From: Squalus acanthias
Lineage: Eukaryota
Reading direction: 5' to 3'
Assembly (NCBI GenBank): GCA_030390025.1
Contig: JASTWF010000033.1
Coordinates: forward strand, 1,862,001-1,926,000
Length of the DNA stretch: 64,000 nucleotides
Position numbers and translations under genes: made by a program
The notes under the pieces: generated by a model
What the model saw: only the letters and a program-made list of their open reading frames with translations
What the model was told of the DNA's origin: nothing
The model's database searches: none
Shown here: piece after piece, positions 1 through 64,000 of the stretch
Numbering within the stretch: position 1 is the stretch's first letter
Layout: every line of letters starts with the position of its first letter

Positions 1-3000
1 TCAATTCACAGACCCAGACAGCTCCATTCACAGACCCAGACAGCTCCATTCACAGACCCAGATAGCTCCATTCACAGACCCAGACAGATCCATTCACAGA
101 CTCAGACATCAACATTCACCGACATGGAAAGCTGATTACAAAAACACAGACAGCTCATTTCCCAAATTCATTAAGTTCATTTAACTGATCCAGACATTTC
201 CATTCACAGAAAAGATAACTCATTTCACAGACTCAACAGCTCCATTCACAGATTCAGACAGCACCATTCACAGACTCAGACAGCTCCATTCACAGACTCA
301 GCCAGCTCCATTCACAGACTCAGACAGCACCATTCATAGACTCAGACAGCTCTATTCACAGTCACAGAAAACTCCATTCTCAGACCCAAACAGCTCATTT
401 CACAGACAGAGACAGCTCCATTCACAGACCCAGACAGCTCCAATCACAGACCGAGACATCTCCATTCACAGATCCAGACATCACCATGCACAGACCCAGA
501 CAGCACATTTCACAGATCCAGACAGCTCCATTCACAGAATCAGACAGCTCAATTCACAGATTCAGACAGCTCATTTCACACACCCAGACAGCTCCATTCA
601 CAGACACAGGCAGTTCCATTCAAAGGCACAGACAGCTCCATTCACAGAACCAGACAGCTCCATTCACAGACCCAGGCAGCTCCATTCACAGACCCAGACA
701 GCTCCATTCACAGACTCTGACAGCTCCATTCACAGACCCAGACAGCTCATTTCCCAGACCCAGACAGCTCATTCCACAGACCCAGACAGCTCCATTCACA
801 GACTCAGACAGCTCCATTCACAGACCCAGACAGCTCCATTCACAGACCCAGACAGCTCCATTCACAGACCCAGACAGCTCCATTCACAGACTGTGACAGC
901 TCCATTCACAGACCCAGACAGGTCATTTCACACACCCAGACAGCTCATTTCACACACCCAGACAGCTCATTTCACAGACTCAGACAGCTCCATTCACAGA
1001 CCCAGACAGCTACAGTCACAGACCCAGATAGCTCCATTCACAGACCCAGACAGCTCCATTCACAGACCCAGACAGATCCATTGAAAGACTGTGACAGCTC
1101 CATTCACAGACCCAGACAGGTCATTTCACACACCCAGACAGCTCATTTCACACACCCAGACAGCTCATTTCACAGACTCAGACAGCTCCATTCACAGACC
1201 CAGACAGCTACAGTCACAGACCCAGATAGCTCCATTCACAGACCCAGACAGCTCCATTCACAGACCCAGACAGATCCATTGAAAGACTCAGACAGCAACA
1301 TTCACCGACATGGAAAGCTGATTACAAAAACACAGACAGCTCATTTCAAAAATTCATTCAGTTCATTTCACTGACACAGACATTTCCATTCACAGACCCA
1401 GAAAGCTCATTTCACCGAACCAGACAGCTCCATTCACAGACCCAGACAGCTCCATTCACAGACCCAATCACTGACCAAGACAGCTCCTTCCACAGACACA
1501 GACAGTTCCATTCACAGACCCAGGCAGCTCCATTCACAGATGCCGAAAGATCATTTCACAGATACAGACAGCTCCATTCACAGACCCAGACAGATCCATT
1601 CACAGACTCAGACAGATCCATTCACAGACTCAGATAGGTCCATTGACAGACCAGACAGCTCCATTCACTGACCCAGGCAGCTCCATTCACAGACCCAGAC
1701 AGCTCCAGTCACAGACCCAGACAGCTCCAGCCAACACCCAGACAGCTCCAATCACAGACCAAGACATCTCCATTCACAGATCCAGACATCACCATTCACA
1801 GACCAGACAACTCATTTCACAGACTCAGACAGCTCATTTCACAGACCCAGACAGCTGATTTCACAGACCCAGATAGCTACATTCACATACTCGGTAATCT
1901 CATTTCACAGACACAGACAGCTCCATTCACAGACTCAGACAGCACCATTCACAGACTCAGACAGCCGCATTCACAGACTCAGACAGCTCCATTCACAGAC
2001 ACAGACAGCACAATTCACAGACTCAGACAGATCTATTAACAGACCCAGACAACTCCGTTCTCAGACCCAGACAGCTACATTCACAGACCCAGACAGCTCC
2101 AGTCACAGACCCAGACAGCTCCAATCACAGACCGAGACATCTCCATTCACAGATCCAGACATCACCATTCACAGACCAGACAACTCATTTCACAGAGTGA
2201 AACAGCTCCATTCACACACCCAGACAGCACATTTCACAGATCCAGACAGCTCCATTCACAGATTCAGACAGCTCATTTCACAGATTCACACAGCTCATTT
2301 CACAGACGCAGTCAGCTCCATTCACAGACCCAGACAGCTCATTTCACAGATTCAGACAGCTCATTTCCCAGACCTAGACAGCTCATTTCACAGACCCAGA
2401 CAGCTCCATTCACAGACCCAGACAGCTCATTTCACAGATTCAGACAGCTCATTTCACACACCCAGACAGCTCCATTCACAAACACAGGCAGTTCCATTCA
2501 CAGGCCCAGACAGTTCCATTCACAGACCCAGACAGCACCATTCACAGACCCAGACAGCTCCATTCACAGACCCAGACAGCTCCATTCACAGACTCAGACA
2601 GCTCAATTCACAGACCCAGACAGCACCATTCACAGACCCAGACAGCTCCATTCACAGACCCAGGCAGCTCCATTTACAGACTCAGACAGCTCCATTCACA
2701 GACTCAGACAGCTCCATTCACAGACCCAGACAGCTCATTTCACAGATTCAGACAGCTCATTTCACAGACCCATACAGCTCCATTCACAGACTCAGACAGC
2801 TCCATTCACAGACCGAGACAGCTCCATTCACAGACCCAGACAGCTCCTTTCACAGACCCTGACAGCTCCATTCACAGACCCAGACAGATCCATTCACAGA
2901 CTCAGACAGCTACATTCACCGACATGGAAAGCTGATTACAAAAACACAGACAGCTCTTTTCACAAATTCATTAAGTTCATTTCACTGACACAGACATTTC

Positions 3001-6000
3001 CATTCACAGACCCAGAAAGCTCATTTCACCGAACCAGACAGCTCCATTCACAGACCCAGACAGCTCCATTCACAGACGCCGAAAGATCATTTCACAGATC
3101 CAGACAGCTCCATTCACAGACCAGACAGATCCATTCACAGACTCAGAGAGATCCATTCACAGACTCAGACAGATCCATTCACAGACCCAGACAGCTCCAT
3201 TCACTGACCCAGACAGCTCCATTCACAGACCCAGACAGCACCAGTCACAGACCCAGACAGCTCCATTCACCGACCCAGACAGCTCCATTCACAGACCCAG
3301 ACAGCTCCAATCACAGACCGAGAAATCTCCATTCACAGATCCAGACATCACCATTCACAGACCAGACAACTCATTTCACAGACTCAGACAGCTTCAATCA
3401 CAGACCCAGACAACTCCATTCACAGACTCAGACAGCTCCATTCACAGACCCAGACAGCACATTTCAAAGATCCAGACAGCTCCATTCACAGATTAAGATA
3501 GCTCATTTCACAGATTCAGACAGCTCATTTCGCAGACCCAGACAGCTCCATTCACAGACACAGGCAGTTCCATTCACAGGCCCTGACAGCTCCATTCACT
3601 GACACAGACAGCACAATCCACAGACCCAGACAGCTCCATTCAGAGACCCAGACAGCTCAATTCACAGACCCAGACAGCACCATTCACAGACCCAGACAGC
3701 TCCATTCACAGACCCAGACAGCTCCATTTACAGACTCAGACAGCTACATTCACACACCCAGACAGCTCAATTCACAGTCCCAGACAGATCAATTCACAGA
3801 CCGAGACAGCTCCATTTGCAGACTCAGACAACTCCATTCACAGACTCAGACAGCTCCATTCACAGTCTCAGAAAGCTAATTTGACAGACCCAGACAGCTG
3901 CATTCACAGATCCAGACAGCTCCATTCACAGATCCAGACAGATCCATTCACAGACCCAGACTGCTACATTCAGAGAAACAGACAGCTACATTCACAGACA
4001 TGGAAAGCTGATTTCAAAAACACAGACAGCTCATTTCACAAACTCAGAAAGTTCATTTAACAGACCCAGACAGCTCCATTCATGACACAGACAATTCATT
4101 TCACAGACCTGTACAGCCCCAATCGCAGACTCAGTCATCTAAATTCACAAACCCTGGCATCTCCATTCACAGACCCAGACAGCTCCATTCATAGACCCAG
4201 ACAGTTCCATTCCTAGACTCAGACAGCACCATTCACAGACTCAGACAGCTCCATTCACAGACTCAGACAGCACCATTCACAGACTCAGACAGCTCTATTC
4301 ACAGACCCAGACAACTCCGTTCTCAGACCCAAACAGCTCATTTCACAGAACCAGACAGCTCATTTCACAGACCCAGATAGCTACATTCACATACTCGGTA
4401 ACCTCATTTCACAGACACAGACAGCTCCATTCACAGACTCAGACAGCTCCATTCACAGACTCAGACAGCACCATTCACAGACTCAGACAGCTCCATTCAC
4501 AGACTCAGACAGCTCCAGTCACAGAACCAGACAGCTCCAATCACAGACCGAGACATCTCCATTCACAGATCCAGACATCGCCATTCACAGACCAGACAAC
4601 TCATTTCACACACTCAGACAGCTCCATTCACAGACCCAGACAGCACATTTCAAAGATCCAGACAGCTCCATTCACAGATTCAGACAGCTCCATTCACAGA
4701 TTCAGACAGCTCAATTCACAGACCCAGACAGCACCATTCACAGACCCAGACAGCTCCATTCAGAGACCCAGACAGCTCAGTTCATGACCCAAACAGCACC
4801 ATTCACAGACCCAGACAGCTCCATTCACAGACCCAGACAGCTCAATTCACAGACCCAGACAGATCCATTCACAGACCGAGACAGCTCCATTTGGAGACTC
4901 AGACAGCTCCATTCACAGACTCAGACAGCTCCATTCACAGACACAGACAGCTCCATTCACAGTCCCAGAACGCTAATTTTGCAGACCCAGACAGCTGCAT
5001 TCACAGACTCAGACAGCTCCATTCACAGTCTCCGAAACTTAATTTCACAGATCCAGACAGCTCCATTCACAGATCCAGACAGATCCATTCACAGACCCAG
5101 ACTGCTACATTCAGAGAAACAGACAGCAACATTCACAGACATGGAAAGCTGATTTCAAAAACACAGACAGCTCATTTCACAAACTCAGAAAGTTTATTTA
5201 ACAGACCCAGACAGCTCCATTCATGACACAGACAATTCATTTCACAGACCTGCACAGCCCCAATCGCAGACTCAGTCATCTAAATTCACAGGCCCAGGCA
5301 TCTCCATTCACAGACCCAGACAGCTCCATTCATAGACCCAGACAGTTCCATTCACAGACTCAGAATGTTCATTTCACAGAACCAGACAGATCATTTCACA
5401 GACCCAGACAGTTCATTTCACTGACCCAGACAGCTCCATTCACAGACTCTGACAGCTCCATTCACAGATACAGACAGCTCATTTCACCGACCCAGACAGC
5501 TCATTTCACAGACCCTGACAGCTCCATTCAAAGACCCAGCCAGCTCCATTCACAGACTCAGACAGCTCAATTCACAGACCCAGACAGCTCCATTCACAGA
5601 CCCAGACAGCTCCATTCACAGACCCAGACAACTCCATTCACAGACCCAGACAGATCCATTCACAGACTCAGACAGCAACATTCACCGGCATGGAAAGCTG
5701 ATGACAAAAACACAGACAGCTCATTTCACAAATTAATTAAGTTCATTTCACTGACCCAGACATTTCCTTTCACAGACACAGAAAGCTCATTTCACCGACC
5801 CCGACAGCTCCATTCACAGACCCAGACAGCTCCATTCACAGACGCCGAAAGATCGTTTCACAGATCCAGACAGCTCCATTAACAGACCCAGACAGCTCCA
5901 TTCACAGACTCTGACAGCTCCATTCACAGACTCAGACAGATCCATTCACAGACTCAGACAGCTCTATTCACAGACCCAGACAACTCCGTTCTCAGACCCA

Positions 6001-6770
6001 ATCAGCTCATTTCACAGACCCAGACAGCTCATTTCACAGACCAAAACAGCTCATTTCACAGACCCAGATAGCTACATTCACATACTCGGTAACGTTATTT
6101 CACAGACACAGACAGCTGCATTCACAGACTCAGACAGCTCCATTCACAGACTCAGACAGCACCATTCACAGACTCAGACAGCTCCATTCACAGACTCAGA
6201 CAGCTCCATTCACAGACTCAGACAGCACCATTCACAGACTCAGACAGCTCTATTCACAGACCCAGACAACTCCGTTCTCAGACCCAGAAAGCTCCATTCA
6301 CAGACCCAGACAGCTCCAGTCACAGACCCAGACAGCTCCAATCACAGACCGAGATATCTCCATTCACAGATCCAGACATCACCATTCACAGACCAGACAA
6401 CTCATTTCACAGACTCAGACAGCTTCAATCAGAGACCGAGAAAACTCCATTCACAGACTCAGACAGCTCCATTTACATACCCAGACAGCACATTTCAAAG
6501 ATCCAGACAGCTCCATTCACAGAGTCAGACAGCTCATTTCACAGATTCAGACAGCTCATTTCACAAACGCAGACAGGTCCATTCACAGACCCAGACAGCT
6601 CATTTCACAGATTCAGACAGCTCATTTCACACACCCAGACAGCTCCATTCACAGACACAGGCAGTTCCATTCACAGGCCCAGGCAGCTCCATTCACTGAC
6701 CCAGACAGCACATTTCACAAACCCAGACAGCTTATTAACAGACACAGAGAGCTCTGTTCACAGAATCAGA
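1..6770 (+). repeat. 22-bp minisatellite array (consensus CAGACCCAGACAGCTCCATTCA), degenerate, with 21-23-bp variants; runs off the window start
   Basis: Continuous tandem copies; recurring marker variants (catggaaagctgatt..., catactcggtaa); 198-bp exact-looking duplication at 893-1090/1091-1288. Confidence 0.97.
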
Positions 6771-6984
6771 ATGATTGGCTGCAGCCGTTTGTTTAGAGGT
6801 TTCAGAATCTGGGAATCAGAAGTTCAAAGCCTGGAAAAATAGGATTGGACTTCATTGAGATTTAACATCAATCCAAAGCTATTCTGTACACATTCAAAGT
6901 ACAAGTCAGAACATTTCTGAAGTTTCCTGTAAATATACGAATGTGGCATCATTTCACTAAATCCATCTGCTGATCTCTCTCAAT

Positions 6985-8379
6985 TGTGAAAAACAATACA
7001 CACCTGGCAGGATCCCGATACACTGTGAAACCCCATACACAACTGCCAGGATCCTGATTCACAGTGAAACCCCATACACACCTGACAGGACCCTGATACA
7101 CTGTGAAACCCCATACACACCTGACAGGACCCTGATACACCTGGCAGGATCCTGATACACTGTGAAACCCCGTACACACCTGGCAGGATCCTGACAAACT
7201 GTGAAACCCCATACACACCTGGCAGGATCCTGATACACTGTGAAACCCCATACACACCTGGCAGGATCCTGATACACTATGAAACCCCATACACACCTGG
7301 CATTTTCCTGATGCACTGTGAAACCCCACACACACCTGACAGGATCCTGATACACTGTGAAACCCCATACAAACCTGGCAGGATCCTGATACACTGAGAA
7401 ACCCCATACACACCTGGCAGGATCCTGATACACTGTGAAACCCCATACACACCTGGCAGGAACCTGATACACTGTGAAACACCGTACTCACATGGAAGGA
7501 TCCTGATACAATGTGAAACCCCATACACACCTGGCAGGATCCTGATACACTGTGAAACCCCATATACACCAGACAGGATCCTGATGCACTGTGAATCTCC
7601 ATACACACCTGGCAGGTTCCAGATTCACTGTGAAACCCCATACACACCTGGCATGATCCTGATACACTGTGAAACCCCATACACACCTGGCACTGTCCTG
7701 ATACACTGTGAAAACCAAGACACAAATGGCAGGATCCTGAAACACTGAAACCCCATACACACCTGGCAGGATTCTGATACACTGTGAAACCCCATACACA
7801 CCTGGCAGGATCCTGATACACTGTGAAACCCCATACACACCAGGCAGGATCCTGATACACTGTAAAACCACATACACACCTGGCAGGATCCTGATACACT
7901 GTGAAACCCCATAAACACAAGGCAGGATCCTGATACACTGTGAAACCACGTACACACAAGGCAGGATCCTGATACACTGTGAAATCACATACACACCAGG
8001 CAGGATTCTGATACACTGTGAAACCCCATACACACCTGGCAGGATCCTGATACACTGTGAAACCCCATACACACCTGGCAGGATCCTGATACACTGTGAA
8101 ACCCCATATACACCTGGCAGGATCCTGATAGACTGTGAAACCCCAAACACACCAGACTGGATCCTGATGCACTGTGAATCTCCAAACACACCTGGCAGGT
8201 TCCAGATTCAATGTGAAACCCCATACACAACTGGCATGATCCTGATACATTGTGAAACCCCATACACACCAGGCACTATCCTGATACACTGTGAAAACCC
8301 ATACACACCTGGCAGGATCCTGAAACACTGAAATCCCATACACACGTGGCAGGATTCTGATACACTGTGAAAACCCATG
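6985..8379 (+). repeat. 39-bp minisatellite (ACACACCTGGCAGGATCCTGATACACTGTGAAACCCCAT), block 1
   Basis: Tandem 39-bp units with occasional 37-bp variants; each unit has the palindrome CAGGATCCTG (BamHI site). Confidence 0.97.
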
Positions 8380-10331
8380 TCAACCGTGGATAACAGGGGA
8401 AATTAGAGACAGCATAAAATCCAAAGATAGGGCGTATAAAATAGCCAAAAAAAGCGCCAGAGCGGAAGATTGGGAACAGTTTAAGATAGAGCAAAGGAGG
8501 ACAAAGGGCTTAATCAAGAGGGGCAAAATAGCTTACGAAAGCAAGCTGGCGGAAAATATAAAAACTAACTCCAAAAGCTTTTATAAGTATATCAAGAGGA
8601 AAAGACTGGTGAAAACCAAAGTTGGCCCATTGCAGTCAGATACGGGGGAATATATAACGGGAAATAAGGAAATGGCAGACCAACTTAATGCATACTTTGG
8701 GTCAGTCTTTACGAAGGAAGACACAAAAAACCTCCCTGGGATATCGGGAAAAATAGGGACATTTGCAAAGGAGGAACTGACGCAAGTCAATATCTCTAAG
8801 GATATGGTGTTAAGGAAGCTAAAGGGATTGAAGGCGGACAAATCCCCAGGGCCTGATAACATGCATCCTAGGGTGCTGAAGGAGGTGGCCCTAGAGATAG
8901 CGGATGCACTAAGTATGATTTTTCAGAATTCATTAGACTCGGGAACAGTGCCCATGGATTGGAGGGTAGCTAACGTTACCCCACTATTCAAAAAGGGGGG
9001 TAGGGAAAAAGCAGGTAATTACAGACCTGTAAGCCTTACATCAGTTGTGGGCAAAATGCTGGAGTCCATCATTAAGGATGAAATAGCGGAGCACTTAGCA
9101 AATGGGGACAGGATAGGACAGAGTCAACATGGATTTACAAAGGGTAAATCGTGCTTGACTAATCTATTGGAATTTTTTGAGGGAGTAACTGGTAAAATAG
9201 ATGGGGGAGAGCCAGTAGATGTGGTGTACCTGGACTTCCAAAAGGCCTTCGATAAGGTCCCACATAAAAGATTAGCAGGGAAAATTGAAGCTCATGGGAT
9301 AAAGGGGAAAGTATTGACGTGGATAGAGAACTGGCTGTCAGATAGAAAACAGAGAGTTGGAATAAACGGCTCATTTTCTGAATGGCAGGCAGTAACAAGT
9401 GGGGTACCACAGGGATCTGTCCTGGGTCCCCAGCTGTTCACAATTTACATTAATGACCTGGATCAGGGAGTCGGATGCAGCATTTCCAAATTTGCAGACG
9501 ACACTAAACTAGGAGGGGGGGGTGGGCTCAGAGGAGGAGACCAGGAAGCTCCAGAGCGATTTGGACAGACTGGGTGATTGGGCGGATAAATGGCAGATGC
9601 ACTATAATGTGGACAAGTGCGAAGTTATCCACCTTGGGTGCAGGAACGGGAGGGCAAATTATTATTTAAATGGCAATAAATTGGGAGAGGGGGAAGTACA
9701 GAGAGACCTGGGTGTTCTTGTACACCAGTCACTGAAGGCGAGCATGCAGGTGCAACAGGCGATCAAGAAGGCAAACGGTATGCTGGCCTTCATAGCAAAA
9801 GGGTTGGAATACAGGAACAGGGATACCTTGCTGCAGCTGTACAGGGCACTGGTGAGACCATACCTCGAGTACTGTGTACAGTTTTGGTCGCCTCATCTGA
9901 GGAAAGATGTTCTTGCCATGGAGGGGGTGCAGCGGCGATTCACCAGGCTGATACCAGGAATGGCGGGATTGACCTATGAGGAGAGACTATGTAGTTTAGG
10001 GATGTACACACTGGAGTTTAGAAGATTGAGAGGGGACCTCATAGAAGTGTATAAAATTCTGACAGGTCTAGACAGACTAGATGCAGAAGGAATGTTTCCC
10101 TTGGCGGGTGAGAACAGAACTAGAGGACATAATTTAAGGATAAGGGCTAAACCATTTAGGACAGAAATGAGGGGGAATTTCTTCACTCAGAGGGTGGTGA
10201 ACCTGTGGAACTCATTGCCACAGAGGGCAGTGTACGCCAGCTCATTAAATATATTTAAGAGGGAATTAGATGTATTTCTACAGGCAAAAGGGGTTAAGGG
10301 TTACGGAGAGAAGGCGGGGACGGGATACTGA
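8380..10331 (+). pseudogene. Partial CR1 ORF2 (RT) with +1 frameshift
   Basis: ORFs 8609-9577 and 9522-10331 join across a G8 run at 9515-9522 that is G7 in the other A copies. Confidence 0.9.
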
Positions 10332-10432
10332 ATTGGAGGATCAGCCATGATCTCATTAAATGGCGGAGCAGGCTCGAAGGGCCGGATGGCCTACTCCTGC
10401 TCCTATCTTCTATGTATCTATGTATCTATGTA
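8380..10432 (+). mobile_element. CR1 LINE, subfamily A, 5'-truncated copy A1
   Basis: RT motifs [34 protein letters not shown]; 3' stem-loop and (TATGTATC)n tail; nearly identical to the copy at 35735. Confidence 0.96.
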
Positions 10433-12100
10433 CACCTGGCAGGATTCTGATACAGTGTGAAACCCCATACACACCTGGCAGGATTCTGATACACTGAAAC
10501 CCCATACACACCTGGCAGGATCCTGATATACTGTGAAACCCCATACACACCTGGCAGGATCCTGATACACTGTGAAACCCGATACACACCTGGCAGGATC
10601 CTGATACACTGTGAAACCCCATACACACCTGGCAGGATCCTGATACATTGTGAAAAACCATTCACACCTGGCAGGTTCCTGATGCAGTCTGTATCTCCAT
10701 ACACACCTGGCAGGTTCCTGATTCACTGTGAAACCCCATTCACACCTGGCATGATCCTGATACACTGTGAAACCCCATACACACCTGGCACTATCCTGAT
10801 AACCTGTGAAACCCCAAACACACCTGGCAGGATCCTGAAACACTGAAACCCCATTCACACCTGGCAGGATCCTGATGCACTGTGAATCTCCATACACACC
10901 TGGCCGGTTCCTGATTCACTGTGAAACCCCATACACATCTGGCATGATCCTGATACGCTGTGAAAACCCATACAATACTGGCAGGACCCTGATACACTGT
11001 GAAACCCCATACACACCTGGCAGGATTCTGATACACTGTGAAACCCCATACTCACCTGGCAGTATCCTGATACACTGTGAAACCCCATACACACCTGGCA
11101 GGATCCTGATACACTGTGAAACCCCATACACACCTGGCAGGATCCTGATACACTGTGAAACCCCATACACACCTGGCAGGATCCTGATACACTGTGAAAC
11201 CCCATACACACCTGGCAGGATCCTGATACATTGTGAAAAACCATTCACACCTGGCAGGATCCTGATGCAGTCTGTATCTCCATACACACCTGGCAGGTTC
11301 CTGATTCACTGTGAAACCCCATTCACACCTGGCATGATCCTGATACACTGTGAAACCCCATACACACCTGGCACTATCCTGATACACTGTGAAACCCCAT
11401 ACACACCTGGCAGGATCCTGAAACACTGAAACCCCATTCACACCTGGCAGGATCCTGATGCACTGTGAATCTCCATACACACCTGGCAGGTTCCTGATTC
11501 ACTGTGAAACCCCATACACACCTGGCATGATCATGATACACTGTGAAACCCCATACACACCTGGCACTATCCTGATACACTGTGAAACCCCATTCACACC
11601 TGGCAGGATCCTGATGGACTGTGAATCTCCATACATACCTGGCAGGTTCCTGATTCACTGTGAAAACCCATACAAACCTGGCAGGATCCTGAAACACTGA
11701 AACCCCAAACACACCTGGCAGGATTCTGATACACTGTGAAACCGCATACAAACCTGGCAGGATCCTGATACACTGTGAAAACCCATACACACCTGGCAGG
11801 ATTCTGATACACTGTGAAACCCCATAAACACCTGGCAGGATCCTGAAACATTGAAACCCCATACACACCTGGCACGATCCTGATACGCTGTGAAAACCCA
11901 TACAATACTGGCAGGACCCTGATACACTGTGAAACCCCATACACACCTGACAGGATTCTGATACACTGTGAAACCCCATACTCACCTGGCAGTATCCTGA
12001 TACACTGTGAAACCCCATACACACCTGGCAGGATCCTGATACACTGTGAAACCCCATACACACCTGGCAGGATCCTGATACACTCTGAAACCCCATACAC
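10433..12100 (+). repeat. 39-bp minisatellite, block 2
   Basis: Same unit; internal duplication with ~583-bp offset (identical ORF starts at 10704/11287 and 10897/11480). Confidence 0.96.
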
Positions 12101-12260
12101 CGGGGAATAAAGTTACATTTAATTGTTAATTTATACATTATACCCTTTGCACCAGAGATTAAAGTTACAGTTAATTGTTGAATTGACATGATGACCTCTA
12201 CACTGTGGATTAAAGTTACAGTTAATTGTTAAACTGTTATGATACCCTCTACACTTGGGT
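12101..12260. repeat. Three copies of an unrelated ~51-bp AT-rich unit (TAAAGTTACAGTTAATTGTT...)
   Basis: taaagttaca(t/g)ttaattgtt recurs three times at ~51-bp spacing. Confidence 0.8.
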
Positions 12261-13867
12261 ATACATAGATACATAGATACATAGAAGATAGGAGCAGGAG
12301 TAGGCCATTCCGTCCCTTCGAGCCTGCTCCGCCATTTAATGAGATCATGGCTGATCCTCCAATTCAGTATCCCGTCCCCGCCTTCTCTCCGTAACCCTTA
12401 ACCCCTTTTGCCTGTAGAAATATATCTAATTCCCTCTTAAATATATTTAATGAGCTGGGGTACACTGCCCTCTGTGGCAATGAGTTCCACAGGTTCACTA
12501 CCCTCTGAGTGAAGAAATTCCCCCTCATTTCTGTCCTAAATGGTTTAGCCCTTATCCTTAAATTATGTCCTCTAGTTCTGTTCTCACCCACCAAGGGAAA
12601 CATTCCTTCTGCATCTAGTCTGTCTAGACCTGTCAGAATTTTATACACTTCTATGAGGTCCCCTCTCAATCTTCTAAACTCCAGTGTGTACATCCCTAAA
12701 CTACATAGTCTCTCCTCATAGGTCAATCCCGCCATTCCTGGTATCAGCCTGGTGAATCGCCGCTGCACCCCCTCCATGGCAAGAACATCTTTCCTCAGAT
12801 GAGGCGACCAAAACTGTACACAGTACTCGAGGTGTGGTCTCACCAGTGCCCTGTACAGCTGCAGCAAGGTATCCCTGTTCCTGTATTCCAACCCTTTTGC
12901 TATGAAGGCCAGCATACCGTTTGCCTTCTTGACCGCCTGTTGCACCTGCATGCTCGCCTTCAGTGACTGGTGTACAAGAACACCCAGGTCTCTCTGTACT
13001 TCCCCCTCTCCCAATTTATTGCCATTTAAATAATAATTTGCCCTCCCGTTCCTGCACCCAAGGTGGATAACTTCGCACTTGTCCACATTATAGTGCATCT
13101 GCCATTTATCCGCCCAATCACCCAGTCTGTCCAAATCGCTCTGGAGCTTCCTGGTCTCCTCCTCTGAGCCCACCCCCCCTCCTAGTTTAGTGTCGTCTGC
13201 AAATTTGGAAATGCTGCATCCGACTCCCTGATCCAGGTCATTAATGTAAATTGTGAACAGCTGGGGACCCAGGACAGATCCCTGTGGTACCCCACTTGTT
13301 ACTGCCTGCCATTCAGAAAATGAGCCGTTTATTCCAACTCTCTGTTTTCTATCTGACAGCTAGTTCTCTATCCACGTCAATACTTTCCCCTTTATCCCAT
13401 GAGCTTCAATTTTCCATGCTAATCTTTTATGTGGGACCTTATCGAAGGCCTTTTGGAAGTCCAGGTACACCACATCTACTGGCTCTCCCCCATCTATTTT
13501 ACCAGTTACTCCCTCAAAAAATTCCAATAGATTAGTCAAGCACGATTTACCCTTTGTAAATCCATGTTGACTCTGTCCTATCCTGTCCCCATTTGCTAAG
13601 TGCTCCGCTATTTCATCCTTAATGATGGACTCCAGCATTTTGCCCACAACTGATGTAAGGCTTACAGGTCTGTAAATACCTGCTTTTTCCCTACCCCCCT
13701 TTTTGAATAGTGGGGTAACGTTAGCTACCCTCCAATCCATGGGCACTGTTCCCGAGTCTAATGAATTCTGAAAAATCATACTTAGTGCATCCGCTATCTC
13801 TAGGGCCACCTCCTTCAGTACCCTAGGATGCATGTTATCAGGCCCTGGGGATTTGTCCGCCTTCAAT
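12261..13867 (-). mobile_element. CR1 LINE, subfamily A, 5'-truncated copy A2
   Basis: Reverse complement of A1; tail reads (GATACATA)n on +; premature TAG (W to stop) near 13360. Confidence 0.96.
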
Positions 13868-15642
13868 ACCTGATACACTGTGAAACCCCATACACACCTG
13901 GCAGGATCCTGATATACTGTGAAAACCCATACAAACCTGGCAGGATCCTGATACACTGTGAAACCCCATACAAACCTGGCAGGATCCTGATACACTGTGA
14001 AACCACATACACACCTGGCAAGATATGCAACACTGAAACCCCATACACACCTGGAAGGACCTGAAACACTGTGAAACCCCATACACACCTGGCAGTATCC
14101 TGATACACTGTGAAACCCCAAACTCATCTGGCAGGATCCTGATACTCTGTGAAACCCCATACACACCTGGCAGAATCCTGATACACTGTGAAAACCCAAA
14201 CACACCTGGCAGGATCCTGATACACTGTGAAACCCCATACACACCTGAAAGGATCCTGATACACTGTGAAACCCCATACAAACCTGGCAGGATCCTGATA
14301 CACTGTGAAAACCCATTCACACCTGGCAGGATCCTGATGGACTGTGAATCTCCATACATACCTGGCAGGTACCTGATTCACTGTGAAAACTTATACAAAC
14401 CTGGCAGGATCCTGAAACGCTGAAACCCCAAACACACCTGGCAGTATTCTGATACACTGTGAAACCCCATACACACCTGGCAGGATCCAGATACACTGAA
14501 ACCCCATACACACCTGGCAGGATCCTGATAAACTGTGAAAACCCATACAAACCTGGCAGGACCCTGATACACTGTGAAACCCCATACAAACCTGGCAGGA
14601 TTCTGATACACTGTGAAACCCCATACTCACCTGGCAGGATCCTGATACACTGTGAAACCCCATAAACACCTGGCAGGAACCTGATACACTGTGAAACCCC
14701 ATTCACACCTGGCAGGATCCTGATACACTGTGAAACCAAATACACTCCTGGCAGGATCCTGATACACTGTGAAACCCCACACACACCTGGCAGGATCCTG
14801 ATTTACTTTGAAACCCCACACTCACATGGCAGGATCCTGATACACTGTGAAACACCATACACACCTGGCAGGACCTTGTTACAATGTGAAACCCCAAACA
14901 AACCTGGCAGGATCCTGATACACTGTGAAAACCCATACACACCTGACAGGCTCCTGATACACTGTGAAACCCCATACACACCTGGCAGGATCCTGATATA
15001 CTGTGAAACACAATACACACCTGGCAGGATCCTGATACACTGTGAAACCCCATACACACCTGGCAGGATCCTGATACACTTGAAACCAAATACACACCTG
15101 GCAAGATCTGCAACACTGAAACCCCATACACACCTGGAAGGATCCTGATACGCTGTGTAACTCCATACACACCTGGCAGGATCCTGATTCACTTTGAAAC
15201 CCCACACTCACCTGGCAGGATCCTGATACACTGTGAAACACCATACACACCTGGCAGGACCCTGTTACACTGTGAAACCCCGAACACACCTGGCAGTATC
15301 CTGATACACTGTGAAAACCCATACACAACTGGCAGGATCCTGATACACTGTGTAACTCCATACACACCTGGCAGGATCCTGATTCACTTTGAAACCCCAC
15401 ACTCACCTGGCAAGATCTGCAACACTGAAACCCCATACACACCTGGAAGGACCTGAAACACTGTGAAACCCCATACACACCTGGCAGGATCCTGATACAC
15501 TGTGAAACCCCAAACACACCTGGCAGGATCCTGATACACTGTGAAACCCCAAACACACCTGGCAGGATCCTGATACACTGTGAAACCCCATACACACCTG
15601 AAAGGATCCTGATACACTGTGAAACCCCATACACACCTGGCA
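13868..15642 (+). repeat. 39-bp minisatellite, block 3
   Basis: Same unit in tandem. Confidence 0.96.
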
Positions 15643-17426
15643 GGAAGTCGTAATGGGGAACAAGGAAATGGCAGATTAATTCAACCAGTACTTTGGTTCG
15701 GTGTTTACTGTGGAGGACACACACAACCTGCCGGAAATAAAAGGGGTCAGAGGATCTGGTAAGAGGGAGGAGCTGAGGGAAATCCTTATTAGTCGGGAAA
15801 AGGTATTGGGGAAATTGATGGGACTGAAGGCTGAAAAATCCCCGGGGCCTGATGGTCTGCATCCCAGAGTACTTAAGGAGGTGGCCTTGGAAATAGTGGA
15901 TGCATTGACGATCATTTTCCAACATTCCTTAGACTCTGGATCAGTTCCGATGGAGTGGAGGGTGGCCAATGTAACCCCTCTTTTTAAAAAAGGAGCGAGT
16001 GAGAAAGCAGGGAATTATAGACCGGTCAGCCTGACATCGGTCGTGGGTAAAATGATGGAAGCAATTATTAAAGATGTCATAACAGACCATTTGGAAAGTG
16101 GCGACATGATAGGTCCAAGTCAGCATGGATTTGTGAAAGGGAAATCATGCTTGACAAATCTTCTGGAATTTTTTGAGGATGTTTCCAATAGGGTGGACAG
16201 GGGGGAACCAGTAGATGTGGTGTATTTGGACTTTCAGAAGGCCTTCGACAAGGTCCCACACAAGAGATTGGTGAGCAAAGTTAAAGCACATGGGATTGGG
16301 GGTAATGTGTTGACGTGGATTGAGAACTGGTTGGCACACAGGAAACAAAGAGTAGGAGTAAATGGGTACTTTTCAGAATGGCAGGCAGTGACCAGCGGGG
16401 TACCGCAGGGTTCGGTGCTGGGACCCCAGCTGTTTACATTATATATTAATGATTTGGACGAAGGGATTAAATGTAATATCTCCAAATTTGCGGATGACAC
16501 TAAATTGGGAGGCAGTGTGAACAATGAGGAGGATGCTAGGAGGCTACAGAGTGACTTGGACAGGTTGGGTGAATGGGCAAATGTATGGCAGATGAAGTAC
16601 AATGTGGATAAATGTGAGGTTATCCACTTTGGTGGTAAAAATAGAGAGGCGGACTATTACCTGAATGGTGGCAGATTAGGGAAAGGGGACGTGCAACGAG
16701 ACCTGGGCGTCATGGTACATCAGTCACTGAAGGTGGGAATGCAAGTGCAGCAGGCAGTCAAGAAAGCAAACGGAATGATGGCCTTCATAGCAAGGGGATT
16801 TGAGTACAGGAGTAGGGAGGTGATGCTACAGTTGTACAGGGCCTTGGTGAGGCCACACCTGGAGTATTGTGCGCAGTTTTGGTCTCCTAACTTAAGGAAG
16901 GACATTCTTGCTATTGAGGGAGTGCAGCGAAGGTTCACTAGATTGATTCCTGGGATGGCCGGACTGACATATCAAGAAAGATTGGGTCAACTGAACTTGT
17001 ATCCTCTGGAGTTCAGAAGAATGAGGGGGGATCTTATAGAGACATTTAAAATCCTGACTGGTTTAGACAAATTAGATGCAGGCAGAATGTTCCCAATGGT
17101 AGGGAAAACTAGAACCAGGGGTCACAGTCTAAGGATTAAGGGGAAGCCATTTAGGACTGAGCTGAGGAGGAACTTCTTCACCCAGAGAGTGGTGAATCTA
17201 TGGAATTCTCTTCCACAGAAGGTTGTTGAGGCCAGTTCGCTAAATATATTCAAAAGGGAGTTAGATATAACACTCACAACTAAGGGGATCAAGGGGTATG
17301 GCGAGAAAGCAGGAATGGGGTACTGAGGTAGCATGTTCAGCCATGAACGCATTGAATGGCGGTGCAGGCTCGAAGGACCGAATGGTCTACTCCTGTACCT
17401 ATTTTCTATGTTTCTATGTTTCTATG
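15643..17426 (+). mobile_element. CR1 LINE, subfamily B, 5'-truncated copy B1
   Basis: 541-aa open RT plus C-terminal segment (15701-17326); 3' stem-loop and (TTTCTATG)3 tail; inserted at GGCAGG^ATCCTG of a monomer with no clear TSD. Confidence 0.96.
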
Positions 17427-20400
17427 ATCCTGATACACTGTTAAAATCCATACAAACGTGGCAGGATCCTGAAACACTGAAACCCCAAACACAACTGGCA
17501 GGATTCTGATACACTGTGAAACCCCATACACACCTGGCAGGATCCTGATACACTGTGAAACCCCATGCACACCTGGCAGGATCCTGATACACTGTGAAAC
17601 ACAATACACACCTGGCAGGACCCTGATACACTGTGAAACCCCATTCACACCTGGCAGGATCCTGATGGACTGTGAATCTCCATACATACCTGGCAGGTTC
17701 CTGATTCACTGTGTACACTTATACAAACCTGGCAGGATCCTTAAACACTGAAACCCCAAACACACCTGGCAGGATTCCGATACACTGTGAAACCGCATAC
17801 ACACCTGGCAGGATCCTGATACACTGTGAAAACCCATACACACCTGGCAGGATTCTGATACACTGTGAAACCCCATACACACCTGGCAGGATCCTGATAC
17901 ACTGAAACCGCATACACACCTGGCAGGATCCTGATACACTGTGAAAACCCGTACAAACCTGGCAGGACACTGATACACTGTGAAACCCCATACAAACCTG
18001 GCAGGATTCTGATACTCTGTGAAACCCCATACATACCTGGCAGGATCCTGATACACTGTGAAACCCCATACACACCTGGCAGGATCCTGATACACTGTGA
18101 AACCCCATACACACCTGGCAGGATCCTGATACACTGTGAAACCACATACACACCTGGCAGGATCCTGATACACTGTGAAACCCCACACACACCTGGCAGG
18201 ATCCTGATTCACTTTGAAACCCCACACTCACATGGCAGGATCCTGATACACTGTGAAACACCATACACACCTGTCAGGAACCTGTTACACTGTGAAACCC
18301 CAAACACACCTGGCAGGATCCTGATACACTGTGAAACCCCATACACACCTGGCAGGATCCTGATATACTGTGAAACCGCATACACACCTGGCAGGATCCT
18401 GATACACTGTGAAACCAAATACACACCTGGCAAGATCTGCCACACTGAAACCCCATACACACCTGGCAGGATCCTGATACACTGTGAAATCCCAAACAAA
18501 CCTGGCAGGATCCTGATACACTGTGAAAACCCATACAAACCTGGCAGGATCCTGAAACACTGAAACCCCAAACACACCTGGCAGGATTCTGATACACTGT
18601 GAAACCCCACATTCACCTGGCAGGATCCTGATACACTGTGAAAACCCACACACACCTGGCAGGATTCTGATACACTGTGAAACCTCATACACACCTGGCA
18701 GGATCCTGATACACTGTGAAACCCCATACACACCTGGCAGGTTCCTGATTCACTGTGAAACCCCATACACACCTGGCATGATCCTGATACACTGTGAAAC
18801 CCCTTACACACTTGGCACTATCTGATACATTGTGAAACCCCATACACACCAGGCAGGATCCTGATAAACTGTGAAATCCCTTACACACCTGGCAGGATCC
18901 TGACACACTGTTAAACCCCATACACACTTGGCAGGATCCTGATACACTGTGAAATCCCATACACACCTGGCAGGATTCTGATACACTGTGAAACCCCATT
19001 CACACCAGCCAGGATCCTGATGCACTGTGAATCTCCATACACACCTGTCAGGTTCCAGATTCACTGTGAAACCCCATGCACACCTGGCATGATCCTGATA
19101 CACTGTGACACCCCATACACACCTGGCACTAGCCTGATGTACTGTGAAAACCCATACACACCTGGCAGGATCCTGAAACACTGAAACCCCATAAACACCT
19201 GGCATGGTCCTGATACACTGTGACACCCCATACACACCGGGCACTATCCTGATACAATGTGAAACCCCATACACACCTGGCAGGATCCTGATACACTGCG
19301 AAAACCCATACACACCTGGCAGGATTCTGATACACTGTGAAACCCCAGACACAACTGGCAGGATTCTGATACACTGAAACCCCATACACACCTGGCAGGA
19401 TCCTGATACACTGTGAAAACGCTTACAAGCCTGGCAGGATCCTGATACACTGTGAAACCCCATACAAACCTGGCAGAATCCTGATACACTGTGAAACCCC
19501 ATACACACCTGGCAGGATCCTGATACACTGTGAAAACCCATACACACCTGGCAGGTTTCTGATACACTGTGAAACCACATACACACCTGGCAGGATCCTG
19601 ATACACTGAAACCCCATTCACACCTGGCAGGATCCTGATACACTGTGAAAACCCATACAAACCTGGCATGAACCTGATACACTGTGAAACCCCATACACA
19701 CCTAGCACTATCCTGATACCCTGTGAAACCCCATACACACCTGGCAGGATCCTGATACATTGTGAAACACCAAACAGACCTGTCCGTATCCTGATACACT
19801 GCGAAACCCTATACAAACCTGGCAGGATCCTGATACATTGTGAAACTCCATACTCACCTGGCATTATTCTGATATACTGTGAAACCTAATGCACAACTGG
19901 CATTTTCCTGCTACAATTTGAAACCCCATACACACCTGGCAGGATCCTCATACACTTTGAAACCCCATACACACCTGGCAGGATCCTGATACACTGTGAA
20001 ACCCCATACACACCTGGCAGGATCCTGATACACTGTGAAACCACATACACACCTGGCAGGATCCTGATACACTGTGAAACCCCATACACACCTGGCAGGA
20101 TCCTGATAAACTGTGATACCCCATACACCCCTGGTAGGATCCCGATACACTGTGAAACCCCATACACACCTGGCAGGGTCCTGATATACTGTGAAACCCC
20201 ATACACACCTGGCAGGATCCTGATACACTGTAAAACCCCATATACAGCTGGCAGAATCCTGAAACACTTTTAAAACCCATACACACCTGGCAGGATCCTG
20301 ATACACTGTTAAACCTCATACACACCTGGCAGCAACCAGGTACACTGTGAAACCCCATACACACCTGGCAGGTACCTGATACACTGTGAAACCCCATACA

Positions 20401-23253
20401 CACCTGGCTGGATCCTGATACACTGAAAACCCATACACACCTGGAAGGATCCTGAACCACTGTGAAACCTCATACACACCTGGCAGGAACCAGGTACACT
20501 ATGAAACCCAATACAATCCTGGCAGGATCCTGATACACTGTGAAACCCCATACACACCTGGCAGGATCCTGATTCACTGTGAAACCCCATACACAACTGG
20601 CATGATCCTGATAAACTGTGAAACCCCATACACACCAGGCAGGATACTGATACACTGTGAAACCCCATACACACCTGGCAGGATCCTGATACACTGTGAA
20701 ACCCCATACACACCAGGCAGGAACCTGATACACTGTGAAACCCAATACACACCTGGCAGGATCCTGATACACTGTGAAACCCCATACACACCTGGCAGGA
20801 TCCTGATACACTGCGAAAACCCATACACACCTGGCAGGATTCTGATACACTGTGAAACCCCAGACACAACTGGCAGGATTCTGATACACTGAAACCCCAT
20901 ACACACCTGGCAGGATCCTGATACACTGTGAAAACGCTTACAAGCCTGGCAGGATCCTGATACACTGTGAAACCCCATACAAACCTGGCAGAATCCTGAT
21001 ACACTGTGAAACCCCATACACACCTGGCAGGATCCTGATACACTGTGAAAACCCATACACACCTGGCAGGTTTCTGATACACTGTGAAACCACATACACA
21101 CCTGGCAGGATCCTGATACACTGAAACCCCATTCACACCTGGCAGGATCCTGATACACTGTGAAAACCCATACAAACCTGGCATGAACCTGATACACTGT
21201 GAAACCCCATACACACCTAGCACTATCCTGATACCCTGTGAAACCCCATACACACCTGGCAGGATCCTGATACATTGTGAAACACCAAACAGACCTGTCC
21301 GTATCCTGATACACTGCGAAACCCTATACAAACCTGGCAGGATCCTGATACATTGTGAAACTCCATACTCACCTGGCATTATTCTGATATACTGTGAAAC
21401 CTAATGCACAACTGGCATTTTCCTGCTACAATGTGAAACCCCATACACACCTGGCAGTATCCTCATACACTTTGAAACCCCATACACACCTGGCAGGATC
21501 CTGATACACTGTGAAACCCCATACACACCTGGCAGGATCCTGATACACTGTGAAACCACATACACACCTGGCAGGATCCTGATACACTGTGAAACCCCAT
21601 ACACACCTGGCAGGATCCTGATAAACTGTGATACCCCATACACCCCTGGTAGGATCCCGATACACTGTGAAACCCCATACACACCTGGCAGGGTCCTGAT
21701 ATACTGTGAAACCCCATACACACCTGGCAGGATCCTGATACACTGTAAAACCCCATACACAGCTGGCAGAATCCTGAAACACTTTTAAAAACCATACACA
21801 CCTGGCAGGATCCTGATACACTGTTAAACCTCATACACACCTGGCAGCAACCAGGTACACTGTGAAACCCCATACACACCTGGCAGGTACCTGATACACT
21901 GTGAAACCCCATACACACCTGGCTGGATCCTGATACACTGAAAACCCATACACACCTGGCAGGATCCTGAAACACTGTGAAACCTCATACACACCTGGCA
22001 GGAACCAGGTACACTGTGAAACCCCATACAATCCTGGCAGGATCCTGATACACTGTGAAACCCCATACACACCTGGCAGGATCCTGATTCACTGTGAAAC
22101 CCCATACACAACTGGCATGATCCTGATACACTGTGAAACCCCATACACACCAGGCAGGATACTGATACACTGTGAAACCCCATACACACCTGGCAGGATC
22201 CTGATACACTGTGAAACCCCATACACACCAGGCAGGATCCTGATACACTGTGAAACCCAATACACACCTGGCAGGATCCTGATACACTGTGAAACCCCAT
22301 ACACACCTGGCAGGATCCTGATACACTGTGAAACACAATACACACCAGGCAGGATCCTGATACACTGTGAAACCCCATACACACCAGGCAGGTTCCTGAT
22401 TCACTGTGAAAACCCATATACACCAGGCAGGATCCTGATACACTGTGAAACCCCATACACACCTGGCAGGATCCTGATATACTGTGAAACCCCATAAAAA
22501 CCTGGCAGGATCCTGAAACACTGTTAAACCACATACACACCTGGCAGGATCCTGAAACACTGTTATACCCCATACACACCTGGCAGGATCCTGATACACT
22601 GAAAACACATACACACCAGCCAGGATCCTGATACACTGTGAAAACCCATACACACCTGGCAGGATCCTGATACACTGTGAAACCTCATACACACCTGCCA
22701 GGTACCAGATACACTGTGAAAACTCATACACACGTGTCAGGATCCTGATACACTGTGAAACCCCGTGCACACCTGGCTGGATCCTGATACACTGAAAACC
22801 CATACAATCCAGGCAGAATCCTGATATACTGTGAAAACCCATACACGCCTGGCAGGATCCTGATACATTGTGAAACCCCAAACACACCTGGCAGTATCCT
22901 GATACACTGCGAAACCCTATACACACCTGGCAGGATCCTGATACATTGTGAAACTCGATACTCACCTGGCAGGATTCTGATACACCGTGAAAACCAATAC
23001 ACACCTGGCAGGATCCTGTTACACTGTGAAACCCCATACACACCTGGCAGGATCCTGATACACTGTGAAACCGCATACACACCAGGCAGGAACCTGATAC
23101 ACCGAAACTCCACTCACACCTGACAGGACCCTGAAACATTGTGAAACCCCAAACAGACCTGGCATGATCCTGATACACTGCGAATCCCTTTCCACACCTG
23201 GCAGGATCCTGATACATTGTGAAACCTCATACAAACCTGGCAGGATCCTGATA
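17427..23253 (+). repeat. 39-bp minisatellite, block 4, with a ~1515-bp higher-order duplication
   Basis: Rare variant string gcattattctgatatactgtgaaacctaatgcacaactggcattttcctgctac at 19861 and 21376. Confidence 0.96.
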
Positions 23254-23341
23254 TGATGCGGAGATGCCGGTGTTGGACTGGGGTGGACAAAATTGAGAGG
23301 TCGCACAACACCAGGTTATAGTCCAACAGTTTTATTTGAAA

Positions 23342-23379
23342 TCACAAGCTTTCGGAGCTATCGCTCCTTCCTCAGGTGA
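23342..23379 (-). ncRNA. Minimal type I hammerhead ribozyme of the Penelope-like element
   Basis: Minus strand UCAC-CUGAGGA-A-GGAGC-GAUA-GCUCC-GAAA-GCU-U-GUGA: stem I UCAC/GUGA, intact core, 5-bp stem II, palindromic stem III (AGCU). Confidence 0.85.
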
Positions 23380-23713
23380 AGTAAATTGGATACAGAATCG
23401 CCAGAGCATATATAGATGGAAAAAAAAGCATGTGTACTTTACAATTGCAGACCAATAAATTAAATCATCCTGACTATCTGCCGAGGTGTGATAAAGTTAA
23501 TTAAGTCAGCCAGGAAGGTACCACATCAAAAGACATAGCAAGATACAACTGAGACAATGAGGTGAAGTCGCAGGGGTTCTAACGTGACAAAAGCTGCCGT
23601 CTGTATGTAAAACGAAAAGCTTTAAAAAAAAATTTACTTTTTTACTGGGAAAATTTTTACTTTTTTACTGGGAATCACATCTGTGAACAAGCTAACGACG
23701 ACTCGAGTCCGGA

Positions 23714-25594
23714 TCACGTCATGTATCGTGACATAAACCCAAGATCCCGATTGAGACCGTCTTCATGAGTGCGGAACTTGGCTATCAGTTTCTGCTCGAT
23801 GATTTTGCGTTGTCGTGTGTTTCTAAGGTTGCCTTGGAGAACGCTTACCCGCAGATCCGAGGCTGAATGTCCTTGACTGCTGAAGTGTTCCCCGACTGGG
23901 AGGTAACAATCCTGCCTGGCGATTGTTGCGCGGTGCTCGTTCATACGTTGTCTCAGTGTCTGCATGGTCTCGCCGATGTACCATGCCACGGTGCATTCTT
24001 TCCTGCAACGTATGAGGTAGACAACGTTGGCCGAGTCACATGAGTATGTACCATGTATCTGGTGGGTAGTGTCCTCACGTGTGATGGTGGTATCTGTGTT
24101 GATGATCTGGCATGTCTTGCAGAGTTTGCCATGGCAGGGTTGTGTGGTGTCGTGGTCGCTGTTATCCTGAAAGCTGGGTAATTTGCTGCGAACGATGGTA
24201 CTTCTGAGGTTAGGCGGCTGTTTGAAGGCAAGTAGTGGAGGCGTGGGGATGGCCTTAGCGAGGTGTTTGTCGTCATCGATGACATGTTGAAGGCTGCGAA
24301 GAACATGTCGTAGTTTCTCCGCTCCGGGGAAGTACTGGACGACGTAGGGTACCCTGTTGGTTGTGTCCCGTGTTTGCCTTCTGAGGAGGTCTATGCGATT
24401 TTTCGCTGTGGCCCGTCGGAACTGTCGATCGATGAGTCGAGCGTCATATCCCGTTCTTACGAGGGCGTTTTTCAGCGTCCGTAGGTGTCCATCGCGTTCC
24501 TCCTCGTCTGAGCAGATCCTGTGTATTCGCAGGGCTTGTCCATAGGGGATGGCTTCTTTAACATGGTTAGGGTGGAAGCTGGAGAAGTGGAGCATCGTGA
24601 GGTTGTCCGTGGGCTTGCGGTAGAGTGAAGTGCTGAGGTGTCCGTCTTTGATGGAGATTCGTGTGTCCAGGAATGAGACCGATTCTGAGGAGTAGTCCAT
24701 GGTGAGTTTGATGGTGGGATGGAACTTGTTTATGTTATCGTGTAGTCTTTTCAGTGATCCTTCGCCATGGGTCCAAAGGAAGAAAATGTCGTCGATGTAT
24801 CTGGTGTACAGCGTTGGCTGGAGGTCCTGTGCAGCGAAGAAGTCTTGCTCGAACTTGTGCATGAAGATGTTGGCGTATTGGGGTGCGAATTTGGTCCCCA
24901 TGGCTGTTCCGTGTGTTTGGGTAAAAAAATGGTTGTCGAAGGTGAAGACATTGTGGTCAAGGATGAAGCGGATGAGTTGTAGGATGGCGTCTGGAGATTG
25001 GCTGTTGTTGATGTTGAGTACTGAGGCTGTTGCAGCGATGCCGTCATCGTGGGGGATACTGGTGTAGAGTGCCGATACGTCCATCGTGGCAAGGAGTGTT
25101 CCTGGTTCAACTGGTCCGTGGGTGCTGAGTTTCTGTAAGAAGTCTGTAGTGTCGCGACAGAAGCTGGGGGTTCCCTGTACGATGGGTTTCAGAATGCCCT
25201 CGACGTATCCAGAGAGGTTCTCACACAGGGTTCCATTGCCTGATACGATAGGACGTCCGGGTGTGTTGGCTTTGTGTATCTTTGGGAGGCAGTAGAAGTC
25301 TCCCACGCGGGGAGTACGTGGGATGAGAGCGCGTAGGATGTTTTGAAGGTCTGGATCGAAGGTCTTGATCAGTCTATTGAGTTGGCGGGTGTGTTCTTTG
25401 GTCGGATCTGCGGGTAGCTGTCTGTAGTGTTCCTGGTTGTCCAGTTGTCGGTATGCTTCTTTACAATAGTCCGTTCTGTTCTGTATGACGATGGCTCCTC
25501 CTTTGTCCGCTGGTTTGATGACAATGTTGCGGTTGGTCTTGAGAGCGTGGATGGCGTTGCGTTGTGCTCGGGTGACATTCTGGACTGTCTTGAT
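23714..25594 (-). CDS. Penelope-like reverse transcriptase / GIY-YIG endonuclease, 5'-partial, open to the gap
   Basis: Frame of ORF 23714-25306 stays open up to 25594 (IKPADKGG); motifs LPKIHK, GRPIVS, DVSALYTSI, GTAMG, RYIDD, Cys-rich linker CHGKLCKTC, VVYLIRC...YIGET. Confidence 0.92.
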   Translation of the reverse strand: MKTVQNVTRAQRNAIHALKTNRNIVIKPADKGGAIVIQNRTDYCKEAYRQLDNQEHYRQLPADPTKEHTRQLNRLIKTFDPDLQNILRALIPRTPRVGDFYCLPKIHKANTPGRPIVSGNGTLCENLSGYVEGILKPIVQGTPSFCRDTTDFLQKLSTHGPVEPGTLLATMDVSALYTSIPHDDGIAATASVLNINNSQSPDAILQLIRFILDHNVFTFDNHFFTQTHGTAMGTKFAPQYANIFMHKFEQDFFAAQDLQPTLYTRYIDDIFFLWTHGEGSLKRLHDNINKFHPTIKLTMDYSSESVSFLDTRISIKDGHLSTSLYRKPTDNLTMLHFSSFHPNHVKEAIPYGQALRIHRICSDEEERDGHLRTLKNALVRTGYDARLIDRQFRRATAKNRIDLLRRQTRDTTNRVPYVVQYFPGAEKLRHVLRSLQHVIDDDKHLAKAIPTPPLLAFKQPPNLRSTIVRSKLPSFQDNSDHDTTQPCHGKLCKTCQIINTDTTITREDTTHQIHGTYSCDSANVVYLIRCRKECTVAWYIGETMQTLRQRMNEHRATIARQDCYLPVGEHFSSQGHSASDLRVSVLQGNLRNTRQRKIIEQKLIAKFRTHEDGLNRDLGFMSRYMT

Positions 25595-25794
25595 NNNNNN
25601 NNNNNNNNNNNNNNNNNNNNNNNNNNNNNNNNNNNNNNNNNNNNNNNNNNNNNNNNNNNNNNNNNNNNNNNNNNNNNNNNNNNNNNNNNNNNNNNNNNNN
25701 NNNNNNNNNNNNNNNNNNNNNNNNNNNNNNNNNNNNNNNNNNNNNNNNNNNNNNNNNNNNNNNNNNNNNNNNNNNNNNNNNNNNNNNNNNNNNN
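25595..25794. other. Assembly gap (200 N)
   Basis: Run of N of round length. Confidence 1.
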
Positions 25795-25827
25795 ATTTTA
25801 GTAATAAAGTAACATAAGGGTTAAGTC

Positions 25828-26772
25828 ATGACAGGAAGTCTCGGACCCGTTTCATGCTCCTCCTGTGCCATGTGGGAAACCAGGGACACTTCCAGTGTCC
25901 CTGACAACTACGTGTGCGGGAAGTGTGTCCAGCTGCAGCTCCTGACAGCCCGCATGGCGGTGCTGGAGCTGCGGGTGGACTCACTCTGGAGCATGCACGA
26001 TGCCGAGAACTCGGTGAATCGCTCATTTAGTGAGTTGTCCACACCGCAGGTAAAGGCTAGGACAGACAGTGAATGGGTGACCAAGAAGCAGGGCAATATC
26101 AGGAAGGTAGTGCAGGAGTCCCCTGTGGTCATCTCCCTCCAAAACAGGTATGCCGCTTTGGATACTGTTGGGGGAGATGGCCTACCAGGGGAAGGCACTA
26201 GCAGCCAGGTTCATGGCACCATGGCTGGCTCTGCTGCACAGCAGGGCGGGAAAAAGTGTGGTAGGGCTATAGTGATAGGGGACTCAATTGTAAGGGGAAT
26301 AGACAGGAGTTTCTGTGGCCGCAACCGAGATTCCAGGATGGTATGTTGCCTCCCTGGTGCAAGGGTCAAGGATGTCTCGGAGCGGCTGCAGAACATTCTG
26401 AAGAGGGAGGGTGAACAGCCAGCTGTCGTGGTGCATGTAGGTACCAACGATATAGGCAAAAACCGGGAAGAGGTCCTACAAGCAGAATTTAGGGAGCTAG
26501 GAGCTAAATTAAAAAGTAGGACCTCTAAGGTAGTAATCTCTGGATTGCTACCAGGGCCACGTGCTAATCAGAATAGAGAGAACAGGATAGTGAGATTGAA
26601 TACGTGGCTTGAGCAGTGGTGCAGGAGGGAGGGATTCAAATTCCTGAGGCATTGGAACCAGTTCTGGGGGAAGTGGGACCTGTACAAAAGGGACGGTCTG
26701 CACTTGGGCAGGACTGGAACCGATGTCCTCGGGGTAATATTTGCTAAAGCAGTTCGGGAGGATTTAAACTAA
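25828..26772 (+). CDS. CR1 ORF1p: N-terminal Cys zinc-finger/leucine-zipper region plus SGNH/GDSL-type esterase domain
   Basis: CSSCAMW...CGKC; VIGDSIVR, PGA, HVGTND, DGLHL esterase blocks; 314 aa. Confidence 0.92.
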   Translation: MTGSLGPVSCSSCAMWETRDTSSVPDNYVCGKCVQLQLLTARMAVLELRVDSLWSMHDAENSVNRSFSELSTPQVKARTDSEWVTKKQGNIRKVVQESPVVISLQNRYAALDTVGGDGLPGEGTSSQVHGTMAGSAAQQGGKKCGRAIVIGDSIVRGIDRSFCGRNRDSRMVCCLPGARVKDVSERLQNILKREGEQPAVVVHVGTNDIGKNREEVLQAEFRELGAKLKSRTSKVVISGLLPGPRANQNRENRIVRLNTWLEQWCRREGFKFLRHWNQFWGKWDLYKRDGLHLGRTGTDVLGVIFAKAVREDLN

Positions 26773-29757
26773 TATGGCAGGGGAATGGGAACCTATGTAG
26801 CGAAACAGGGGGAAGTAATATGCAGTCAGAAACAAATGTTAGAAGGGTGAGAAACAATAGGGGAAGGCCGAGTTAACAAAGGCAAGAAACACAAAGGGCC
26901 ATACTAAATCATAAGTCTAAAAGGACAAAGGATGTTAATAAAACAAGCCTAAAGGCTCTGTGTCTTAATGCAAGGAGTATCCGTAATAAGGTGGATGAAT
27001 TGACTGTGCAAATAAATGTTAACGGATACGATGTGATTGGGATTACAGAGACGTGGCTCCAGAACAATCAAGGCTGGGAACTGAACATCCAGGGGTATTC
27101 AATATTCAGAAAGGATAGAATAAAAGGAAAAGGGGGTGGGGTAGCATTGCTGGTTAAAGAGGAGATTAATGCAATAGCTAGGAAGGACATCAGCTTGGAG
27201 GATGTGGAATCAATATGGGTTGAGCTGCAGAACACCAAAGGGCAGAAAACGTTAGTGGGAGTTGTGTACAGACCTCCAAACAGCAGTAGAGAGGTGGGGG
27301 AGGGTATGAAACAGGAAATCAGAGGTGCGTGCAAAAAAGGCACGGCAGTTATCATGGGTGACTTTAATATGCATATAGATTGGGCTACTCAAACTGGAAG
27401 CAATACGGTGGAGGAGGATTTCCTGGAGTGTTTAAGGGATGGTTTCCTAAACCAATATGTTGAGGAACCAACTCGAGGGGAGGCCATCCTGGACTGGGTG
27501 TTGTGTAATGAGGAGGGAATAATCAGCAATCTTGTGGTACGAGGCCCCCTGGGGAAGAGTGACCATAGTATGGTGGAGTTCTACATTAGGATGGAGAAGG
27601 AAACAGTTAAGTCAGAGACCATGGTCCAGAACTTAAATAAGGGCAACTTTGAGGGTATGAGGCGTGAATTGGCGAGGTTAAATTGGCAAGCGATATTTAA
27701 GGGGCTATCAGTGGAAGGGCAATGGCAGACATTTAGAGATCGCATGGATGAACAACAACAATTGTACATCCCGGACTGGCGTAAAAATAAAAAAGGGAAG
27801 GTGGCTCAACCATGGCTAACAAGGGAAATCAGGGATAGTATTAAAACCAAGGAAGTTGCATACAAATTGGCCAGAAGTAGCAGCAAACCCGGGGACTGGG
27901 AGAACTTCAAAACTCAGCAGAGGAGGACGAAGGGTTTGATTAGGGCAGGGAAAATAAAATATGAAAGGAAGCTTGCAGAGAACATTAAAATGGACTGCAA
28001 AAGCTTCTATAAATATGTAAAAAGAAAGAGGTTAGTAAAAACAAACGTAGGTCCCCTGCAGTCGGAAACAGGGGAAGTCGTAATGGGGAACAAGGAAATG
28101 GCAGATCAATTGAACAAGTACTTTGGTTCGGTGTTTACTGTGGAGGACACACACAACGTGCCGGAAATAAAAGGGGTCAGAGGATCTGGTAAGAGGGAGG
28201 AGCTGAGGGAAATCCTTATTAGTCGGGAAAAGGTATTGGGGAAATTGATGGGACTGAAGGCTGAAAAATACCCGGGGCCTGATGGTCTGCATCCCAGAGT
28301 ACTTAAGGAGATGGCCTTGGAAATAGTGGATGCATTGACGATCATTTTCCAACATTCCTTAGACTCTGGATCAGTTCCGATGGAGTGGAGGGTGGCCAAT
28401 GTAACCCCTCTTTTTAAAAAAGGAGAGAGGGAGAAAGCAGGGAATTATAGACCGGTCAGCCTGACATCGGTCGTGGGTAAAATGATGGAAGCAATTATTA
28501 AAGATGTCATAACAGACAATTTGGAAAGTGGCGACATGATAGGTCCAAGTCAGCATGGATTTGTGAAAGGGAAATCTTGCTTGACAAATCTTCTGGAATT
28601 TTTTGAGGATGTTTCCAATAGGGTGGACAGGGGGGAACCAGTAGATGTGGTGTATTTGGACTTTCAGAAGGCCTTCGACAAGGTCCCACACAAGAGATTG
28701 GTGAGCAAAGTTAAAGCACATGGGATTGGGGGTAATGTGTTGACGTGGATTGAGAACTGGTTGGCACACAGGAAACAAAGAGTAGGAGTAAATGGGTACT
28801 TTTCAGAATGGCAGGCAGTGACCAGTGGGGTACCGCAGGGTTCGGTGCTGGGACCCCAGCTGTTTACATTATATATTAATGAATTGGACGAAGGGATTAA
28901 ATGTAATATCTCCAAATTTGCGGATGACACTAAATTGGGAGGCAGTGTGAACAATGAGGAGGATGCTAGGAGGCTACAGAGTGACTTGGACAGGTTGGGT
29001 GAATGGGAAAATGTATGGCAGATGAAGTACAATGTGGATAAATGTGAGGTTATCCACTTTGGTGGTAAAAATAGAGAGGCGGAATATTACCTGAATGGTG
29101 GCAGATTAGGGAAAGGGGAGGTGCAACGAGACCTGGGCATCATGGTACATCAGTCACTGAAGGTGGGAATGCAAGTGCAGCAGGCAGTCAAGAAAGCAAA
29201 CGGAATGATGGCCTTCATAGTAAGGGGATTTGAGTACAGGTGTAGGGAGGTGATGCTGCAGTTGTACAGGGCCTTGGTGAGGCCACACCTGGAGTAGTGT
29301 GCGCAGTTTTGGTCTCCTAACTTAAGGAAGGACATTCTTGCTATTGAGGGAGTGCAGCGAAGGTTCACTAGATTGATTCCTGGGATGGCCGGACTGACAT
29401 ATCAAGAAAGATTGGGTCAACTGAACTTGTATCCTCTGGAGTTCAGAAGAATGAGGGGGGATCTTATAGAGACATTTAAAATCCTGACTGGTTTAGACAA
29501 ATTAGATGCGGGCAGAATGTTCCCAATGGTAGGGAAAACTAGAACCAGGGGTCACAGCCTAAGGATTAAGGGGAAGCCATTTAGGACTGAGCTGAGGAGG
29601 CAACTTCTTCACCCAGAGAGTGGTGAATCTATGGAATTCTCTTCCACAGAAGGTTGTTGAGGCCAGTTCGCTAAATATATTCAAAAGGGAGTTAGATATA
29701 ACACTCACAACTAAGGGGATCAAGGGGTATGGCGAGAAAGCAGGAATGGGGTACTGA
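26763..29757 (+). pseudogene. CR1-B ORF2 (APE endonuclease plus RT), disabled
   Basis: NARSI, ITETWL, YRPP, GDFN, SDH and RT motifs; TAA at 26874, TAG at 29295 (TAT in B1), extra C at 29601. Confidence 0.9.
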
Positions 29758-29857
29758 GGTAGCATGTTCAGCCATGAACGCATTGAATGGCGGTGCAGGC
29801 TCGAAGGACCGAATGGTCTACTCCTGTACCTATTTTCTATGTTTCTATGTTTCTATG

Positions 29858-32800
29858 CCATGTGTGTATGGAGTTTCACAGTGTATCAGAATCCTGCCGG
29901 GTGAGTATGGAGTGTCACAATGTATCAGGATCCTGCCAGGTGTGTATAGGGTTTTGCAGTGTATCAGGATACTACCAGGTGTGTTTGGGGCTTCACAGTG
30001 TATCAGTATCCTGCCTGGTGTGTATCGGTTTTCAGTGTATCAGGATCCAGCCAGGTGTGTATGGGGTTTCACCGTATATCAGGATCCTGCCAGGTGTGTA
30101 TGGGGTTTCACAGTGTATCAGGATCCTGCCTGGTGTATATGGGGTTTCACAGTGTATTAGGATCCTGCCTGGTGTGTATGGGGTTTCAGTGTATCGGGGT
30201 CCTGCCAGGTGTGTATGGGGTTTCACAGTGTATCAGTATCCTGCCTGGTGTGTATGGGGTTTCGCAGTGTATCAGGATCCTGCCAGGTGTGTATGGGGTT
30301 TCTCAGTGAATCAGGATCCTGCCAGGTGTGTATGGGTTTTCACAGTGTATCACGATCCTGACACGTTTGTATGGGGTTTCACAGTGTACCTGGTTCCTGC
30401 CAGGTGTGTATGAGGTTTCACAGTGTATCAGGATCCTGCCAGGTGTACATGGGGTTTCAATGTATCAGGATCGTGCCAGGTGTTTATCGGGTTTCACAGT
30501 ATATCAGGATCCTGCCAGTTGTGTATGGGGTTTCACAGTGTATCAGGATCCTACCAGGTGTGTATGGGTTTTAACAGTGTTTCAGGATCCTGCCAGGTGT
30601 GTATGGGGTTTTACAGTTTATCAGGATCGTGCCAGGTGTTTATGGGGTTTCAAAGTATATCAGGATCCTGCCAGTTGTGTATGGGGTTTCACAGAGTATC
30701 AGGGTTCTACCAGGGGTGTATGGGGTATCACTGTGTATCGGGATCCTGCCAGGTTTGTATGGGGTTTCACAGTGTATCAGGATCCTGCCAGGTGTGTATG
30801 TGGTTTTACAGTGTATCAGGATCCTGCCAGGTGTGTATGGGGTTTCACAGTGTATCAGGATCCTACCAGGTGTGTATGGGTTTTAACAGTGTTTCAGGAT
30901 CCTGCCAGGTGTATATGGGGTTTTACAGTTTATCAGGATCGTGCCAGGTGTTTATGGGGTTTCAAAGTATATCAGGATCCTGCCAGTTGTGTATGGGGTT
31001 TCACAGAGTATCAGGGTTCTACCAGGGGTGTATGGGGTATCACTGTGTATCAGGATCCTGCCAGGTTTGTATGGGGTTTCACAGTGTATCAGGATCCTGC
31101 CAGGTGTGTATGTGGTTTTACAGTGTATCAGGATCCTGCCAGGTGTGTATGGGGTTGCACAGTGTATCAGGATCCTGCCAGGTGTGTATGTGGTTTCAAA
31201 GTGTATGAGGATCCTGCCAGGTGTGTATGGAGTTTCACAATGTATCAGGATCCTGCCAGATGTGTTTGGGGCTTCACAGTGTATCAGGATCCTGCCTGAT
31301 GTGTATGGGTTTTCAGTGTATCAGGATCCAGCCAGGTGTGTATGGGGTTTCACAGAACATCAGGATCCTGCCAGGTGTGTATGGGGTTTCACAGTGTATA
31401 AGAATCCTGCCTGGTGTATATGGGGTTTCACAGTGTATCAGGATCCTGCCAGGTGTGTATGGGGTTTCTGTATAAAGATCCTGCCTGGTATGTATGGTGT
31501 TTCACATTGTATCAGTATCCTGCCAGGTGTGTATGGGGTTTCACAGTGTATCAGGATCCTGCCAGGTGTGGATGGGGTTTCAGTGTATCGGGGTCCTGCC
31601 AGGTGTGTATGGGGTTTCACAGTTTATCAGTATCCTGCCTGGTGTGTATGGGGTTTCACAGTGTATCAGGATCCTGCCAGGTGTTTATGGGGTTTCAAAG
31701 TATATCAGGATCCTGCCAGTTGTGTATGGGTTTTCACAGTGTATCAGGATACTACCAGGGGTGTATGGGGTATCACAGTGTATCAGGATCCTGCCAGGTG
31801 TGTATGGGGTTTCACAGTGTATCAGGATCCTGCCAGGTGTGTATGGGGTTTCAGTGTATCGGGGTCCTGCCAGGTGTGTATGGGGTTTCACAGTGTATCA
31901 GGATCCTGCCAGGTGTGTATGGGGTTTTACAGTGTATCAGGATCGTGCCAGGTGTTTATGGGGTTTCACAGTGTGTCAGGATCCTGCCAGGTGTGTATGG
32001 GGTTTCACAGTGTATCAGGATCCTGCTTGGTGTGTATGGGGTATCACAGTGTATCAGGATCCTGTCAGGTGTGTATGGGGTTTCACAGTGTATCAGGATC
32101 CTGCCAGGTGTGTATGTGGTTTTACAGTGTATCAGGATCCTGCCAGGTGTGTATGGGGTTGCACAGTGTATCAGGATCCTGCCAGGTGTGTATGTGGTTT
32201 CAAAGTGTATGAGGATCCTGCCAGGTGTGTATGGGGTTTCACAGTGTATCAGGATCCTGCCTGGTGCATATGGGGTTTCACAGTGTATCAGGATCCTGCC
32301 TGGTGTATATGCGGTTTCACAGTGTATCAGGATCCTGCCACGTGTGTATGATGTTTCACAATATATCAGGATCCTGCCAAATGTGTATGGGGGATAACAG
32401 TGTATCATGATCCTGCCAGGTGTGTATGGGGTTTCACAGCGTATCAGGATCTTGCCAGGTTTGTATGGGGTTTCACAGTGTATCAGGATGCAGCCAGGTG
32501 TGTATGGGGTTTCACAGTGTATCAAGATCCTGCCAGGTGTGTATGGGGTTTCACAGTGTATTAGGATCCTGCCAGGTGTGTCTGGGGTTTCACAGTGTAG
32601 CAGGATCCTGCCAGGTGTGTATGGGGTTTTACAGTGTATCAGGATCCTGCCAGGTGTGTATGGGGTTTCACAGTGTATCAGGATCCTGCCAGGTGTGTAT
32701 GAGGTTTCACAGTGTTTCAGGATCCTGCCAGGTGTGTATGGGGTTTTACTGTGTATCAGGATCGTGCCAGGTGTTTATCGGTTTTCACAGTATATCAGGA

Positions 32801-35734
32801 ACCTGACAGTTGTGTATGGGGTTTCACAGTGTATCAGGATCCTACCAGGGGTGTATGGGGTATCACAGTGTATCAGGATCCTGCCAGGTGTGTATGGGGT
32901 TTCACAGTGTATCAGGATCCTGCCAGGTGTGTATGTGGTTTCACAGTGTATCAGGATCCTGCCAGGTGTGTATGGGGTTGCACAGAGTATCAGGATCCTG
33001 CCAGGTGTGTATGTGGTTTCAAAGTGTATGAGGATCCTGCCAGGTGTGTATGGAGTTTCACAATGTATCAGGATCTTGCCAGGTGTGTATAGGGTTTCGC
33101 AGTGTATCAGGATACTGCCAGGTGTGTTTGGGGTTTCACAATGTATCAGGATCCTGCCAGGTGTGTATGGGGTCTAACAGTTTATCAGAATCCTGCCAGG
33201 TATGTATGGGGTTTCACAGTGTAACAGGATCCTGCCAGGTGTGTATGGGGTTTCACAGTATATCAGGATCCTGCCAGGTGTGTATTGGGTTTCACGGTGT
33301 ATCAGGATCCTGCCATGTGTGTATGGGGTTTCACAGTGTATCAGAATCCTGCCAGGTGAGTATGGAGTTTCACAATGTATCAGGATCCTGCCAGGTGTGT
33401 ATAGGGTTTTGCAGTGTATCAGGATACTGCCAGGTGTGTTTGGGGCTTCACAGTGTATCAGGATCCTGCCTGATGTGTATGGGTTTTCTGTGTATCAGGA
33501 TCCAGCCAGGTGTGTATGGGGTTTCACAGTATATCAGGATCCTGCCAGGAGTTTATGGGGTTTCACAGTGTATCAGGATCCTGCCTGGTGTATATGGGGT
33601 TTCACAGTGTATCAGGATCCTGCCTGGTGTGTATGGGGTTTCACAGTGTATCAGGATCCTGCCAGGTGTGTATGGGGTTTCAGTGTATCAGGATCCAGCC
33701 AGGTGTGTATGGGGTTTCACAGTATATCAGGATCCTGCCAGGTATGTATGGGGTTTCTCAGTGAATCAGGATCCAGCCAGGTGTGTATGGGGTTTCACAG
33801 TGTATCGTGATCCTGCCAGGTGTTTATGGGGTTTCAAAGTATATCAGGATCCTGCCAGTTGTGTATGGGGTTTCACAGTGTATCAGGATTCTACCAGGGG
33901 TGTATGGGGTATCACCGTGTATCAGGATCCTGCCAGGTGTGTATGGGGTTTCACAGTGTATCAGGATCCTGCCAGGTGTGTATGTGGTTTTACAGTGTAT
34001 CAGGATCCTGCCAGGTGTGTATGGGGTTGCACAGTGTATCAGGATCCTGCCAGGTGTGTATGAAGTTTCACACTGTATCAGGATCCTGCCAGGTGTGTTT
34101 GGGGCTTCACAGTGTATCAGGATCCTGCCTGATGTGTATGGGTTTTCAGTATATCAGGATCCAGCCAGGTGTGTATGGGGTTTCACAGTATATCAGGATC
34201 CTGTCGGGTGTGTATGGCGTTTCACAGTTTATCAGGATCCTGCCTGGTGTATATGGGGTTTCACAGTGTATCAGGATCCTGCCTGGTGTGTATGGGATTT
34301 CAGAGTGTATCAGGATCCTGCCAGGTGTGTATGGGGTTTCAGTGTATCATGATCCTGCCTGGTATGTATGGTGTTTCACATTGTATCAGGATCCTGCCAG
34401 GTGTGGATGGGGTTTCACAGAGTATCAGCATCCTGCCTGGTGTGTATGGGGTTTCACAGTGTATCAGGATCCTGCCAGGTGTTTATGGGGTTTCAAAGTA
34501 TATCAGGATCCTGCCAGTTGTGTATGGGGTTTCACAGTGTATCAGGATTCTACCAGGGGTGTATGGGGTATCACAGTGTATCAGAATACTGCCAGGTGTG
34601 AATGGGGTTTCACAGTGTATCAGGATCCTGCCAGGTGTGTATGGGGTTTCAGTGTATCGGGGTCCTGCCAGGTGTGTATGGGGTTTCACAGTGTATCAGG
34701 ATCCTGCCAGGTGTGAATGGGGTTTCACAGTGTATCAGGATCCTGCCAGGTGTTTATGTGGTTTCACAGTGTATCACGATCCTGCCAGGTTTGTATGGGG
34801 TTTCACAGTGTACCTGGTTCCTGCCAGGTGTGTATGAGGTTTCACAGTGTATCAGGATCCTGCCAGGTGTGTATGGGGTTTCAGTGTATCAGGATCCAGC
34901 CAGGTGTGTATGGGGTTTCACAGTGTATCAGGATCCTGGCAGGTGTGTATGGGGTTTCACAGTGTATCAGGATCCTGCCAGGTGTGTATGGGGTATCACA
35001 GTGTACCTGGTTCCTGCCAGGTGTGTATGAGGTTTCACAGTGTATCAGGATCCTGCCAGGTGTGTATGGGTTTTAACAGTGTTTCAGGATCCTGCCAGGT
35101 GTGTATGGGGTTTTACAGTTTGTCAGGATCGTGCCAGGTGTTTATGGGGTTTCAAAGTATATCAGGATCCTGCCAGTTGTGTATGGGGTTTCACAGTGTA
35201 TCACGGTTCTACCAGGGGTGTATGGGGTATTACTGTTTATCAGGATACTGCCAGGTTTGTATGGGGTTTCACAATGTATAAGGATCCTGCCAGGTGTGTA
35301 TGTGGTTTTACAGTGTATCAGGATCCTGCCAGGTGTGTATGGGGTTGCACAGTGTATCAGGATCCTGCCAGGTGTGTATGTGGTTTCAAAGTGTATGAGG
35401 ATCCTGCCAGGTGTGTATGGAGTTTCACAATGTATCAGGATCCTGCCAGGTGTGTTTGGGGCTTCACAGTGTATCAGGATCCTGCCTGATGTTTATGGGT
35501 TTTCAGTGTATCAGGATCCTGCCAGGTGTGTATGGGGTTTCACAGTGTATCAGGATCCTGCCAGGTGTGTATGGGGTATCACAGTGTACCTGGTTCCTGC
35601 CAGGTGTGTATGAGGTTTCACAGAGTATCAGGATCCTGCCAGGTGTGTATGGGTTTTAACAGTGTTTCAGGATCCTGCCAGGTGTGTATGGGGTTTTACA
35701 GTTTATCAGAACGTGCCAGGTGTTTATGGGGTTT
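29858..35734 (-). repeat. 39-bp minisatellite, block 5, opposite orientation
   Basis: GTGTGTATGGGGTTTCACAGTGTATCAGGATCCTGCCAG units; 312-bp (8-unit) duplication marked by agggttctaccagggg at 30701 and 31013. Confidence 0.96.
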
Positions 35735-35833
35735 CATAGATACATAGATACATAGAAGATAGGAGCAGGAGTAGGCCATCCGGCCCTTCGAGCCTGCTCC
35801 GCCATTTAATGAGATCATGGCTGATCCTCCAAT

Positions 35834-38701
35834 TCAGTATCCCGTCCCCGCCTTCTCTCTGTAACCCTTAACCCCTTTTGCCTGTAGAAATATATCTAAT
35901 TCCCTCTTAAATATATTTAATGAGCTGGCGTACACTGCCCTCTGTGGCAATGAGTTCCACAGGTTCACCACCCTCTGAGTGAAGAAATTCCCCCTCATTT
36001 CTGTCCTAAATTGTTTAGCCCTTATCCTTAAATGATGTCCTCTAGTTCTGTTCTCACCCGCCAAGGGAAACATTCCTTCTGCATCTAGTCTGTCTAGACC
36101 TGTCAGAATTTTATACACTTCTATGAGGTCCCCTCTCAATCTTCTAAACTCCAGTGTGTACATCCCTAAACTACATAGTCTCTCCTCATAGGTCAATCCC
36201 GCCATTCCTGGTATCAGCCTGGTGAATCGCCGCTGCACCCCCTCCATGGCAAGAACATCTTTCCTCAGATGAGGCGACCAAAACTGTACACAGTACTCGA
36301 GGTGTGGTCTCACCAGTGCCCTGTACAGCTGCAGCAAGGTATCCCTGTTCCTGTATTCCAACCCTTTTGCTATGAAGGCCAGCATACCGTTTGCCTTCTT
36401 GATCGCCTGTTGCACCTGCATGCTCGCCTTCAGTGACTGGTGTACAAGAACACCCAGGTCTCTCTGTACTTCCCCCTCTCCCAATTTATTGCCATTTAAA
36501 TAATAATTTGCCCTCCCGTTCCTGCACCCAAGGTGGATAACTTCGCACTTGTCCACATTATAGTGCATCTGCCATTTATCCGCCCAATCACCCAGTCTGT
36601 CCAAATCGCTCTGGAGCTTCCTGGTCTCCTCCTCTGAGCCCACCCCCCCTCCTAGTTTAGTGTCGTCTGCAAATTTGGAAATGCTGCATCCGACTCCCTG
36701 ATCCAGGTCATTAATGTAAATTGTGAACAGCTGGGGACCCAGGACAGATCCCTGTGGTACCCCACTTGTTACTGCCTGCCATTCAGAAAATGAGCCGTTT
36801 ATTCCAACTCTCTGTTTTCTATCTGACAGCCAGTTCTCTATCCACGTCAATACTTTCCCCTTTATCCCATGAGCTTCAATTTTCCATGCTAATCTTTTAT
36901 GTGGGACCTTATCGAAGGCCTTTTGGAAGTCCAGGTACACCACATCTACTGGCTCTCCCCCATCTATTTTACCAGTTACTCCCTCAAAAAATTCCAATAG
37001 ATTAGTCAAGCACGATTTACCCTTTGTAAATCCATGTTGACTCTGTCCTATCCTGTCCCCATTTGCTAAGTGCTCCGCTATTTCATCCTTAATGATGGAC
37101 TCCAGCATTTTGCCCACAACTGATGTAAGGCTTACAGGTCTGTAATTACCTGCTTTTTCCCTACTCCCCTTTTTGAATAGTGGGGTAACGTTAGCTACCC
37201 TCCAATCCATGGGCACTGTTCCCGAGTCTAATGAATTCTGAAAAATCATACTTAGTGCATCCGCTATCTCTAGGGCCACCTCCTTCAGCACCCTAGGATG
37301 CATGTTATCAGGCCCTGGGGATTTGTCCGCCTTCAATCCCTTTAGCTTCCTTAACACCATATCCTTAGAGATATTGACGTGCGTCAGTTCCTCCTTTGCA
37401 AATGTCCCTATTTTTCCCGATATCCCAGGGAGGTTTTTTGTGTCTTCCTTCGTAAAGACTGACCCAAAGTATGCATTTATTTGGTCTGCCATTTCTTTAT
37501 TTCCCGTTATATATTCCCCCGTATCTGACTGCAATGGGCCAACTTTGGTTTTCACCAGTCTTTTCCTCTTGATATACTTATAAAAGCTTTTGGAGTTAGT
37601 TTTTATATTTTCCGCCAGCTTGCTTTCGTAAGCTATTTTGCCCCTCTTGATTAAGCCCTTTGTCCTCCTTTGCTCTATCTTAAACTGTTCCCAATCTTCC
37701 GCTCTGGCGCTTTTTTTGGCTATTTTATACGCCCTATCTTTGGATTTTATGCTGTCTCTAATTTCCCCTGTTATCCACGGTTGAGTCACCTTTTTAGATT
37801 TCCTTTTATGCCAGATTGGTATAAACAATTTTTGCAATTTTGTCATTCTATCTTTAAATGCTTGCCATTGTTTATCTACCTCCAGTCCTCCCAGGAACGT
37901 TGTCCAATCAGACCTACTCAGTTCCCGTCTAATGGCATCATAATTCCCCTTGTTTAAATTCAGGACCTTAGTATCTGAGTCAATTTCTTCGCTCTCCATT
38001 TCGAGTGAGAAATCGATCATGTTATGATCGCTCTGACCCAAGGGTCCCCGTACAACAAGATTACTAATTAGTCCCTTCTCATTGCACAGTACCCAGTCCA
38101 ATATAGCCTGTTCCCGAGTTGGTTCCTCGACATATTGATCCAGATAACCATCCCTTAAACACTCAAGGAATTCCTCCTCCTCATTATTTTTACTGATTAG
38201 GCTATTCCAATCTATATGTAAGTTAAAGTCACCTATGATGACAGCTGTGCTCTTATTGCACGCTTCTCTAATTTCCCTCGTGATGCCCTCCCCAACCTCT
38301 ATTTTACTATTTGGAGGCCTATATACCACTCCTATTAATGTTTTTCGCCCCTCGCTATTTCTTAGCTCCACCCATATAGATTCTGTATTAACTGAGTTAA
38401 TATCCTTCCTTTCAATTGCATTTATCCCTTCTTTTACCAGCAATGCTACCCCTCCTCCCTTTCTTTTTTGTCGATCCTTCCTAAATACTGAATACCCCTG
38501 TATGTTAAGCTCCCAGCCCTGCTCACCCTGCAACCATGTTTCCGTAATCCCAATTAGATCATAATTATTAACCTCTATTTCCACAGCTAATTCATCTACC
38601 TTGTTCCTGATGCTTCTCGCATTAAGGTATAAAACCCTCAGGCTTTTTTTATGCTCACATTTTTTATGAATTGGTTTGGCCCTTTGTTTTTTGTTCCTCA
38701 C
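35834..38701 (-). CDS. CR1 ORF2p: APE endonuclease plus reverse transcriptase, uninterrupted 955 codons, no AUG before the endonuclease domain
   Basis: [51 protein letters not shown]. The track start is GTG. Confidence 0.93.
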   Translation of the reverse strand: MRNKKQRAKPIHKKCEHKKSLRVLYLNARSIRNKVDELAVEIEVNNYDLIGITETWLQGEQGWELNIQGYSVFRKDRQKRKGGGVALLVKEGINAIERKDINSVNTESIWVELRNSEGRKTLIGVVYRPPNSKIEVGEGITREIREACNKSTAVIIGDFNLHIDWNSLISKNNEEEEFLECLRDGYLDQYVEEPTREQAILDWVLCNEKGLISNLVVRGPLGQSDHNMIDFSLEMESEEIDSDTKVLNLNKGNYDAIRRELSRSDWTTFLGGLEVDKQWQAFKDRMTKLQKLFIPIWHKRKSKKVTQPWITGEIRDSIKSKDRAYKIAKKSARAEDWEQFKIEQRRTKGLIKRGKIAYESKLAENIKTNSKSFYKYIKRKRLVKTKVGPLQSDTGEYITGNKEMADQINAYFGSVFTKEDTKNLPGISGKIGTFAKEELTHVNISKDMVLRKLKGLKADKSPGPDNMHPRVLKEVALEIADALSMIFQNSLDSGTVPMDWRVANVTPLFKKGSREKAGNYRPVSLTSVVGKMLESIIKDEIAEHLANGDRIGQSQHGFTKGKSCLTNLLEFFEGVTGKIDGGEPVDVVYLDFQKAFDKVPHKRLAWKIEAHGIKGKVLTWIENWLSDRKQRVGINGSFSEWQAVTSGVPQGSVLGPQLFTIYINDLDQGVGCSISKFADDTKLGGGVGSEEETRKLQSDLDRLGDWADKWQMHYNVDKCEVIHLGCRNGRANYYLNGNKLGEGEVQRDLGVLVHQSLKASMQVQQAIKKANGMLAFIAKGLEYRNRDTLLQLYRALVRPHLEYCVQFWSPHLRKDVLAMEGVQRRFTRLIPGMAGLTYEERLCSLGMYTLEFRRLRGDLIEVYKILTGLDRLDAEGMFPLAGENRTRGHHLRIRAKQFRTEMRGNFFTQRVVNLWNSLPQRAVYASSLNIFKRELDIFLQAKGVKGYREKAGTGY

Positions 38702-38775
38702 CCTTTTACCATTTATTTCTGTCTGCCTTTCACTTTCCTCTATTTCACTACATAGGTTTCAAGCCCCCTGCCATA

Positions 38776-39723
38776 CTAGTTTAAATGCTCCCGAACTGCT
38801 TTATCAAAAATTACCCCGAGAACATCAGTTCCATCTTTGCACAGGTGTAGACCGTCCCTTTTGTATAGGTCACACCTACCACAAAACTGGTTCCAATGCC
38901 TCAAAAATTTAAAACCCTCCCTCTTACACCACTGCTCAAGCCACGTATTTAGCCTAACTATCCTGTTCTCTGTACTCTTACTAGCACGTGGCACTGGTAG
39001 TAATCCAGAGATTACTACCTTCGAGGTCCTACTTTTTAGCTTGGCTCCTAACTCCCTAAATTCTACTTGTAGGACCTCTTCCCTTTTTTTAGCTACGTCG
39101 TTGGTACCAACATGTATCACGACAACTGGCTGTTCCCCCTCCCCCTCCAGAATGTTCTGCACCCGCGCCGAGACATCCTTCACCCTTGCACCAGGGAGGC
39201 AACATACCATCCTGGAGTCTCGGTCGCGACCACAGTAACCCCTATCTATTCCCCTTACAATCGAATCCCCTATTACTATAGCCCTGCCACTCTTTTTCCC
39301 TCCCTTCTTTGCAACAGAGCCAGTCATGGTGCCATGAGCCTGGCTGCTGGTGCCTTCCCCCGATGAGTCATCCCCCCCGACAACAGCACCTAAGGCGGTG
39401 AACCTGTTGCTAAGGGAGACAACCCCAGGGGATTTCTGCACTACCTTCCTGCCCTTGCTCTGCCTTTTGGTCACCCATGTACTATCTACGCTGGCCTTAA
39501 CCTGCGGTGTGACCAACTCACTAAATGTGTTATCCACAACCCTCTCAGAATCGTGGATGCTCCAAAGTGAGTCCATCCGCAGCTCAAGGGCCGTCATGCG
39601 GTCCCACATGAGCTGCAGCTGGACACACTTCCCGCACACATGGTTGTCAGGGACACAGGAAGCTTCCCTGATTTCCCACATGTTACAGGAGGAGCATGAC
39701 ACAGGTCCGAGATCTACTGCCAT
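38776..39723 (-). CDS. CR1 ORF1p (zinc finger plus SGNH esterase), 315 aa
   Basis: CSSCNMW...CGKC; IGDSIVR, HVGTND, DGLHL; clearly homologous to ORF1 at 25828. Confidence 0.93.
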   Translation of the reverse strand: MAVDLGPVSCSSCNMWEIREASCVPDNHVCGKCVQLQLMWDRMTALELRMDSLWSIHDSERVVDNTFSELVTPQVKASVDSTWVTKRQSKGRKVVQKSPGVVSLSNRFTALGAVVGGDDSSGEGTSSQAHGTMTGSVAKKGGKKSGRAIVIGDSIVRGIDRGYCGRDRDSRMVCCLPGARVKDVSARVQNILEGEGEQPVVVIHVGTNDVAKKREEVLQVEFRELGAKLKSRTSKVVISGLLPVPRASKSTENRIVRLNTWLEQWCKREGFKFLRHWNQFCGRCDLYKRDGLHLCKDGTDVLGVIFDKAVREHLN

Positions 39724-40174
39724 GACTTAACCCTTATATTAATTTTTAATTTTCTAGTTTTAGTTTATTTATTGACTTTTGTTTTCCCGAAGCTTACTTA
39801 GACCAATGTATACTGTACTCCTCTTATTCCTTTTTAAACTAACCAAATCCCACTAGTTTTAGTTTTACTTTCTAGGAAGGTTTGAGGAAAGTACTTACCA
39901 GTTAGTCTTACCTCCCTGGTCTTTCGCTGACTTCCCGGTCTTGTGTCCCCTTGGTCCTACGCCGACTTCCCGCTCCTCCCGGTTCCTGCCCTGCTGAAAA
40001 GAAACTGAGACCAAAAAATTTGTGACCTCTGTTTTTAGACTGCTAAAAGACTAGTAGGTTAGAGGAGGAGGGCGGGTGGGGGTTCCTACTCTGTAGGAAC
40101 TCGGGTTTAAGCCACCACCCTCCTTAAATGCTGTTCACCTGGGTGCTTCCCACCTGGTCCGCTTCCGGTCTCGT

Positions 40175-43100
40175 CTCTCCCGACACTGGCCTCTGCAAAA
40201 AAAGCCCGCGAAAGCGAGTTTAAATACTCACTGTGCTGCTGCTCTCTCCGCTCCCGACACTGGCCTCTGCAAAAAAAGCCCGCGAAAGCGAGTTTAAATA
40301 CTCACTGTGCTGCTGCTCTCTCCGCTCCCGACACTGGCCTCTGCAAAAAAAGCCCGCGAAAGCGAGTTTAAATACTCACTGTGCTGCTGCTCTCTCCGCT
40401 CCCGACACTGGCCTCTGCAAAAAAAGCCCACGAAAGCGAGTTTAAATACTCACTGTGCTGCTGCTCTCTCCGCTCCCGACACTGGCCTCTGCAAAAAAAG
40501 CCCGCGAAAGTGAGTTTAAATACTCACTGTGCTGCTGCTCTCTCCGCTCCCGACACTGGCCTCTGCAAAAAAAGCCCGCGAAAGCGAGTTTAAATACTCA
40601 CTGTGCTGCTGCTCTCTCCGCTCCCGACACTGGCCTCTGCAAAAAAAGCCCGCGAAAGTGAGTTTAAATACTCACTGTGCTGCTGCTCTCTCCGCTCCCG
40701 ACACTGGCCTCTGCAAAAAAAGCCCGCGAAAGCGAGTTTAAATACTCACTGTGCTGCTGCTCTCTCCGCTCCCGACACTGGCCTCTGCAAAAAAAGCCCG
40801 CGAAAGCGAGTTTAAATACTCACTGTGCTGCTGCTCTCTCCGCTCCCGACACTGGCCTCTGCAAAAAAAGCCCGCGAAAGCGAGTTTAAATACTCACTGT
40901 GCTGCTGCTCTCTCCGCTCCCGACACTGGCCTCTGCAAAAAAAGCCCGCGAAAGTGAGTTTAAATACTCACGGTGCTGCTGCTCTCTCCGCTCCCGACAC
41001 TGGCCTCTGCAAAAAAAGCCCGCGAAAGCGAGTTTAAATACTCACTGTGCTGCTGCTCTCTCCGCTCCCGACACTGGCCTCTGCAAAAAAAGCCCGCGAA
41101 AGTGAGTTTAAATACTCACTGTGCTGCTGCTCTCTCCGCTCCCGACACTGGGCCTCTGCAAAAAAAGCCCACGAAAGTGAGTTTAAATACTCACTGTGCT
41201 GCTGCTCTCTCCGCTCCCGACACTGGCCTCTGCAAAAAAAGCCCGCGAAAGCGAGTTTAAATACTCACTGTGCTGCTGCTCTCTCCGCTCCCGACACTGG
41301 CCTCTGCAAAAAAAGCCCGCGAAAGCGAGTTTAAATACTCACTGTGCTGCTGCTCTCTCCGCTCCCGACACTGGGCTCTGCAAAAAAAGCCCACGAAAGC
41401 GAGTTTAAATACTCACTGTGCTGCTGCTCTCTCCGCTCCCGACACTGGCCTCTGCAAAAAAAGCCCGCGAAAGTGAGTTTAAATACTCACTGTGCTGCTG
41501 CTCTCTCCGCTCCCGACACTGGCCTCTGCAAAAAAAGCCCGCGAAAGCGAGTTTAAATACTCACTGTGCTGCTGCTCTCTCCGCTCCCGACACTGGCCTC
41601 TGCAAAAAAAGCCCGCGAAAGCGAGTTTAAATACTCACTGTGCTGCTGCTCTCTCCGCTCCCGACACTGGCCTCTGCAAAAAAAGCCCGCGAAAGCGAGT
41701 TTAAATACTCACTGTGCTGCTGCTCTCTCCGCTCCCGACACTGGCCTCTGCAAAAAAAGCCCGCGAAAGTGAGTTTAAATACTCACGGTGCTGCTGCTCT
41801 CTCCGCTCCCGACACTGGCCTCTGCAAAAAAAGCCCGCGAAAGCGAGTTTAAATACTCACTGTGCTGCTGCTCTCTCCGCTCCCGACACTGGCCTCTGCA
41901 AAAAAAGCCCGCGAAAGTGAGTTTAAATACTCACTGTGCTGCTGCTCTCTCCGCTCCCGACACTGGCCTCTGCAAAAAAAGCCCGCGAAAGTGAGTTTAA
42001 ATACTCACTGTGCTGCTGCTCTCTCCGCTCCCGACACTGGCCTCTGCAAAAAAAGCCCGCGAAAGTGAGTTTAAATACTCACTGTGCTGCTGCTCTCTCC
42101 GCTCCCGACACTGGCCTCTGCAAAAAAAGCCCGCGAAAGCGAGTTTAAATACTCACTGTGCTGCTGCTCTCTCCGCTCCCGACACTGGCCTCTGCAAAAA
42201 AAGCCCGCGAAAGTGAGTTTAAATACTCACTGTGCTGCTGCTCTCTCCGCTCCCGACACTGGCCTCTGCAAAAAAAGCCCGCGAAAGTGAGTTTAAATAC
42301 TCACTGTGCTGCTGCTCTCTCCGCTCCCGACACTGGCCTCTGCAAAAAAAGCCCGCGAAAGTGAGTTTAAATACTCACTGTGCTGCTGCTCTCTCCGCTC
42401 CCGACACTGGCCTCTGCAAAAAAAGCCCGCGAAAGCGAGTTTAAATACTCACTGTGCTGCTGCTCTCTCCGCTCCCGACACTGGCCTCTGCAAAAAAAGC
42501 CCGCGAAAGTGAGTTTAAATACTCACTGTGCTGCTGCTCTCTCCGCTCCCGACACTGGCCTCTGCAAAAAAAGCCCGCGAAAGTGAGTTTAAATACTCAC
42601 TGTGCTGCTGCTCTCTCCGCTCCCGACACTGGCCTCTGCAAAAAAAGCCCGCGAAAGTGAGTTTAAATACTCACTGTGCTGCTGCTCTCTCCGCTCCCGA
42701 CACTGGCCTCTGCAAAAAAAGCCCGCGAAAGTGAGTTTAAATACTCACTGTGCTGCTGCTCTCTCCGCTCCCGACACTGGCCTCTGCAAAAAAAGCCCGC
42801 GAAAGTGAGTTTAAATACTCACTGTGCTGCTGCTCTCTCCGCTCCCGACACTGGCCTCTGCAAAAAAAGCCCGCGAAAGTGAGTTTAAATACTCACTGTG
42901 CTGCTGCTCTCTCCGCTCCCGACACTGGCCTCTGCAAAAAAAGCCCGCGAAAGTGAGTTTAAATACTCACTGTGCTGCTGCTCTCTCCGCTCCCGACACT
43001 GGCCTCTGCAAAAAAAGCCCGCGAAAGCGAGTTTAAATACTCACTGTGCTGCTGCTCTCTCCGCTCCCGACACTGGCCTCTGCAAAAAAAGCCCGCGAAA

Positions 43101-46100
43101 GCGAGTTTAAATACTCACTGTGCTGCTGCTCTCTCCGCTCCCGACACTGGCCTCTGCAAAAAAAGCCCGCGAAAGCGAGTTTAAATACTCACTGTGCTGC
43201 TGCTCTCTCCGCTCCCGACACTGGCCTCTGCAAAAAAAGCCCGCGAAAGCGAGTTTAAATACTCACTGTGCTGCTGCTCTCTCCGCTCCCGACACTGGCC
43301 TCTGCAAAAAAAGCCCGCGAAAGCGAGTTTAAATACTCACTGTGCTGCTGCTCTCTCCGCTCCCGACACTGGCCTCTGCAAAAAAAGCCCGCGAAAGTGA
43401 GTTTAAATACTCACTGTGCTGCTGCTCTCTCCGCTCCCGACACTGGCCTCTGCAAAAAAAGCCCGCGAAAGCGAGTTTAAATACTCACTGTGCTGCTGCT
43501 CTCTCCGCTCCCGACACTGGCCTCTGCAAAAAAAGCCCGCGAAAGTGAGTTTAAATACTCACTGTGCTGCTGCTCTCTCCGCTCCCGACACTGGCCTCTG
43601 CAAAAAAAGCCCGCGAAAGTGAGTTTAAATACTCACTGTGCTGCTGCTCTCTCCGCTCCCGACACTGGCCTCTGCAAAAAAAGCCCGCGAAAGTGAGTTT
43701 AAATACTCACTGTGCTGCTGCTCTCTCCGCTCCCGACACTGGCCTCTGCAAAAAAAGCCCGCGAAAGTGAGTTTAAATACTCACTGTGCTGCTGCTCTCT
43801 CCGCTCCCGACACTGGCCTCTGCAAAAAAAGCCCGCGAAAGTGAGTTTAAATACTCACTGTGCTGCTGCTCTCTCCGCTCCCGACACTGGCCTCTGCAAA
43901 AAAAGCCCGCGAAAGTGAGTTTAAATACTCACTGTGCTGCTGCTCTCTCCGCTCCCGACACTGGCCTCTGCAAAAAAAGCCCGCGAAAGTGAGTTTAAAT
44001 ACTCACTGTGCTGCTGCTCTCTCCGCTCCCGACACTGGGCCTCTGCAAAAAAAGCCCGCGAAAGTGAGTTTAACTACTCACTGTGCTGCTGCTCTCTCCG
44101 CTCCCGACACTGGCCTCTGCAAAAAAAGCCCGCGAAAGTGAGTTTAAATACTCACTGTGCTGCTGCTCTCTCCGCTCCCGACACTGGCCTCTGCAAAAAA
44201 AGCCCGCGAAAGTGAGTTTAAATACTCACTGTGCTGCTGCTCTCTCCGCTCCCGACACTGGCCTCTGCAAAAAAAGCCCGCGAAAGCGAGTTTAAATACT
44301 CACTGTGCTGCTGCTCTCTCCGCTCCCGACACTGGCCTCTGCAAAAAAAAGCCCGCGAAAGTGAGTTTAAATACTCACTGTGCTGCTGCTCTCTCCGCTC
44401 CCGACACTGGCCTCTGCAAAAAAAGCCCGCGAAAGTGAGTTTAAATACTCACTGTGCTGCTGCTCTCGTCCGCTCCCGACACTGGCCTCTGCAAAAAAAG
44501 CCCGCGAAAGTGAGTTTAAATACTCACTGTGCTGCTGCTCTCTCCGCTCCCGACACTGGCCTCTGCAAAAAAAGCCCGCGAAAGTGAGTTTAAATACTCA
44601 CTGTGCTGCTGCTCTCTCCGCTCCCGACACTGGCCTCTGCAAAAAAAGCCCGCGAAAGCGAGTTTAAATACTCACTGTGCTGCTGCTCTCTCCGCTCCCG
44701 ACACTGGCCTCTGCAAAAAAAAGCCCGCGAAAGTGAGTTTAAATACTCACTGTGCTGCTGCTCTCTCCGCTCCCGACACTGGCCTCTGCAAAAAAAGCCC
44801 GCGAAAGTGAGTTTAAATACTCACTGTGCTGCTGCTCTCTCCGCTCCCGACACTGGCCTCTGCAAAAAAAGCCCGCGAAAGTGAGTTTAAATACTCACTG
44901 TGCTGCTGCTCTCTCCGCTCCCGACACTGGCCTCTGCAAAAAAAGCCCGCGAAAGTGAGTTTAAATACTCACTGTGCTGCTGCTCTCTCCGCTCCCGACA
45001 CTGGCCTCTGCAAAAAAAGCCCGCGAAAGTGAGTTTAAATACTCACTGTGCTGCTGCTGCTCTCTCCGCTCCCGACACTGGCCTCTGCAAAAAAAGCCCG
45101 CGAAAGTGAGTTTAAATACTCACTGTGCTGCTGCTCTCTCCGCTCCCGACACTGGCCTCTGCAAAAAAAGCCCGCGAAAGTGAGTTTAAATACTCACTGT
45201 GCTGCTGCTCTCTCCGCTCCCGACACTGGCCTCTGCAAAAAAAGCCCGCGAAAGCGAGTTTAAATACTCACTGTGCTGCTGCTCTCTCCGCTCCCGACAC
45301 TGGCCTCTGCAAAAAAAGCCCGCGAAAGTGAGTTTAAATACTCACTGTGCTGCTGCTCTCTCCGCTCCCGACACTGGCCTCTGCAAAAAAAGCCCGCGAA
45401 AGCGAGTTTAAATACTCACTGTGCTGCTGCTCTCTCCGCTCCCGACACTGGCCTCTGCAAAAAAAGCCCGCGAAAGTGAGTTTAAATACTCACTGTGCTG
45501 CTGCTCTCTCCGCTCCCGACACTGGCCTCTGCAAAAAAAGCCCGCGAAAGCGAGTTTAAATACTCACTGTGCTGCTGCTCTCGTCCTCTCCCGACACTGG
45601 CCTCTGCAAAAAAAGCCCGCGAAAGCGAGTTTAAATACTCACTGTGCTGCTGCTCTCTCCGCTCCCGACACTGGGCCTCTGCAAAAAAAGCCCGCGAAAG
45701 CGAGTTTAAATACTCACTGTGCTGCTGCTCTCTCCGCTCCCGACACTGGCCTCTGCAAAAAAAGCCCGCGAAAGTGAGTTTAAATACTCACTGTGCTGCT
45801 GCTCTCTCCGCTCCCGACACTGGCCTCTGCAAAAAAAGCCCGCGAAAGTGAGTTTAAATACTCACTGTGCTGCTGCTCTCTCCGCTCCCGACACTGGCCT
45901 CTGCAAAAAAAGCCCGCGAAAGTGAGTTTAAATACTCACTGTGCTGCTGCTCTCTCCGCTCCCGACACTGGCCTCTGCAAAAAAAGCCCGCGAAAGCGAG
46001 TTTAAATACTCACTGTGCTGCTGCTCTCTCCGCTCCCGACACTGGCCTCTGCAAAAAAAAGCCCGCGAAAGTGAGTTTAAATACTCACTGTGCTGCTGCT

Positions 46101-48950
46101 CTCTCCGCTCCCGACACTGGCCTCTGCAAAAAAAGCCCGCGAAAGCGAGTTTAAATACTCACTGTGCTGCTGCTCTCTCCGCTCCCGACACTGGCCTCTG
46201 CAAAAAAAGCCCGCGAAAGTGAGTTTAAATACTCACTGTGCTGCTGCTCTCTCCGCTCCCGACACTGGCCTCTGCAAAAAAAGCCCGCGAAAGTGAGTTT
46301 AAATACTCACTGTGCTGCTGCTCTCTCCGCTCCCGACACTGGCCTCTGCAAAAAAAGCCCGCGAAAGTGAGTTTAAATACTCACTGTGCTGCTGCTCTCT
46401 CCGCTCCCGACACTGGCCTCTGCAAAAAAAGCCCGCGAAAGCGAGTTTAAATACTCACTGTGCTGCTGCTCTCTCCGCTCCCGACACTGGCCTCTGCAAA
46501 AAAAGCCCGCGAAAGTGAGTTTAAATACTCACTGTGCTGCTGCTCTCTCCGCTCCCGACACTGGCCTCTGCAAAAAAAGCCCGCGAAAGTGAGTTTAAAT
46601 ACTCACTGTGCTGCTGCTCTCTCCGCTCCCGACACTGGCCTCTGCAAAAAAAGCCCGCGAAAGTGAGTTTAAATACTCACTGTGCTGCTGCTCTCTCCGC
46701 TCCCGACACTGGCCTCTGCAAAAAAAAGCCCGCGAAAGTGAGTTTAAATACTCACTGTGCTGCTGCTCTCTCCGCTCCCGACACTGGCCTCTGCAAAAAA
46801 AGCCCGCGAAAGTGAGTTTAAATACTCACTGTGCTGCTGCTCTCTCCGCTCCCGACACTGGCCTCTGCAAAAAAAGCCCGCGAAAGCGAGTTTAAATACT
46901 CACTGTGCTGCTGCTCTCTCCGCTCCCGACACTGGCCTCTGCAAAAAAAGCCCGCGAAAGTGAGTTTAAATACTCACTGTGCTGCTGCTCTCTCCGCTCC
47001 CGACACTGGCCTCTGCAAAAAAAAGCCCGCGAAAGTGAGTTTAAATACTCACTGTGCTGCTGCTGCTCTCTCCGCTCCCGACACTGGGCTCTGCAAAAAA
47101 AGCCCACGAAAGCGAGTTTAAATACTCACTGTGCTGCTGCTCTCGTCCTCTCCCGACACTGGCCTCTGCAAAAAAAGCCCGCGAAAGTGAGTTTAAATAC
47201 TCACTGTGCTGCTGCTCTCTCCGCTCCCGACACTGGCCTCTGCAAAAAAAGCCCGCGAAAGTGAGTTTAAATACTCACTGTGCTGCTGCTCTCTCCGCTC
47301 CCGACACTGGCCTCTGCAAAAAAAGCCCGCGAAAGTGAGTTTAAATACTCACTGTGCTGCTGCTCTCTCCGCTCCCGACACTGGCCTCTGCAAAAAAAGC
47401 CCGCGAAAGTGAGTTTAAATACTCACTGTGCTGCTGCTCTCTCCGCTCCCGACACTGGCCTCTGCAAAAAAAGCCCGCGAAAGTGAGTTTAAATACTCAC
47501 TGTGCTGCTGCTCTCTCCGCTCCCGACACTGGCCTCTGCAAAAAAAGCCCGCGAAAGTGAGTTTAAATACTCACTGTGCTGCTGCTCTCTCCGCTCCCGA
47601 CACTGGCCTCTGCAAAAAAAGCCCGCGAAAGTGAGTTTAAATACTCACTGTGCTGCTGCTCTCTCCGCTCCCGACACTGGCCTCTGCAAAAAAAGCCCGC
47701 GAAAGTGAGTTTAAATACTCACTGTGCTGCTGCTGCTCTCTCCGCTCCCGACACTGGCCTCTGCAAAAAAAAGCCCGCGAAAGTGAGTTTAAGTACTCAC
47801 TGTGCTGCTGCTCTCTCCGCTCCCGACACTGGCCTCTGCAAAAAAAGCCCGCGAAAGTGAGTTTAAATACTCACTGTGCTGCTGCTCTCTCCGCTCCCGA
47901 CACTGGCCTCTGCAAAAAAAGCCCGCGAAAGTGAGTTTAAATACTCACTGTGCTGCTGCTGCTCTCTCCGCTCCCGACACTGGCCTCTGCAAAAAAAGCC
48001 CGCGAAAGCGAGTTTAAATACTCACTGTGCTGCTGCTCTCTCCGCTCCCGACACTGGCCTCTGCAAAAAAAGCCCGCGAAAGTGAGTTTAAATACTCACT
48101 GTGCTGCTGCTCTCTCCGCTCCCGACACTGGCCTCTGCAAAAAAAGCCCGCGAAAGTGAGTTTAAATACTCACTGTGCTGCTGCTCTCGTCCGCTCCCGA
48201 CACTGGCCTCTGCAAAAAAAGCCCGCGAAAGCGAGTTTAAATACTCACTGTGCTGCTGCTCTCTCCGCTCCCGACACTGGCCTCTGCAAAAAAAGCCCGC
48301 GAAAGCGAGTTTAAATACTCACTGTGCTGCTGCTCTCTCCGCTCCCGACACTGGCCTCTGCAAAAAAAGCCCGCGAAAGTGAGTTTAAATACTCACTGTG
48401 CTGCTGCTCTCTCCGCTCCCGACACTGGCCTCTGCAAAAAAAGCCCGCGAAAGTGAGTTTAAATACTCACTGTGCTGCTGCTCTCTCCGCTCCCGACACT
48501 GGCCTCTGCAAAAAAAGCCCGCGAAAGTGAGTTTAAATACTCACTGTGCTGCTGCTCTCTCCGCTCCCGACACTGGCCTCTGCAAAAAAAGCCCGCGAAA
48601 GTGAATTTAAATACTCACTGTGCTGCTGCTCTCTCCGCTCCCGACACTGGCCTCTGCAAAAAAAAGCCCGCGAAAGTGAATTTAAATACTCACTGTGCTG
48701 CTGCTCTCTCCGCTCCCGACACTGGCCTCTGCAAAAAAAAGCCCGCGAAAGTGAATTTAAATACTCACTGTGCTGCTGCTCTCTCCGCTCCCGACACTGG
48801 CCTCTGCAAAAAAAAGCCCGCGAAAGTGAGTTTAAATACTCACTGTGCTGCTGCTCTCTCCGCTCCCGACACTGCCCTCTGCAAAAAAAGCCCGCGAAAG
48901 TGAGTTCAAATACTCACTGTGCTGCTGCTCTCTCTGCTCCCGACATTGGC
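40175..48950 (-). repeat. ~118 x 74-bp highly homogeneous tandem array at the 5' end of CR1-A3
   Basis: Unit on + is CTCTCTCCGCTCCCGACACTGGCCTCTGCAAAAAAAGCCCGCGAAAG(T/C)GAGTTTAAATACTCACTGTGCTGCTG; ORF starts recur every 74 bp. Confidence 0.98.
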
Positions 48951-49522
48951 AGCAAAATCGATCCTGTCCTTGAATTCATCCAAACCATCGAATATAAACA
49001 GCAATCCCTCTGGGTTCTTCCAGAGCTCTCCAAGAATATTCCCGAAGTAAGGATATAAAATGAGTATCAGGTTCCACAGGGTTATTCTACAGTTGATAGC
49101 GTTCAAATCCCTGAATTTAAAACTGAAAACAACTTGAAATTGTGGGTATATTTTCCCAGTGGCCCAGTCATGAACAATCTTTTGTACCATTGTTGTTTTT
49201 CCAATCCCCGGGACTCCGCTCACTGCTCCTGAACTCCCAGAATTGGATTTTCTCCGTGAAAAACAGCTCTGGAACAATTGATCAGTTCGGATTTTTTCCA
49301 GCTCTCTCTTGAGATCTTTCTCTCTCCACTCTTCATGGTCTCGGCCTCTTGCCAGCAGTTCATGTTCTACAAGTGTCCGATCTCGAACAGTAGAAATGAC
49401 CGTTAGCTCAGCGTATCGATCAACCAGCTGGAAAATCTTAACCTTCTCCTTTATTAGGATAGTGTTCACTCTCAGTGTTTCAGTTTGTACCCGGAGTGTT
49501 TCCTTGTGTTTCTGTTGAACAT
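48950..49522 (-). pseudogene. NLR-family (NLRC3/NLRP-like) gene: 5' part of the large NACHT exon, truncated just after Walker B
   Basis: Acceptor ttctatctgttctaattgaAG at 49523-49524; DVQQKHKETL..., Walker A GVPGIGKTT, FSFKFRDLN, Walker B LLFIFDGLDE, then a switch into array sequence. Confidence 0.9.
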
Positions 49523-49913
49523 CTTCAATTAGAACAGATAGAAAGTGGTTCTCAGTATTAGTTGTATTGACAAAAAACAACTTCTCAATACTATTTCACT
49601 ATTCAGTAAAATATTGCAAGATTTAATTCACAGCTTCAATAGAGAGGCATGCAGAAATTAAAACTCAGTTAATGCAAACTTCGCTGGAAAGTGAACAATG
49701 GCCAAAATGTTTTCAAATTCTCACTTAATTCTAATATTCACTGAACATGGAGATTTCTGAGAGTGATATTTTCCCTCTGATAGTTAATGCCATCAGCGCT
49801 GCATTATACTGTAGATATCTCATTACAAATCCACACAAGACCCTGGTTATACAACAGTAGTGGATCTCATTGATCAATCTTCCAAGGGAGTAGCTAGAAG
49901 AAACGAGAAGGAT

Positions 49914-51480
49914 AAGGACAGATTGTGAATGGTCAGGAGTCCCACTGTCATTGTATCAGACCGTGGGAAGGTTATCTGGATAATTGTGTGTACTGGGTGA
50001 GGGACAGACTGGGAATGGCCAGGAGTCACACTGTCATTGTATCAGACCGTGGGATGGTTATCTGGAGCACTGTGTGTACTGGGAGAGGGACAGACTGGGA
50101 ATGGCCAGGATTCCCACTGTCATTGTATCAGACCGTGGAATGGTTATCTGGAGCACTGTGTGTACTGGGAGAGGGACAGACTGTGAATGGCCAGGATTCC
50201 CCTGTCAATGTATCAGACCGTGGGATGGTTATCTGGAGGATTGTGTGTACTGGGTGAGAGAGAGACTGTGAATGGTCAGGAGTCCCACTGTCATTGTATC
50301 AGAACGTGGGAAGGTTATCTGGAGCATTGTGTGTACTGGTAGAGGGACAGACTGTGAATGGCCAGGAGTCCCACTGTCATTGTATCAGACCGTGGGAAGG
50401 TTATCTGGAGGATTGTGTGTACTGGGAGAGGGACAGACTGTGAATGGTCACTAGTACCACTGTCACTGTATCAGACCGTGGGATGGTTATCTGGAGGATT
50501 GTGTGCACTGGGAGAGGGACAGACTGTGAATGGCCACTAGTCCCACTGTCATTGTATCAGACCGTGGGATGGTTATCTGGAGGATTGTGTATACTGGGAG
50601 AGGGACAGACTGTGAATGGCCAGGATTCCCCTGTCATTGTATCAGACCGTGGGATGGTTATCTGGAGGATTGTGTGTACTGGGAGAGGGACAGACTGTGA
50701 ATGGCCAGGAGTCCCCTGTCATTGTATCAGACCGTGGGAAGGTTATCTGGAGCATTGTGTGTACTGGGAGAAGGACAGACTGTGAATGGCCACTAGTCCA
50801 ACTGTCATTGTATCAGACCGTGGGATGGTTATCTGGAGCATTGTGTGTACTGGGAGAGGGACAGACTGTGAATGGCCAGGAGTCCCACTATCATTGTATC
50901 AGACCGTGGGATGGTTATCAGGAGGCTTGTGTGTACTGGGAGTGGGACAGACTGTGAATGGTCACTAGTCCCCCTGTCATTGTATCAGACCGTGGGATGG
51001 TTATCTGGAGGATTGTGTGTACTGGGAGAGGGACAGACTGTGAACGGCCAGGAGTCCCACTGTCATTGTATCAGACCGTGGGATGGTTATCTGGAGGATT
51101 GTGTGTACTGGGAGTGGGACAGACTGTGAATGGCCACTAGTCCCCCTGTCATTGTATCAGACCGTGGGATGGTTATCTGGAGGATTGTGTGTACTGGGAG
51201 AGGGACAGACTGTGAACGGCCAGGAGTCCCACTGTCATTGTATCAGACCGTGGGAAGGTTATCTGCAGGATTGTGTGTACTGGGAGAGGGACAGACTGTG
51301 AATGGCCACTAGTCCCACTGTCATTGTATCACACCGTGGGATGGTTATCTGGAGGATTGTGTGTACTGGGAGAGGGACAGACTCGAAATGGTCAGAAGGT
51401 CCACTCTTCCTGTATCAGACCGTGAGCATGTTAGCTGCGGTATTGTGCGAACTGGGTGTGAAACAGACTAAGTTGTCAGA
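49914..51480 (+). repeat. 86-bp minisatellite, ~18 copies, probably intronic to the NLR gene
   Basis: Unit GGGACAGACTGTGAATGGCCAGGAGTCCCACTGTCATTGTATCAGACCGTGGGATGGTTATCTGGAGGATTGTGTGTACTGGGAGA; ORF starts recur at 86-bp offsets. Confidence 0.95.
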
Positions 51481-51489
51481 AGTCCTAAT

Positions 51490-51965
51490 CGGGGGCTTAT
51501 TTGACCCGTAACTGAGTTTCCGACCCGATATCTTGTTCATCACCAAGACTGCCTTCTTCCACCTGCAAAGCATTGCTCATCTCCGCCACTGCCTCAACTC
51601 ATCTGCTGCTGAAACTCTCATCAATGCCTTTTTTACATCCAGACTCGACTATTCCAATGCTCTCCTGGTCAGCCTCCCACGATGTCCCCTCCGTAAACTT
51701 GAGTGAATTCAAAACTCTCCTGCCCATATTCTAATTGCACCAAGTCCCGTTCACCCATCACCCCCTGCGCTCGCTGAGCTACATTTGCTCCTGATCCAAC
51801 AACGCCTTGGTTTTAAATTTCTCATTCTTATTTTTAAATTGTTTCATGGTCTTTTTCCTCCCTATCTCTGTAACCTCCAGCCCTATCATCCTCAGAGATC
51901 TCTGCGCTCCTCCAATTCTGGCCTCTTGTGCATCTCCGATTTTCATCGCTCTACCATTGGCGGAA
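51490..51965 (+). mobile_element. Old L2-clade LINE ORF2 C-terminal fragment
   Basis: Translates to FDP*LSF...KTAFFHL...AETLINAFFTSRLDYSNALL...ITP...FKFLILIFK...PPYL...RSLRSS...TIGG with stops and frameshifts. Confidence 0.85.
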
Positions 51966-52039
51966 ATGTTTGAAATGTTTTAATGGAATTCACAACATTA
52001 GTGCAGGAAACAAGTACCAAAATAATTAATAACGGAGAC

Positions 52040-52262
52040 AATTGAAAATCAGAAGTAAGAATGGAAATCAGGGAACTTTTATCACCCAATGGGTAACAGA
52101 GCGGGGAGACCAGTTACCAGGGAAGGACACTAAAGTGCACTGTAATTGGGGTCTAGAGAAAATTGAGCGTGTTTTTGTGGATACTCTGAGAGGAGGGTTA
52201 GGTGGCTTCATCTCTCAAACAGGGACAGACTGATTTACCCGAATGGTATTTTCCTGTCCCTA
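52040..52262 (+). mobile_element. Very degenerate CR1-like 3' end
   Basis: gaacttttatcacccaatgggt resembles aacttcttcacccagagagtggt (FFTQRV); ends in ccgaatggtattttcctgtcc, like the CR1 3' stem-loop. Confidence 0.45.
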
Positions 52263-52931
52263 ATCAATCTCCGGTTACATTGAATATCTGAAATTGCCAA
52301 CAATTTTTCAGCTGTTTTACACATACAATCACTGAATATGTTTTTATAACAGATCTGTTATATCACAGATTAGAATTAGAAATAGAATTGGCGCCTAATT
52401 CAGTCAGTGCAACGTTAGAGCAGAAAACATTCACCGTCGATTTGAACTGGTCGACAAATAATTACACTCCGTTTTTTTCATTTTGGTATAAGTTTCTTAT
52501 ACTGAAGATTTGGGAAATTACAAATGTGTTTCCGTTCGTCATTACATTGGGTTAAAAAAGCTCCTTAATTTAAGGACTATTCTTAGAGAAGATTTCACTA
52601 ACATTATGAAGATAACCAATAATTTCCTAGTCACCCTGAACATTGTACATTTCTCACATTTCTACACGGATTAATGTTCCATTGTGTGAACATCAGTACA
52701 TCATCTCAGATCGGAAATACCACTTTCCCACATCTTATTTTGTGCTGAGAAGCGGTAACATTTTGCTGTTACGCATGTCTCCATCTCTTTCCCAACACTT
52801 TATGGTGGGACAGAATTCTCTGGGAGCAGGAAACCCTGACTATCCAGCTCATGGCAATTTATGATCCCAGAGATTCTGCGTGGCACATAGAAAGTTTGTA
52901 TTAAGATTGACTGTATATTGGAATAGTAGCT

Positions 52932-53787
52932 GATGAGTATGGGGTTTCACAGTGTATCATGATCCTGCCAGGTGTGTATTTGGTTTCAGTGTATCAGGAT
53001 CCTGCCAGGTGTGTATGGGGTTTCACAATGTATCAGGATCCTGCCAGGTGTGTATAGGGTTTCACATTGTATCAGAATTCTGCCAGGTGTCTATGGGGTT
53101 TCACAGTGAATCACGAACCTGCCAGGTGTGTATGCGGTTTCACAGTGTATCAGGATCCTGTCAGTTGTGTATGGGGTTTCACAGTGTATCAGGATCCTGC
53201 CAGGTGTGTATGGGGTTTCACAGTGTTTCAGGATCCTGCCAGGTGTGTATGGGGTCTCAGTGTTGCAGATCTTGCCAGGTGTGTATGTGGTTTCACAGTG
53301 TATCAGGATCCTGCCAGGTGTGTATGGGGTTTCACAGTGTATCAGGATCCTGCCAGGTGTGTATGGGGTTTCACAGTGTATCAGGATCCTGCCAGGTGTG
53401 TATGGGGTCTCAGTGTTGCAGATCTTGCCAGGTGTGTATGTGGTTTCACAGTGTATCAGGATCCTGCCAGGTGTGTATGGGGTTTCACAGTGTATCAGGA
53501 TCCTGCCAGGTGTGTATGGGGTTTCACAGTGTATCAGGATCCTGCCAAGTGTGTATGGGGTTTCACAGTATATCAGGATCCTGCCAGGTGTGTATGGGGT
53601 TTCACAGTGTATCAGGATCCTGCCAGGTGTGTAAGGGGTTTCAAAGTGTATCAGGATCCTGCCAGGTGTGTATGGGGTTTCACAGTGTATCAGGATCCTG
53701 CCAGGTGTCCATGGGGTTTCACAGTGTATCAGGGTCCTGCCTGGTGTGTATGGGATTTCACAGTGTATCAGGATCCTGCTAGGTGAG
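52932..53787 (-). repeat. 39-bp minisatellite, block 6, opposite orientation
   Basis: Same unit; joins the 22-bp array directly. Confidence 0.96.
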
Positions 53788-55236
53788 TGTGGGCTTTCTG
53801 AGTCTGTGTATAGAGCTGTCTGGGTCTGTGAAATTAGCTTTCTGGGTCTGTGAATGGCACTGTCTGGGTCTGTGAATGCAGCTTTCTGGGTCTGTGAATG
53901 GAGCTATCTGGGTCTGTGAATGGAGCTGTCTGGGTCTGTGAATGAGCAGTCTTTGTCTGTGAATGCAGCTCTCTGTGTCTGTGAATGGAGCTGTCTGGGT
54001 CTGTGAATGAGCTGTCTTGGTCTGTGAATGGAGCTGTCTTAGTCTGTGAATGGAGTTCTCTGGGTCTGTGAATGGAGCTGTCTGGGGCTGTGAATGGAGC
54101 TGTCTGAGTCTCTAATTGGAGCTGTCTGGGTCTGTGAATGGAGCTGTCTGAGTCTCTAAATGGAGCTGTCTGGGTCTGTGAAATGAGCTTTCTGTATCTT
54201 TGAATGGTGCTGTCTGGGTTTGTGAAAGGATTTGTTTGGGTATGTGAATGGAGCTGTCTGGGTCTGTGAATGGAGCTGTCTGAATCTGTGAATGGAGCTA
54301 TCTGGGTCTATGAATGGAGCTGTCTGAGTCTGTGAATGGAGCTGGCTGGGTCTGTGAATTGTGATGTCAGGGTCTGTGAATTGAGCTGACTGAGTCTGTG
54401 CAATGAGTTGTCTGGGTCTGTGAATGGAGCTGCATGGGTCTGTGAATTGAGCTGTCAGAGTCAGTAAATGGAGCTCTCTGGGTCTGTAAATGGAGCTGTT
54501 TGGGTCTGTAAATGGAGCGGTTTGAGTCTGTGATGGAGCTGTCTGTGTCTGTGAATGGAGCTGCCAGAGTCTGTAAATGGAGCTGTCTCAGTCTGTGTAT
54601 GGAGTTATCTGGGTCTGTGAATGGAGCTGTCTGGGTCTGTGAAGAGAGCTGTCTGAGTCTGGGAATGTAGCTATCTGTGTCTGTGAATGAGCTGTCTGGG
54701 TCAGTGAATGGAGCTGTCTGAGTCTGTGAATGTAGCTGCCAGAGTCTGTAAATGGAGCTGACTCGGTCTGTGAATGGAGCTTTCAGGGTCTGTGAATGGA
54801 GCTGTCTGGGTCTGTGAATGGAGCTGTCTGGGTTTGTGAATGGAGCTGTCTGAGTCTGTGAATGGTGCTGTTTGGGTCTGTGAATGGAGCTATCTGTGTC
54901 TGTGAATGAGCTGTCTGGATCTGTGAATGGAGCTGTCTGAATCTGAGAATGGTGCTGTTTGGGTCTGTGAATGAAGCTATCTGTGTCGGTGAATGAGCTG
55001 TCTGGGTCTGTGAATGGAGATGTCTAGGTCTGTGAATGGAGCTGTCTGGGTCTGTGAATGGAGCTGTCTGAGTCTGTGAATGGAGCTGTCTGGATCTGTG
55101 AAATGAACTTTCGGAGTCTGTGAATGGAGCTGTCTGGGTCTGTGAATGGAACTGTCTGCGTCTGTGAATGGTGCTATCTAGTTCTCTGAAATTAACTTTC
55201 TGAGTCTGTGAATGGAGCTGTCTGAATCTGTGAATG

Positions 55237-55332
55237 AATCTAACAACAGAAAACGCTGGAAAACTCTGCAGGCCAGGCACAATCCGTGGAGAGAGCAACA
55301 GAGTTAACGTTTCAGGTCGAAGAACTCTCGTC
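55237..55332 (-). mobile_element. 96-bp hammerhead-core cassette (probably a Penelope-type terminal fragment), copy 1, variant a
   Basis: Minus strand (U)UGACGA-G-AGUUC-UUC-GACCU-GAAACGUU-AACUCUG...; flanked by AATG on both sides. Confidence 0.75.
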
Positions 55333-56349
55333 AATGGAGCTGTCTGGGTGTGTGAATGGTGCTGTCTGAGTCTTTGAATGGAGTTGTCTGAGTCGGTGAA
55401 TCGAGCTGTCTGGGTCTGTGAATGGAGCTGTCTGATTCTGTGAATGGAGCTGTCTGGGTCTGTGAATGGAGCTTTCAGGGTCTGTGAATGGAGCTGTCTG
55501 GGTCTGTGAATGGAGCTGTCTGGGTTTGTGAATGGAGCTGTCTGAGTCTGTGAATGGTGCTGTTTGGGCCTGTGAATGGAGCTATCTGTGTCTGTGAATG
55601 AGCTGTCTGGATCTGTGAATGGAGCTGTCTGAATCTGAGAATGGTGCTGTTTGGGTCTGTGAATGAAGCTATCTGTGTCGGTGAATGAGCTGTCTGGGTC
55701 TGTGAATGGAGATGTCTAGGTCTGTGAATGGAGCTGTCTGGGTCTGTGAATGGAGCTGTCTGAGTCTGTAAATGGAGCTGTCTGGATCTGTGAATGGAAC
55801 TGTCTGTGTCTGTGAATAAGCTGCCTGGGTCTGTGAAATGTGCTGTCTGGGTCTGAAAATGGAGATGTCTGGGTCTGTGAATAGAGCTGTCTGACGTTGT
55901 TAATGGAGCTGTCTGGGTCTGTGACCTGAGCTTTCAGAGTCTTTGAAGTCAACCGTCTGGATCTTTGAATGGAGCTGTCTGAGTGTCTGAAATGAGCTTT
56001 CTGAGTCTCTGAATGGAGATGTCTGGGTCTGTCAAATGAATTGTCTGAATCTGTTCGTGAAATGAGCTGTCTGTTTTTTTCAAATCAGCTTTCCATGTCT
56101 GTAAATGGAGCTGTCTGGGTTTGTGAATTGAGTTGTCTGGGTCTGTGAATGGAGCTGTCAGAGCATGTGAATGGATCTGTCTGGGTCTGTGAATGGAGCT
56201 GTCTGGATCTGTGAAATGAACTTTCGGAGTCTGTGAATGGAGCTGTCTGGGTCTGTGAATGGAACTGTCTGCGTCTGTGAATGGTGCTATCTAGTTCTCT
56301 GAAATTAACTTTCTGAGTCTGTGAATGGAGCTGTCTGAATCTGTGAATG

Positions 56350-56445
56350 AATCTAACAACAGAAAACGCTGGAAAACTCTGCAGGCCAGGCACAATCCGT
56401 GGAGAGAGAAACAGAGTTAACGTTTCAGGTCGAAGACCTATCGTC
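56350..56445 (-). mobile_element. Hammerhead-core cassette copy 2, variant b (perfect stem II)
   Basis: (U)UGACGA-U-AGGUC-UUC-GACCU-GAAACGUU-AACUCUG. Confidence 0.75.
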
Positions 56446-57828
56446 AATGGAGCTGTCTGGGTCTGTGAAATGAGCTGTCTTGGACGATGAAATGAGTTGT
56501 CTGTGTCTTTGAATGGAGCTGTCGGAGTCTGTAAATGGAGCTGTCTGGGTCTCTGATTGGAGCTGTCTGTGTCTGTGAATTGAGCTGTCAGAGTCTGTAA
56601 ATGGAGCTGTCTGGGTCTGTAAATGGAGCTGTCTGGGTCTGTGAATGAGCAGTCTTGGTCTGTGAATGGAGCTGTCTGTGTCTGTGAATGGAGCTGTCTG
56701 GGTCTGTGAATGAGCTGTCTTGGTCTGTGAATGGAGCTGTCTTAGTCTGTGAATGGAGTTGTCTGGGTCTGTGAATGGAGCTGTCTGGGGCTGTGAATGG
56801 AGCTGTCTGGGTCTGTGAATGGAGCTGTCTGGGTCTGTGAATGGAGCTGTCTGAGTCTCTAAATGGAGCTGTCTGGGTCTATGAAATGAGCTTTCTGGAT
56901 CTTTGAATGGAGCTGCCTGGGTTTGTGAATGGATTTGTCTGGGTATGTGAATGGAGCTGTCTGGGTCTGTGAATGGAGCTGTCTGAATCTGTGAATGGAG
57001 TTGTCTGGGTCTGTGAATCGAGCTGTCTGGGTCTGTGAATGGAGCTGTCTGGGTCTGTGAATGGAGCTGTCTGGTCTGTGAATGGAGCTGTCTGGTCTGT
57101 GAATGAGCTGTCTGGGTCTGTGAATGGAGCTGTCTGGGTCTGTGAATGGAGCTGTCAGAGTCTGTGAATGGAGCTGTCTGGGTCTGTGAATGGAGCTGTC
57201 TGGGTCTGTGAATGGAGCTGTCTGAGTCTGTGAATGGAGCTGTCTGTGTCTGTGAATGGAGCTGTCTGGTCTGTGAATGGAGCTGTCTGAGTCTGTGAAT
57301 GGAGCTGTCTGGGTCTGTGAATGGAGCTGTCTGGGTCTGTGAATAGAGCTGTCTGAGTCTGTGAATGGAGCTGTCTGTGTCTGTGAATGAGCTGTCTGGG
57401 TCAGTGAATGGAGCTGTCTGATTCTGTGAATGGAGCTGCCAGAGTCTGTAAATGGAGCTGACTCGGTCTGTGAATGGAGCTGTCTGGGTCTGTGAAAGAA
57501 GATGTCTGAGTCTGTGAATGGAGCTGTCTATGTCTGTGAATGGAGCTGCGAGTGCCTGTAAATACAGCTGTCTGGGTCTGTAAATGGAGCTGTCTGTGTT
57601 TGTGAATGGAGTTGTCTGGGTCTGTGAATGGAGCTGTATGAGTCTGTGAATGGATCTGTCTGTGTCTGTGAATGGAGCTGTCTGGATCTGTGAAATGAAC
57701 TTTCGGAGTCTGTGAATGGAGCTGTCTGGGTCTGTGAATGGAACTGTCTGCGTCTGTGAATGGTGCTATCTAGTTCTCTGAAATTAACTTTCTGAGTCTG
57801 TGAATGGAGCTGTCTGAATCTGTGAATG

Positions 57829-57924
57829 AATCTAACAACAGAAAACGCTGGAAAACTCTGCAGGCCAGGCACAATCCGTGGAGAGAGAAACAGAGTTAAC
57901 GTTTCAGATCGAAGAACTCTCGTC
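57829..57924 (-). mobile_element. Hammerhead-core cassette copy 3, variant a
   Basis: Same cassette with one extra substitution in stem II. Confidence 0.75.
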
Positions 57925-58875
57925 AATGGAGCTGTCTGGGTATGTGAATGGAGCTGTCTGAGTCTGTGAATGGAGTTGTCTGAGTCGGTGAATCGAGCTG
58001 TCTGGGTCTGTGAATGGAGCTGTCTGAGTCTGTGAATGGAGCTGTCTGGGTCTGTGAATGGAGCTTTCAGGGTCTGTGAATGGAGCTGTCTGGGCCTGTG
58101 AATGGAGCTGTCTTGGTCTGTGAATGGAGCTGTCTGAGTCTGTGAATGGTGCTGTTTGGGTCTGTGAATGGAGCTATCTGTTTCTGTGAATGAGCTGTCT
58201 GGATCTGTGAATGGAGCTGTCTGAGTCGGTGAATGAGCTGTCTGGGTCTGTGAATGGAGATGTCTAGGTCTGTGAATGGAGCTGTCTGGGTCTGTGAATG
58301 GAGCTGTCTGAGTCTGTAAATGGAGCTGTATGGATCTGTGAATGGAACTGTCTGTGTCTGTGAATAAGCTGCCTGGGTCTGTGAAATTTGCTGTCTGGGT
58401 CTGAAAATGGAGATGTCTGGGTCTGTGAATAGAGCTGTCTGACGTTGTTAATGGAGCTTTCTGGGTCTTTGAAGTCAGCCGTCTGGATCTTTGAATGGAG
58501 CTGTCTGAGTGTCTGAAATGAGCTTTCTGAGTCTCTGAATGGAGATGTCTGGGTCTGTCAAATGAATTGTCTGAATCTGTTCGTGAAATGAGCTGTCTGT
58601 TTTTTTCAAATCAGCTTTCCATGTCTGTAAATGGAGCTGTCTGGGTTTGTGAATTGAGTTGTCTGGGTCTGTGAATGGAGCTGTCTGAGCATGTGAATGG
58701 ATCTGTCTGGGTCTGTGAATGGAGCTGTCTGGATCTGTGAAATGAACTTTCGGAGTCTGTGAATGGAGCTGTCTGAGTCTGTGAATGGATCTGTCTGGGT
58801 CTGTGAATGGTTTTATCTAGGTCTCTGAAATTAACTTTCTGAGTCTGTGAATGGAGCTGTCTGAATCTGTGAATG

Positions 58876-58971
58876 AATCTAACAACAGAAAACGCTGGAA
58901 AACTCTGCAGGCCAGGCACAATCCGTGGAGAGAGAAACAGAGTTAACGTTTCAGGTCGAAGACCTATCGTC
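58876..58971 (-). mobile_element. Hammerhead-core cassette copy 4, variant b
   Basis: Same as copy 2. Confidence 0.75.
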
Positions 58972-60226
58972 AATGGAGCTGTCTTGGTCTGTGAAATGAG
59001 CTGTCTTGGACGATGAAATGAGTTGTCTGTGTCTTTGAATGGAGCTGTCGGAGTCTGTAAATGGAGCTGTCTGGGTCTCAGATTGGAGCTGTCTGTGTCT
59101 GTGAATTGAGCTGTCAGAGTCTGTAAATGGAGCTGTCTGGGTCTGTAAATGGAGCTGTCTGGGTCTGTGAATGAGCAGTCTTTGTCTGTGAATGCAGCTC
59201 TCTGTGTCTGTGAATGGAGCTGTCTGGGTCTGTGAATGAGCTGTCTTGGTCTGTGAATGGAGCTGTCTTAGTCTGTGAATGGAGTTCTCTGGGTCTGTGA
59301 ATGGAGCTGTCTGGGGCTGTGAATGGAGCTGTCTGAGTCTCTAATTGGAGCTGTCTGGGTCTGTGAATGGAGCTGTCTGAGTCTCTAAATGGAGCTGTCT
59401 GGGTCTGTGAAATGAGCTTTCTGTATCTTTGAATGGTGCTGTCTGGGTTTGTGAAAGGATTTGTTTGGGTATGTGAATGGAGCTGTCTGGGTCTGTGAAT
59501 GGAGCTGTCTGAATCTGTGAATGGAGCTATCTGGGTCTGTGAATGGAGCTGTCTGAGTCTGTGAATGGAGCTGGCTGGGTCTGTGAATTGTGATGTCAGT
59601 GTCTGTGAATTGAGCTGACTGAGTCTGTGCAATGAGTTGTCTGGGTCTGTGAATGGAGCTGCATGGGTCTGTGAATTGAGCTGTCAGAGTCAGAAAATGG
59701 AGCTCTCTGGGTCTGTGAATGGAGCTGTCTGGGTCTGTGAATAGAGCTGTCTGAGTCTGGGAATGTAGCTATCTGTGTCTGTGAATGAGCTGTCTGGGTC
59801 AGTGAATGGAGCTGTCTGAGTCTGTGAATGGAGCTGCCAGAGTCTGTAAATGGAGCTGACTCGGTCTGTGAATGGAGCTGTCTGGGTCTGTGAAAGAAGC
59901 TGTCTGAGTCTGTGAATGGAGCTGTCTATGTCTGTGAATGGAGCTGCGAGTGCCTGTAAATACAGCTGTCTGGGTCTGTAAATGGAGCTGTCTGTGTTTG
60001 TGAATGGAGTTGTCTGGGTCTGTGAATGGAGCTGTCTGAGTCTGTGAATGGATCTGTCTGTGTCTGTGAATGGAGCTGTCTGGATCTGTGAAATGAACTT
60101 TCGGAGTCTGTGAATGGAGCTGTCTGGGTCTGTGAATGGAACTGTCTGCGTCTGTGAATGGTGCTATCTAGTTCTCTGAAATTAACTTTCTGAGTCTGTG
60201 AATGGAGCTGTCTGAATCTGTGAATG

Positions 60227-60322
60227 AATCTAACAACAGAAAACGCTGGAAAACTCTGCAGGCCAAGCACAATCCGTGGAGAGAGAAACAGAGTTAACGT
60301 TTCAGGTCGAAGAACTCTCGTC
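60227..60322 (-). mobile_element. Hammerhead-core cassette copy 5, variant a
   Basis: Same core as copy 1. Confidence 0.75.
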
Positions 60323-61755
60323 AATGGAGCTGTCTGGGTATGTGAATGGAGCTGTCTGAGTCTGTGAATGGAGTTGTCTGAGTCGGTGAATCGAGCTGTC
60401 TGGGTCTGTGAATGGAGCTGTCTGAGTCTGTGAATGGAGCTGTCTGGGTCTGTGAATGGAGCTTTCAGGGTCTGTGAATGGAGCTGTCTGGGTCTGTGAA
60501 TGGAGCTGTCTGGGTCTGTGAATGGAGCTGTCTGAGTCTGTGAATGGTGCTGTTTGGGTCTGTGAATGGAGCTATCTGTGTCTGTGAATGAGCTGTCTGG
60601 ATCTGTGAATGGAGCTGTCTGAGTCTGAGAATGGTGCTGTTTGGGTCTGTGAATGGAACTGTCTGTGTCTGTGAATGAGCTGTCTGGGTCTGTGAAATGT
60701 GCTGTCTGGGTCTGAAAATGGAGTTGTCTGGGTCTGTGAATGGAGCTGTCTGGGTCTGTGAATGGAGCTGTCTGAGTCTGTGAATGGAGTTGTCTGGGTC
60801 GGTGAATCGAGCTGTCTGGGTCTGTGAATGGAGCTGTCTGAGTCTGTGAATGGAGCTGTCTGGGTCTGTGAATGGAGCTGTCTGGGTCTGTGAATGGAGC
60901 TGTCTGGGTCTGTGAATGGTGCTGTCTGGGTCTGTGAATGGAGCTGTCTGAGTCTGTGAATGGTGCTGTTTGGGTCTGTGAATGGATCTATCTGTGTCTG
61001 TGAATGAGCTGTCTGGATCTGTGAATGGAGCTGTCTGAATCTGAGAATGGTGCTGTTTGGGTCTGTGAATGAAGCTATCTGTGTCGGTGAATGAGCTGTC
61101 TGGGTCTGTGAATGGAGCTGTCTAGGTCTGTGAATGGAGCTGTCTGGGTCTGTGAATGGAGCTGTCTGAGTCTGTAAATGGAGCTGTCTGGATCTGTGAA
61201 TGGAACTGTCTGTGTCTGTGAATAAGCTGTCTGGGTCTGTGAAATGTGCTGTCTGGGTCTGAAAATGGAGATGTCTGGGTCTGTGAATAGAGCTGTCTGA
61301 CGTTGTTAATGGAGCTGTCTGGGTCTGTGACCTGAGCTTTCAGAGTCTTTGAAGTCAGCCGTCTGGATCTTTGAATGGAGCTGTCTGAGTGTCTGAAATG
61401 AGCTTTCTGAGTCTCTGAATGGAGATGTCTGGGTCTGTCAAATGAATTGTCTGAATCTGTTCGTGAAATGAGCTGTCTGTTTTTTTCAAATCAGCTTTCC
61501 ATGTCTGTAAATGGAGCTGTCTGGGTTTGTGAATTGAGTTGTCTGTGTCTGTGAATGGAGCTGTCTGAGTCTGTGAATAGATCTGTCTGGGTCTGTGAAT
61601 GGAGCTGTCTGGATCTGTGAAATGAACTTTCGGAGTCTGTGAATGGAGCTGTCTGAGTCTGCGAATGGATCTGTCTGGGTATGTGAATGGTTTTATCTAG
61701 GTGTCTGAAATGAACTTTCTGAGTCTGTGAATGGAGCTGTCTGAATCTGTGAATG

Positions 61756-61851
61756 AATCTAACAACAGAAAACGCTGGAAAACTCTGCAGGCCAGGCACA
61801 ATCCGTGGAGAGAGAAACAGAGTTAACGTTTCAGGTCGAAGACCTATCGTC
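61756..61851 (-). mobile_element. Hammerhead-core cassette copy 6, variant b
   Basis: Same as copy 2. Confidence 0.75.
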
Positions 61852-64000
61852 AATGGAGCTGTTTGGGTCTGTGAAATGAGCTGTCTTGGACGATGAAATG
61901 AGTTGTCTGTGTCTTTGAATGGAGCTGTCGGAGTCTGTAAATGGAGCTGTCTGTGTCTCTGATTGGAGCTGTCTGTGTCTGTGAATTGAGCTGTCAGAGT
62001 CTGTAAATGGAGCTGTCTGGGTCTGTAAATGGAGCTGTCTGGGTCTGTGAATGAGCAGTCTTTGTCTGTGAATGGAGCTGTCTGTGTCTGTGAATGGAGC
62101 TGTCTGGGTCTGTGAATGAGCTGTCTTGGTCTGTGAATGGAGCTGTCTTAGTCTGTGAATGGAGTTGTCTGGGTCTGTGAATGGAGCTGTCTGGGGCTGT
62201 GAATGGAGCTGTCTGAGTCTCTGAATGGAGCTGTCTGGGTCTGTGAATGGAGCTGTCTGAGTCTCTAATGGAGCTGTCTGGGTCTGTGAAATGAGCTTTC
62301 TGGATCTGTGAATGGAGCTGTCTGGGTTGTGAATGGAGTTGTTTGGGTATGTGAATGGAGCTGTCTGGGTCTGTGAATGGAGCTGTCTGAATCTGTGAAT
62401 GGAGTTGTCTGGGTCGGTGAATCGAGCTGTCTGAGTCTCTGAACGGAGCTGTCTGGTTTGTGATTGGAGCTGTCTGAGTCTCTAAATGGAGCTGTCTGGG
62501 TCTGTGAAATGAGCTTTCTGGATCTTTGAATGGAGCGGCCTGGGTTTGTGAATGGAGTTGTCTGGGTATGTGAATGGAGCTGTCTGGGTCTGTGAATGGA
62601 GCTTCTGAGTCTGTGAATGGAGTTTTCTGGGTCAGTGAATCGAGCTGTCTTGGTCTGTGAATGGAGCTGTCTGAGTCTGTGAATGGAGCTGTCTGGTCTG
62701 TGAATGGAGCTGTCTGGGTCTGTGAATGGAGCTGTCTGGGTCTGTGAATGGAGCTGTCTGGGTCTGTGAATGGAGCTGTCTGGGTCTGTGAATGGTGCTG
62801 TTTGTGTCTGTGAATGGAGCTATCTGTGTCTGTGAATGAGCTGTCTGGATCTGTGAATGGAGCTGTCTGAGTCTGAGAATGGTGCTGTTTGGGTTTGTGA
62901 ATGGAACTGTCTGTGTCTGTGAATGGGCTGTTTTGTTCTGTGAAATGTGCTGTCTGGGTCTGAAAATGGAGTTGTCTGGTCTGTGAATGGAGCTGTCTGG
63001 GTCTGTGAATGGAGCTGTCTGAGTCTGTGAATGGAGTTGTCTGGGTCGGTGAATCGAGCTGTCTGGGTCTGTGAATGGAGCTGTCTGAGTCTGTGAATGG
63101 AGCTGTCTGAGTCTGTGAATGGAGCTGTCTGGTTCTGTGAATGGAGCTGTCTGGTCTGTGAATGGAGCTGTCTGGGTCTGTGAATGGAGCTGTCTGAGTC
63201 TGTGAATGGAGCTGTCTGGGTCTGTGAATGAGCTGTCTGGTCTGTGAATGAGCTGTCTGGGTCTGTGAATGGAGCTGTCTGGGTCTGTGAATGGAGCTGT
63301 CTGGGTCTGTGAATGGAGCTGTCTGAGTCTGTGAATGGAGCTGTCTGGGTCTGTGAATGAGCTGTCTGGGTCTGTGAATGGAGCTGTCTGGGTCTGTGAA
63401 TGGAGCTGTCTGGGTCTGTGAATGGAGCTGTCTGGGTCTGTGAATGGAGCTGTCTGAGTCTGTGAATGGAGCTGTCTGGGTCTGTGAATGGAGCTGTCTG
63501 TGTCTGTGAATGAGCTGTCTGGATCTGTGAATGGAGCTGTCTGAGTCTGAGAATGGTGCTGTTTGGGTCTGTGAATGGAACTGTCTGTGTCTGTGAATGA
63601 GCTGTCTGGGTCTGTGAAATGTGCTGTCTGGGTCTGAAAATGGAGTTGTCTGGGTCTGTGAATGGAGCTGTCTGGGTCTGTGAATGGAGCTGTCTGAGTC
63701 TGTGAATGGAGCTGTCTGGGTCTGTGAATGGAGCTGTCTGGGTCTGTGAATGGAGCTGTCTGGGTCTGTGAATGGAGCTGTCTGGGTCTGTGAATGGAGC
63801 TGTCTGGGTCTGTGAATGGAGCTGTCTGGGTCTGTGAATGGAGCTGTCTGGGTCTGTGAATGGAGCTGTCTGAGTCTGTGAATGGTGCTGTTTGGGACTT
63901 TGAATGGAGCTATCTGTGTCTGTGAATGAGCTGTCTGGATCTGTGAATGGAGCTGTCTGAGTCTGAGAATGGTGCTGTTTGGGTCTGTGAATGGAGCTAT

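Follow-up and report, generated by a model that had tools for sequence, protein, structure and literature searches.

Canonical sites of -1 ribosomal frameshifting consist of an X XXY YYZ heptamer in zero-frame phase, where Y is A or U and Z is not G, with a spacer of typically 5–8 nt between the heptamer and the stimulator (PMC3458567). GGGAAAC has likewise been described as an efficient slippery site (PMC3458567), and synthetic G-quadruplexes placed 6–8 nt away were reported to raise -1 frameshifting to as much as about 7% (PMC3919603). For LINE retrotransposons, the translation of ORF2 has been called an open question, for which the described answers are reinitiation in L1 and SART1 (PMC3894237). 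Frameshifting in a LINE would not be unprecedented, because ORF2 of the non-LTR retrotransposons TRE5-A and TRE3-A of Dictyostelium is said to require a -1 frameshift (PMC5911963). With regard to ORF1 products, ORF1p of the zebrafish element ZfL2-1 was described as a self-associating, membrane-binding esterase (PMC3905857).

The route of ORF2 translation in canonical CR1 is not addressed in the accessible sections of two studies (PMC13343379, PMC4120745). The word 'frameshift' is absent from the main text of four papers dealing with CR1 or ORF1 (PMC13343379, PMC4120745, PMC4316615, PMC3905857), and 'CR1' was not found in the accessible text of a 2016 review on frameshifting (PMC5009743). Within the full-text literature that could be searched, which did not extend to the original chicken and turtle CR1 papers, no proposal of CR1 frameshifting was found. 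These original papers reportedly present the ORFs as closely spaced or overlapping, and frameshifting may have come up in them.

The window analysed here is a stretch of 64,000 nt from the 3.7-Gb genome of Squalus acanthias. It contains a CR1 LINE at about 25800–29860, made of an esterase ORF1 and an endonuclease-RT ORF2, the 5' end of which is hidden by an assembly gap. ORF1 (25828–26772, + strand, 314 aa, ATG at 25828) codes for a Cys-rich N-terminus and an SGNH/GDSL esterase (PF13472, E 1.7e-13), and its nearest named relatives come from sharks and rays (sawshark protein, 74%). The C-terminus reads ...REDLN-stop, encoded by GAG GAT TTA AAC TAA. ORF2 (26952–29757, +) displays an APE endonuclease, starting at about 26952 (PF03372, E 6.4e-14), then a reverse transcriptase (PF00078, E 8.1e-33), and is followed by a 3' UTR with a short TTCTATGT-type repeat tail (29758–29858, +). 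In its esterase ORF1, its APE-RT ORF2 and its short repeat tail the element resembles canonical vertebrate CR1 with an esterase (type IV) ORF1 (PMC13343379, PMC4120745). Related matches in the genome amount to tens of thousands (58,803 first-look candidates). A second, divergent CR1 is present in the window, with an ORF1 76% identical to the first one; TTTAAAC is also located at the end of this ORF1 (38779–38785, − strand), in the context CAT TTA AAC TAG and followed by the same G-run. The ORF2 of the window copy is broken by a TAG at 29295–29297 and by a frame break near 29600. Together with the TAA at 26874 discussed below, this makes it a dead copy, and the signal described here is that of the family.

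An earlier note on this DNA had claimed that ORF1 ends on TTTAAAC in X XXY YYZ phase, that the -1 frame starting at 26763 is the ORF2 frame, and that a G-rich tract follows, and the analysis confirmed all three. The slippery heptamer T TTA AAC, which conforms to the X XXY YYZ definition, is located at 26763–26769 (+), with the ORF1 stop codon TAA directly 3' of it (26770–26772, +). The frame starting at 26763 holds both ORF2 domains (PF03372 and PF00078) and is shared by the ATG at 26820, the TAA at 26874 and the GTG at 26991, the latter 228 nt downstream. The sequence TGGCAGGGG is found at 26775–26783, downstream of the heptamer; the tract at 26776–26789 (+) is the candidate stimulator, and a G-run is present at this place in 11/11 copies examined. 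A basic linker of 63 codons, beginning with FKLIWQG, leads in the -1 frame into the endonuclease (26763–26951, +). The ATG at 26820–26822 (+) does lie in the ORF2 frame, as reported before; it is a feature of this subfamily, is missing from other subfamilies and is not conserved across them. For the GTG at 26991, the frame and the distance of 228 nt were correct, but this codon is not a plausible ORF2 start: it lies inside the endonuclease and cannot start an intact enzyme because it is located after the first endonuclease motif, LCLNARS. It was thus rejected as start codon. TTTAAAC alone is common, with more than 100 occurrences in the window, mostly in satellite. The position, phase and conservation of the heptamer exceed chance, whereas the 7-mer by itself does not.

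The conservation of the heptamer was analysed in 118 loci, namely 120 loci of the same genome and the second CR1 of the window after removal of 3 duplicates. TTTAAAC was detected within 2 nt of the alignment-predicted ORF1 end in 115/118 of these loci, which are best matches and favour young copies, and a stop codon directly follows the heptamer in 115 of the 118. A search of the genome with a Leu-Asn-stop/G-run pattern, allowing any Leu and Asn codon, gave 17,167 matches, and 1 with the reversed control. Exact TTTAAAC was present at 16,256 of these 17,167 junctions, a number which mostly mirrors a few master lineages.

A sharper test was done with 10 subfamily representatives, the ORF1 3' ends of which are roughly 55–90% alike in the pairs scored, and which share ancestry, so that counts among them do not equal independent events. 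Over the last 165 codons of ORF1 and 20 nt beyond, the longest invariant nucleotide run consists of TTTAAAC and the TA of the stop (9 nt), the next one being of 6 nt. The terminal Leu is the only one of 10 invariant Leu columns where a single codon is used, and both Asn codons occur in each of the two further invariant Asn columns. The first T of the heptamer is kept even though the residue of its codon varies (D, G, H, A). As counterpoints, one codon is also kept in 6 other of the 47 degenerate invariant columns, and the third base in 23/115 variable columns; what constitutes the signal is the uninterrupted run in slippery phase, and not any single base. In the comparison with neighbouring synonymous sites that the earlier note had proposed, the heptamer came out as more conserved among the 10 representatives. 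In CR1 ORF1, the terminal TTTAAAC is a sequence signal in the phase of a slippery site, conserved beyond protein-coding need.

An ORF2 start located upstream, inside ORF1, was considered and rejected, as the -1 frame upstream of the heptamer is closed within 1–5 codons in 10/11 copies and holds no ATG in any of the 11. Downstream, the linkers measure 126, 141, 147, 150, 165, 189 or 198 nt, all multiples of 3; beyond FKLx(W/C)QG or FKLNSGG they can hardly be aligned, but all are in frame. Among 113 loci with an endonuclease nearby, the length of the linker was divisible by 3 in 99 and the linker was open in 86. No stop codon occurs in the -1 frame in 8/9 representatives, against 2–6 and 4–11 stops in the other frames, and shuffled linkers were open in 0.6–11% of trials. 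In the young subfamily L110-L144 the linker is open in 23/23 copies. The first in-frame Met of this subfamily is encoded at codon 166 in 18 copies and at codons 111–157 in 5, downstream of the endonuclease motifs NARS (codon 48) and TETW (codon 74). CTG and TTG are present before its endonuclease, and with these a non-AUG start of ORF2 is possible there. An in-frame ATG before the endonuclease was found in several subfamilies (the window's own, L087, L101, L102 and L121), L102 showing a SART1-like TAATG in the -1 frame. The stop-start codon varies with the subfamily (ATA, AAA, GTA, AAT, ATT or ATG). At the level of the family, the ORF2 frame opens at the heptamer and stays open up to the endonuclease without a conserved AUG, the window copy having its own stop. 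The open -1 frame from heptamer to endonuclease, suggested earlier as a check, was thereby found in 86/113 loci and in all 23 copies of L110-L144.

The TAA in the linker (26874–26876, +), pointed out in the earlier note, is indeed present, but its fixation in the family did not hold. In the 25-base context around 26874, the TAA version has a single exact match in the genome, which is the window copy, against 1,374 for the AAA version. TAA was found at this place in 0/48 subfamily copies picked by protein search, where copies were counted individually. Contigs of four public runs, which stem from four coded organisms, show A at 26874 over their entire depth. Five further loci with TAA (L011-L015), in a variant linker context, were retrieved by a DNA search which skips common words. 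Four of them share their flanks and are segmental duplicates of one insertion, and the fifth is a separate insertion. The TAA lineage that these loci had suggested was rejected on this ground and on that of the protein-selected copies. Exact-match counts and protein-selected copies both indicate a copy-specific stop.

A stimulator was sought downstream of the heptamer. The 101 nt located 3' of it in the window copy fold no better than shuffled sequences (z +0.81), and z ranged from −2.17 to +0.67 in 11 copies, with only one below −2; folding was purely thermodynamic. A local 3' hairpin or pseudoknot was rejected on these scores, in line with the doubt about a pseudoknot raised in the earlier note. 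No conserved long-range pairing partner was found within the flanks. Pairing of the G-run with a CCCCTG about 1.27 kb downstream was discarded, being the best match in the window's subfamily only and not conserved. The G-run starts 9–14 nt after the heptamer in 11/11 copies, slightly over the typical 5–8 nt, and one copy reads GGAGGG. According to G4Hunter it falls within the top 3% of windows in 6/11 copies and is weak in L101 (rank 0.37); ViennaRNA predicted a G-quadruplex in 2/11 copies, two-tier only. Since no stem-loop or pseudoknot is predicted 5–8 nt downstream, the junction would count as a variant and not as a canonical -1 frameshift site. The G-rich tract is the candidate stimulator and the least certain part of the explanation.

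Programmed -1 frameshifting on TTTAAAC, producing an ORF1-ORF2 fusion of ~1,310 aa, is considered the probable function of the junction, with a probability of roughly 75%. The tRNA-Leu and tRNA-Asn on UUA AAC would slip to UUU AAA. Most ribosomes would terminate at the next codon and release the 314-aa ORF1p, and a minority would shift by -1 and read ...REDLN-LIWQG..., followed by the basic linker, the endonuclease and the RT. From the coordinates, the fusion would reach about 1,310 aa (314 plus about 995 codons). The expected outcome would be a Gag/Gag-Pol-like excess of ORF1p over the fusion, and infrequent shifting may suffice for a LINE. In place of a classical pseudoknot, the G-rich tract would act as stimulator, either by forming a weak G-quadruplex or by binding a protein, and the adjacent stop might contribute. 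Frameshifting itself is what we infer; the fusion proposed in the earlier note gains support from the linker stop, which is not fixed, and from the heptamer, conserved beyond its synonymous neighbours. A point against the fusion is that ORF2p can work without ORF1, because many vertebrate CR1s have lost ORF1 (PMC13343379).

The DNA evidence covers this genome and close relatives, and what follows on LN, GN and KN ends in other animals was deduced at the protein level. Among the matches listed, 84/120 ORF1 homologues end in LN, which corresponds to 84/92 of those reaching the last esterase motif. The named LN-ending relatives belong to sharks, rays, turtles, lizards, a frog, a snake, a sturgeon and a swallow. 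Two stingray gene models (P0032 and P0121) read ORF1-FKLxxQG-endonuclease, and a painted-turtle model (P0143), running in the other frame, reads QKSFKLG at the junction. FKL in these models together with the LN ends would therefore imply T TTA AAY in those animals. Considering the residue before LN was a weak test: in 2/84 no codon for it ends in T, but similar scores were obtained for positions −6 and −7.

A profile search added 132 new representatives, of which 95 include the last esterase motif and 58/95 end in N. These 58 distant ends comprise 42 LN, 9 GN, 2 KN and 5 others; LN, GN or KN thus account for 53/58. An XXA slippery codon can encode L, G, K or P, and one of these four precedes an internal Asn in 23% of cases. 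Gln stands before 8/9 GN ends, fitting CAG GGA AAC, and never before LN in these sets. In a tree of 75 esterase domains, which is midpoint-rooted, leaves out 20/95 for length or doubtful ends and does not include the window protein as a row, LN ends are spread over three separate clades, a fourth one uniting the GN and KN ends with a single LN. One clade is devoid of any LN, GN or KN end, and the named turtle, lizard, snake, bird and sturgeon relatives group in one clade apart from it. From the proteins only, it is predicted that the distant GN and KN ends correspond to G GGA AAC and A AAA AAC. Searches for junction DNA in other sources gave little: one metagenome scan returned nothing and another 22 distant loci, of which 9 were inspected and none of these 9 had a UUUAAAC junction; scans of genome contigs from other taxa delivered nothing usable, scans of viral contigs weak GDSL matches or none, and tblastn against plasmids and phages no match. 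That CR1s, which dominate among the retrotransposons of most vertebrates, and their distant animal relatives may generally produce a Gag-Pol-like esterase-endonuclease-RT fusion through an X XXA AAC-stop cassette, in U, G and A versions, maintained for more than 400 million years and stimulated by a G-rich tract where a pseudoknot would be expected, is a tentative extension, to which we give slightly less than an even chance.

Some of these features would also be expected if ribosomes stopped at the ORF1 stop codon and restarted there or immediately downstream in the -1 frame, on an AUG or a non-AUG codon, with the heptamer as a pausing or positioning element. The stop always adjoins the heptamer, and for SART1 and L1 such termination-reinitiation has been described as the route (PMC5972666, PMC2881922, PMC3894237). 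It needs no pseudoknot, an open linker is expected as well, and the TAATG in the -1 frame of L102 and the linker ATG of other subfamilies point in the same direction. However, neither the exact X XXY YYZ phase nor the apparent GN/KN swaps would be expected from it, and no start is conserved, the stop-start codon varying between subfamilies as given above. The motif TGGGA, which we take to be TURBS-like, has no fixed distance either: it stands at −96 in 6/11 copies, where it corresponds to Trp-Asp codons, and is absent in one. On balance, reinitiation appears an unlikely route for these elements.

Frameshifting may also be the ancestral mode, with the linker-ATG subfamilies, including that of the window, additionally or mainly making free ORF2p via reinitiation or leaky scanning. 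The ATG at 26820 is found in the linker of every open window-subfamily copy examined (0/47 lack it), and ORF1-less CR1s do exist (PMC13343379). Nevertheless, the 19 codons from heptamer to ATG stay open and keep FKLxWQG, as in subfamilies devoid of this ATG. Such a combination of both routes is considered quite improbable. Slightly less probable still would be a non-translational role, either a need of ORF1p for a Leu-Asn C-terminus, or an AT-rich word acting in RNA packaging, transcription or polymerase slippage. The last esterase helix is capped by LN, which persists at about 30% identity, and other roles are conceivable for AT-rich words. A protein need, however, fixes neither TTA among six Leu codons nor the preceding T. 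A further point against a non-translational role is that no joints or indels are listed at the junction in the contigs of four runs, although contigs drop rare variants and the RNA status of the runs is a guess.

If programmed frameshifting applies, the most widespread vertebrate LINE would follow a retrovirus-like expression plan, in which the ratio of ORF1p to ORF2p is set by the frameshift. The RT would then be tied to an esterase ORF1p which, judging from the properties shown for ZfL2-1, is self-associating and membrane-binding. The start codon often missing from CR1 ORF2 would find an explanation and its annotation would be corrected, and the junction would represent a natural frameshift site without evident pseudoknot.

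Compared with known systems, the CR1 junction combines features of LINEs and viruses. As in SART1, with its UAAUG coupling, and in L1, where reinitiation is described, the LINE RNA is bicistronic and ORF2 depends on translation of ORF1, and L102 likewise displays a TAATG; in contrast, SART1 and L1 yield a separate ORF2p and have no slippery heptamer, and the CR1 junction has no conserved start codon (PMC5972666, PMC3894237). TRE5-A and TRE3-A belong to the L1 clade and their ORF1 is unrelated to that of CR1. HeT-A of Drosophila, another non-LTR element, is said to need a frameshift within gag, but has no RT (PMC5009743). With respect to synthetic G-quadruplex stimulators (PMC3919603), the G-tracts of CR1 are weaker and irregular. 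Viral sites differ from that of CR1, where the heptamer is directly followed by the zero-frame stop, and then by a G-run instead of a stem-loop or pseudoknot, none being predicted 5–8 nt downstream (PMC3458567). The family-wide and deeply conserved signal carried by this dead copy is best read as a programmed -1 frameshift site without a classical stimulator. G GGA AAC of SRV-1, another viral -1 site, matches the version predicted for the GN ends (PMC3458567). The heptamer and phase of CR1 are identical to U UUA AAC of IBV and coronaviruses, and in both cases an abundant protein is encoded upstream and the polymerase in the -1 frame (PMC3458567).

Several other retroelements were found in the window. 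A separate reverse transcriptase with a C-terminal GIY-YIG-like region (23714-25594, minus strand), recognised by eye as putatively Penelope-like, adjoins the 200-N gap located immediately upstream of the CR1 element. Three 5'-truncated fragments of CR1 ORF2 were also identified, all without the junction, at positions 8378-9869 (plus), 12826-13866 (minus) and 15644-16864 (plus). A short-period satellite of about 37 bp (about 21985-23226 and 29860-33000) borders the elements on either side. The region of about 40200-48850 consists of a tandem array with more than 110 near-identical copies of a 74-bp unit, each of which harbours TTTAAAC on the minus strand; inside these units the heptamer is a chance occurrence.

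Public annotations of the ORF1 homologues were partly erroneous. Host- or bacterial-gene labels, such as hydroxyacid oxidase 2, ribosomal protein S24 and Pseudomonas GDSL hydrolase, were wrongly given to CR1 ORF1s or to chance fusions in two stingray gene models (P0032, P0121) and two other protein entries (P0008, P0028).

Distant esterase ORF1s, which are probably L2-type, are present in five metagenome loci (L061:1990, L062:1894, L063:448, L072:1642 and L065:2049). In four of them ORF1 ends with TGA-CT(A/G/C), and in L063 and L065 it lies in the frame of the endonuclease motif. UGA-CUA is a readthrough context, and readthrough may be a route joining the ORFs in sister LINEs.

Start codons were also observed close to the CR1 ORF1 stop. 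One base past the stop, an out-of-frame ATG opens an 8-codon ORF (26774-26800, plus strand); this ATG is common to two other subfamilies and missing from the rest. In the own-genome subfamily represented by locus L102, ORF1 ends with TTTAAAC followed by TAATG. This junction combines the heptamer with a stop-start in the -1 frame that resembles the UAAUG of the LINE SART1.

What the first reader, a model, noticed from the sequence alone, without database searches (positions are those of the whole stretch)
38700..38790. Same slippery heptamer in the divergent CR1-A, whose ORF2 has no AUG start
Seen: on the minus strand ORF1 ends CAT TTA AAC TAG (heptamer 38785-38779). The -1 frame again equals the ORF2 frame (84 nt to 38701), followed by the same TATGGCAGGGG...AACCTATGTAG motif as in B. 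The first ATG in the ORF2 frame lies at the end of the endonuclease domain (DHNM), so ORF2 needs frameshifting or non-AUG initiation. Conservation across two otherwise diverged subfamilies argues for function. A TGA at 38761-38759 (GGG at the same codon in B) would block the fusion in this copy, so the apparently intact A3 may be dead through a single base.
Basis: partly seen in the sequence, partly recalled or inferred. Interest (0 to 1): 0.72.

Follow-up and report, generated by a model that had tools for sequence, protein, structure and literature searches.

The report
Conserved frameshift signal in CR1 retrotransposons
A jumping gene (a CR1 LINE) of a shark-like fish joins its two genes at a ribosome-slipping sequence that is kept letter for letter from sharks to birds, so its copying enzyme is probably made as an extension of the first protein; the stop codon that blocks this one copy is absent from its relatives.

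Summary
Observation confirmed. ORF1 (SGNH esterase) of this CR1 LINE ends T_TTA_AAC_TAG (38785-38776). ORF2 (endonuclease + RT) lies in the -1 frame and has no AUG until 38020, past most of the endonuclease.

The TGA at 38761-38759 is private to this copy or assembly: 91 of 91 RNA reads and all covering contigs in two other runs read AGA.

A-versus-B agreement alone is weak evidence; the wide survey is strong. The heptamer stands at 8 of 8 bird-type junctions and 18 consensus junctions from 12 vertebrate species, before TAG, TAA or TGA, while synonymous codons elsewhere are scrambled. Only 1 of 95 ORF1 proteins ending Leu-Asn has a preceding residue incompatible with the leading T.

Best reading (0.75): -1 ribosomal frameshifting gives a gag-pol-like ORF1-ORF2 fusion of about 1,296 aa. 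Against: no 3' hairpin, many families carry linker AUGs, and 3 of 18 have UAAUG, so stop-restart remains possible. Nothing was measured. A G-run 11 nt downstream is a candidate stimulator. Ten searches found no report for CR1; an older untested proposal may exist (recalled).

The parts
38779..38785 (-). Slippery heptamer T_TTA_AAC in 0-frame phase at the ORF1 end
   Evidence: invariant in alignment A2, 9 of 9
38776..38778 (-). ORF1 stop TAG directly after the heptamer
   Evidence: TAG, TAA or TGA in relatives
38764..38768 (-). G-run starting 11 nt after the heptamer; candidate stimulator or Gly codon
   Evidence: GGGG invariant in 9 of 9; offset +11 in 6 of 7 junctions and +10 in 1
38759..38761 (-). 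Premature TGA in the ORF2 frame, private to this copy or assembly; other holders read AGA
   Evidence: 91 of 91 reads in X23; 18 contigs in X1; 1 contig in X13
38776..39723 (-). ORF1, 315 aa: Cys-rich N-terminus, coiled-coil-like stretch (read by eye), SGNH esterase
   Evidence: PF13472 E 1.8e-11; family profile matches PDB 4c1b at E 5.9e-41
35834..38779 (-). ORF2 frame (-1): variable linker, APE endonuclease, reverse transcriptase; first ATG at 38020
   Evidence: PF03372, PF14529, PF00078
35735..35833 (-). 3' UTR ending in short TATCTATG-type repeats, no poly(A)
   Evidence: read; the same repeat is found at 12261-12285 in another A copy
39724..40176 (-). Unique part of the 5' UTR
40177..48950 (-). 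118 copies of a 74-bp unit directly 5' of the element, probably an expanded 5' UTR monomer array (inference)
26763..26772 (+). Equivalent heptamer + TAA of the B-subfamily copy (comparison)

Best explanation
This is a young, nearly full-length canonical vertebrate CR1 LINE whose ORF2 is most likely reached by programmed -1 ribosomal frameshifting. Most ribosomes end at the ORF1 stop and release the 315-aa esterase protein. A minority slip one base back on U_UUA_AAC (tRNA-Leu and tRNA-Asn re-pair on UUU AAA) and continue CUA-GUA-UGG..., making an ORF1-linker-endonuclease-RT fusion of about 1,296 aa, as retroviruses make Gag-Pol. With no 3' hairpin, the pause most likely comes from the adjacent stop codon, perhaps helped by a protein or a G-rich structure on the G-run 11 nt downstream. 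SHOWN: anatomy, frame, lack of AUG in subfamily A, DNA-level conservation across vertebrates, TGA private. INFERRED: the slip, the fusion and its low rate. SPECULATIVE: the stimulator. In this copy the slip would end 7 codons later at the private TGA.
For: (1) Heptamer at 8 of 8 bird-type loci that reach the ORF1 end, among 22 loci looked at; 7 followed by TAG, one decayed copy by AAG. (2) In the visible first 400 nt of about 1,000 published consensus sequences, 23 hits for heptamer+stop, 18 judged by eye to be ORF1 ends (TAG 11 of 12, TAA 6 of 8, TGA 1 of 3), in 12 species from chimaera to lizard. Anchoring instead on the DGLH codons gave 8 of 8 visible junctions with it (17 rows shown, 9 true ORF1 ends, 1 cut before the junction). 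Alternative spellings: none at a junction among 23 of 32 hits shown. (3) Synonymous positions are largely scrambled among these lineages, e.g. Leu codon kept in 1 of 12 to 3 of 14 cases for A3 versus four bird-type loci. (4) 95 of 258 ORF1 homologs end Leu-Asn. The residue before varies over 12 amino acids but is E, Q, K, M or W (no T-ending codon) in 1 of 95, against 40 of 95 one position earlier and 142 of 855 at positions -4 to -12; 0 of 46 after removing redundancy at 70%, 0 of 18 at 50% (binomial p 8e-5 and 0.02, kin not independent). (5) Other homologs end Q/S/A-G-N (11) or S/G-K-N (3), which fits G_GGA_AAC and A_AAA_AAC; protein only. (6) The -1 frame is open from heptamer to endonuclease in 5 of 5 bird-type loci long enough to show it. 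(7) Related invertebrate-type esterase LINEs join the ORFs in frame across TGA-C (21 of 25 same frame, C after the stop in 27 of 29), a second route to the same fusion.
Against: No hairpin better than shuffles in the 79 nt after the heptamer in 8 of 8 junctions (z -1.8 to +1.4); pseudoknots were not modelled. AUG-lessness is not general: 4 of 5 complete bird-type linkers have an in-frame ATG 2 nt after the stop and the fifth at codon 22; B has one at codon 19; all 20 gene models that show the F-K-L junction have a Met in the linker (18 of them one stork species). 3 of 18 consensus junctions read TAATG, the SART1-type stop-start. In-phase slippery-like heptamers also occur inside A3 (5 in ORF2, 1 more in ORF1), so a heptamer alone proves little. 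No protein, ribosome-profiling or reporter data. The consensus rows are lossy and were scored by eye.
Confidence: 0.75

Rival explanations
1. Termination-reinitiation (SART1- or L1-like): ribosomes finish ORF1 and restart at or just after the stop, on AUG where one exists and on a non-AUG codon in subfamily A. ORF2p is separate and the heptamer serves as a pause or termination context.
For: This is the mechanism reported for SART1 and human L1 (PMC2881922 passage; PMC3894237), in L1 independent of the AUG (PMC5009743 passage). TAATG in 3 of 18 consensus junctions; ATG at codon 4 in 4 of 5 bird-type linkers. An open -1 frame is equally needed here.
Against: No start-like codon is kept at a fixed place: codon 3 is GTA, ATA, ATT, GTT, ATG, GTG, GGT, GAT, GCT or AGC and codon 4 TGG, ATG, TCG, CCG and others. 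With a TAA stop and a hydrophobic residue, ATG can arise by chance (inference). The model does not explain why the base 7 nt before the stop is always T, or why GN and KN endings follow the X_XXY_YYZ pattern.
Confidence: 0.15
2. ORF2 comes from a spliced or subgenomic message, with TTTAAACTAG acting as a splice acceptor or core-promoter element.
For: CTAG resembles a YAG acceptor and TTTAAA a TATA-like box (pattern likeness only).
Against: 7 of 18 consensus junctions have TAA or TGA, which removes the AG. No joint was listed in raw RNA run X23 at a junction depth near 85. A subgenomic message of subfamily A would still lack an AUG before the endonuclease.
Confidence: 0.04
3. The motif is kept for protein reasons (a needed Leu-Asn C-terminus, or dual coding in the short overlap) or by shared descent and horizontal transfer, not as a recoding signal.
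For: Leu-Asn is fixed at the protein level; the sequences are related and CR1 can move between hosts; A versus B is only weakly informative.
Against: Codon choice and the preceding T are fixed while other synonymous sites are scrambled. Teleost L2-type esterase ORF1s end otherwise, and the match to the solved ZfL2-1 esterase stops at profile position 308 of 312, before Leu-Asn. Dual coding of F-K-L would itself need translation of the -1 frame from that point.
Confidence: 0.06

Closest known systems
Canonical vertebrate CR1 LINEs with esterase ORF1 (survey PMC13343379; section 15, passages and supplement rows seen)
   Same: Esterase ORF1, APE+RT ORF2, the same junction motif in the paper's own consensus rows
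   Different: The paper's main text has 0 occurrences of 'frameshift', 'translat' or 'overlap'; it does not treat ORF2 expression
-1 programmed frameshifting of retroviral gag-pol and coronavirus/arterivirus ORF1a/1b (U_UUA_AAC as the coronavirus site is recalled, from no call)
   Same: X_XXY_YYZ heptamer in phase at the end of the upstream ORF; polymerase in the -1 frame without its own start
   Different: No 3' hairpin found; the stop abuts the heptamer; non-LTR element with no protease gene, so the fusion would stay whole
[quoted passage not shown]
   Same: Short conserved motif at the same 11-nt offset; stop codon close behind the shift site
   Different: The motif here is G-rich, no binding protein is identified, and it may be a Gly codon
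SART1 UAAUG coupling and human L1 unconventional reinitiation (seen in reviews PMC3894237, PMC2881922; the primary SART1 paper is not held)
   Same: Bicistronic LINE RNA, ORF2 made at low level and dependent on ORF1 translation; TAATG in 3 of 18 CR1 consensus junctions
   Different: No AUG at or near the stop in subfamily A; conserved slippery heptamer; product predicted to be a fusion
Paramecium LINE groups 1-3 (PMC5405496 passage) and Drosophila HeT-A
   Same: Frameshift or stop readthrough proposed between or within LINE ORFs from sequence
   Different: +1 shift or readthrough in other clades, proposed from consensus only; not a -1 heptamer shared across vertebrates

Membership tests
Canonical vertebrate CR1 LINE | ORF1 with SGNH esterase | tested here: met
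   PF13472; profile match to 4c1b
Canonical vertebrate CR1 LINE | ORF2 with APE endonuclease and RT | tested here: met
Canonical vertebrate CR1 LINE | 3' end of short tandem repeats, no poly(A) | tested here: met
   read (8-bp unit x3.1 in a sister copy)
Canonical vertebrate CR1 LINE | Placement in the CR1 clade on an RT tree | not tested
   No tree built. Named homologs are from sharks, rays, birds, turtles, lizards and ray-finned fishes, and rows labelled LINE/CR1 share the junction
-1 programmed ribosomal frameshift | X_XXY_YYZ heptamer in 0-frame phase | tested here: met
   T_TTA_AAC
-1 programmed ribosomal frameshift | -1 frame open from shift site into the downstream ORF | tested here: met
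   Met for subfamily A as read in other runs and in 5 of 5 bird-type loci; not met in the two window copies, each with one stop
-1 programmed ribosomal frameshift | Conservation beyond coding need | tested here: met
-1 programmed ribosomal frameshift | Stimulatory stem-loop 5-9 nt downstream | tested here: not met
   8 of 8 junctions fold no better than shuffles; no outstanding long-range partner
-1 programmed ribosomal frameshift | Pseudoknot, G-quadruplex or protein stimulator | not tested
   Only the G-run's position was recorded
-1 programmed ribosomal frameshift | Measured trans-frame product | not testable with these tools
   needs a reporter, ribosome profiling or mass spectrometry
SART1-type stop-start coupling | Overlapping UAAUG | tested here: not met
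   A3 TAGTA, B TAATA; present in 3 of 18 consensus junctions
L1-type reinitiation | AUG-independent restart after ORF1 termination | not testable with these tools
   cannot be excluded from sequence

The most novel reading that the evidence does not exclude
Esterase-type CR1-group LINEs need an ORF1-ORF2 (gag-pol-like) fusion and have reached it by several recoding routes: U_UUA_AAC-stop across jawed vertebrates, G_GGA_AAC and A_AAA_AAC in other lineages, and UGA-C readthrough in invertebrate-type relatives. The vertebrate shift is driven without an RNA hairpin, by the abutting stop plus a host or element protein bound to a G-run 11 nt downstream, a G-rich counterpart of the arterivirus protein-stimulated shift.
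Probability: 0.3. Interest if true: 0.82.

Novelty: new variant of a known kind. Interest (0 to 1): 0.62.

Why it matters
How LINE ORF2 is translated is called an open question in a review seen here (PMC3894237), and the worked cases (L1, SART1) use reinitiation. CR1-group elements are described as the dominant retrotransposons of most vertebrates (PMC13343379 abstract). If they frameshift, their RT is tethered to the multimer-forming esterase ORF1 protein, which would set the ORF1:ORF2 ratio and could explain cis-preference. It would also mean that ORF2 gene models starting at an internal Met are wrong, and that 'intact copy' screens must check the linker: both window copies fail there. The signal is under 30 nt and can be tested at once in a reporter; a structure-free, stop-adjacent -1 shift would also interest recoding specialists.

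Tried and rejected
No whole genome is held for this window, so A copies could not be counted genome-wide. Viral contigs gave no relative in three scans. The prokaryote collection gave 19 weak hits of 23-29% identity, taken as bacterial SGNH proteins from the record titles and not analysed. No DNA was found for the GN- and KN-ending families, so their heptamers are inferred from protein only. DNA run X21 was uninformative (22 reads laid, none at the junction). RNA strand bias at the junction in X23 is weak (50 versus 35) and is not used as evidence of sense transcription. A local 3' hairpin was rejected. Pairing of the G-run with the 3' UTR was rejected: third-best site in A3, not among the six best in B; bird 3' ends were not available. 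No structure stood out after the UGA of 7 in-frame loci (z -1.5 to +1.6). A short +1-frame ORF (ATG at 38774) was dropped because the family's allele at 38761 truncates it (inference). Natural in-frame ORF1-ORF2 gene models (P0121, P0035) show the -1 frame reading F-K-L-x-x-Q-G but are predictions on possibly mutated copies, so are not counted as proof of a fusion. The paper's consensus table is cut at 400 characters per cell, so most junctions could not be seen. Two primary papers (PMC7528939, PMC1190309) are not held. No fold or complex prediction was run.
Full report
SETTING. The window is mostly satellite DNA with several LINE copies. The element in question (A3, minus strand, about 40176-35735) has ORF1 (315 aa, SGNH esterase) and an ORF2 frame with APE endonuclease and RT. 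Named ORF1 homologs are mainly from sharks and rays at 45-68% identity, so the host is most likely a cartilaginous fish (inference). Two 5'-truncated A copies are 99.4% and 98.9% identical to A3; a second subfamily, B, is 75% identical. No whole genome is held.

OBSERVATION. All stated coordinates are right. ORF1 ends CAT TTA AAC TAG; the heptamer is 38785-38779; the -1 frame is the ORF2 frame; a TGA at 38761-38759 interrupts it; the first ATG is at 38020, 201 codons after the endonuclease motif-I Asn. The finding does not mention that copy B is also interrupted in this frame (TAA 26874-26876) or that B has an in-frame ATG at 26820.

IS THE TGA TYPICAL? No. I laid four of the 24 listed runs on 37900-40150. 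At 38761, 91 of 91 raw RNA reads of X23, the whole depth of 18 contigs of X1 and the single contig of X13 carry the other letter, making the codon AGA. X21 had no reads there. The X13 contig over 38460-38923 differs from A3 at only two places, so that form has an open, AUG-free linker. Limits: 40 variant rows were shown and 226 were not; contigs drop rare variants; the relation of these organisms to the window's is coded; the window's own reads were not seen, so a private mutation and an assembly error cannot be told apart. A3 has three other near-private amino-acid differences in this stretch. No splice joint was listed for X23.

IS THE MOTIF MORE THAN CHANCE? Between A and B alone, only modestly: 179 of 229 (ORF1) and 88 of 163 (endonuclease) codons for identical residues are unchanged. 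Wider evidence is strong.

(a) One metagenome scan kept the best 80 of 156 confirmed loci. Of the 22 I examined for the junction, 8 bird-type loci reach the ORF1 end; all 8 have TTTAAAC, 7 followed by TAG. 'Bird-type' rests on likeness to named stork and crane proteins. Leu codons are kept in only 1 of 8, 3 of 14, 2 of 11 and 1 of 12 cases between A3 and four of them.

(b) The supplement of PMC13343379 lists about 1,000 consensus sequences, of which only the first 400 nt are visible. Heptamer+stop occurs 23 times; by eye 18 are ORF1 ends, in halosaur, bowfin, coelacanth, bullfrog, alligator, crocodile, bearded dragon, chimaera, stingray, sawfish, catshark and dogfish, before TAG (11), TAA (6) or TGA (1). 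One further row shows the heptamer without a clear stop. A search anchored on the DGLH codons, independent of the heptamer, gave 8 of 8 visible junctions with it. Alternative spellings gave none at a junction among 23 of 32 hits shown.

(c) Of 258 ORF1 homologs, 95 end Leu-Asn, including lizard, snake, turtle, alligator, eel, sturgeon and mormyrid proteins. If the base before TTA must be T, the preceding residue cannot be E, Q, K, M or W. It is one of these in 1 of 95, against 40 of 95 one residue earlier; 0 of 46 and 0 of 18 after thinning at 70% and 50% identity. The sequences are related, so the p-values (8e-5, 0.02) are indicative only. Eleven unnamed homologs end Q/S/A-G-N and three S/G-K-N, as G_GGA_AAC and A_AAA_AAC would require; I have no DNA for them. 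Teleost L2-type esterase ORF1s do not end this way.

STIMULATOR. None of 8 junctions folds better than shuffles, and the G-run has no outstanding long-range partner. What is kept is a stop directly after the heptamer and a run of at least four G starting 11 nt after it (6 of 7 at +11, 1 at +10; invariant in 9 of 9; within 14 nt in 14 of 18 consensus rows by eye). The run fixes two third-codon positions in the -1 frame, which hints at an RNA-level role, though it also encodes Gly. PMC5009743 (passages) describes a stop-dependent shift in pea enation mosaic virus, a protein-bound motif 11 nt 3' of the PRRSV shift site, and G-quadruplex stimulation in synthetic constructs. These are precedents, not tests.

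A SECOND ROUTE TO THE SAME FUSION. Among the 64 loci L017-L080, 39 show a DGxH motif. Of these 29 have TGA 33 codons later, followed by C in 27; where the endonuclease is visible it is in the same frame in 21 of 25, with an open linker in 19 of 21 and no Met in 3. One was confirmed as esterase + APE. They fall into 4-12 clusters and are 32-38% identical to A3 in the endonuclease; their clade was not determined. UGA-C as a leaky context is recalled knowledge. This suggests readthrough and so a general need for the fusion, but they may be one lineage.

MECHANISM. I favour -1 frameshifting to an ORF1-ORF2 fusion of 315 + 981 = 1,296 aa (0.75). Against it: no hairpin; linker AUGs in B and in 5 of 5 complete bird-type loci, 4 of them 2 nt after the stop; Met in all 20 F-K-L gene-model linkers; TAATG in 3 of 18 consensus junctions. 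Reinitiation (0.15) is the real rival and may act alongside the shift in AUG-bearing families, but no start codon is kept at a fixed place and it does not explain the leading T. Splicing or a subgenomic RNA (0.04) and protein-level constraint (0.06) fit poorly.

LITERATURE. Ten searches listed no paper that reports a CR1 frameshift; several listings showed only the top 25-30 of more hits. Seen as passages: PMC5009743 (first 300,000 of 449,034 characters; 'CR1' 0 times), PMC6609765, PMC2612034, PMC2734521, PMC3905857, PMC11303007, PMC2881922, PMC5405496, PMC11835228 (first 300,000 of 609,807 characters). PMC3894237: parts 1-2 of 3. PMC13343379: passages, section 15 and supplement rows. I recall, from no call, that 1990s-2000s work on chicken, turtle and waterfowl CR1 noted closely spaced or overlapping ORFs and may have named a putative frameshift; those papers were not found in this library, so the idea may be old but, as far as I could find, untested and missing from the reviews seen. 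Earlier notes of this scan mention a similar junction in Penelope-like elements and UGA-CUA in another LINE; they are unchecked leads, not support.

VERDICT. Real, conserved across jawed vertebrates at the DNA level, most likely a -1 programmed frameshift in a LINE; the window copy is interrupted by a private stop. New variant of a known kind; interest 0.62.

Noticed in passing
window 40177-48950: 118 near-identical 74-bp units (98% matches) sit directly 5' of A3, like a hugely expanded 5' UTR monomer array.
   Followed up: no
window 48909-49595 (minus): A NACHT-domain reading frame (PF05729, E 6.6e-20) is cut off exactly where the 74-bp array begins, as if the element or array interrupted an NLR-type exon.
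   Followed up: partly
window 26874-26876 and 26820: Copy B has a TAA in the ORF2-frame linker and an in-frame ATG upstream of it; its ORF2 is also broken at 29297 and near 29598. Whether these are private was not tested.
   Followed up: partly
L017-L078 (29 loci), e.g. L023:2020-2025: Esterase-ORF1 LINEs with ORF1 and ORF2 in frame across TGA-CTA/TGA-CCA: candidate stop-codon readthrough.
   Followed up: partly
L067:867-869: Esterase ORF1 ends TAG with the endonuclease in the same frame and no Met before it.
   Followed up: no
proteins P0164, P0170, P0173, P0178, P0184, P0185, P0190, P0212, P0233, P0253, P0262, P0191, P0231, P0257: Unnamed ORF1 homologs ending in G-N or K-N, compatible with other slippery heptamers; no DNA obtained.
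   Followed up: partly
window 7137-35736 and 52937-53798: Four of the five CR1 copies lie in or beside a 39-bp satellite, and A3's 3' end abuts it; possible target preference.
   Followed up: no
proteins P0010, P0301, P0399, P0400: CR1-like proteins deposited under bacterial names, probably host contamination in those assemblies.
   Followed up: no

What the first reader, a model, noticed from the sequence alone, without database searches (positions are those of the whole stretch)
40170..48950. Full-length CR1 capped by an ~8.8-kb array of 74-bp monomers, twice the length of the element
Seen: the CR1-A3 5' UTR runs without a break into ~118 near-identical units. The junction unit (tctcgtctctcccgacac) resembles rare internal variants (ctctcgtcc.ctcccgacac at ~44465, 45580, 47143, 48186), suggesting the unit is the element's own 5' terminus. 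Units are CpG-rich (4-5 CpG per unit) and carry TATTTAAA and TTTCGCGG on the sense strand. Known: rodent L1s have tandem 5' promoter monomers, typically a handful. Inference: a monomer-type promoter in a CR1 that expanded into a new satellite, i.e. satellite birth from a LINE promoter.
Basis: partly seen in the sequence, partly recalled or inferred. Interest (0 to 1): 0.72.

Follow-up and report, generated by a model that had tools for sequence, protein, structure and literature searches.

The report
Giant repeat heading a shark LINE
A young shark jumping gene (a CR1 LINE) begins with a short tandem repeat that looks like a stack of small promoters, as in mouse L1, and in this one copy the stack is 118 units long, twice the length of the element; promoter activity is not yet shown.

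Summary
Observation confirmed. There are 118 units of 74 bp (40187-48950, 98% matched) directly 5' of a young esterase-ORF1 CR1 of 4.45 kb.

The unit is not private to this locus. It occurs in all 3 covered runs (of 4 laid; three organisms). Contigs cross unit-to-unit boundaries in two. In one run a contig bridges the unique 5' UTR and 32 nt of a unit variant. The junction letters also occur inside tandem units, so the unit is most likely the family's own 5' repeat.

Each sense-strand unit has a TATA-like box 32 nt before an initiator-like site (114 of 118 units; 1 of 10,000 shuffles). No transcription data exist.

Against a simple story: the flanks do not match (broken NLR exon 5', 39-bp satellite 3', no target duplication). 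The usual proximal variant unit is missing here. Unit-to-UTR depth ratios run from about 1 to 24, so free or shared arrays are not excluded. ORF2's frame has an early stop.

Best reading: an L1-like monomer array in a CR1, over-expanded by unequal exchange at a rearranged locus. Satellite 'birth' is unproven. The scan had not noted this sequence before.

The parts
40187..48950 (-). Array of 118 units of 74 bp (74-78). Each has a TATA-like box at unit position 35, an E2F-like TTTCGCGG, and an initiator-like site at position 67; also a GTGAGT donor-like and a pyrimidine-CAG acceptor-like motif
40164..40186 (-). Junction: the start of a variant ('type B') unit that runs into the unique UTR; its first 10 nt are shared with the array consensus
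   Evidence: (X1 record 4 with table 5c; X5 loose end at 40169)
39724..40163 (-). Unique 5' UTR (tether-like). No ATG; acceptor-like tract ending at 39994/39991; donor-like sites at 39911 and 39898; not detectably a degenerate unit
38776..39723 (-). ORF1, 315 aa, GDSL/SGNH esterase type; closest named relatives are from elasmobranchs
35834..38758 (-). ORF2 frame, 974 aa stop to stop, endonuclease plus RT; preceded by an in-frame TGA at 38761-38759 that the second CR1 family in the window lacks
35735..35833 (-). 3' UTR and octamer-repeat tail, ending in the 39-bp satellite
48945..49595 (-). 5' flank: a shark NLR NACHT exon broken just after the Walker B region, same strand as the CR1; the rest of the gene is absent from the window; breakpoint within about 48944-48950 in a short stretch alike in both sequences
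29856..35736 (.). 3' flank: 39-bp satellite array, unrelated to the 5' flank

Best explanation
The 74-bp unit is the tandem 5' repeat of a young shark CR1 family, working like the monomers of mouse L1: [units]n, then a unique tether, then ORF1. (Shown in one run, indirectly in two more.) Each unit most likely holds a small Pol II core promoter, a TATA-like box 32 nt before an initiator-like site, so a transcript that starts in one unit loses that unit's TATA box but carries all downstream units, and the new copy keeps a promoter. (Inferred from sequence only.) Loss of units at each round would be offset by DNA-level unequal exchange or slippage. At this locus that process ran on to 118 units, recently and in many small steps. 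(Inferred from 0.2% divergence outside one dimorphic site, scattered shared variants and no higher-order period.) The locus is also rearranged: an array whose far end sits in a broken NLR exon is joined to a CR1 body whose tail sits in a 39-bp satellite, probably by exchange within units or by a large deletion, and the usual proximal variant unit was overwritten. This copy probably cannot make ORF2. Odds by step: unit is part of the CR1 5' end about 0.8; promoter function about 0.5; 118 units is a local outlier about 0.6.
For:: X4 record 14 (243 nt, depth 14.1) spans 39984-40218, bridging the UTR and 32 nt of a unit variant; X4 record 12 (39652-40005) overlaps it and reaches ORF1. X4 record 15 and X1 record 8 cross a unit-to-unit boundary (28 letters inside the stretch on the short side, with unit-like loose letters beyond). 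X1 record 4 with table 5c gives a 74-period repeat whose unit carries the junction letters 40164-40186; the X5 loose end at 40169 runs from junction letters back into a unit; in X5, the deepest run, unit-to-UTR depth is about 1 (0.94-1.49), far from 118. TATA-like plus initiator-like at 28-33 nt spacing in 114 of 118 units on the sense strand and 0 on the antisense strand; 1 of 5,000 and 1 of 10,000 dinucleotide shuffles, 53 of 10,000 mononucleotide shuffles; no other satellite of the window has it in more than 3 units. CpG o/e 0.88; 19 substitutions in 118 units outside position 46; rare variants recur in far-apart units; longest repeated run of unit types is 9 (85 of 500 shuffles reach it); 99.4% and 99.1% identity to two truncated siblings, so the family is young. 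Precedent: mouse L1 monomers are promoters and the proximal monomer differs from distal ones (PMC9022269).
Against: Only one listed contig in one run bridges unit and UTR with at least 31 letters on both sides; the table showed 24 of 1,279 pieces. In X1 the UTR contig ends at 40142 and no link is shown. Unit-to-UTR depth is 18-24 in X1 and 3-10 in X4, so long arrays may be common, or units may be shared or free; the tool warns that these depths are no copy number. An X1 loose end at 40200 joins the unit core to a different downstream sequence. The unit next to the UTR in X4 (14.1 of 14.1 depth) and X5 (2,234 of 2,449 depth at 40187) differs from the one in this window. 5' ends do not clearly cluster at the predicted start: this array begins 4-10 nt after it, but an X1 array begins at unit position 35 (1 of 2). 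The only raw RNA run gave 0 reads (no test). The TATA and initiator definitions were chosen after seeing the unit. No target-site duplication, and the flanks are unrelated.
Confidence: 0.58

Rival explanations
1. The 74-mer is already an independent, dispersed satellite or minisatellite family, related to the CR1's proximal unit or shared among several LINE families. One of its arrays, sitting in a broken NLR gene, was joined to this CR1 by homologous exchange in the shared 10 nt. Nothing was born at this locus.
For: Unrelated flanks and no target duplication. The array consensus runs right up to the shared 10 nt, whereas X4 and X5 have a different unit there. Unit excess of 18-24-fold in X1. 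An X1 contig joins the core to another downstream sequence, and X1 record 8 is a diverged array (10 other letters in 90) with an unrelated flank. Two other CR1-derived arrays in this genome were judged by earlier agents to be abundant satellites (e1-7790172, e1-7790274; not checked by me).
Against: Unit depth about equals UTR depth in X5. Homology to the UTR-adjacent unit in X4 still ties the unit to the CR1 5' end. Orientation and TATA-initiator polarity point into the element. No other copy in the 64-kb satellite-rich window.
Confidence: 0.22
2. The unit is part of the CR1 5' end but acts in splicing, not as a promoter. Its GTGAGT donor, CTCAC branch-like motif and pyrimidine-CAG acceptor let upstream host transcripts or the element's own RNA be spliced onto the acceptor in the unique UTR.
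For: Donor and acceptor motifs together occur in 0.8% of 5,000 shuffles. The variants seen in other runs keep GTGAGT and a pyrimidine-rich CAG while the rest varies (read by eye from loose ends). The UTR has its own acceptor and donors. Mouse L1spa has predicted cryptic donors in monomers and acceptors in M1 and the tether (PMC9022269 Discussion). X4 depth steps from 40 to 14 near 40005.
Against: The 39-nt donor-to-acceptor distance inside a unit is shorter than usual vertebrate introns (own knowledge). No splice joint was reported in any run (table 5). A donor-like motif is also on the antisense strand, as one arm of a palindrome. The same conserved letters fit the TATA-initiator reading.
Confidence: 0.1
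3. The array is real but its length is an assembly over-expansion.
For: Units are 98% alike; 9 units differ by one T in a homopolymer; the window has a 200-N gap elsewhere. No long reads could be laid on the array.
Against: No long duplicated block of unit types (longest 9; 85 of 500 shuffles reach it), flat autocorrelation, a gradient of the position-46 variant (17%, 30%, 27%, 61% by quarter; 2 of 10,000 shuffles), and distinct edge units. The extra-T variant also occurs in X1 and X5 contigs.
Confidence: 0.06
4. The array is a chain of repeated site-specific insertions of a tiny non-coding element in front of the CR1 promoter, like the Tx1 and partner chains noted elsewhere in this genome.
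For: About 14 nt of the unit appear at both ends of the array.
Against: The unit has no tail or other SINE feature that I could see; 118 near-identical units with scattered shared variants fit recombination better; any tandem array can show such an end overlap.
Confidence: 0.04

Closest known systems
Mouse and rat L1 5' UTR monomer arrays (PMC9022269: passages and whole Discussion; PMC5381506: passages)
   Same: Tandem CpG-rich units at the LINE 5' end, a unique tether before ORF1, variable unit number, and a proximal unit that differs from distal ones.
   Different: Different clade (CR1, esterase ORF1). Units are 74 bp against about 200 bp (mouse) and 650 bp (rat). 118 units here, whereas young mouse L1s average 3-4 and only 7 of 5,765 loci exceed 10. 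A TATA-like box here; mouse Tf has a putative YY1 site. Mouse promoter activity is shown, this is not.
CR1-group elements with repeating subunits near the 5' UTR (PMC13343379, Fig. 4 legend; section 15 read whole)
   Same: Tandem subunits near the 5' UTR in vertebrate CR1-group LINEs.
   Different: Described for some ORF1-less elements only, 1-5 subunits of 100-500 bp. This element has ORF1, 74-bp units and 118 copies. Supplements not read.
LINE-derived satellites: chicken HinfI (SCR1) and Cen repeats from CR1, cetacean common satellite from L1 3' end, PROsat from L1 ORF2 (tables and passages in PMC9659126, PMC6947457; primary papers not seen)
   Same: A long tandem array homologous to part of a LINE.
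   Different: Those listed derive from 3' UTR or ORF2 where a region is given; no LINE 5'-promoter source appeared in the passages I saw. They are established satellite families; this is one array still attached to its element.
Dictyostelium TRE5-A A-module (PMC3159450, passages)
   Same: A discrete 5' module with promoter activity in a non-LTR element.
   Different: 200 bp; that it occurs in tandem is my recall and was not in the passages seen.

Membership tests
Canonical CR1 LINE (ORF1+) | Esterase-type ORF1 | tested here: met
   PF13472, E 1.8e-11; elasmobranch relatives at 50-70%
Canonical CR1 LINE (ORF1+) | ORF2 with AP endonuclease and RT | tested here: met
   PF14529, PF03372, PF00078
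Canonical CR1 LINE (ORF1+) | 3' octamer-repeat tail, no poly(A) | tested here: met
Canonical CR1 LINE (ORF1+) | RT phylogeny within the canonical CR1 clade; subfamily label CR1-A3 | not tested
   No tree built; no repeat library held
Single intact TPRT insertion | 5' and 3' flanks are the two halves of one target site | tested here: not met
   NLR exon 5', 39-bp satellite 3'; no downstream NLR sequence in the window
L1-type 5' monomer promoter | Tandem units joined to ORF1 by a unique tether in other copies of the family | tested here: met
   X4 records 12 and 14 (link), X4 record 15 and X1 record 8 (tandem); direct bridge in 1 of 3 covered runs
L1-type 5' monomer promoter | Proximal unit differs from distal units | tested here: inconclusive
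   True in X4 and X5 contigs, not in this copy
L1-type 5' monomer promoter | 5' ends of copies cluster at one position of the unit | tested here: inconclusive
   1 of 2 array ends lies near the predicted start
L1-type 5' monomer promoter | Units drive transcription | not testable with these tools
   The raw RNA run X21 gave 0 reads; motif spacing only
TE-derived satellite DNA family | Long homogeneous head-to-tail array homologous to part of a TE | tested here: met
TE-derived satellite DNA family | Arrays spread to other loci independent of the parent element | tested here: inconclusive
   No genome held; depth ratios about 1 to 24

The most novel reading that the evidence does not exclude
Shark CR1s keep their promoter through a stack of ordinary TATA-plus-initiator core promoters: each round of retrotransposition spends the outermost unit, and recombination in the DNA rebuilds the stack. 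Runaway rebuilding yields arrays of over 100 CpG-rich promoters, so this locus would show a LINE promoter turning into satellite DNA while still attached to its element. It would be a solution to 5' promoter loss that arose independently of rodent L1.
Probability: 0.3. Interest if true: 0.72.

Novelty: new variant of a known kind. Interest (0 to 1): 0.5.

Why it matters
CR1 5' ends are poorly defined because most copies are truncated (PMC4316615, passage), yet CR1-group elements make up 22-34% of shark and ray genomes (PMC13343379, passage). A 74-bp unit with TATA-initiator spacing gives a concrete, cheap-to-test candidate for a CR1 promoter. The 118-unit array is about ten times beyond the tail of the mouse L1 distribution and offers a place to study how monomer arrays regrow and whether they seed satellites. 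If the unit proves to be a free satellite joined by recombination, the finding is one more TE-related satellite.

Tried and rejected
No whole genome was held, so the genome-wide linkage count is open. Rfam gave 3 matches at E 2.4-4.7, all far below gathering scores; no ribozyme. The last unit plus UTR folds no better than shuffles (z -1.54; 11 of 100 shuffles as good). The idea that the first 75-90 nt of the unique UTR is a decayed unit failed (624-1,227 of 2,000 shuffles score as well; best local match reached by 64 of 500). The idea that 35736-52937 is one 17-kb insertion carrying NLR pre-mRNA rests on an 11-nt overlap of satellite phase; two other CR1 insertions in the same satellite (one sibling, one of the second family) are blunt or overlap by 2 nt, and a third sibling also has unmatched flanks, so I do not support it. 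Higher-order periodicity, as rolling-circle amplification would leave, was not seen. Searches for related 5' ends found nothing useful: metagenomes (none; two loci at 32% identity, of which L001 1-1200 was read by eye and showed no such array), viral contigs, GTDB genomes (four bacterial esterases), plasmids. Runs X18-X20 (small share) and the other 16 unlaid runs of 23 are no evidence. X21 gave 0 reads, which is no test. Earlier scan notes by sequence or look-alike gave nothing. Ten literature searches listed no paper on 5' tandem monomers in shark CR1; the library lacks most subscription papers and Repbase, and no supplements were read.

Full report
1. What is in the sequence. TRF finds an array at 40177-48950, period 74, 118.2 copies, 98% matches. 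Read on the minus strand, the element's sense strand, it splits into 118 full units and a 10-nt partial unit. Two variants that differ at unit position 46 account for 59 and 34 units. Outside that position there are 19 substitutions in 118 units, 0.2%. Units hold 3-5 CpG, with o/e 0.88 against 0.10-0.23 for the window's 39-, 22- and 86-bp repeats. The unit core occurs nowhere else in the window (118 of 118 matches inside the array).

2. The element. Downstream lie a unique UTR of about 460 nt without ATG, a 315-aa ORF1 with a GDSL esterase, and a 974-aa ORF2 frame with endonuclease and RT, then an octamer-repeat tail. The body is 4,452 bp, so the array is 1.97 times as long. ORF1's closest named relatives are from sharks and rays. 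Two truncated siblings in the window are 99.4% and 99.1% identical, so the family is young. ORF1 ends in TTTAAAC plus stop, the slippery motif noted in an earlier scan note (e1-8041403). In this copy the ORF2 frame has a TGA as the ninth codon from that site, which the second CR1 family in the window lacks, so this copy probably cannot make ORF2. The label CR1-A3 could not be checked.

3. Is the unit the element's own 5' end? No genome was held. The run search listed 23 runs, 17 holding at least half of the sampled words of ORF1, UTR and one unit, in several coded organisms. I laid 4 of the 23 on 39391-40290. X21, the only raw RNA run, gave 0 reads and is no test. X1, X4 and X5 (three organisms, three studies; one may be the window's own source) cover all 30 bins. 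In X4, record 14 spans 39984-40218 and so bridges the UTR and 32 nt of a unit; record 12 overlaps it and reaches ORF1. That unit is a variant, with several differences near its 3' end, and X5 shows a different letter at 40187 in 2,234 of 2,449 depth. X4 record 15 and X1 record 8 cross a unit-to-unit boundary. X1 record 4 with table 5c describes a 74-period repeat whose unit contains the junction letters 40164-40186, and an X5 loose end at 40169 runs from those letters back into a unit. Limits: only 24 of 1,279 pieces and 16 of 118 loose ends were shown, the direct bridge is one contig in one run, and in X1 the UTR contig stops at 40142.

4. How many units are usual? Summed contig depths give unit-to-UTR ratios of 0.9-1.5 in X5, 3-10 in X4 and 18-24 in X1. 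The tool warns that these are no copy numbers. None approaches 118, but X1 leaves room for long arrays or for units shared with other elements. X1 also has a loose end at 40200 joining the core to another downstream sequence, and a diverged array with an unrelated 5' flank.

5. What the unit may do. On the sense strand a TATA-like box starts at position 35 and an initiator-like site (BBCABW, consensus from own knowledge) has its A at position 67, 32 nt later. This pairing is in 114 of 118 units on the sense strand and in none on the antisense strand. It arises in 1 of 10,000 dinucleotide shuffles and 53 of 10,000 mononucleotide shuffles, in at most 3 units of any other satellite in the window, and 3 times in 1.9 kb of unique flank read on both strands. 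An E2F-like site lies between them (3% of shuffles). The motifs were chosen after seeing the unit, so this is a lead. A stack of such promoters would solve the problem that a TATA box lies upstream of its start: a transcript from one unit carries all downstream units. This array's far end lies 4-10 nt past the predicted start, but the X1 array begins at position 35, so 1 of 2 ends fits. The same letters also read as a splice donor, branch-like motif and acceptor (0.8% of shuffles), but no splice joint was seen.

6. How the array grew. Rare variants recur in far-apart units, for example the three-base insertion in units 14, 17, 26 and 53. The longest repeated run of unit types is 9, reached by 85 of 500 shuffles, and autocorrelation is flat. 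The position-46 variant rises toward the CR1 (17, 30, 27, 61% by quarter; 2 of 10,000 shuffles). The outermost unit carries four private changes, of which one may be NLR-derived. This fits many small unequal exchanges or conversions. It fits block duplication by an assembler or rolling-circle growth poorly. Long reads are still needed.

7. The locus is rearranged. The far end of the array abuts a NACHT exon broken after the Walker B region; 115 of 120 relatives matched there and continue for a median of 616 residues, and no downstream NLR sequence is in the window. The CR1 tail ends in the 39-bp satellite. There is no target duplication. With the missing proximal variant unit, this suggests exchange inside units between two loci, or a large deletion. 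It keeps alive the rival that an existing array was joined to this CR1.

8. Comparison with what is known. Mouse L1 5' UTRs are tandem monomers plus tether; young families average 3-4 monomers, 7 of 5,765 loci exceed 10, and M1 differs from M2 (PMC9022269; passages and whole Discussion). [quoted passage not shown] A 2026 survey notes 1-5 subunits of 100-500 bp near the 5' UTR in some ORF1-less CR1-group elements (PMC13343379; abstract, section 15, passages). Reviews list LINE-derived satellites from 3' UTR or ORF2 (PMC9659126, PMC6947457; passages). CR1 5' UTRs are hard to define (PMC4316615; passages). Hebe has a 72-bp repeat in its 3' UTR (PMC2861651; passages), and the TRE5-A A-module is a promoter (PMC3159450; passages). 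Ten searches listed no report of 5' monomers in an ORF1-bearing or shark CR1; subscription papers, Repbase and supplements were not seen.

9. Verdict. The unit most likely is the family's own 5' tandem repeat and works like an L1 monomer; that it is a promoter is inferred; that this locus records a satellite's birth is unproven. New variant of a known kind; interest 0.5.

Noticed in passing
window 38759-38790: ORF1 ends in TTTAAAC plus stop in both CR1 families of the window; the main copy has an in-frame TGA nine codons on in the ORF2 frame, the second family does not.
   Followed up: partly
window 8380-10430, 12264-13871, 15651-17427, 25806-29857, 35735: Five CR1 pieces of two families (about 75% alike) sit in or beside the 39-bp satellite at different phases; the two with satellite on both sides have blunt or 2-nt-overlap junctions, and 3' ends often share a few bases with the target.
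   Followed up: partly
window 40066-40124: A long predicted hairpin with an inner 8-bp stem in the unique UTR; no Rfam match, and the whole UTR is not unusually stable.
   Followed up: partly
window 39984-40005: In run X4 (guessed RNA) contig depth steps from 40 to 14 next to the acceptor-like tract of the UTR; no joint was reported, so splicing is not shown.
   Followed up: no
window 23254-25594: A reverse-transcriptase ORF with a Penelope-like look (by recall, not scanned) on the minus strand, cut by the 200-N gap at 25595-25794; a second-family CR1 starts right after the gap.
   Followed up: no
window 1-23253 and 29856-64000: The 22-bp and 39-bp satellites lie in roughly mirror order and mostly opposite orientation on the two sides of the gap.
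   Followed up: no
window 49916-51424: An 86-bp repeat of 17.6 copies upstream of the NLR exon, probably intronic.
   Followed up: no
P0010: A protein 57% identical to this shark CR1 ORF1 is filed under Pseudomonas aeruginosa on a 4.2-kb contig, probably contamination.
   Followed up: no
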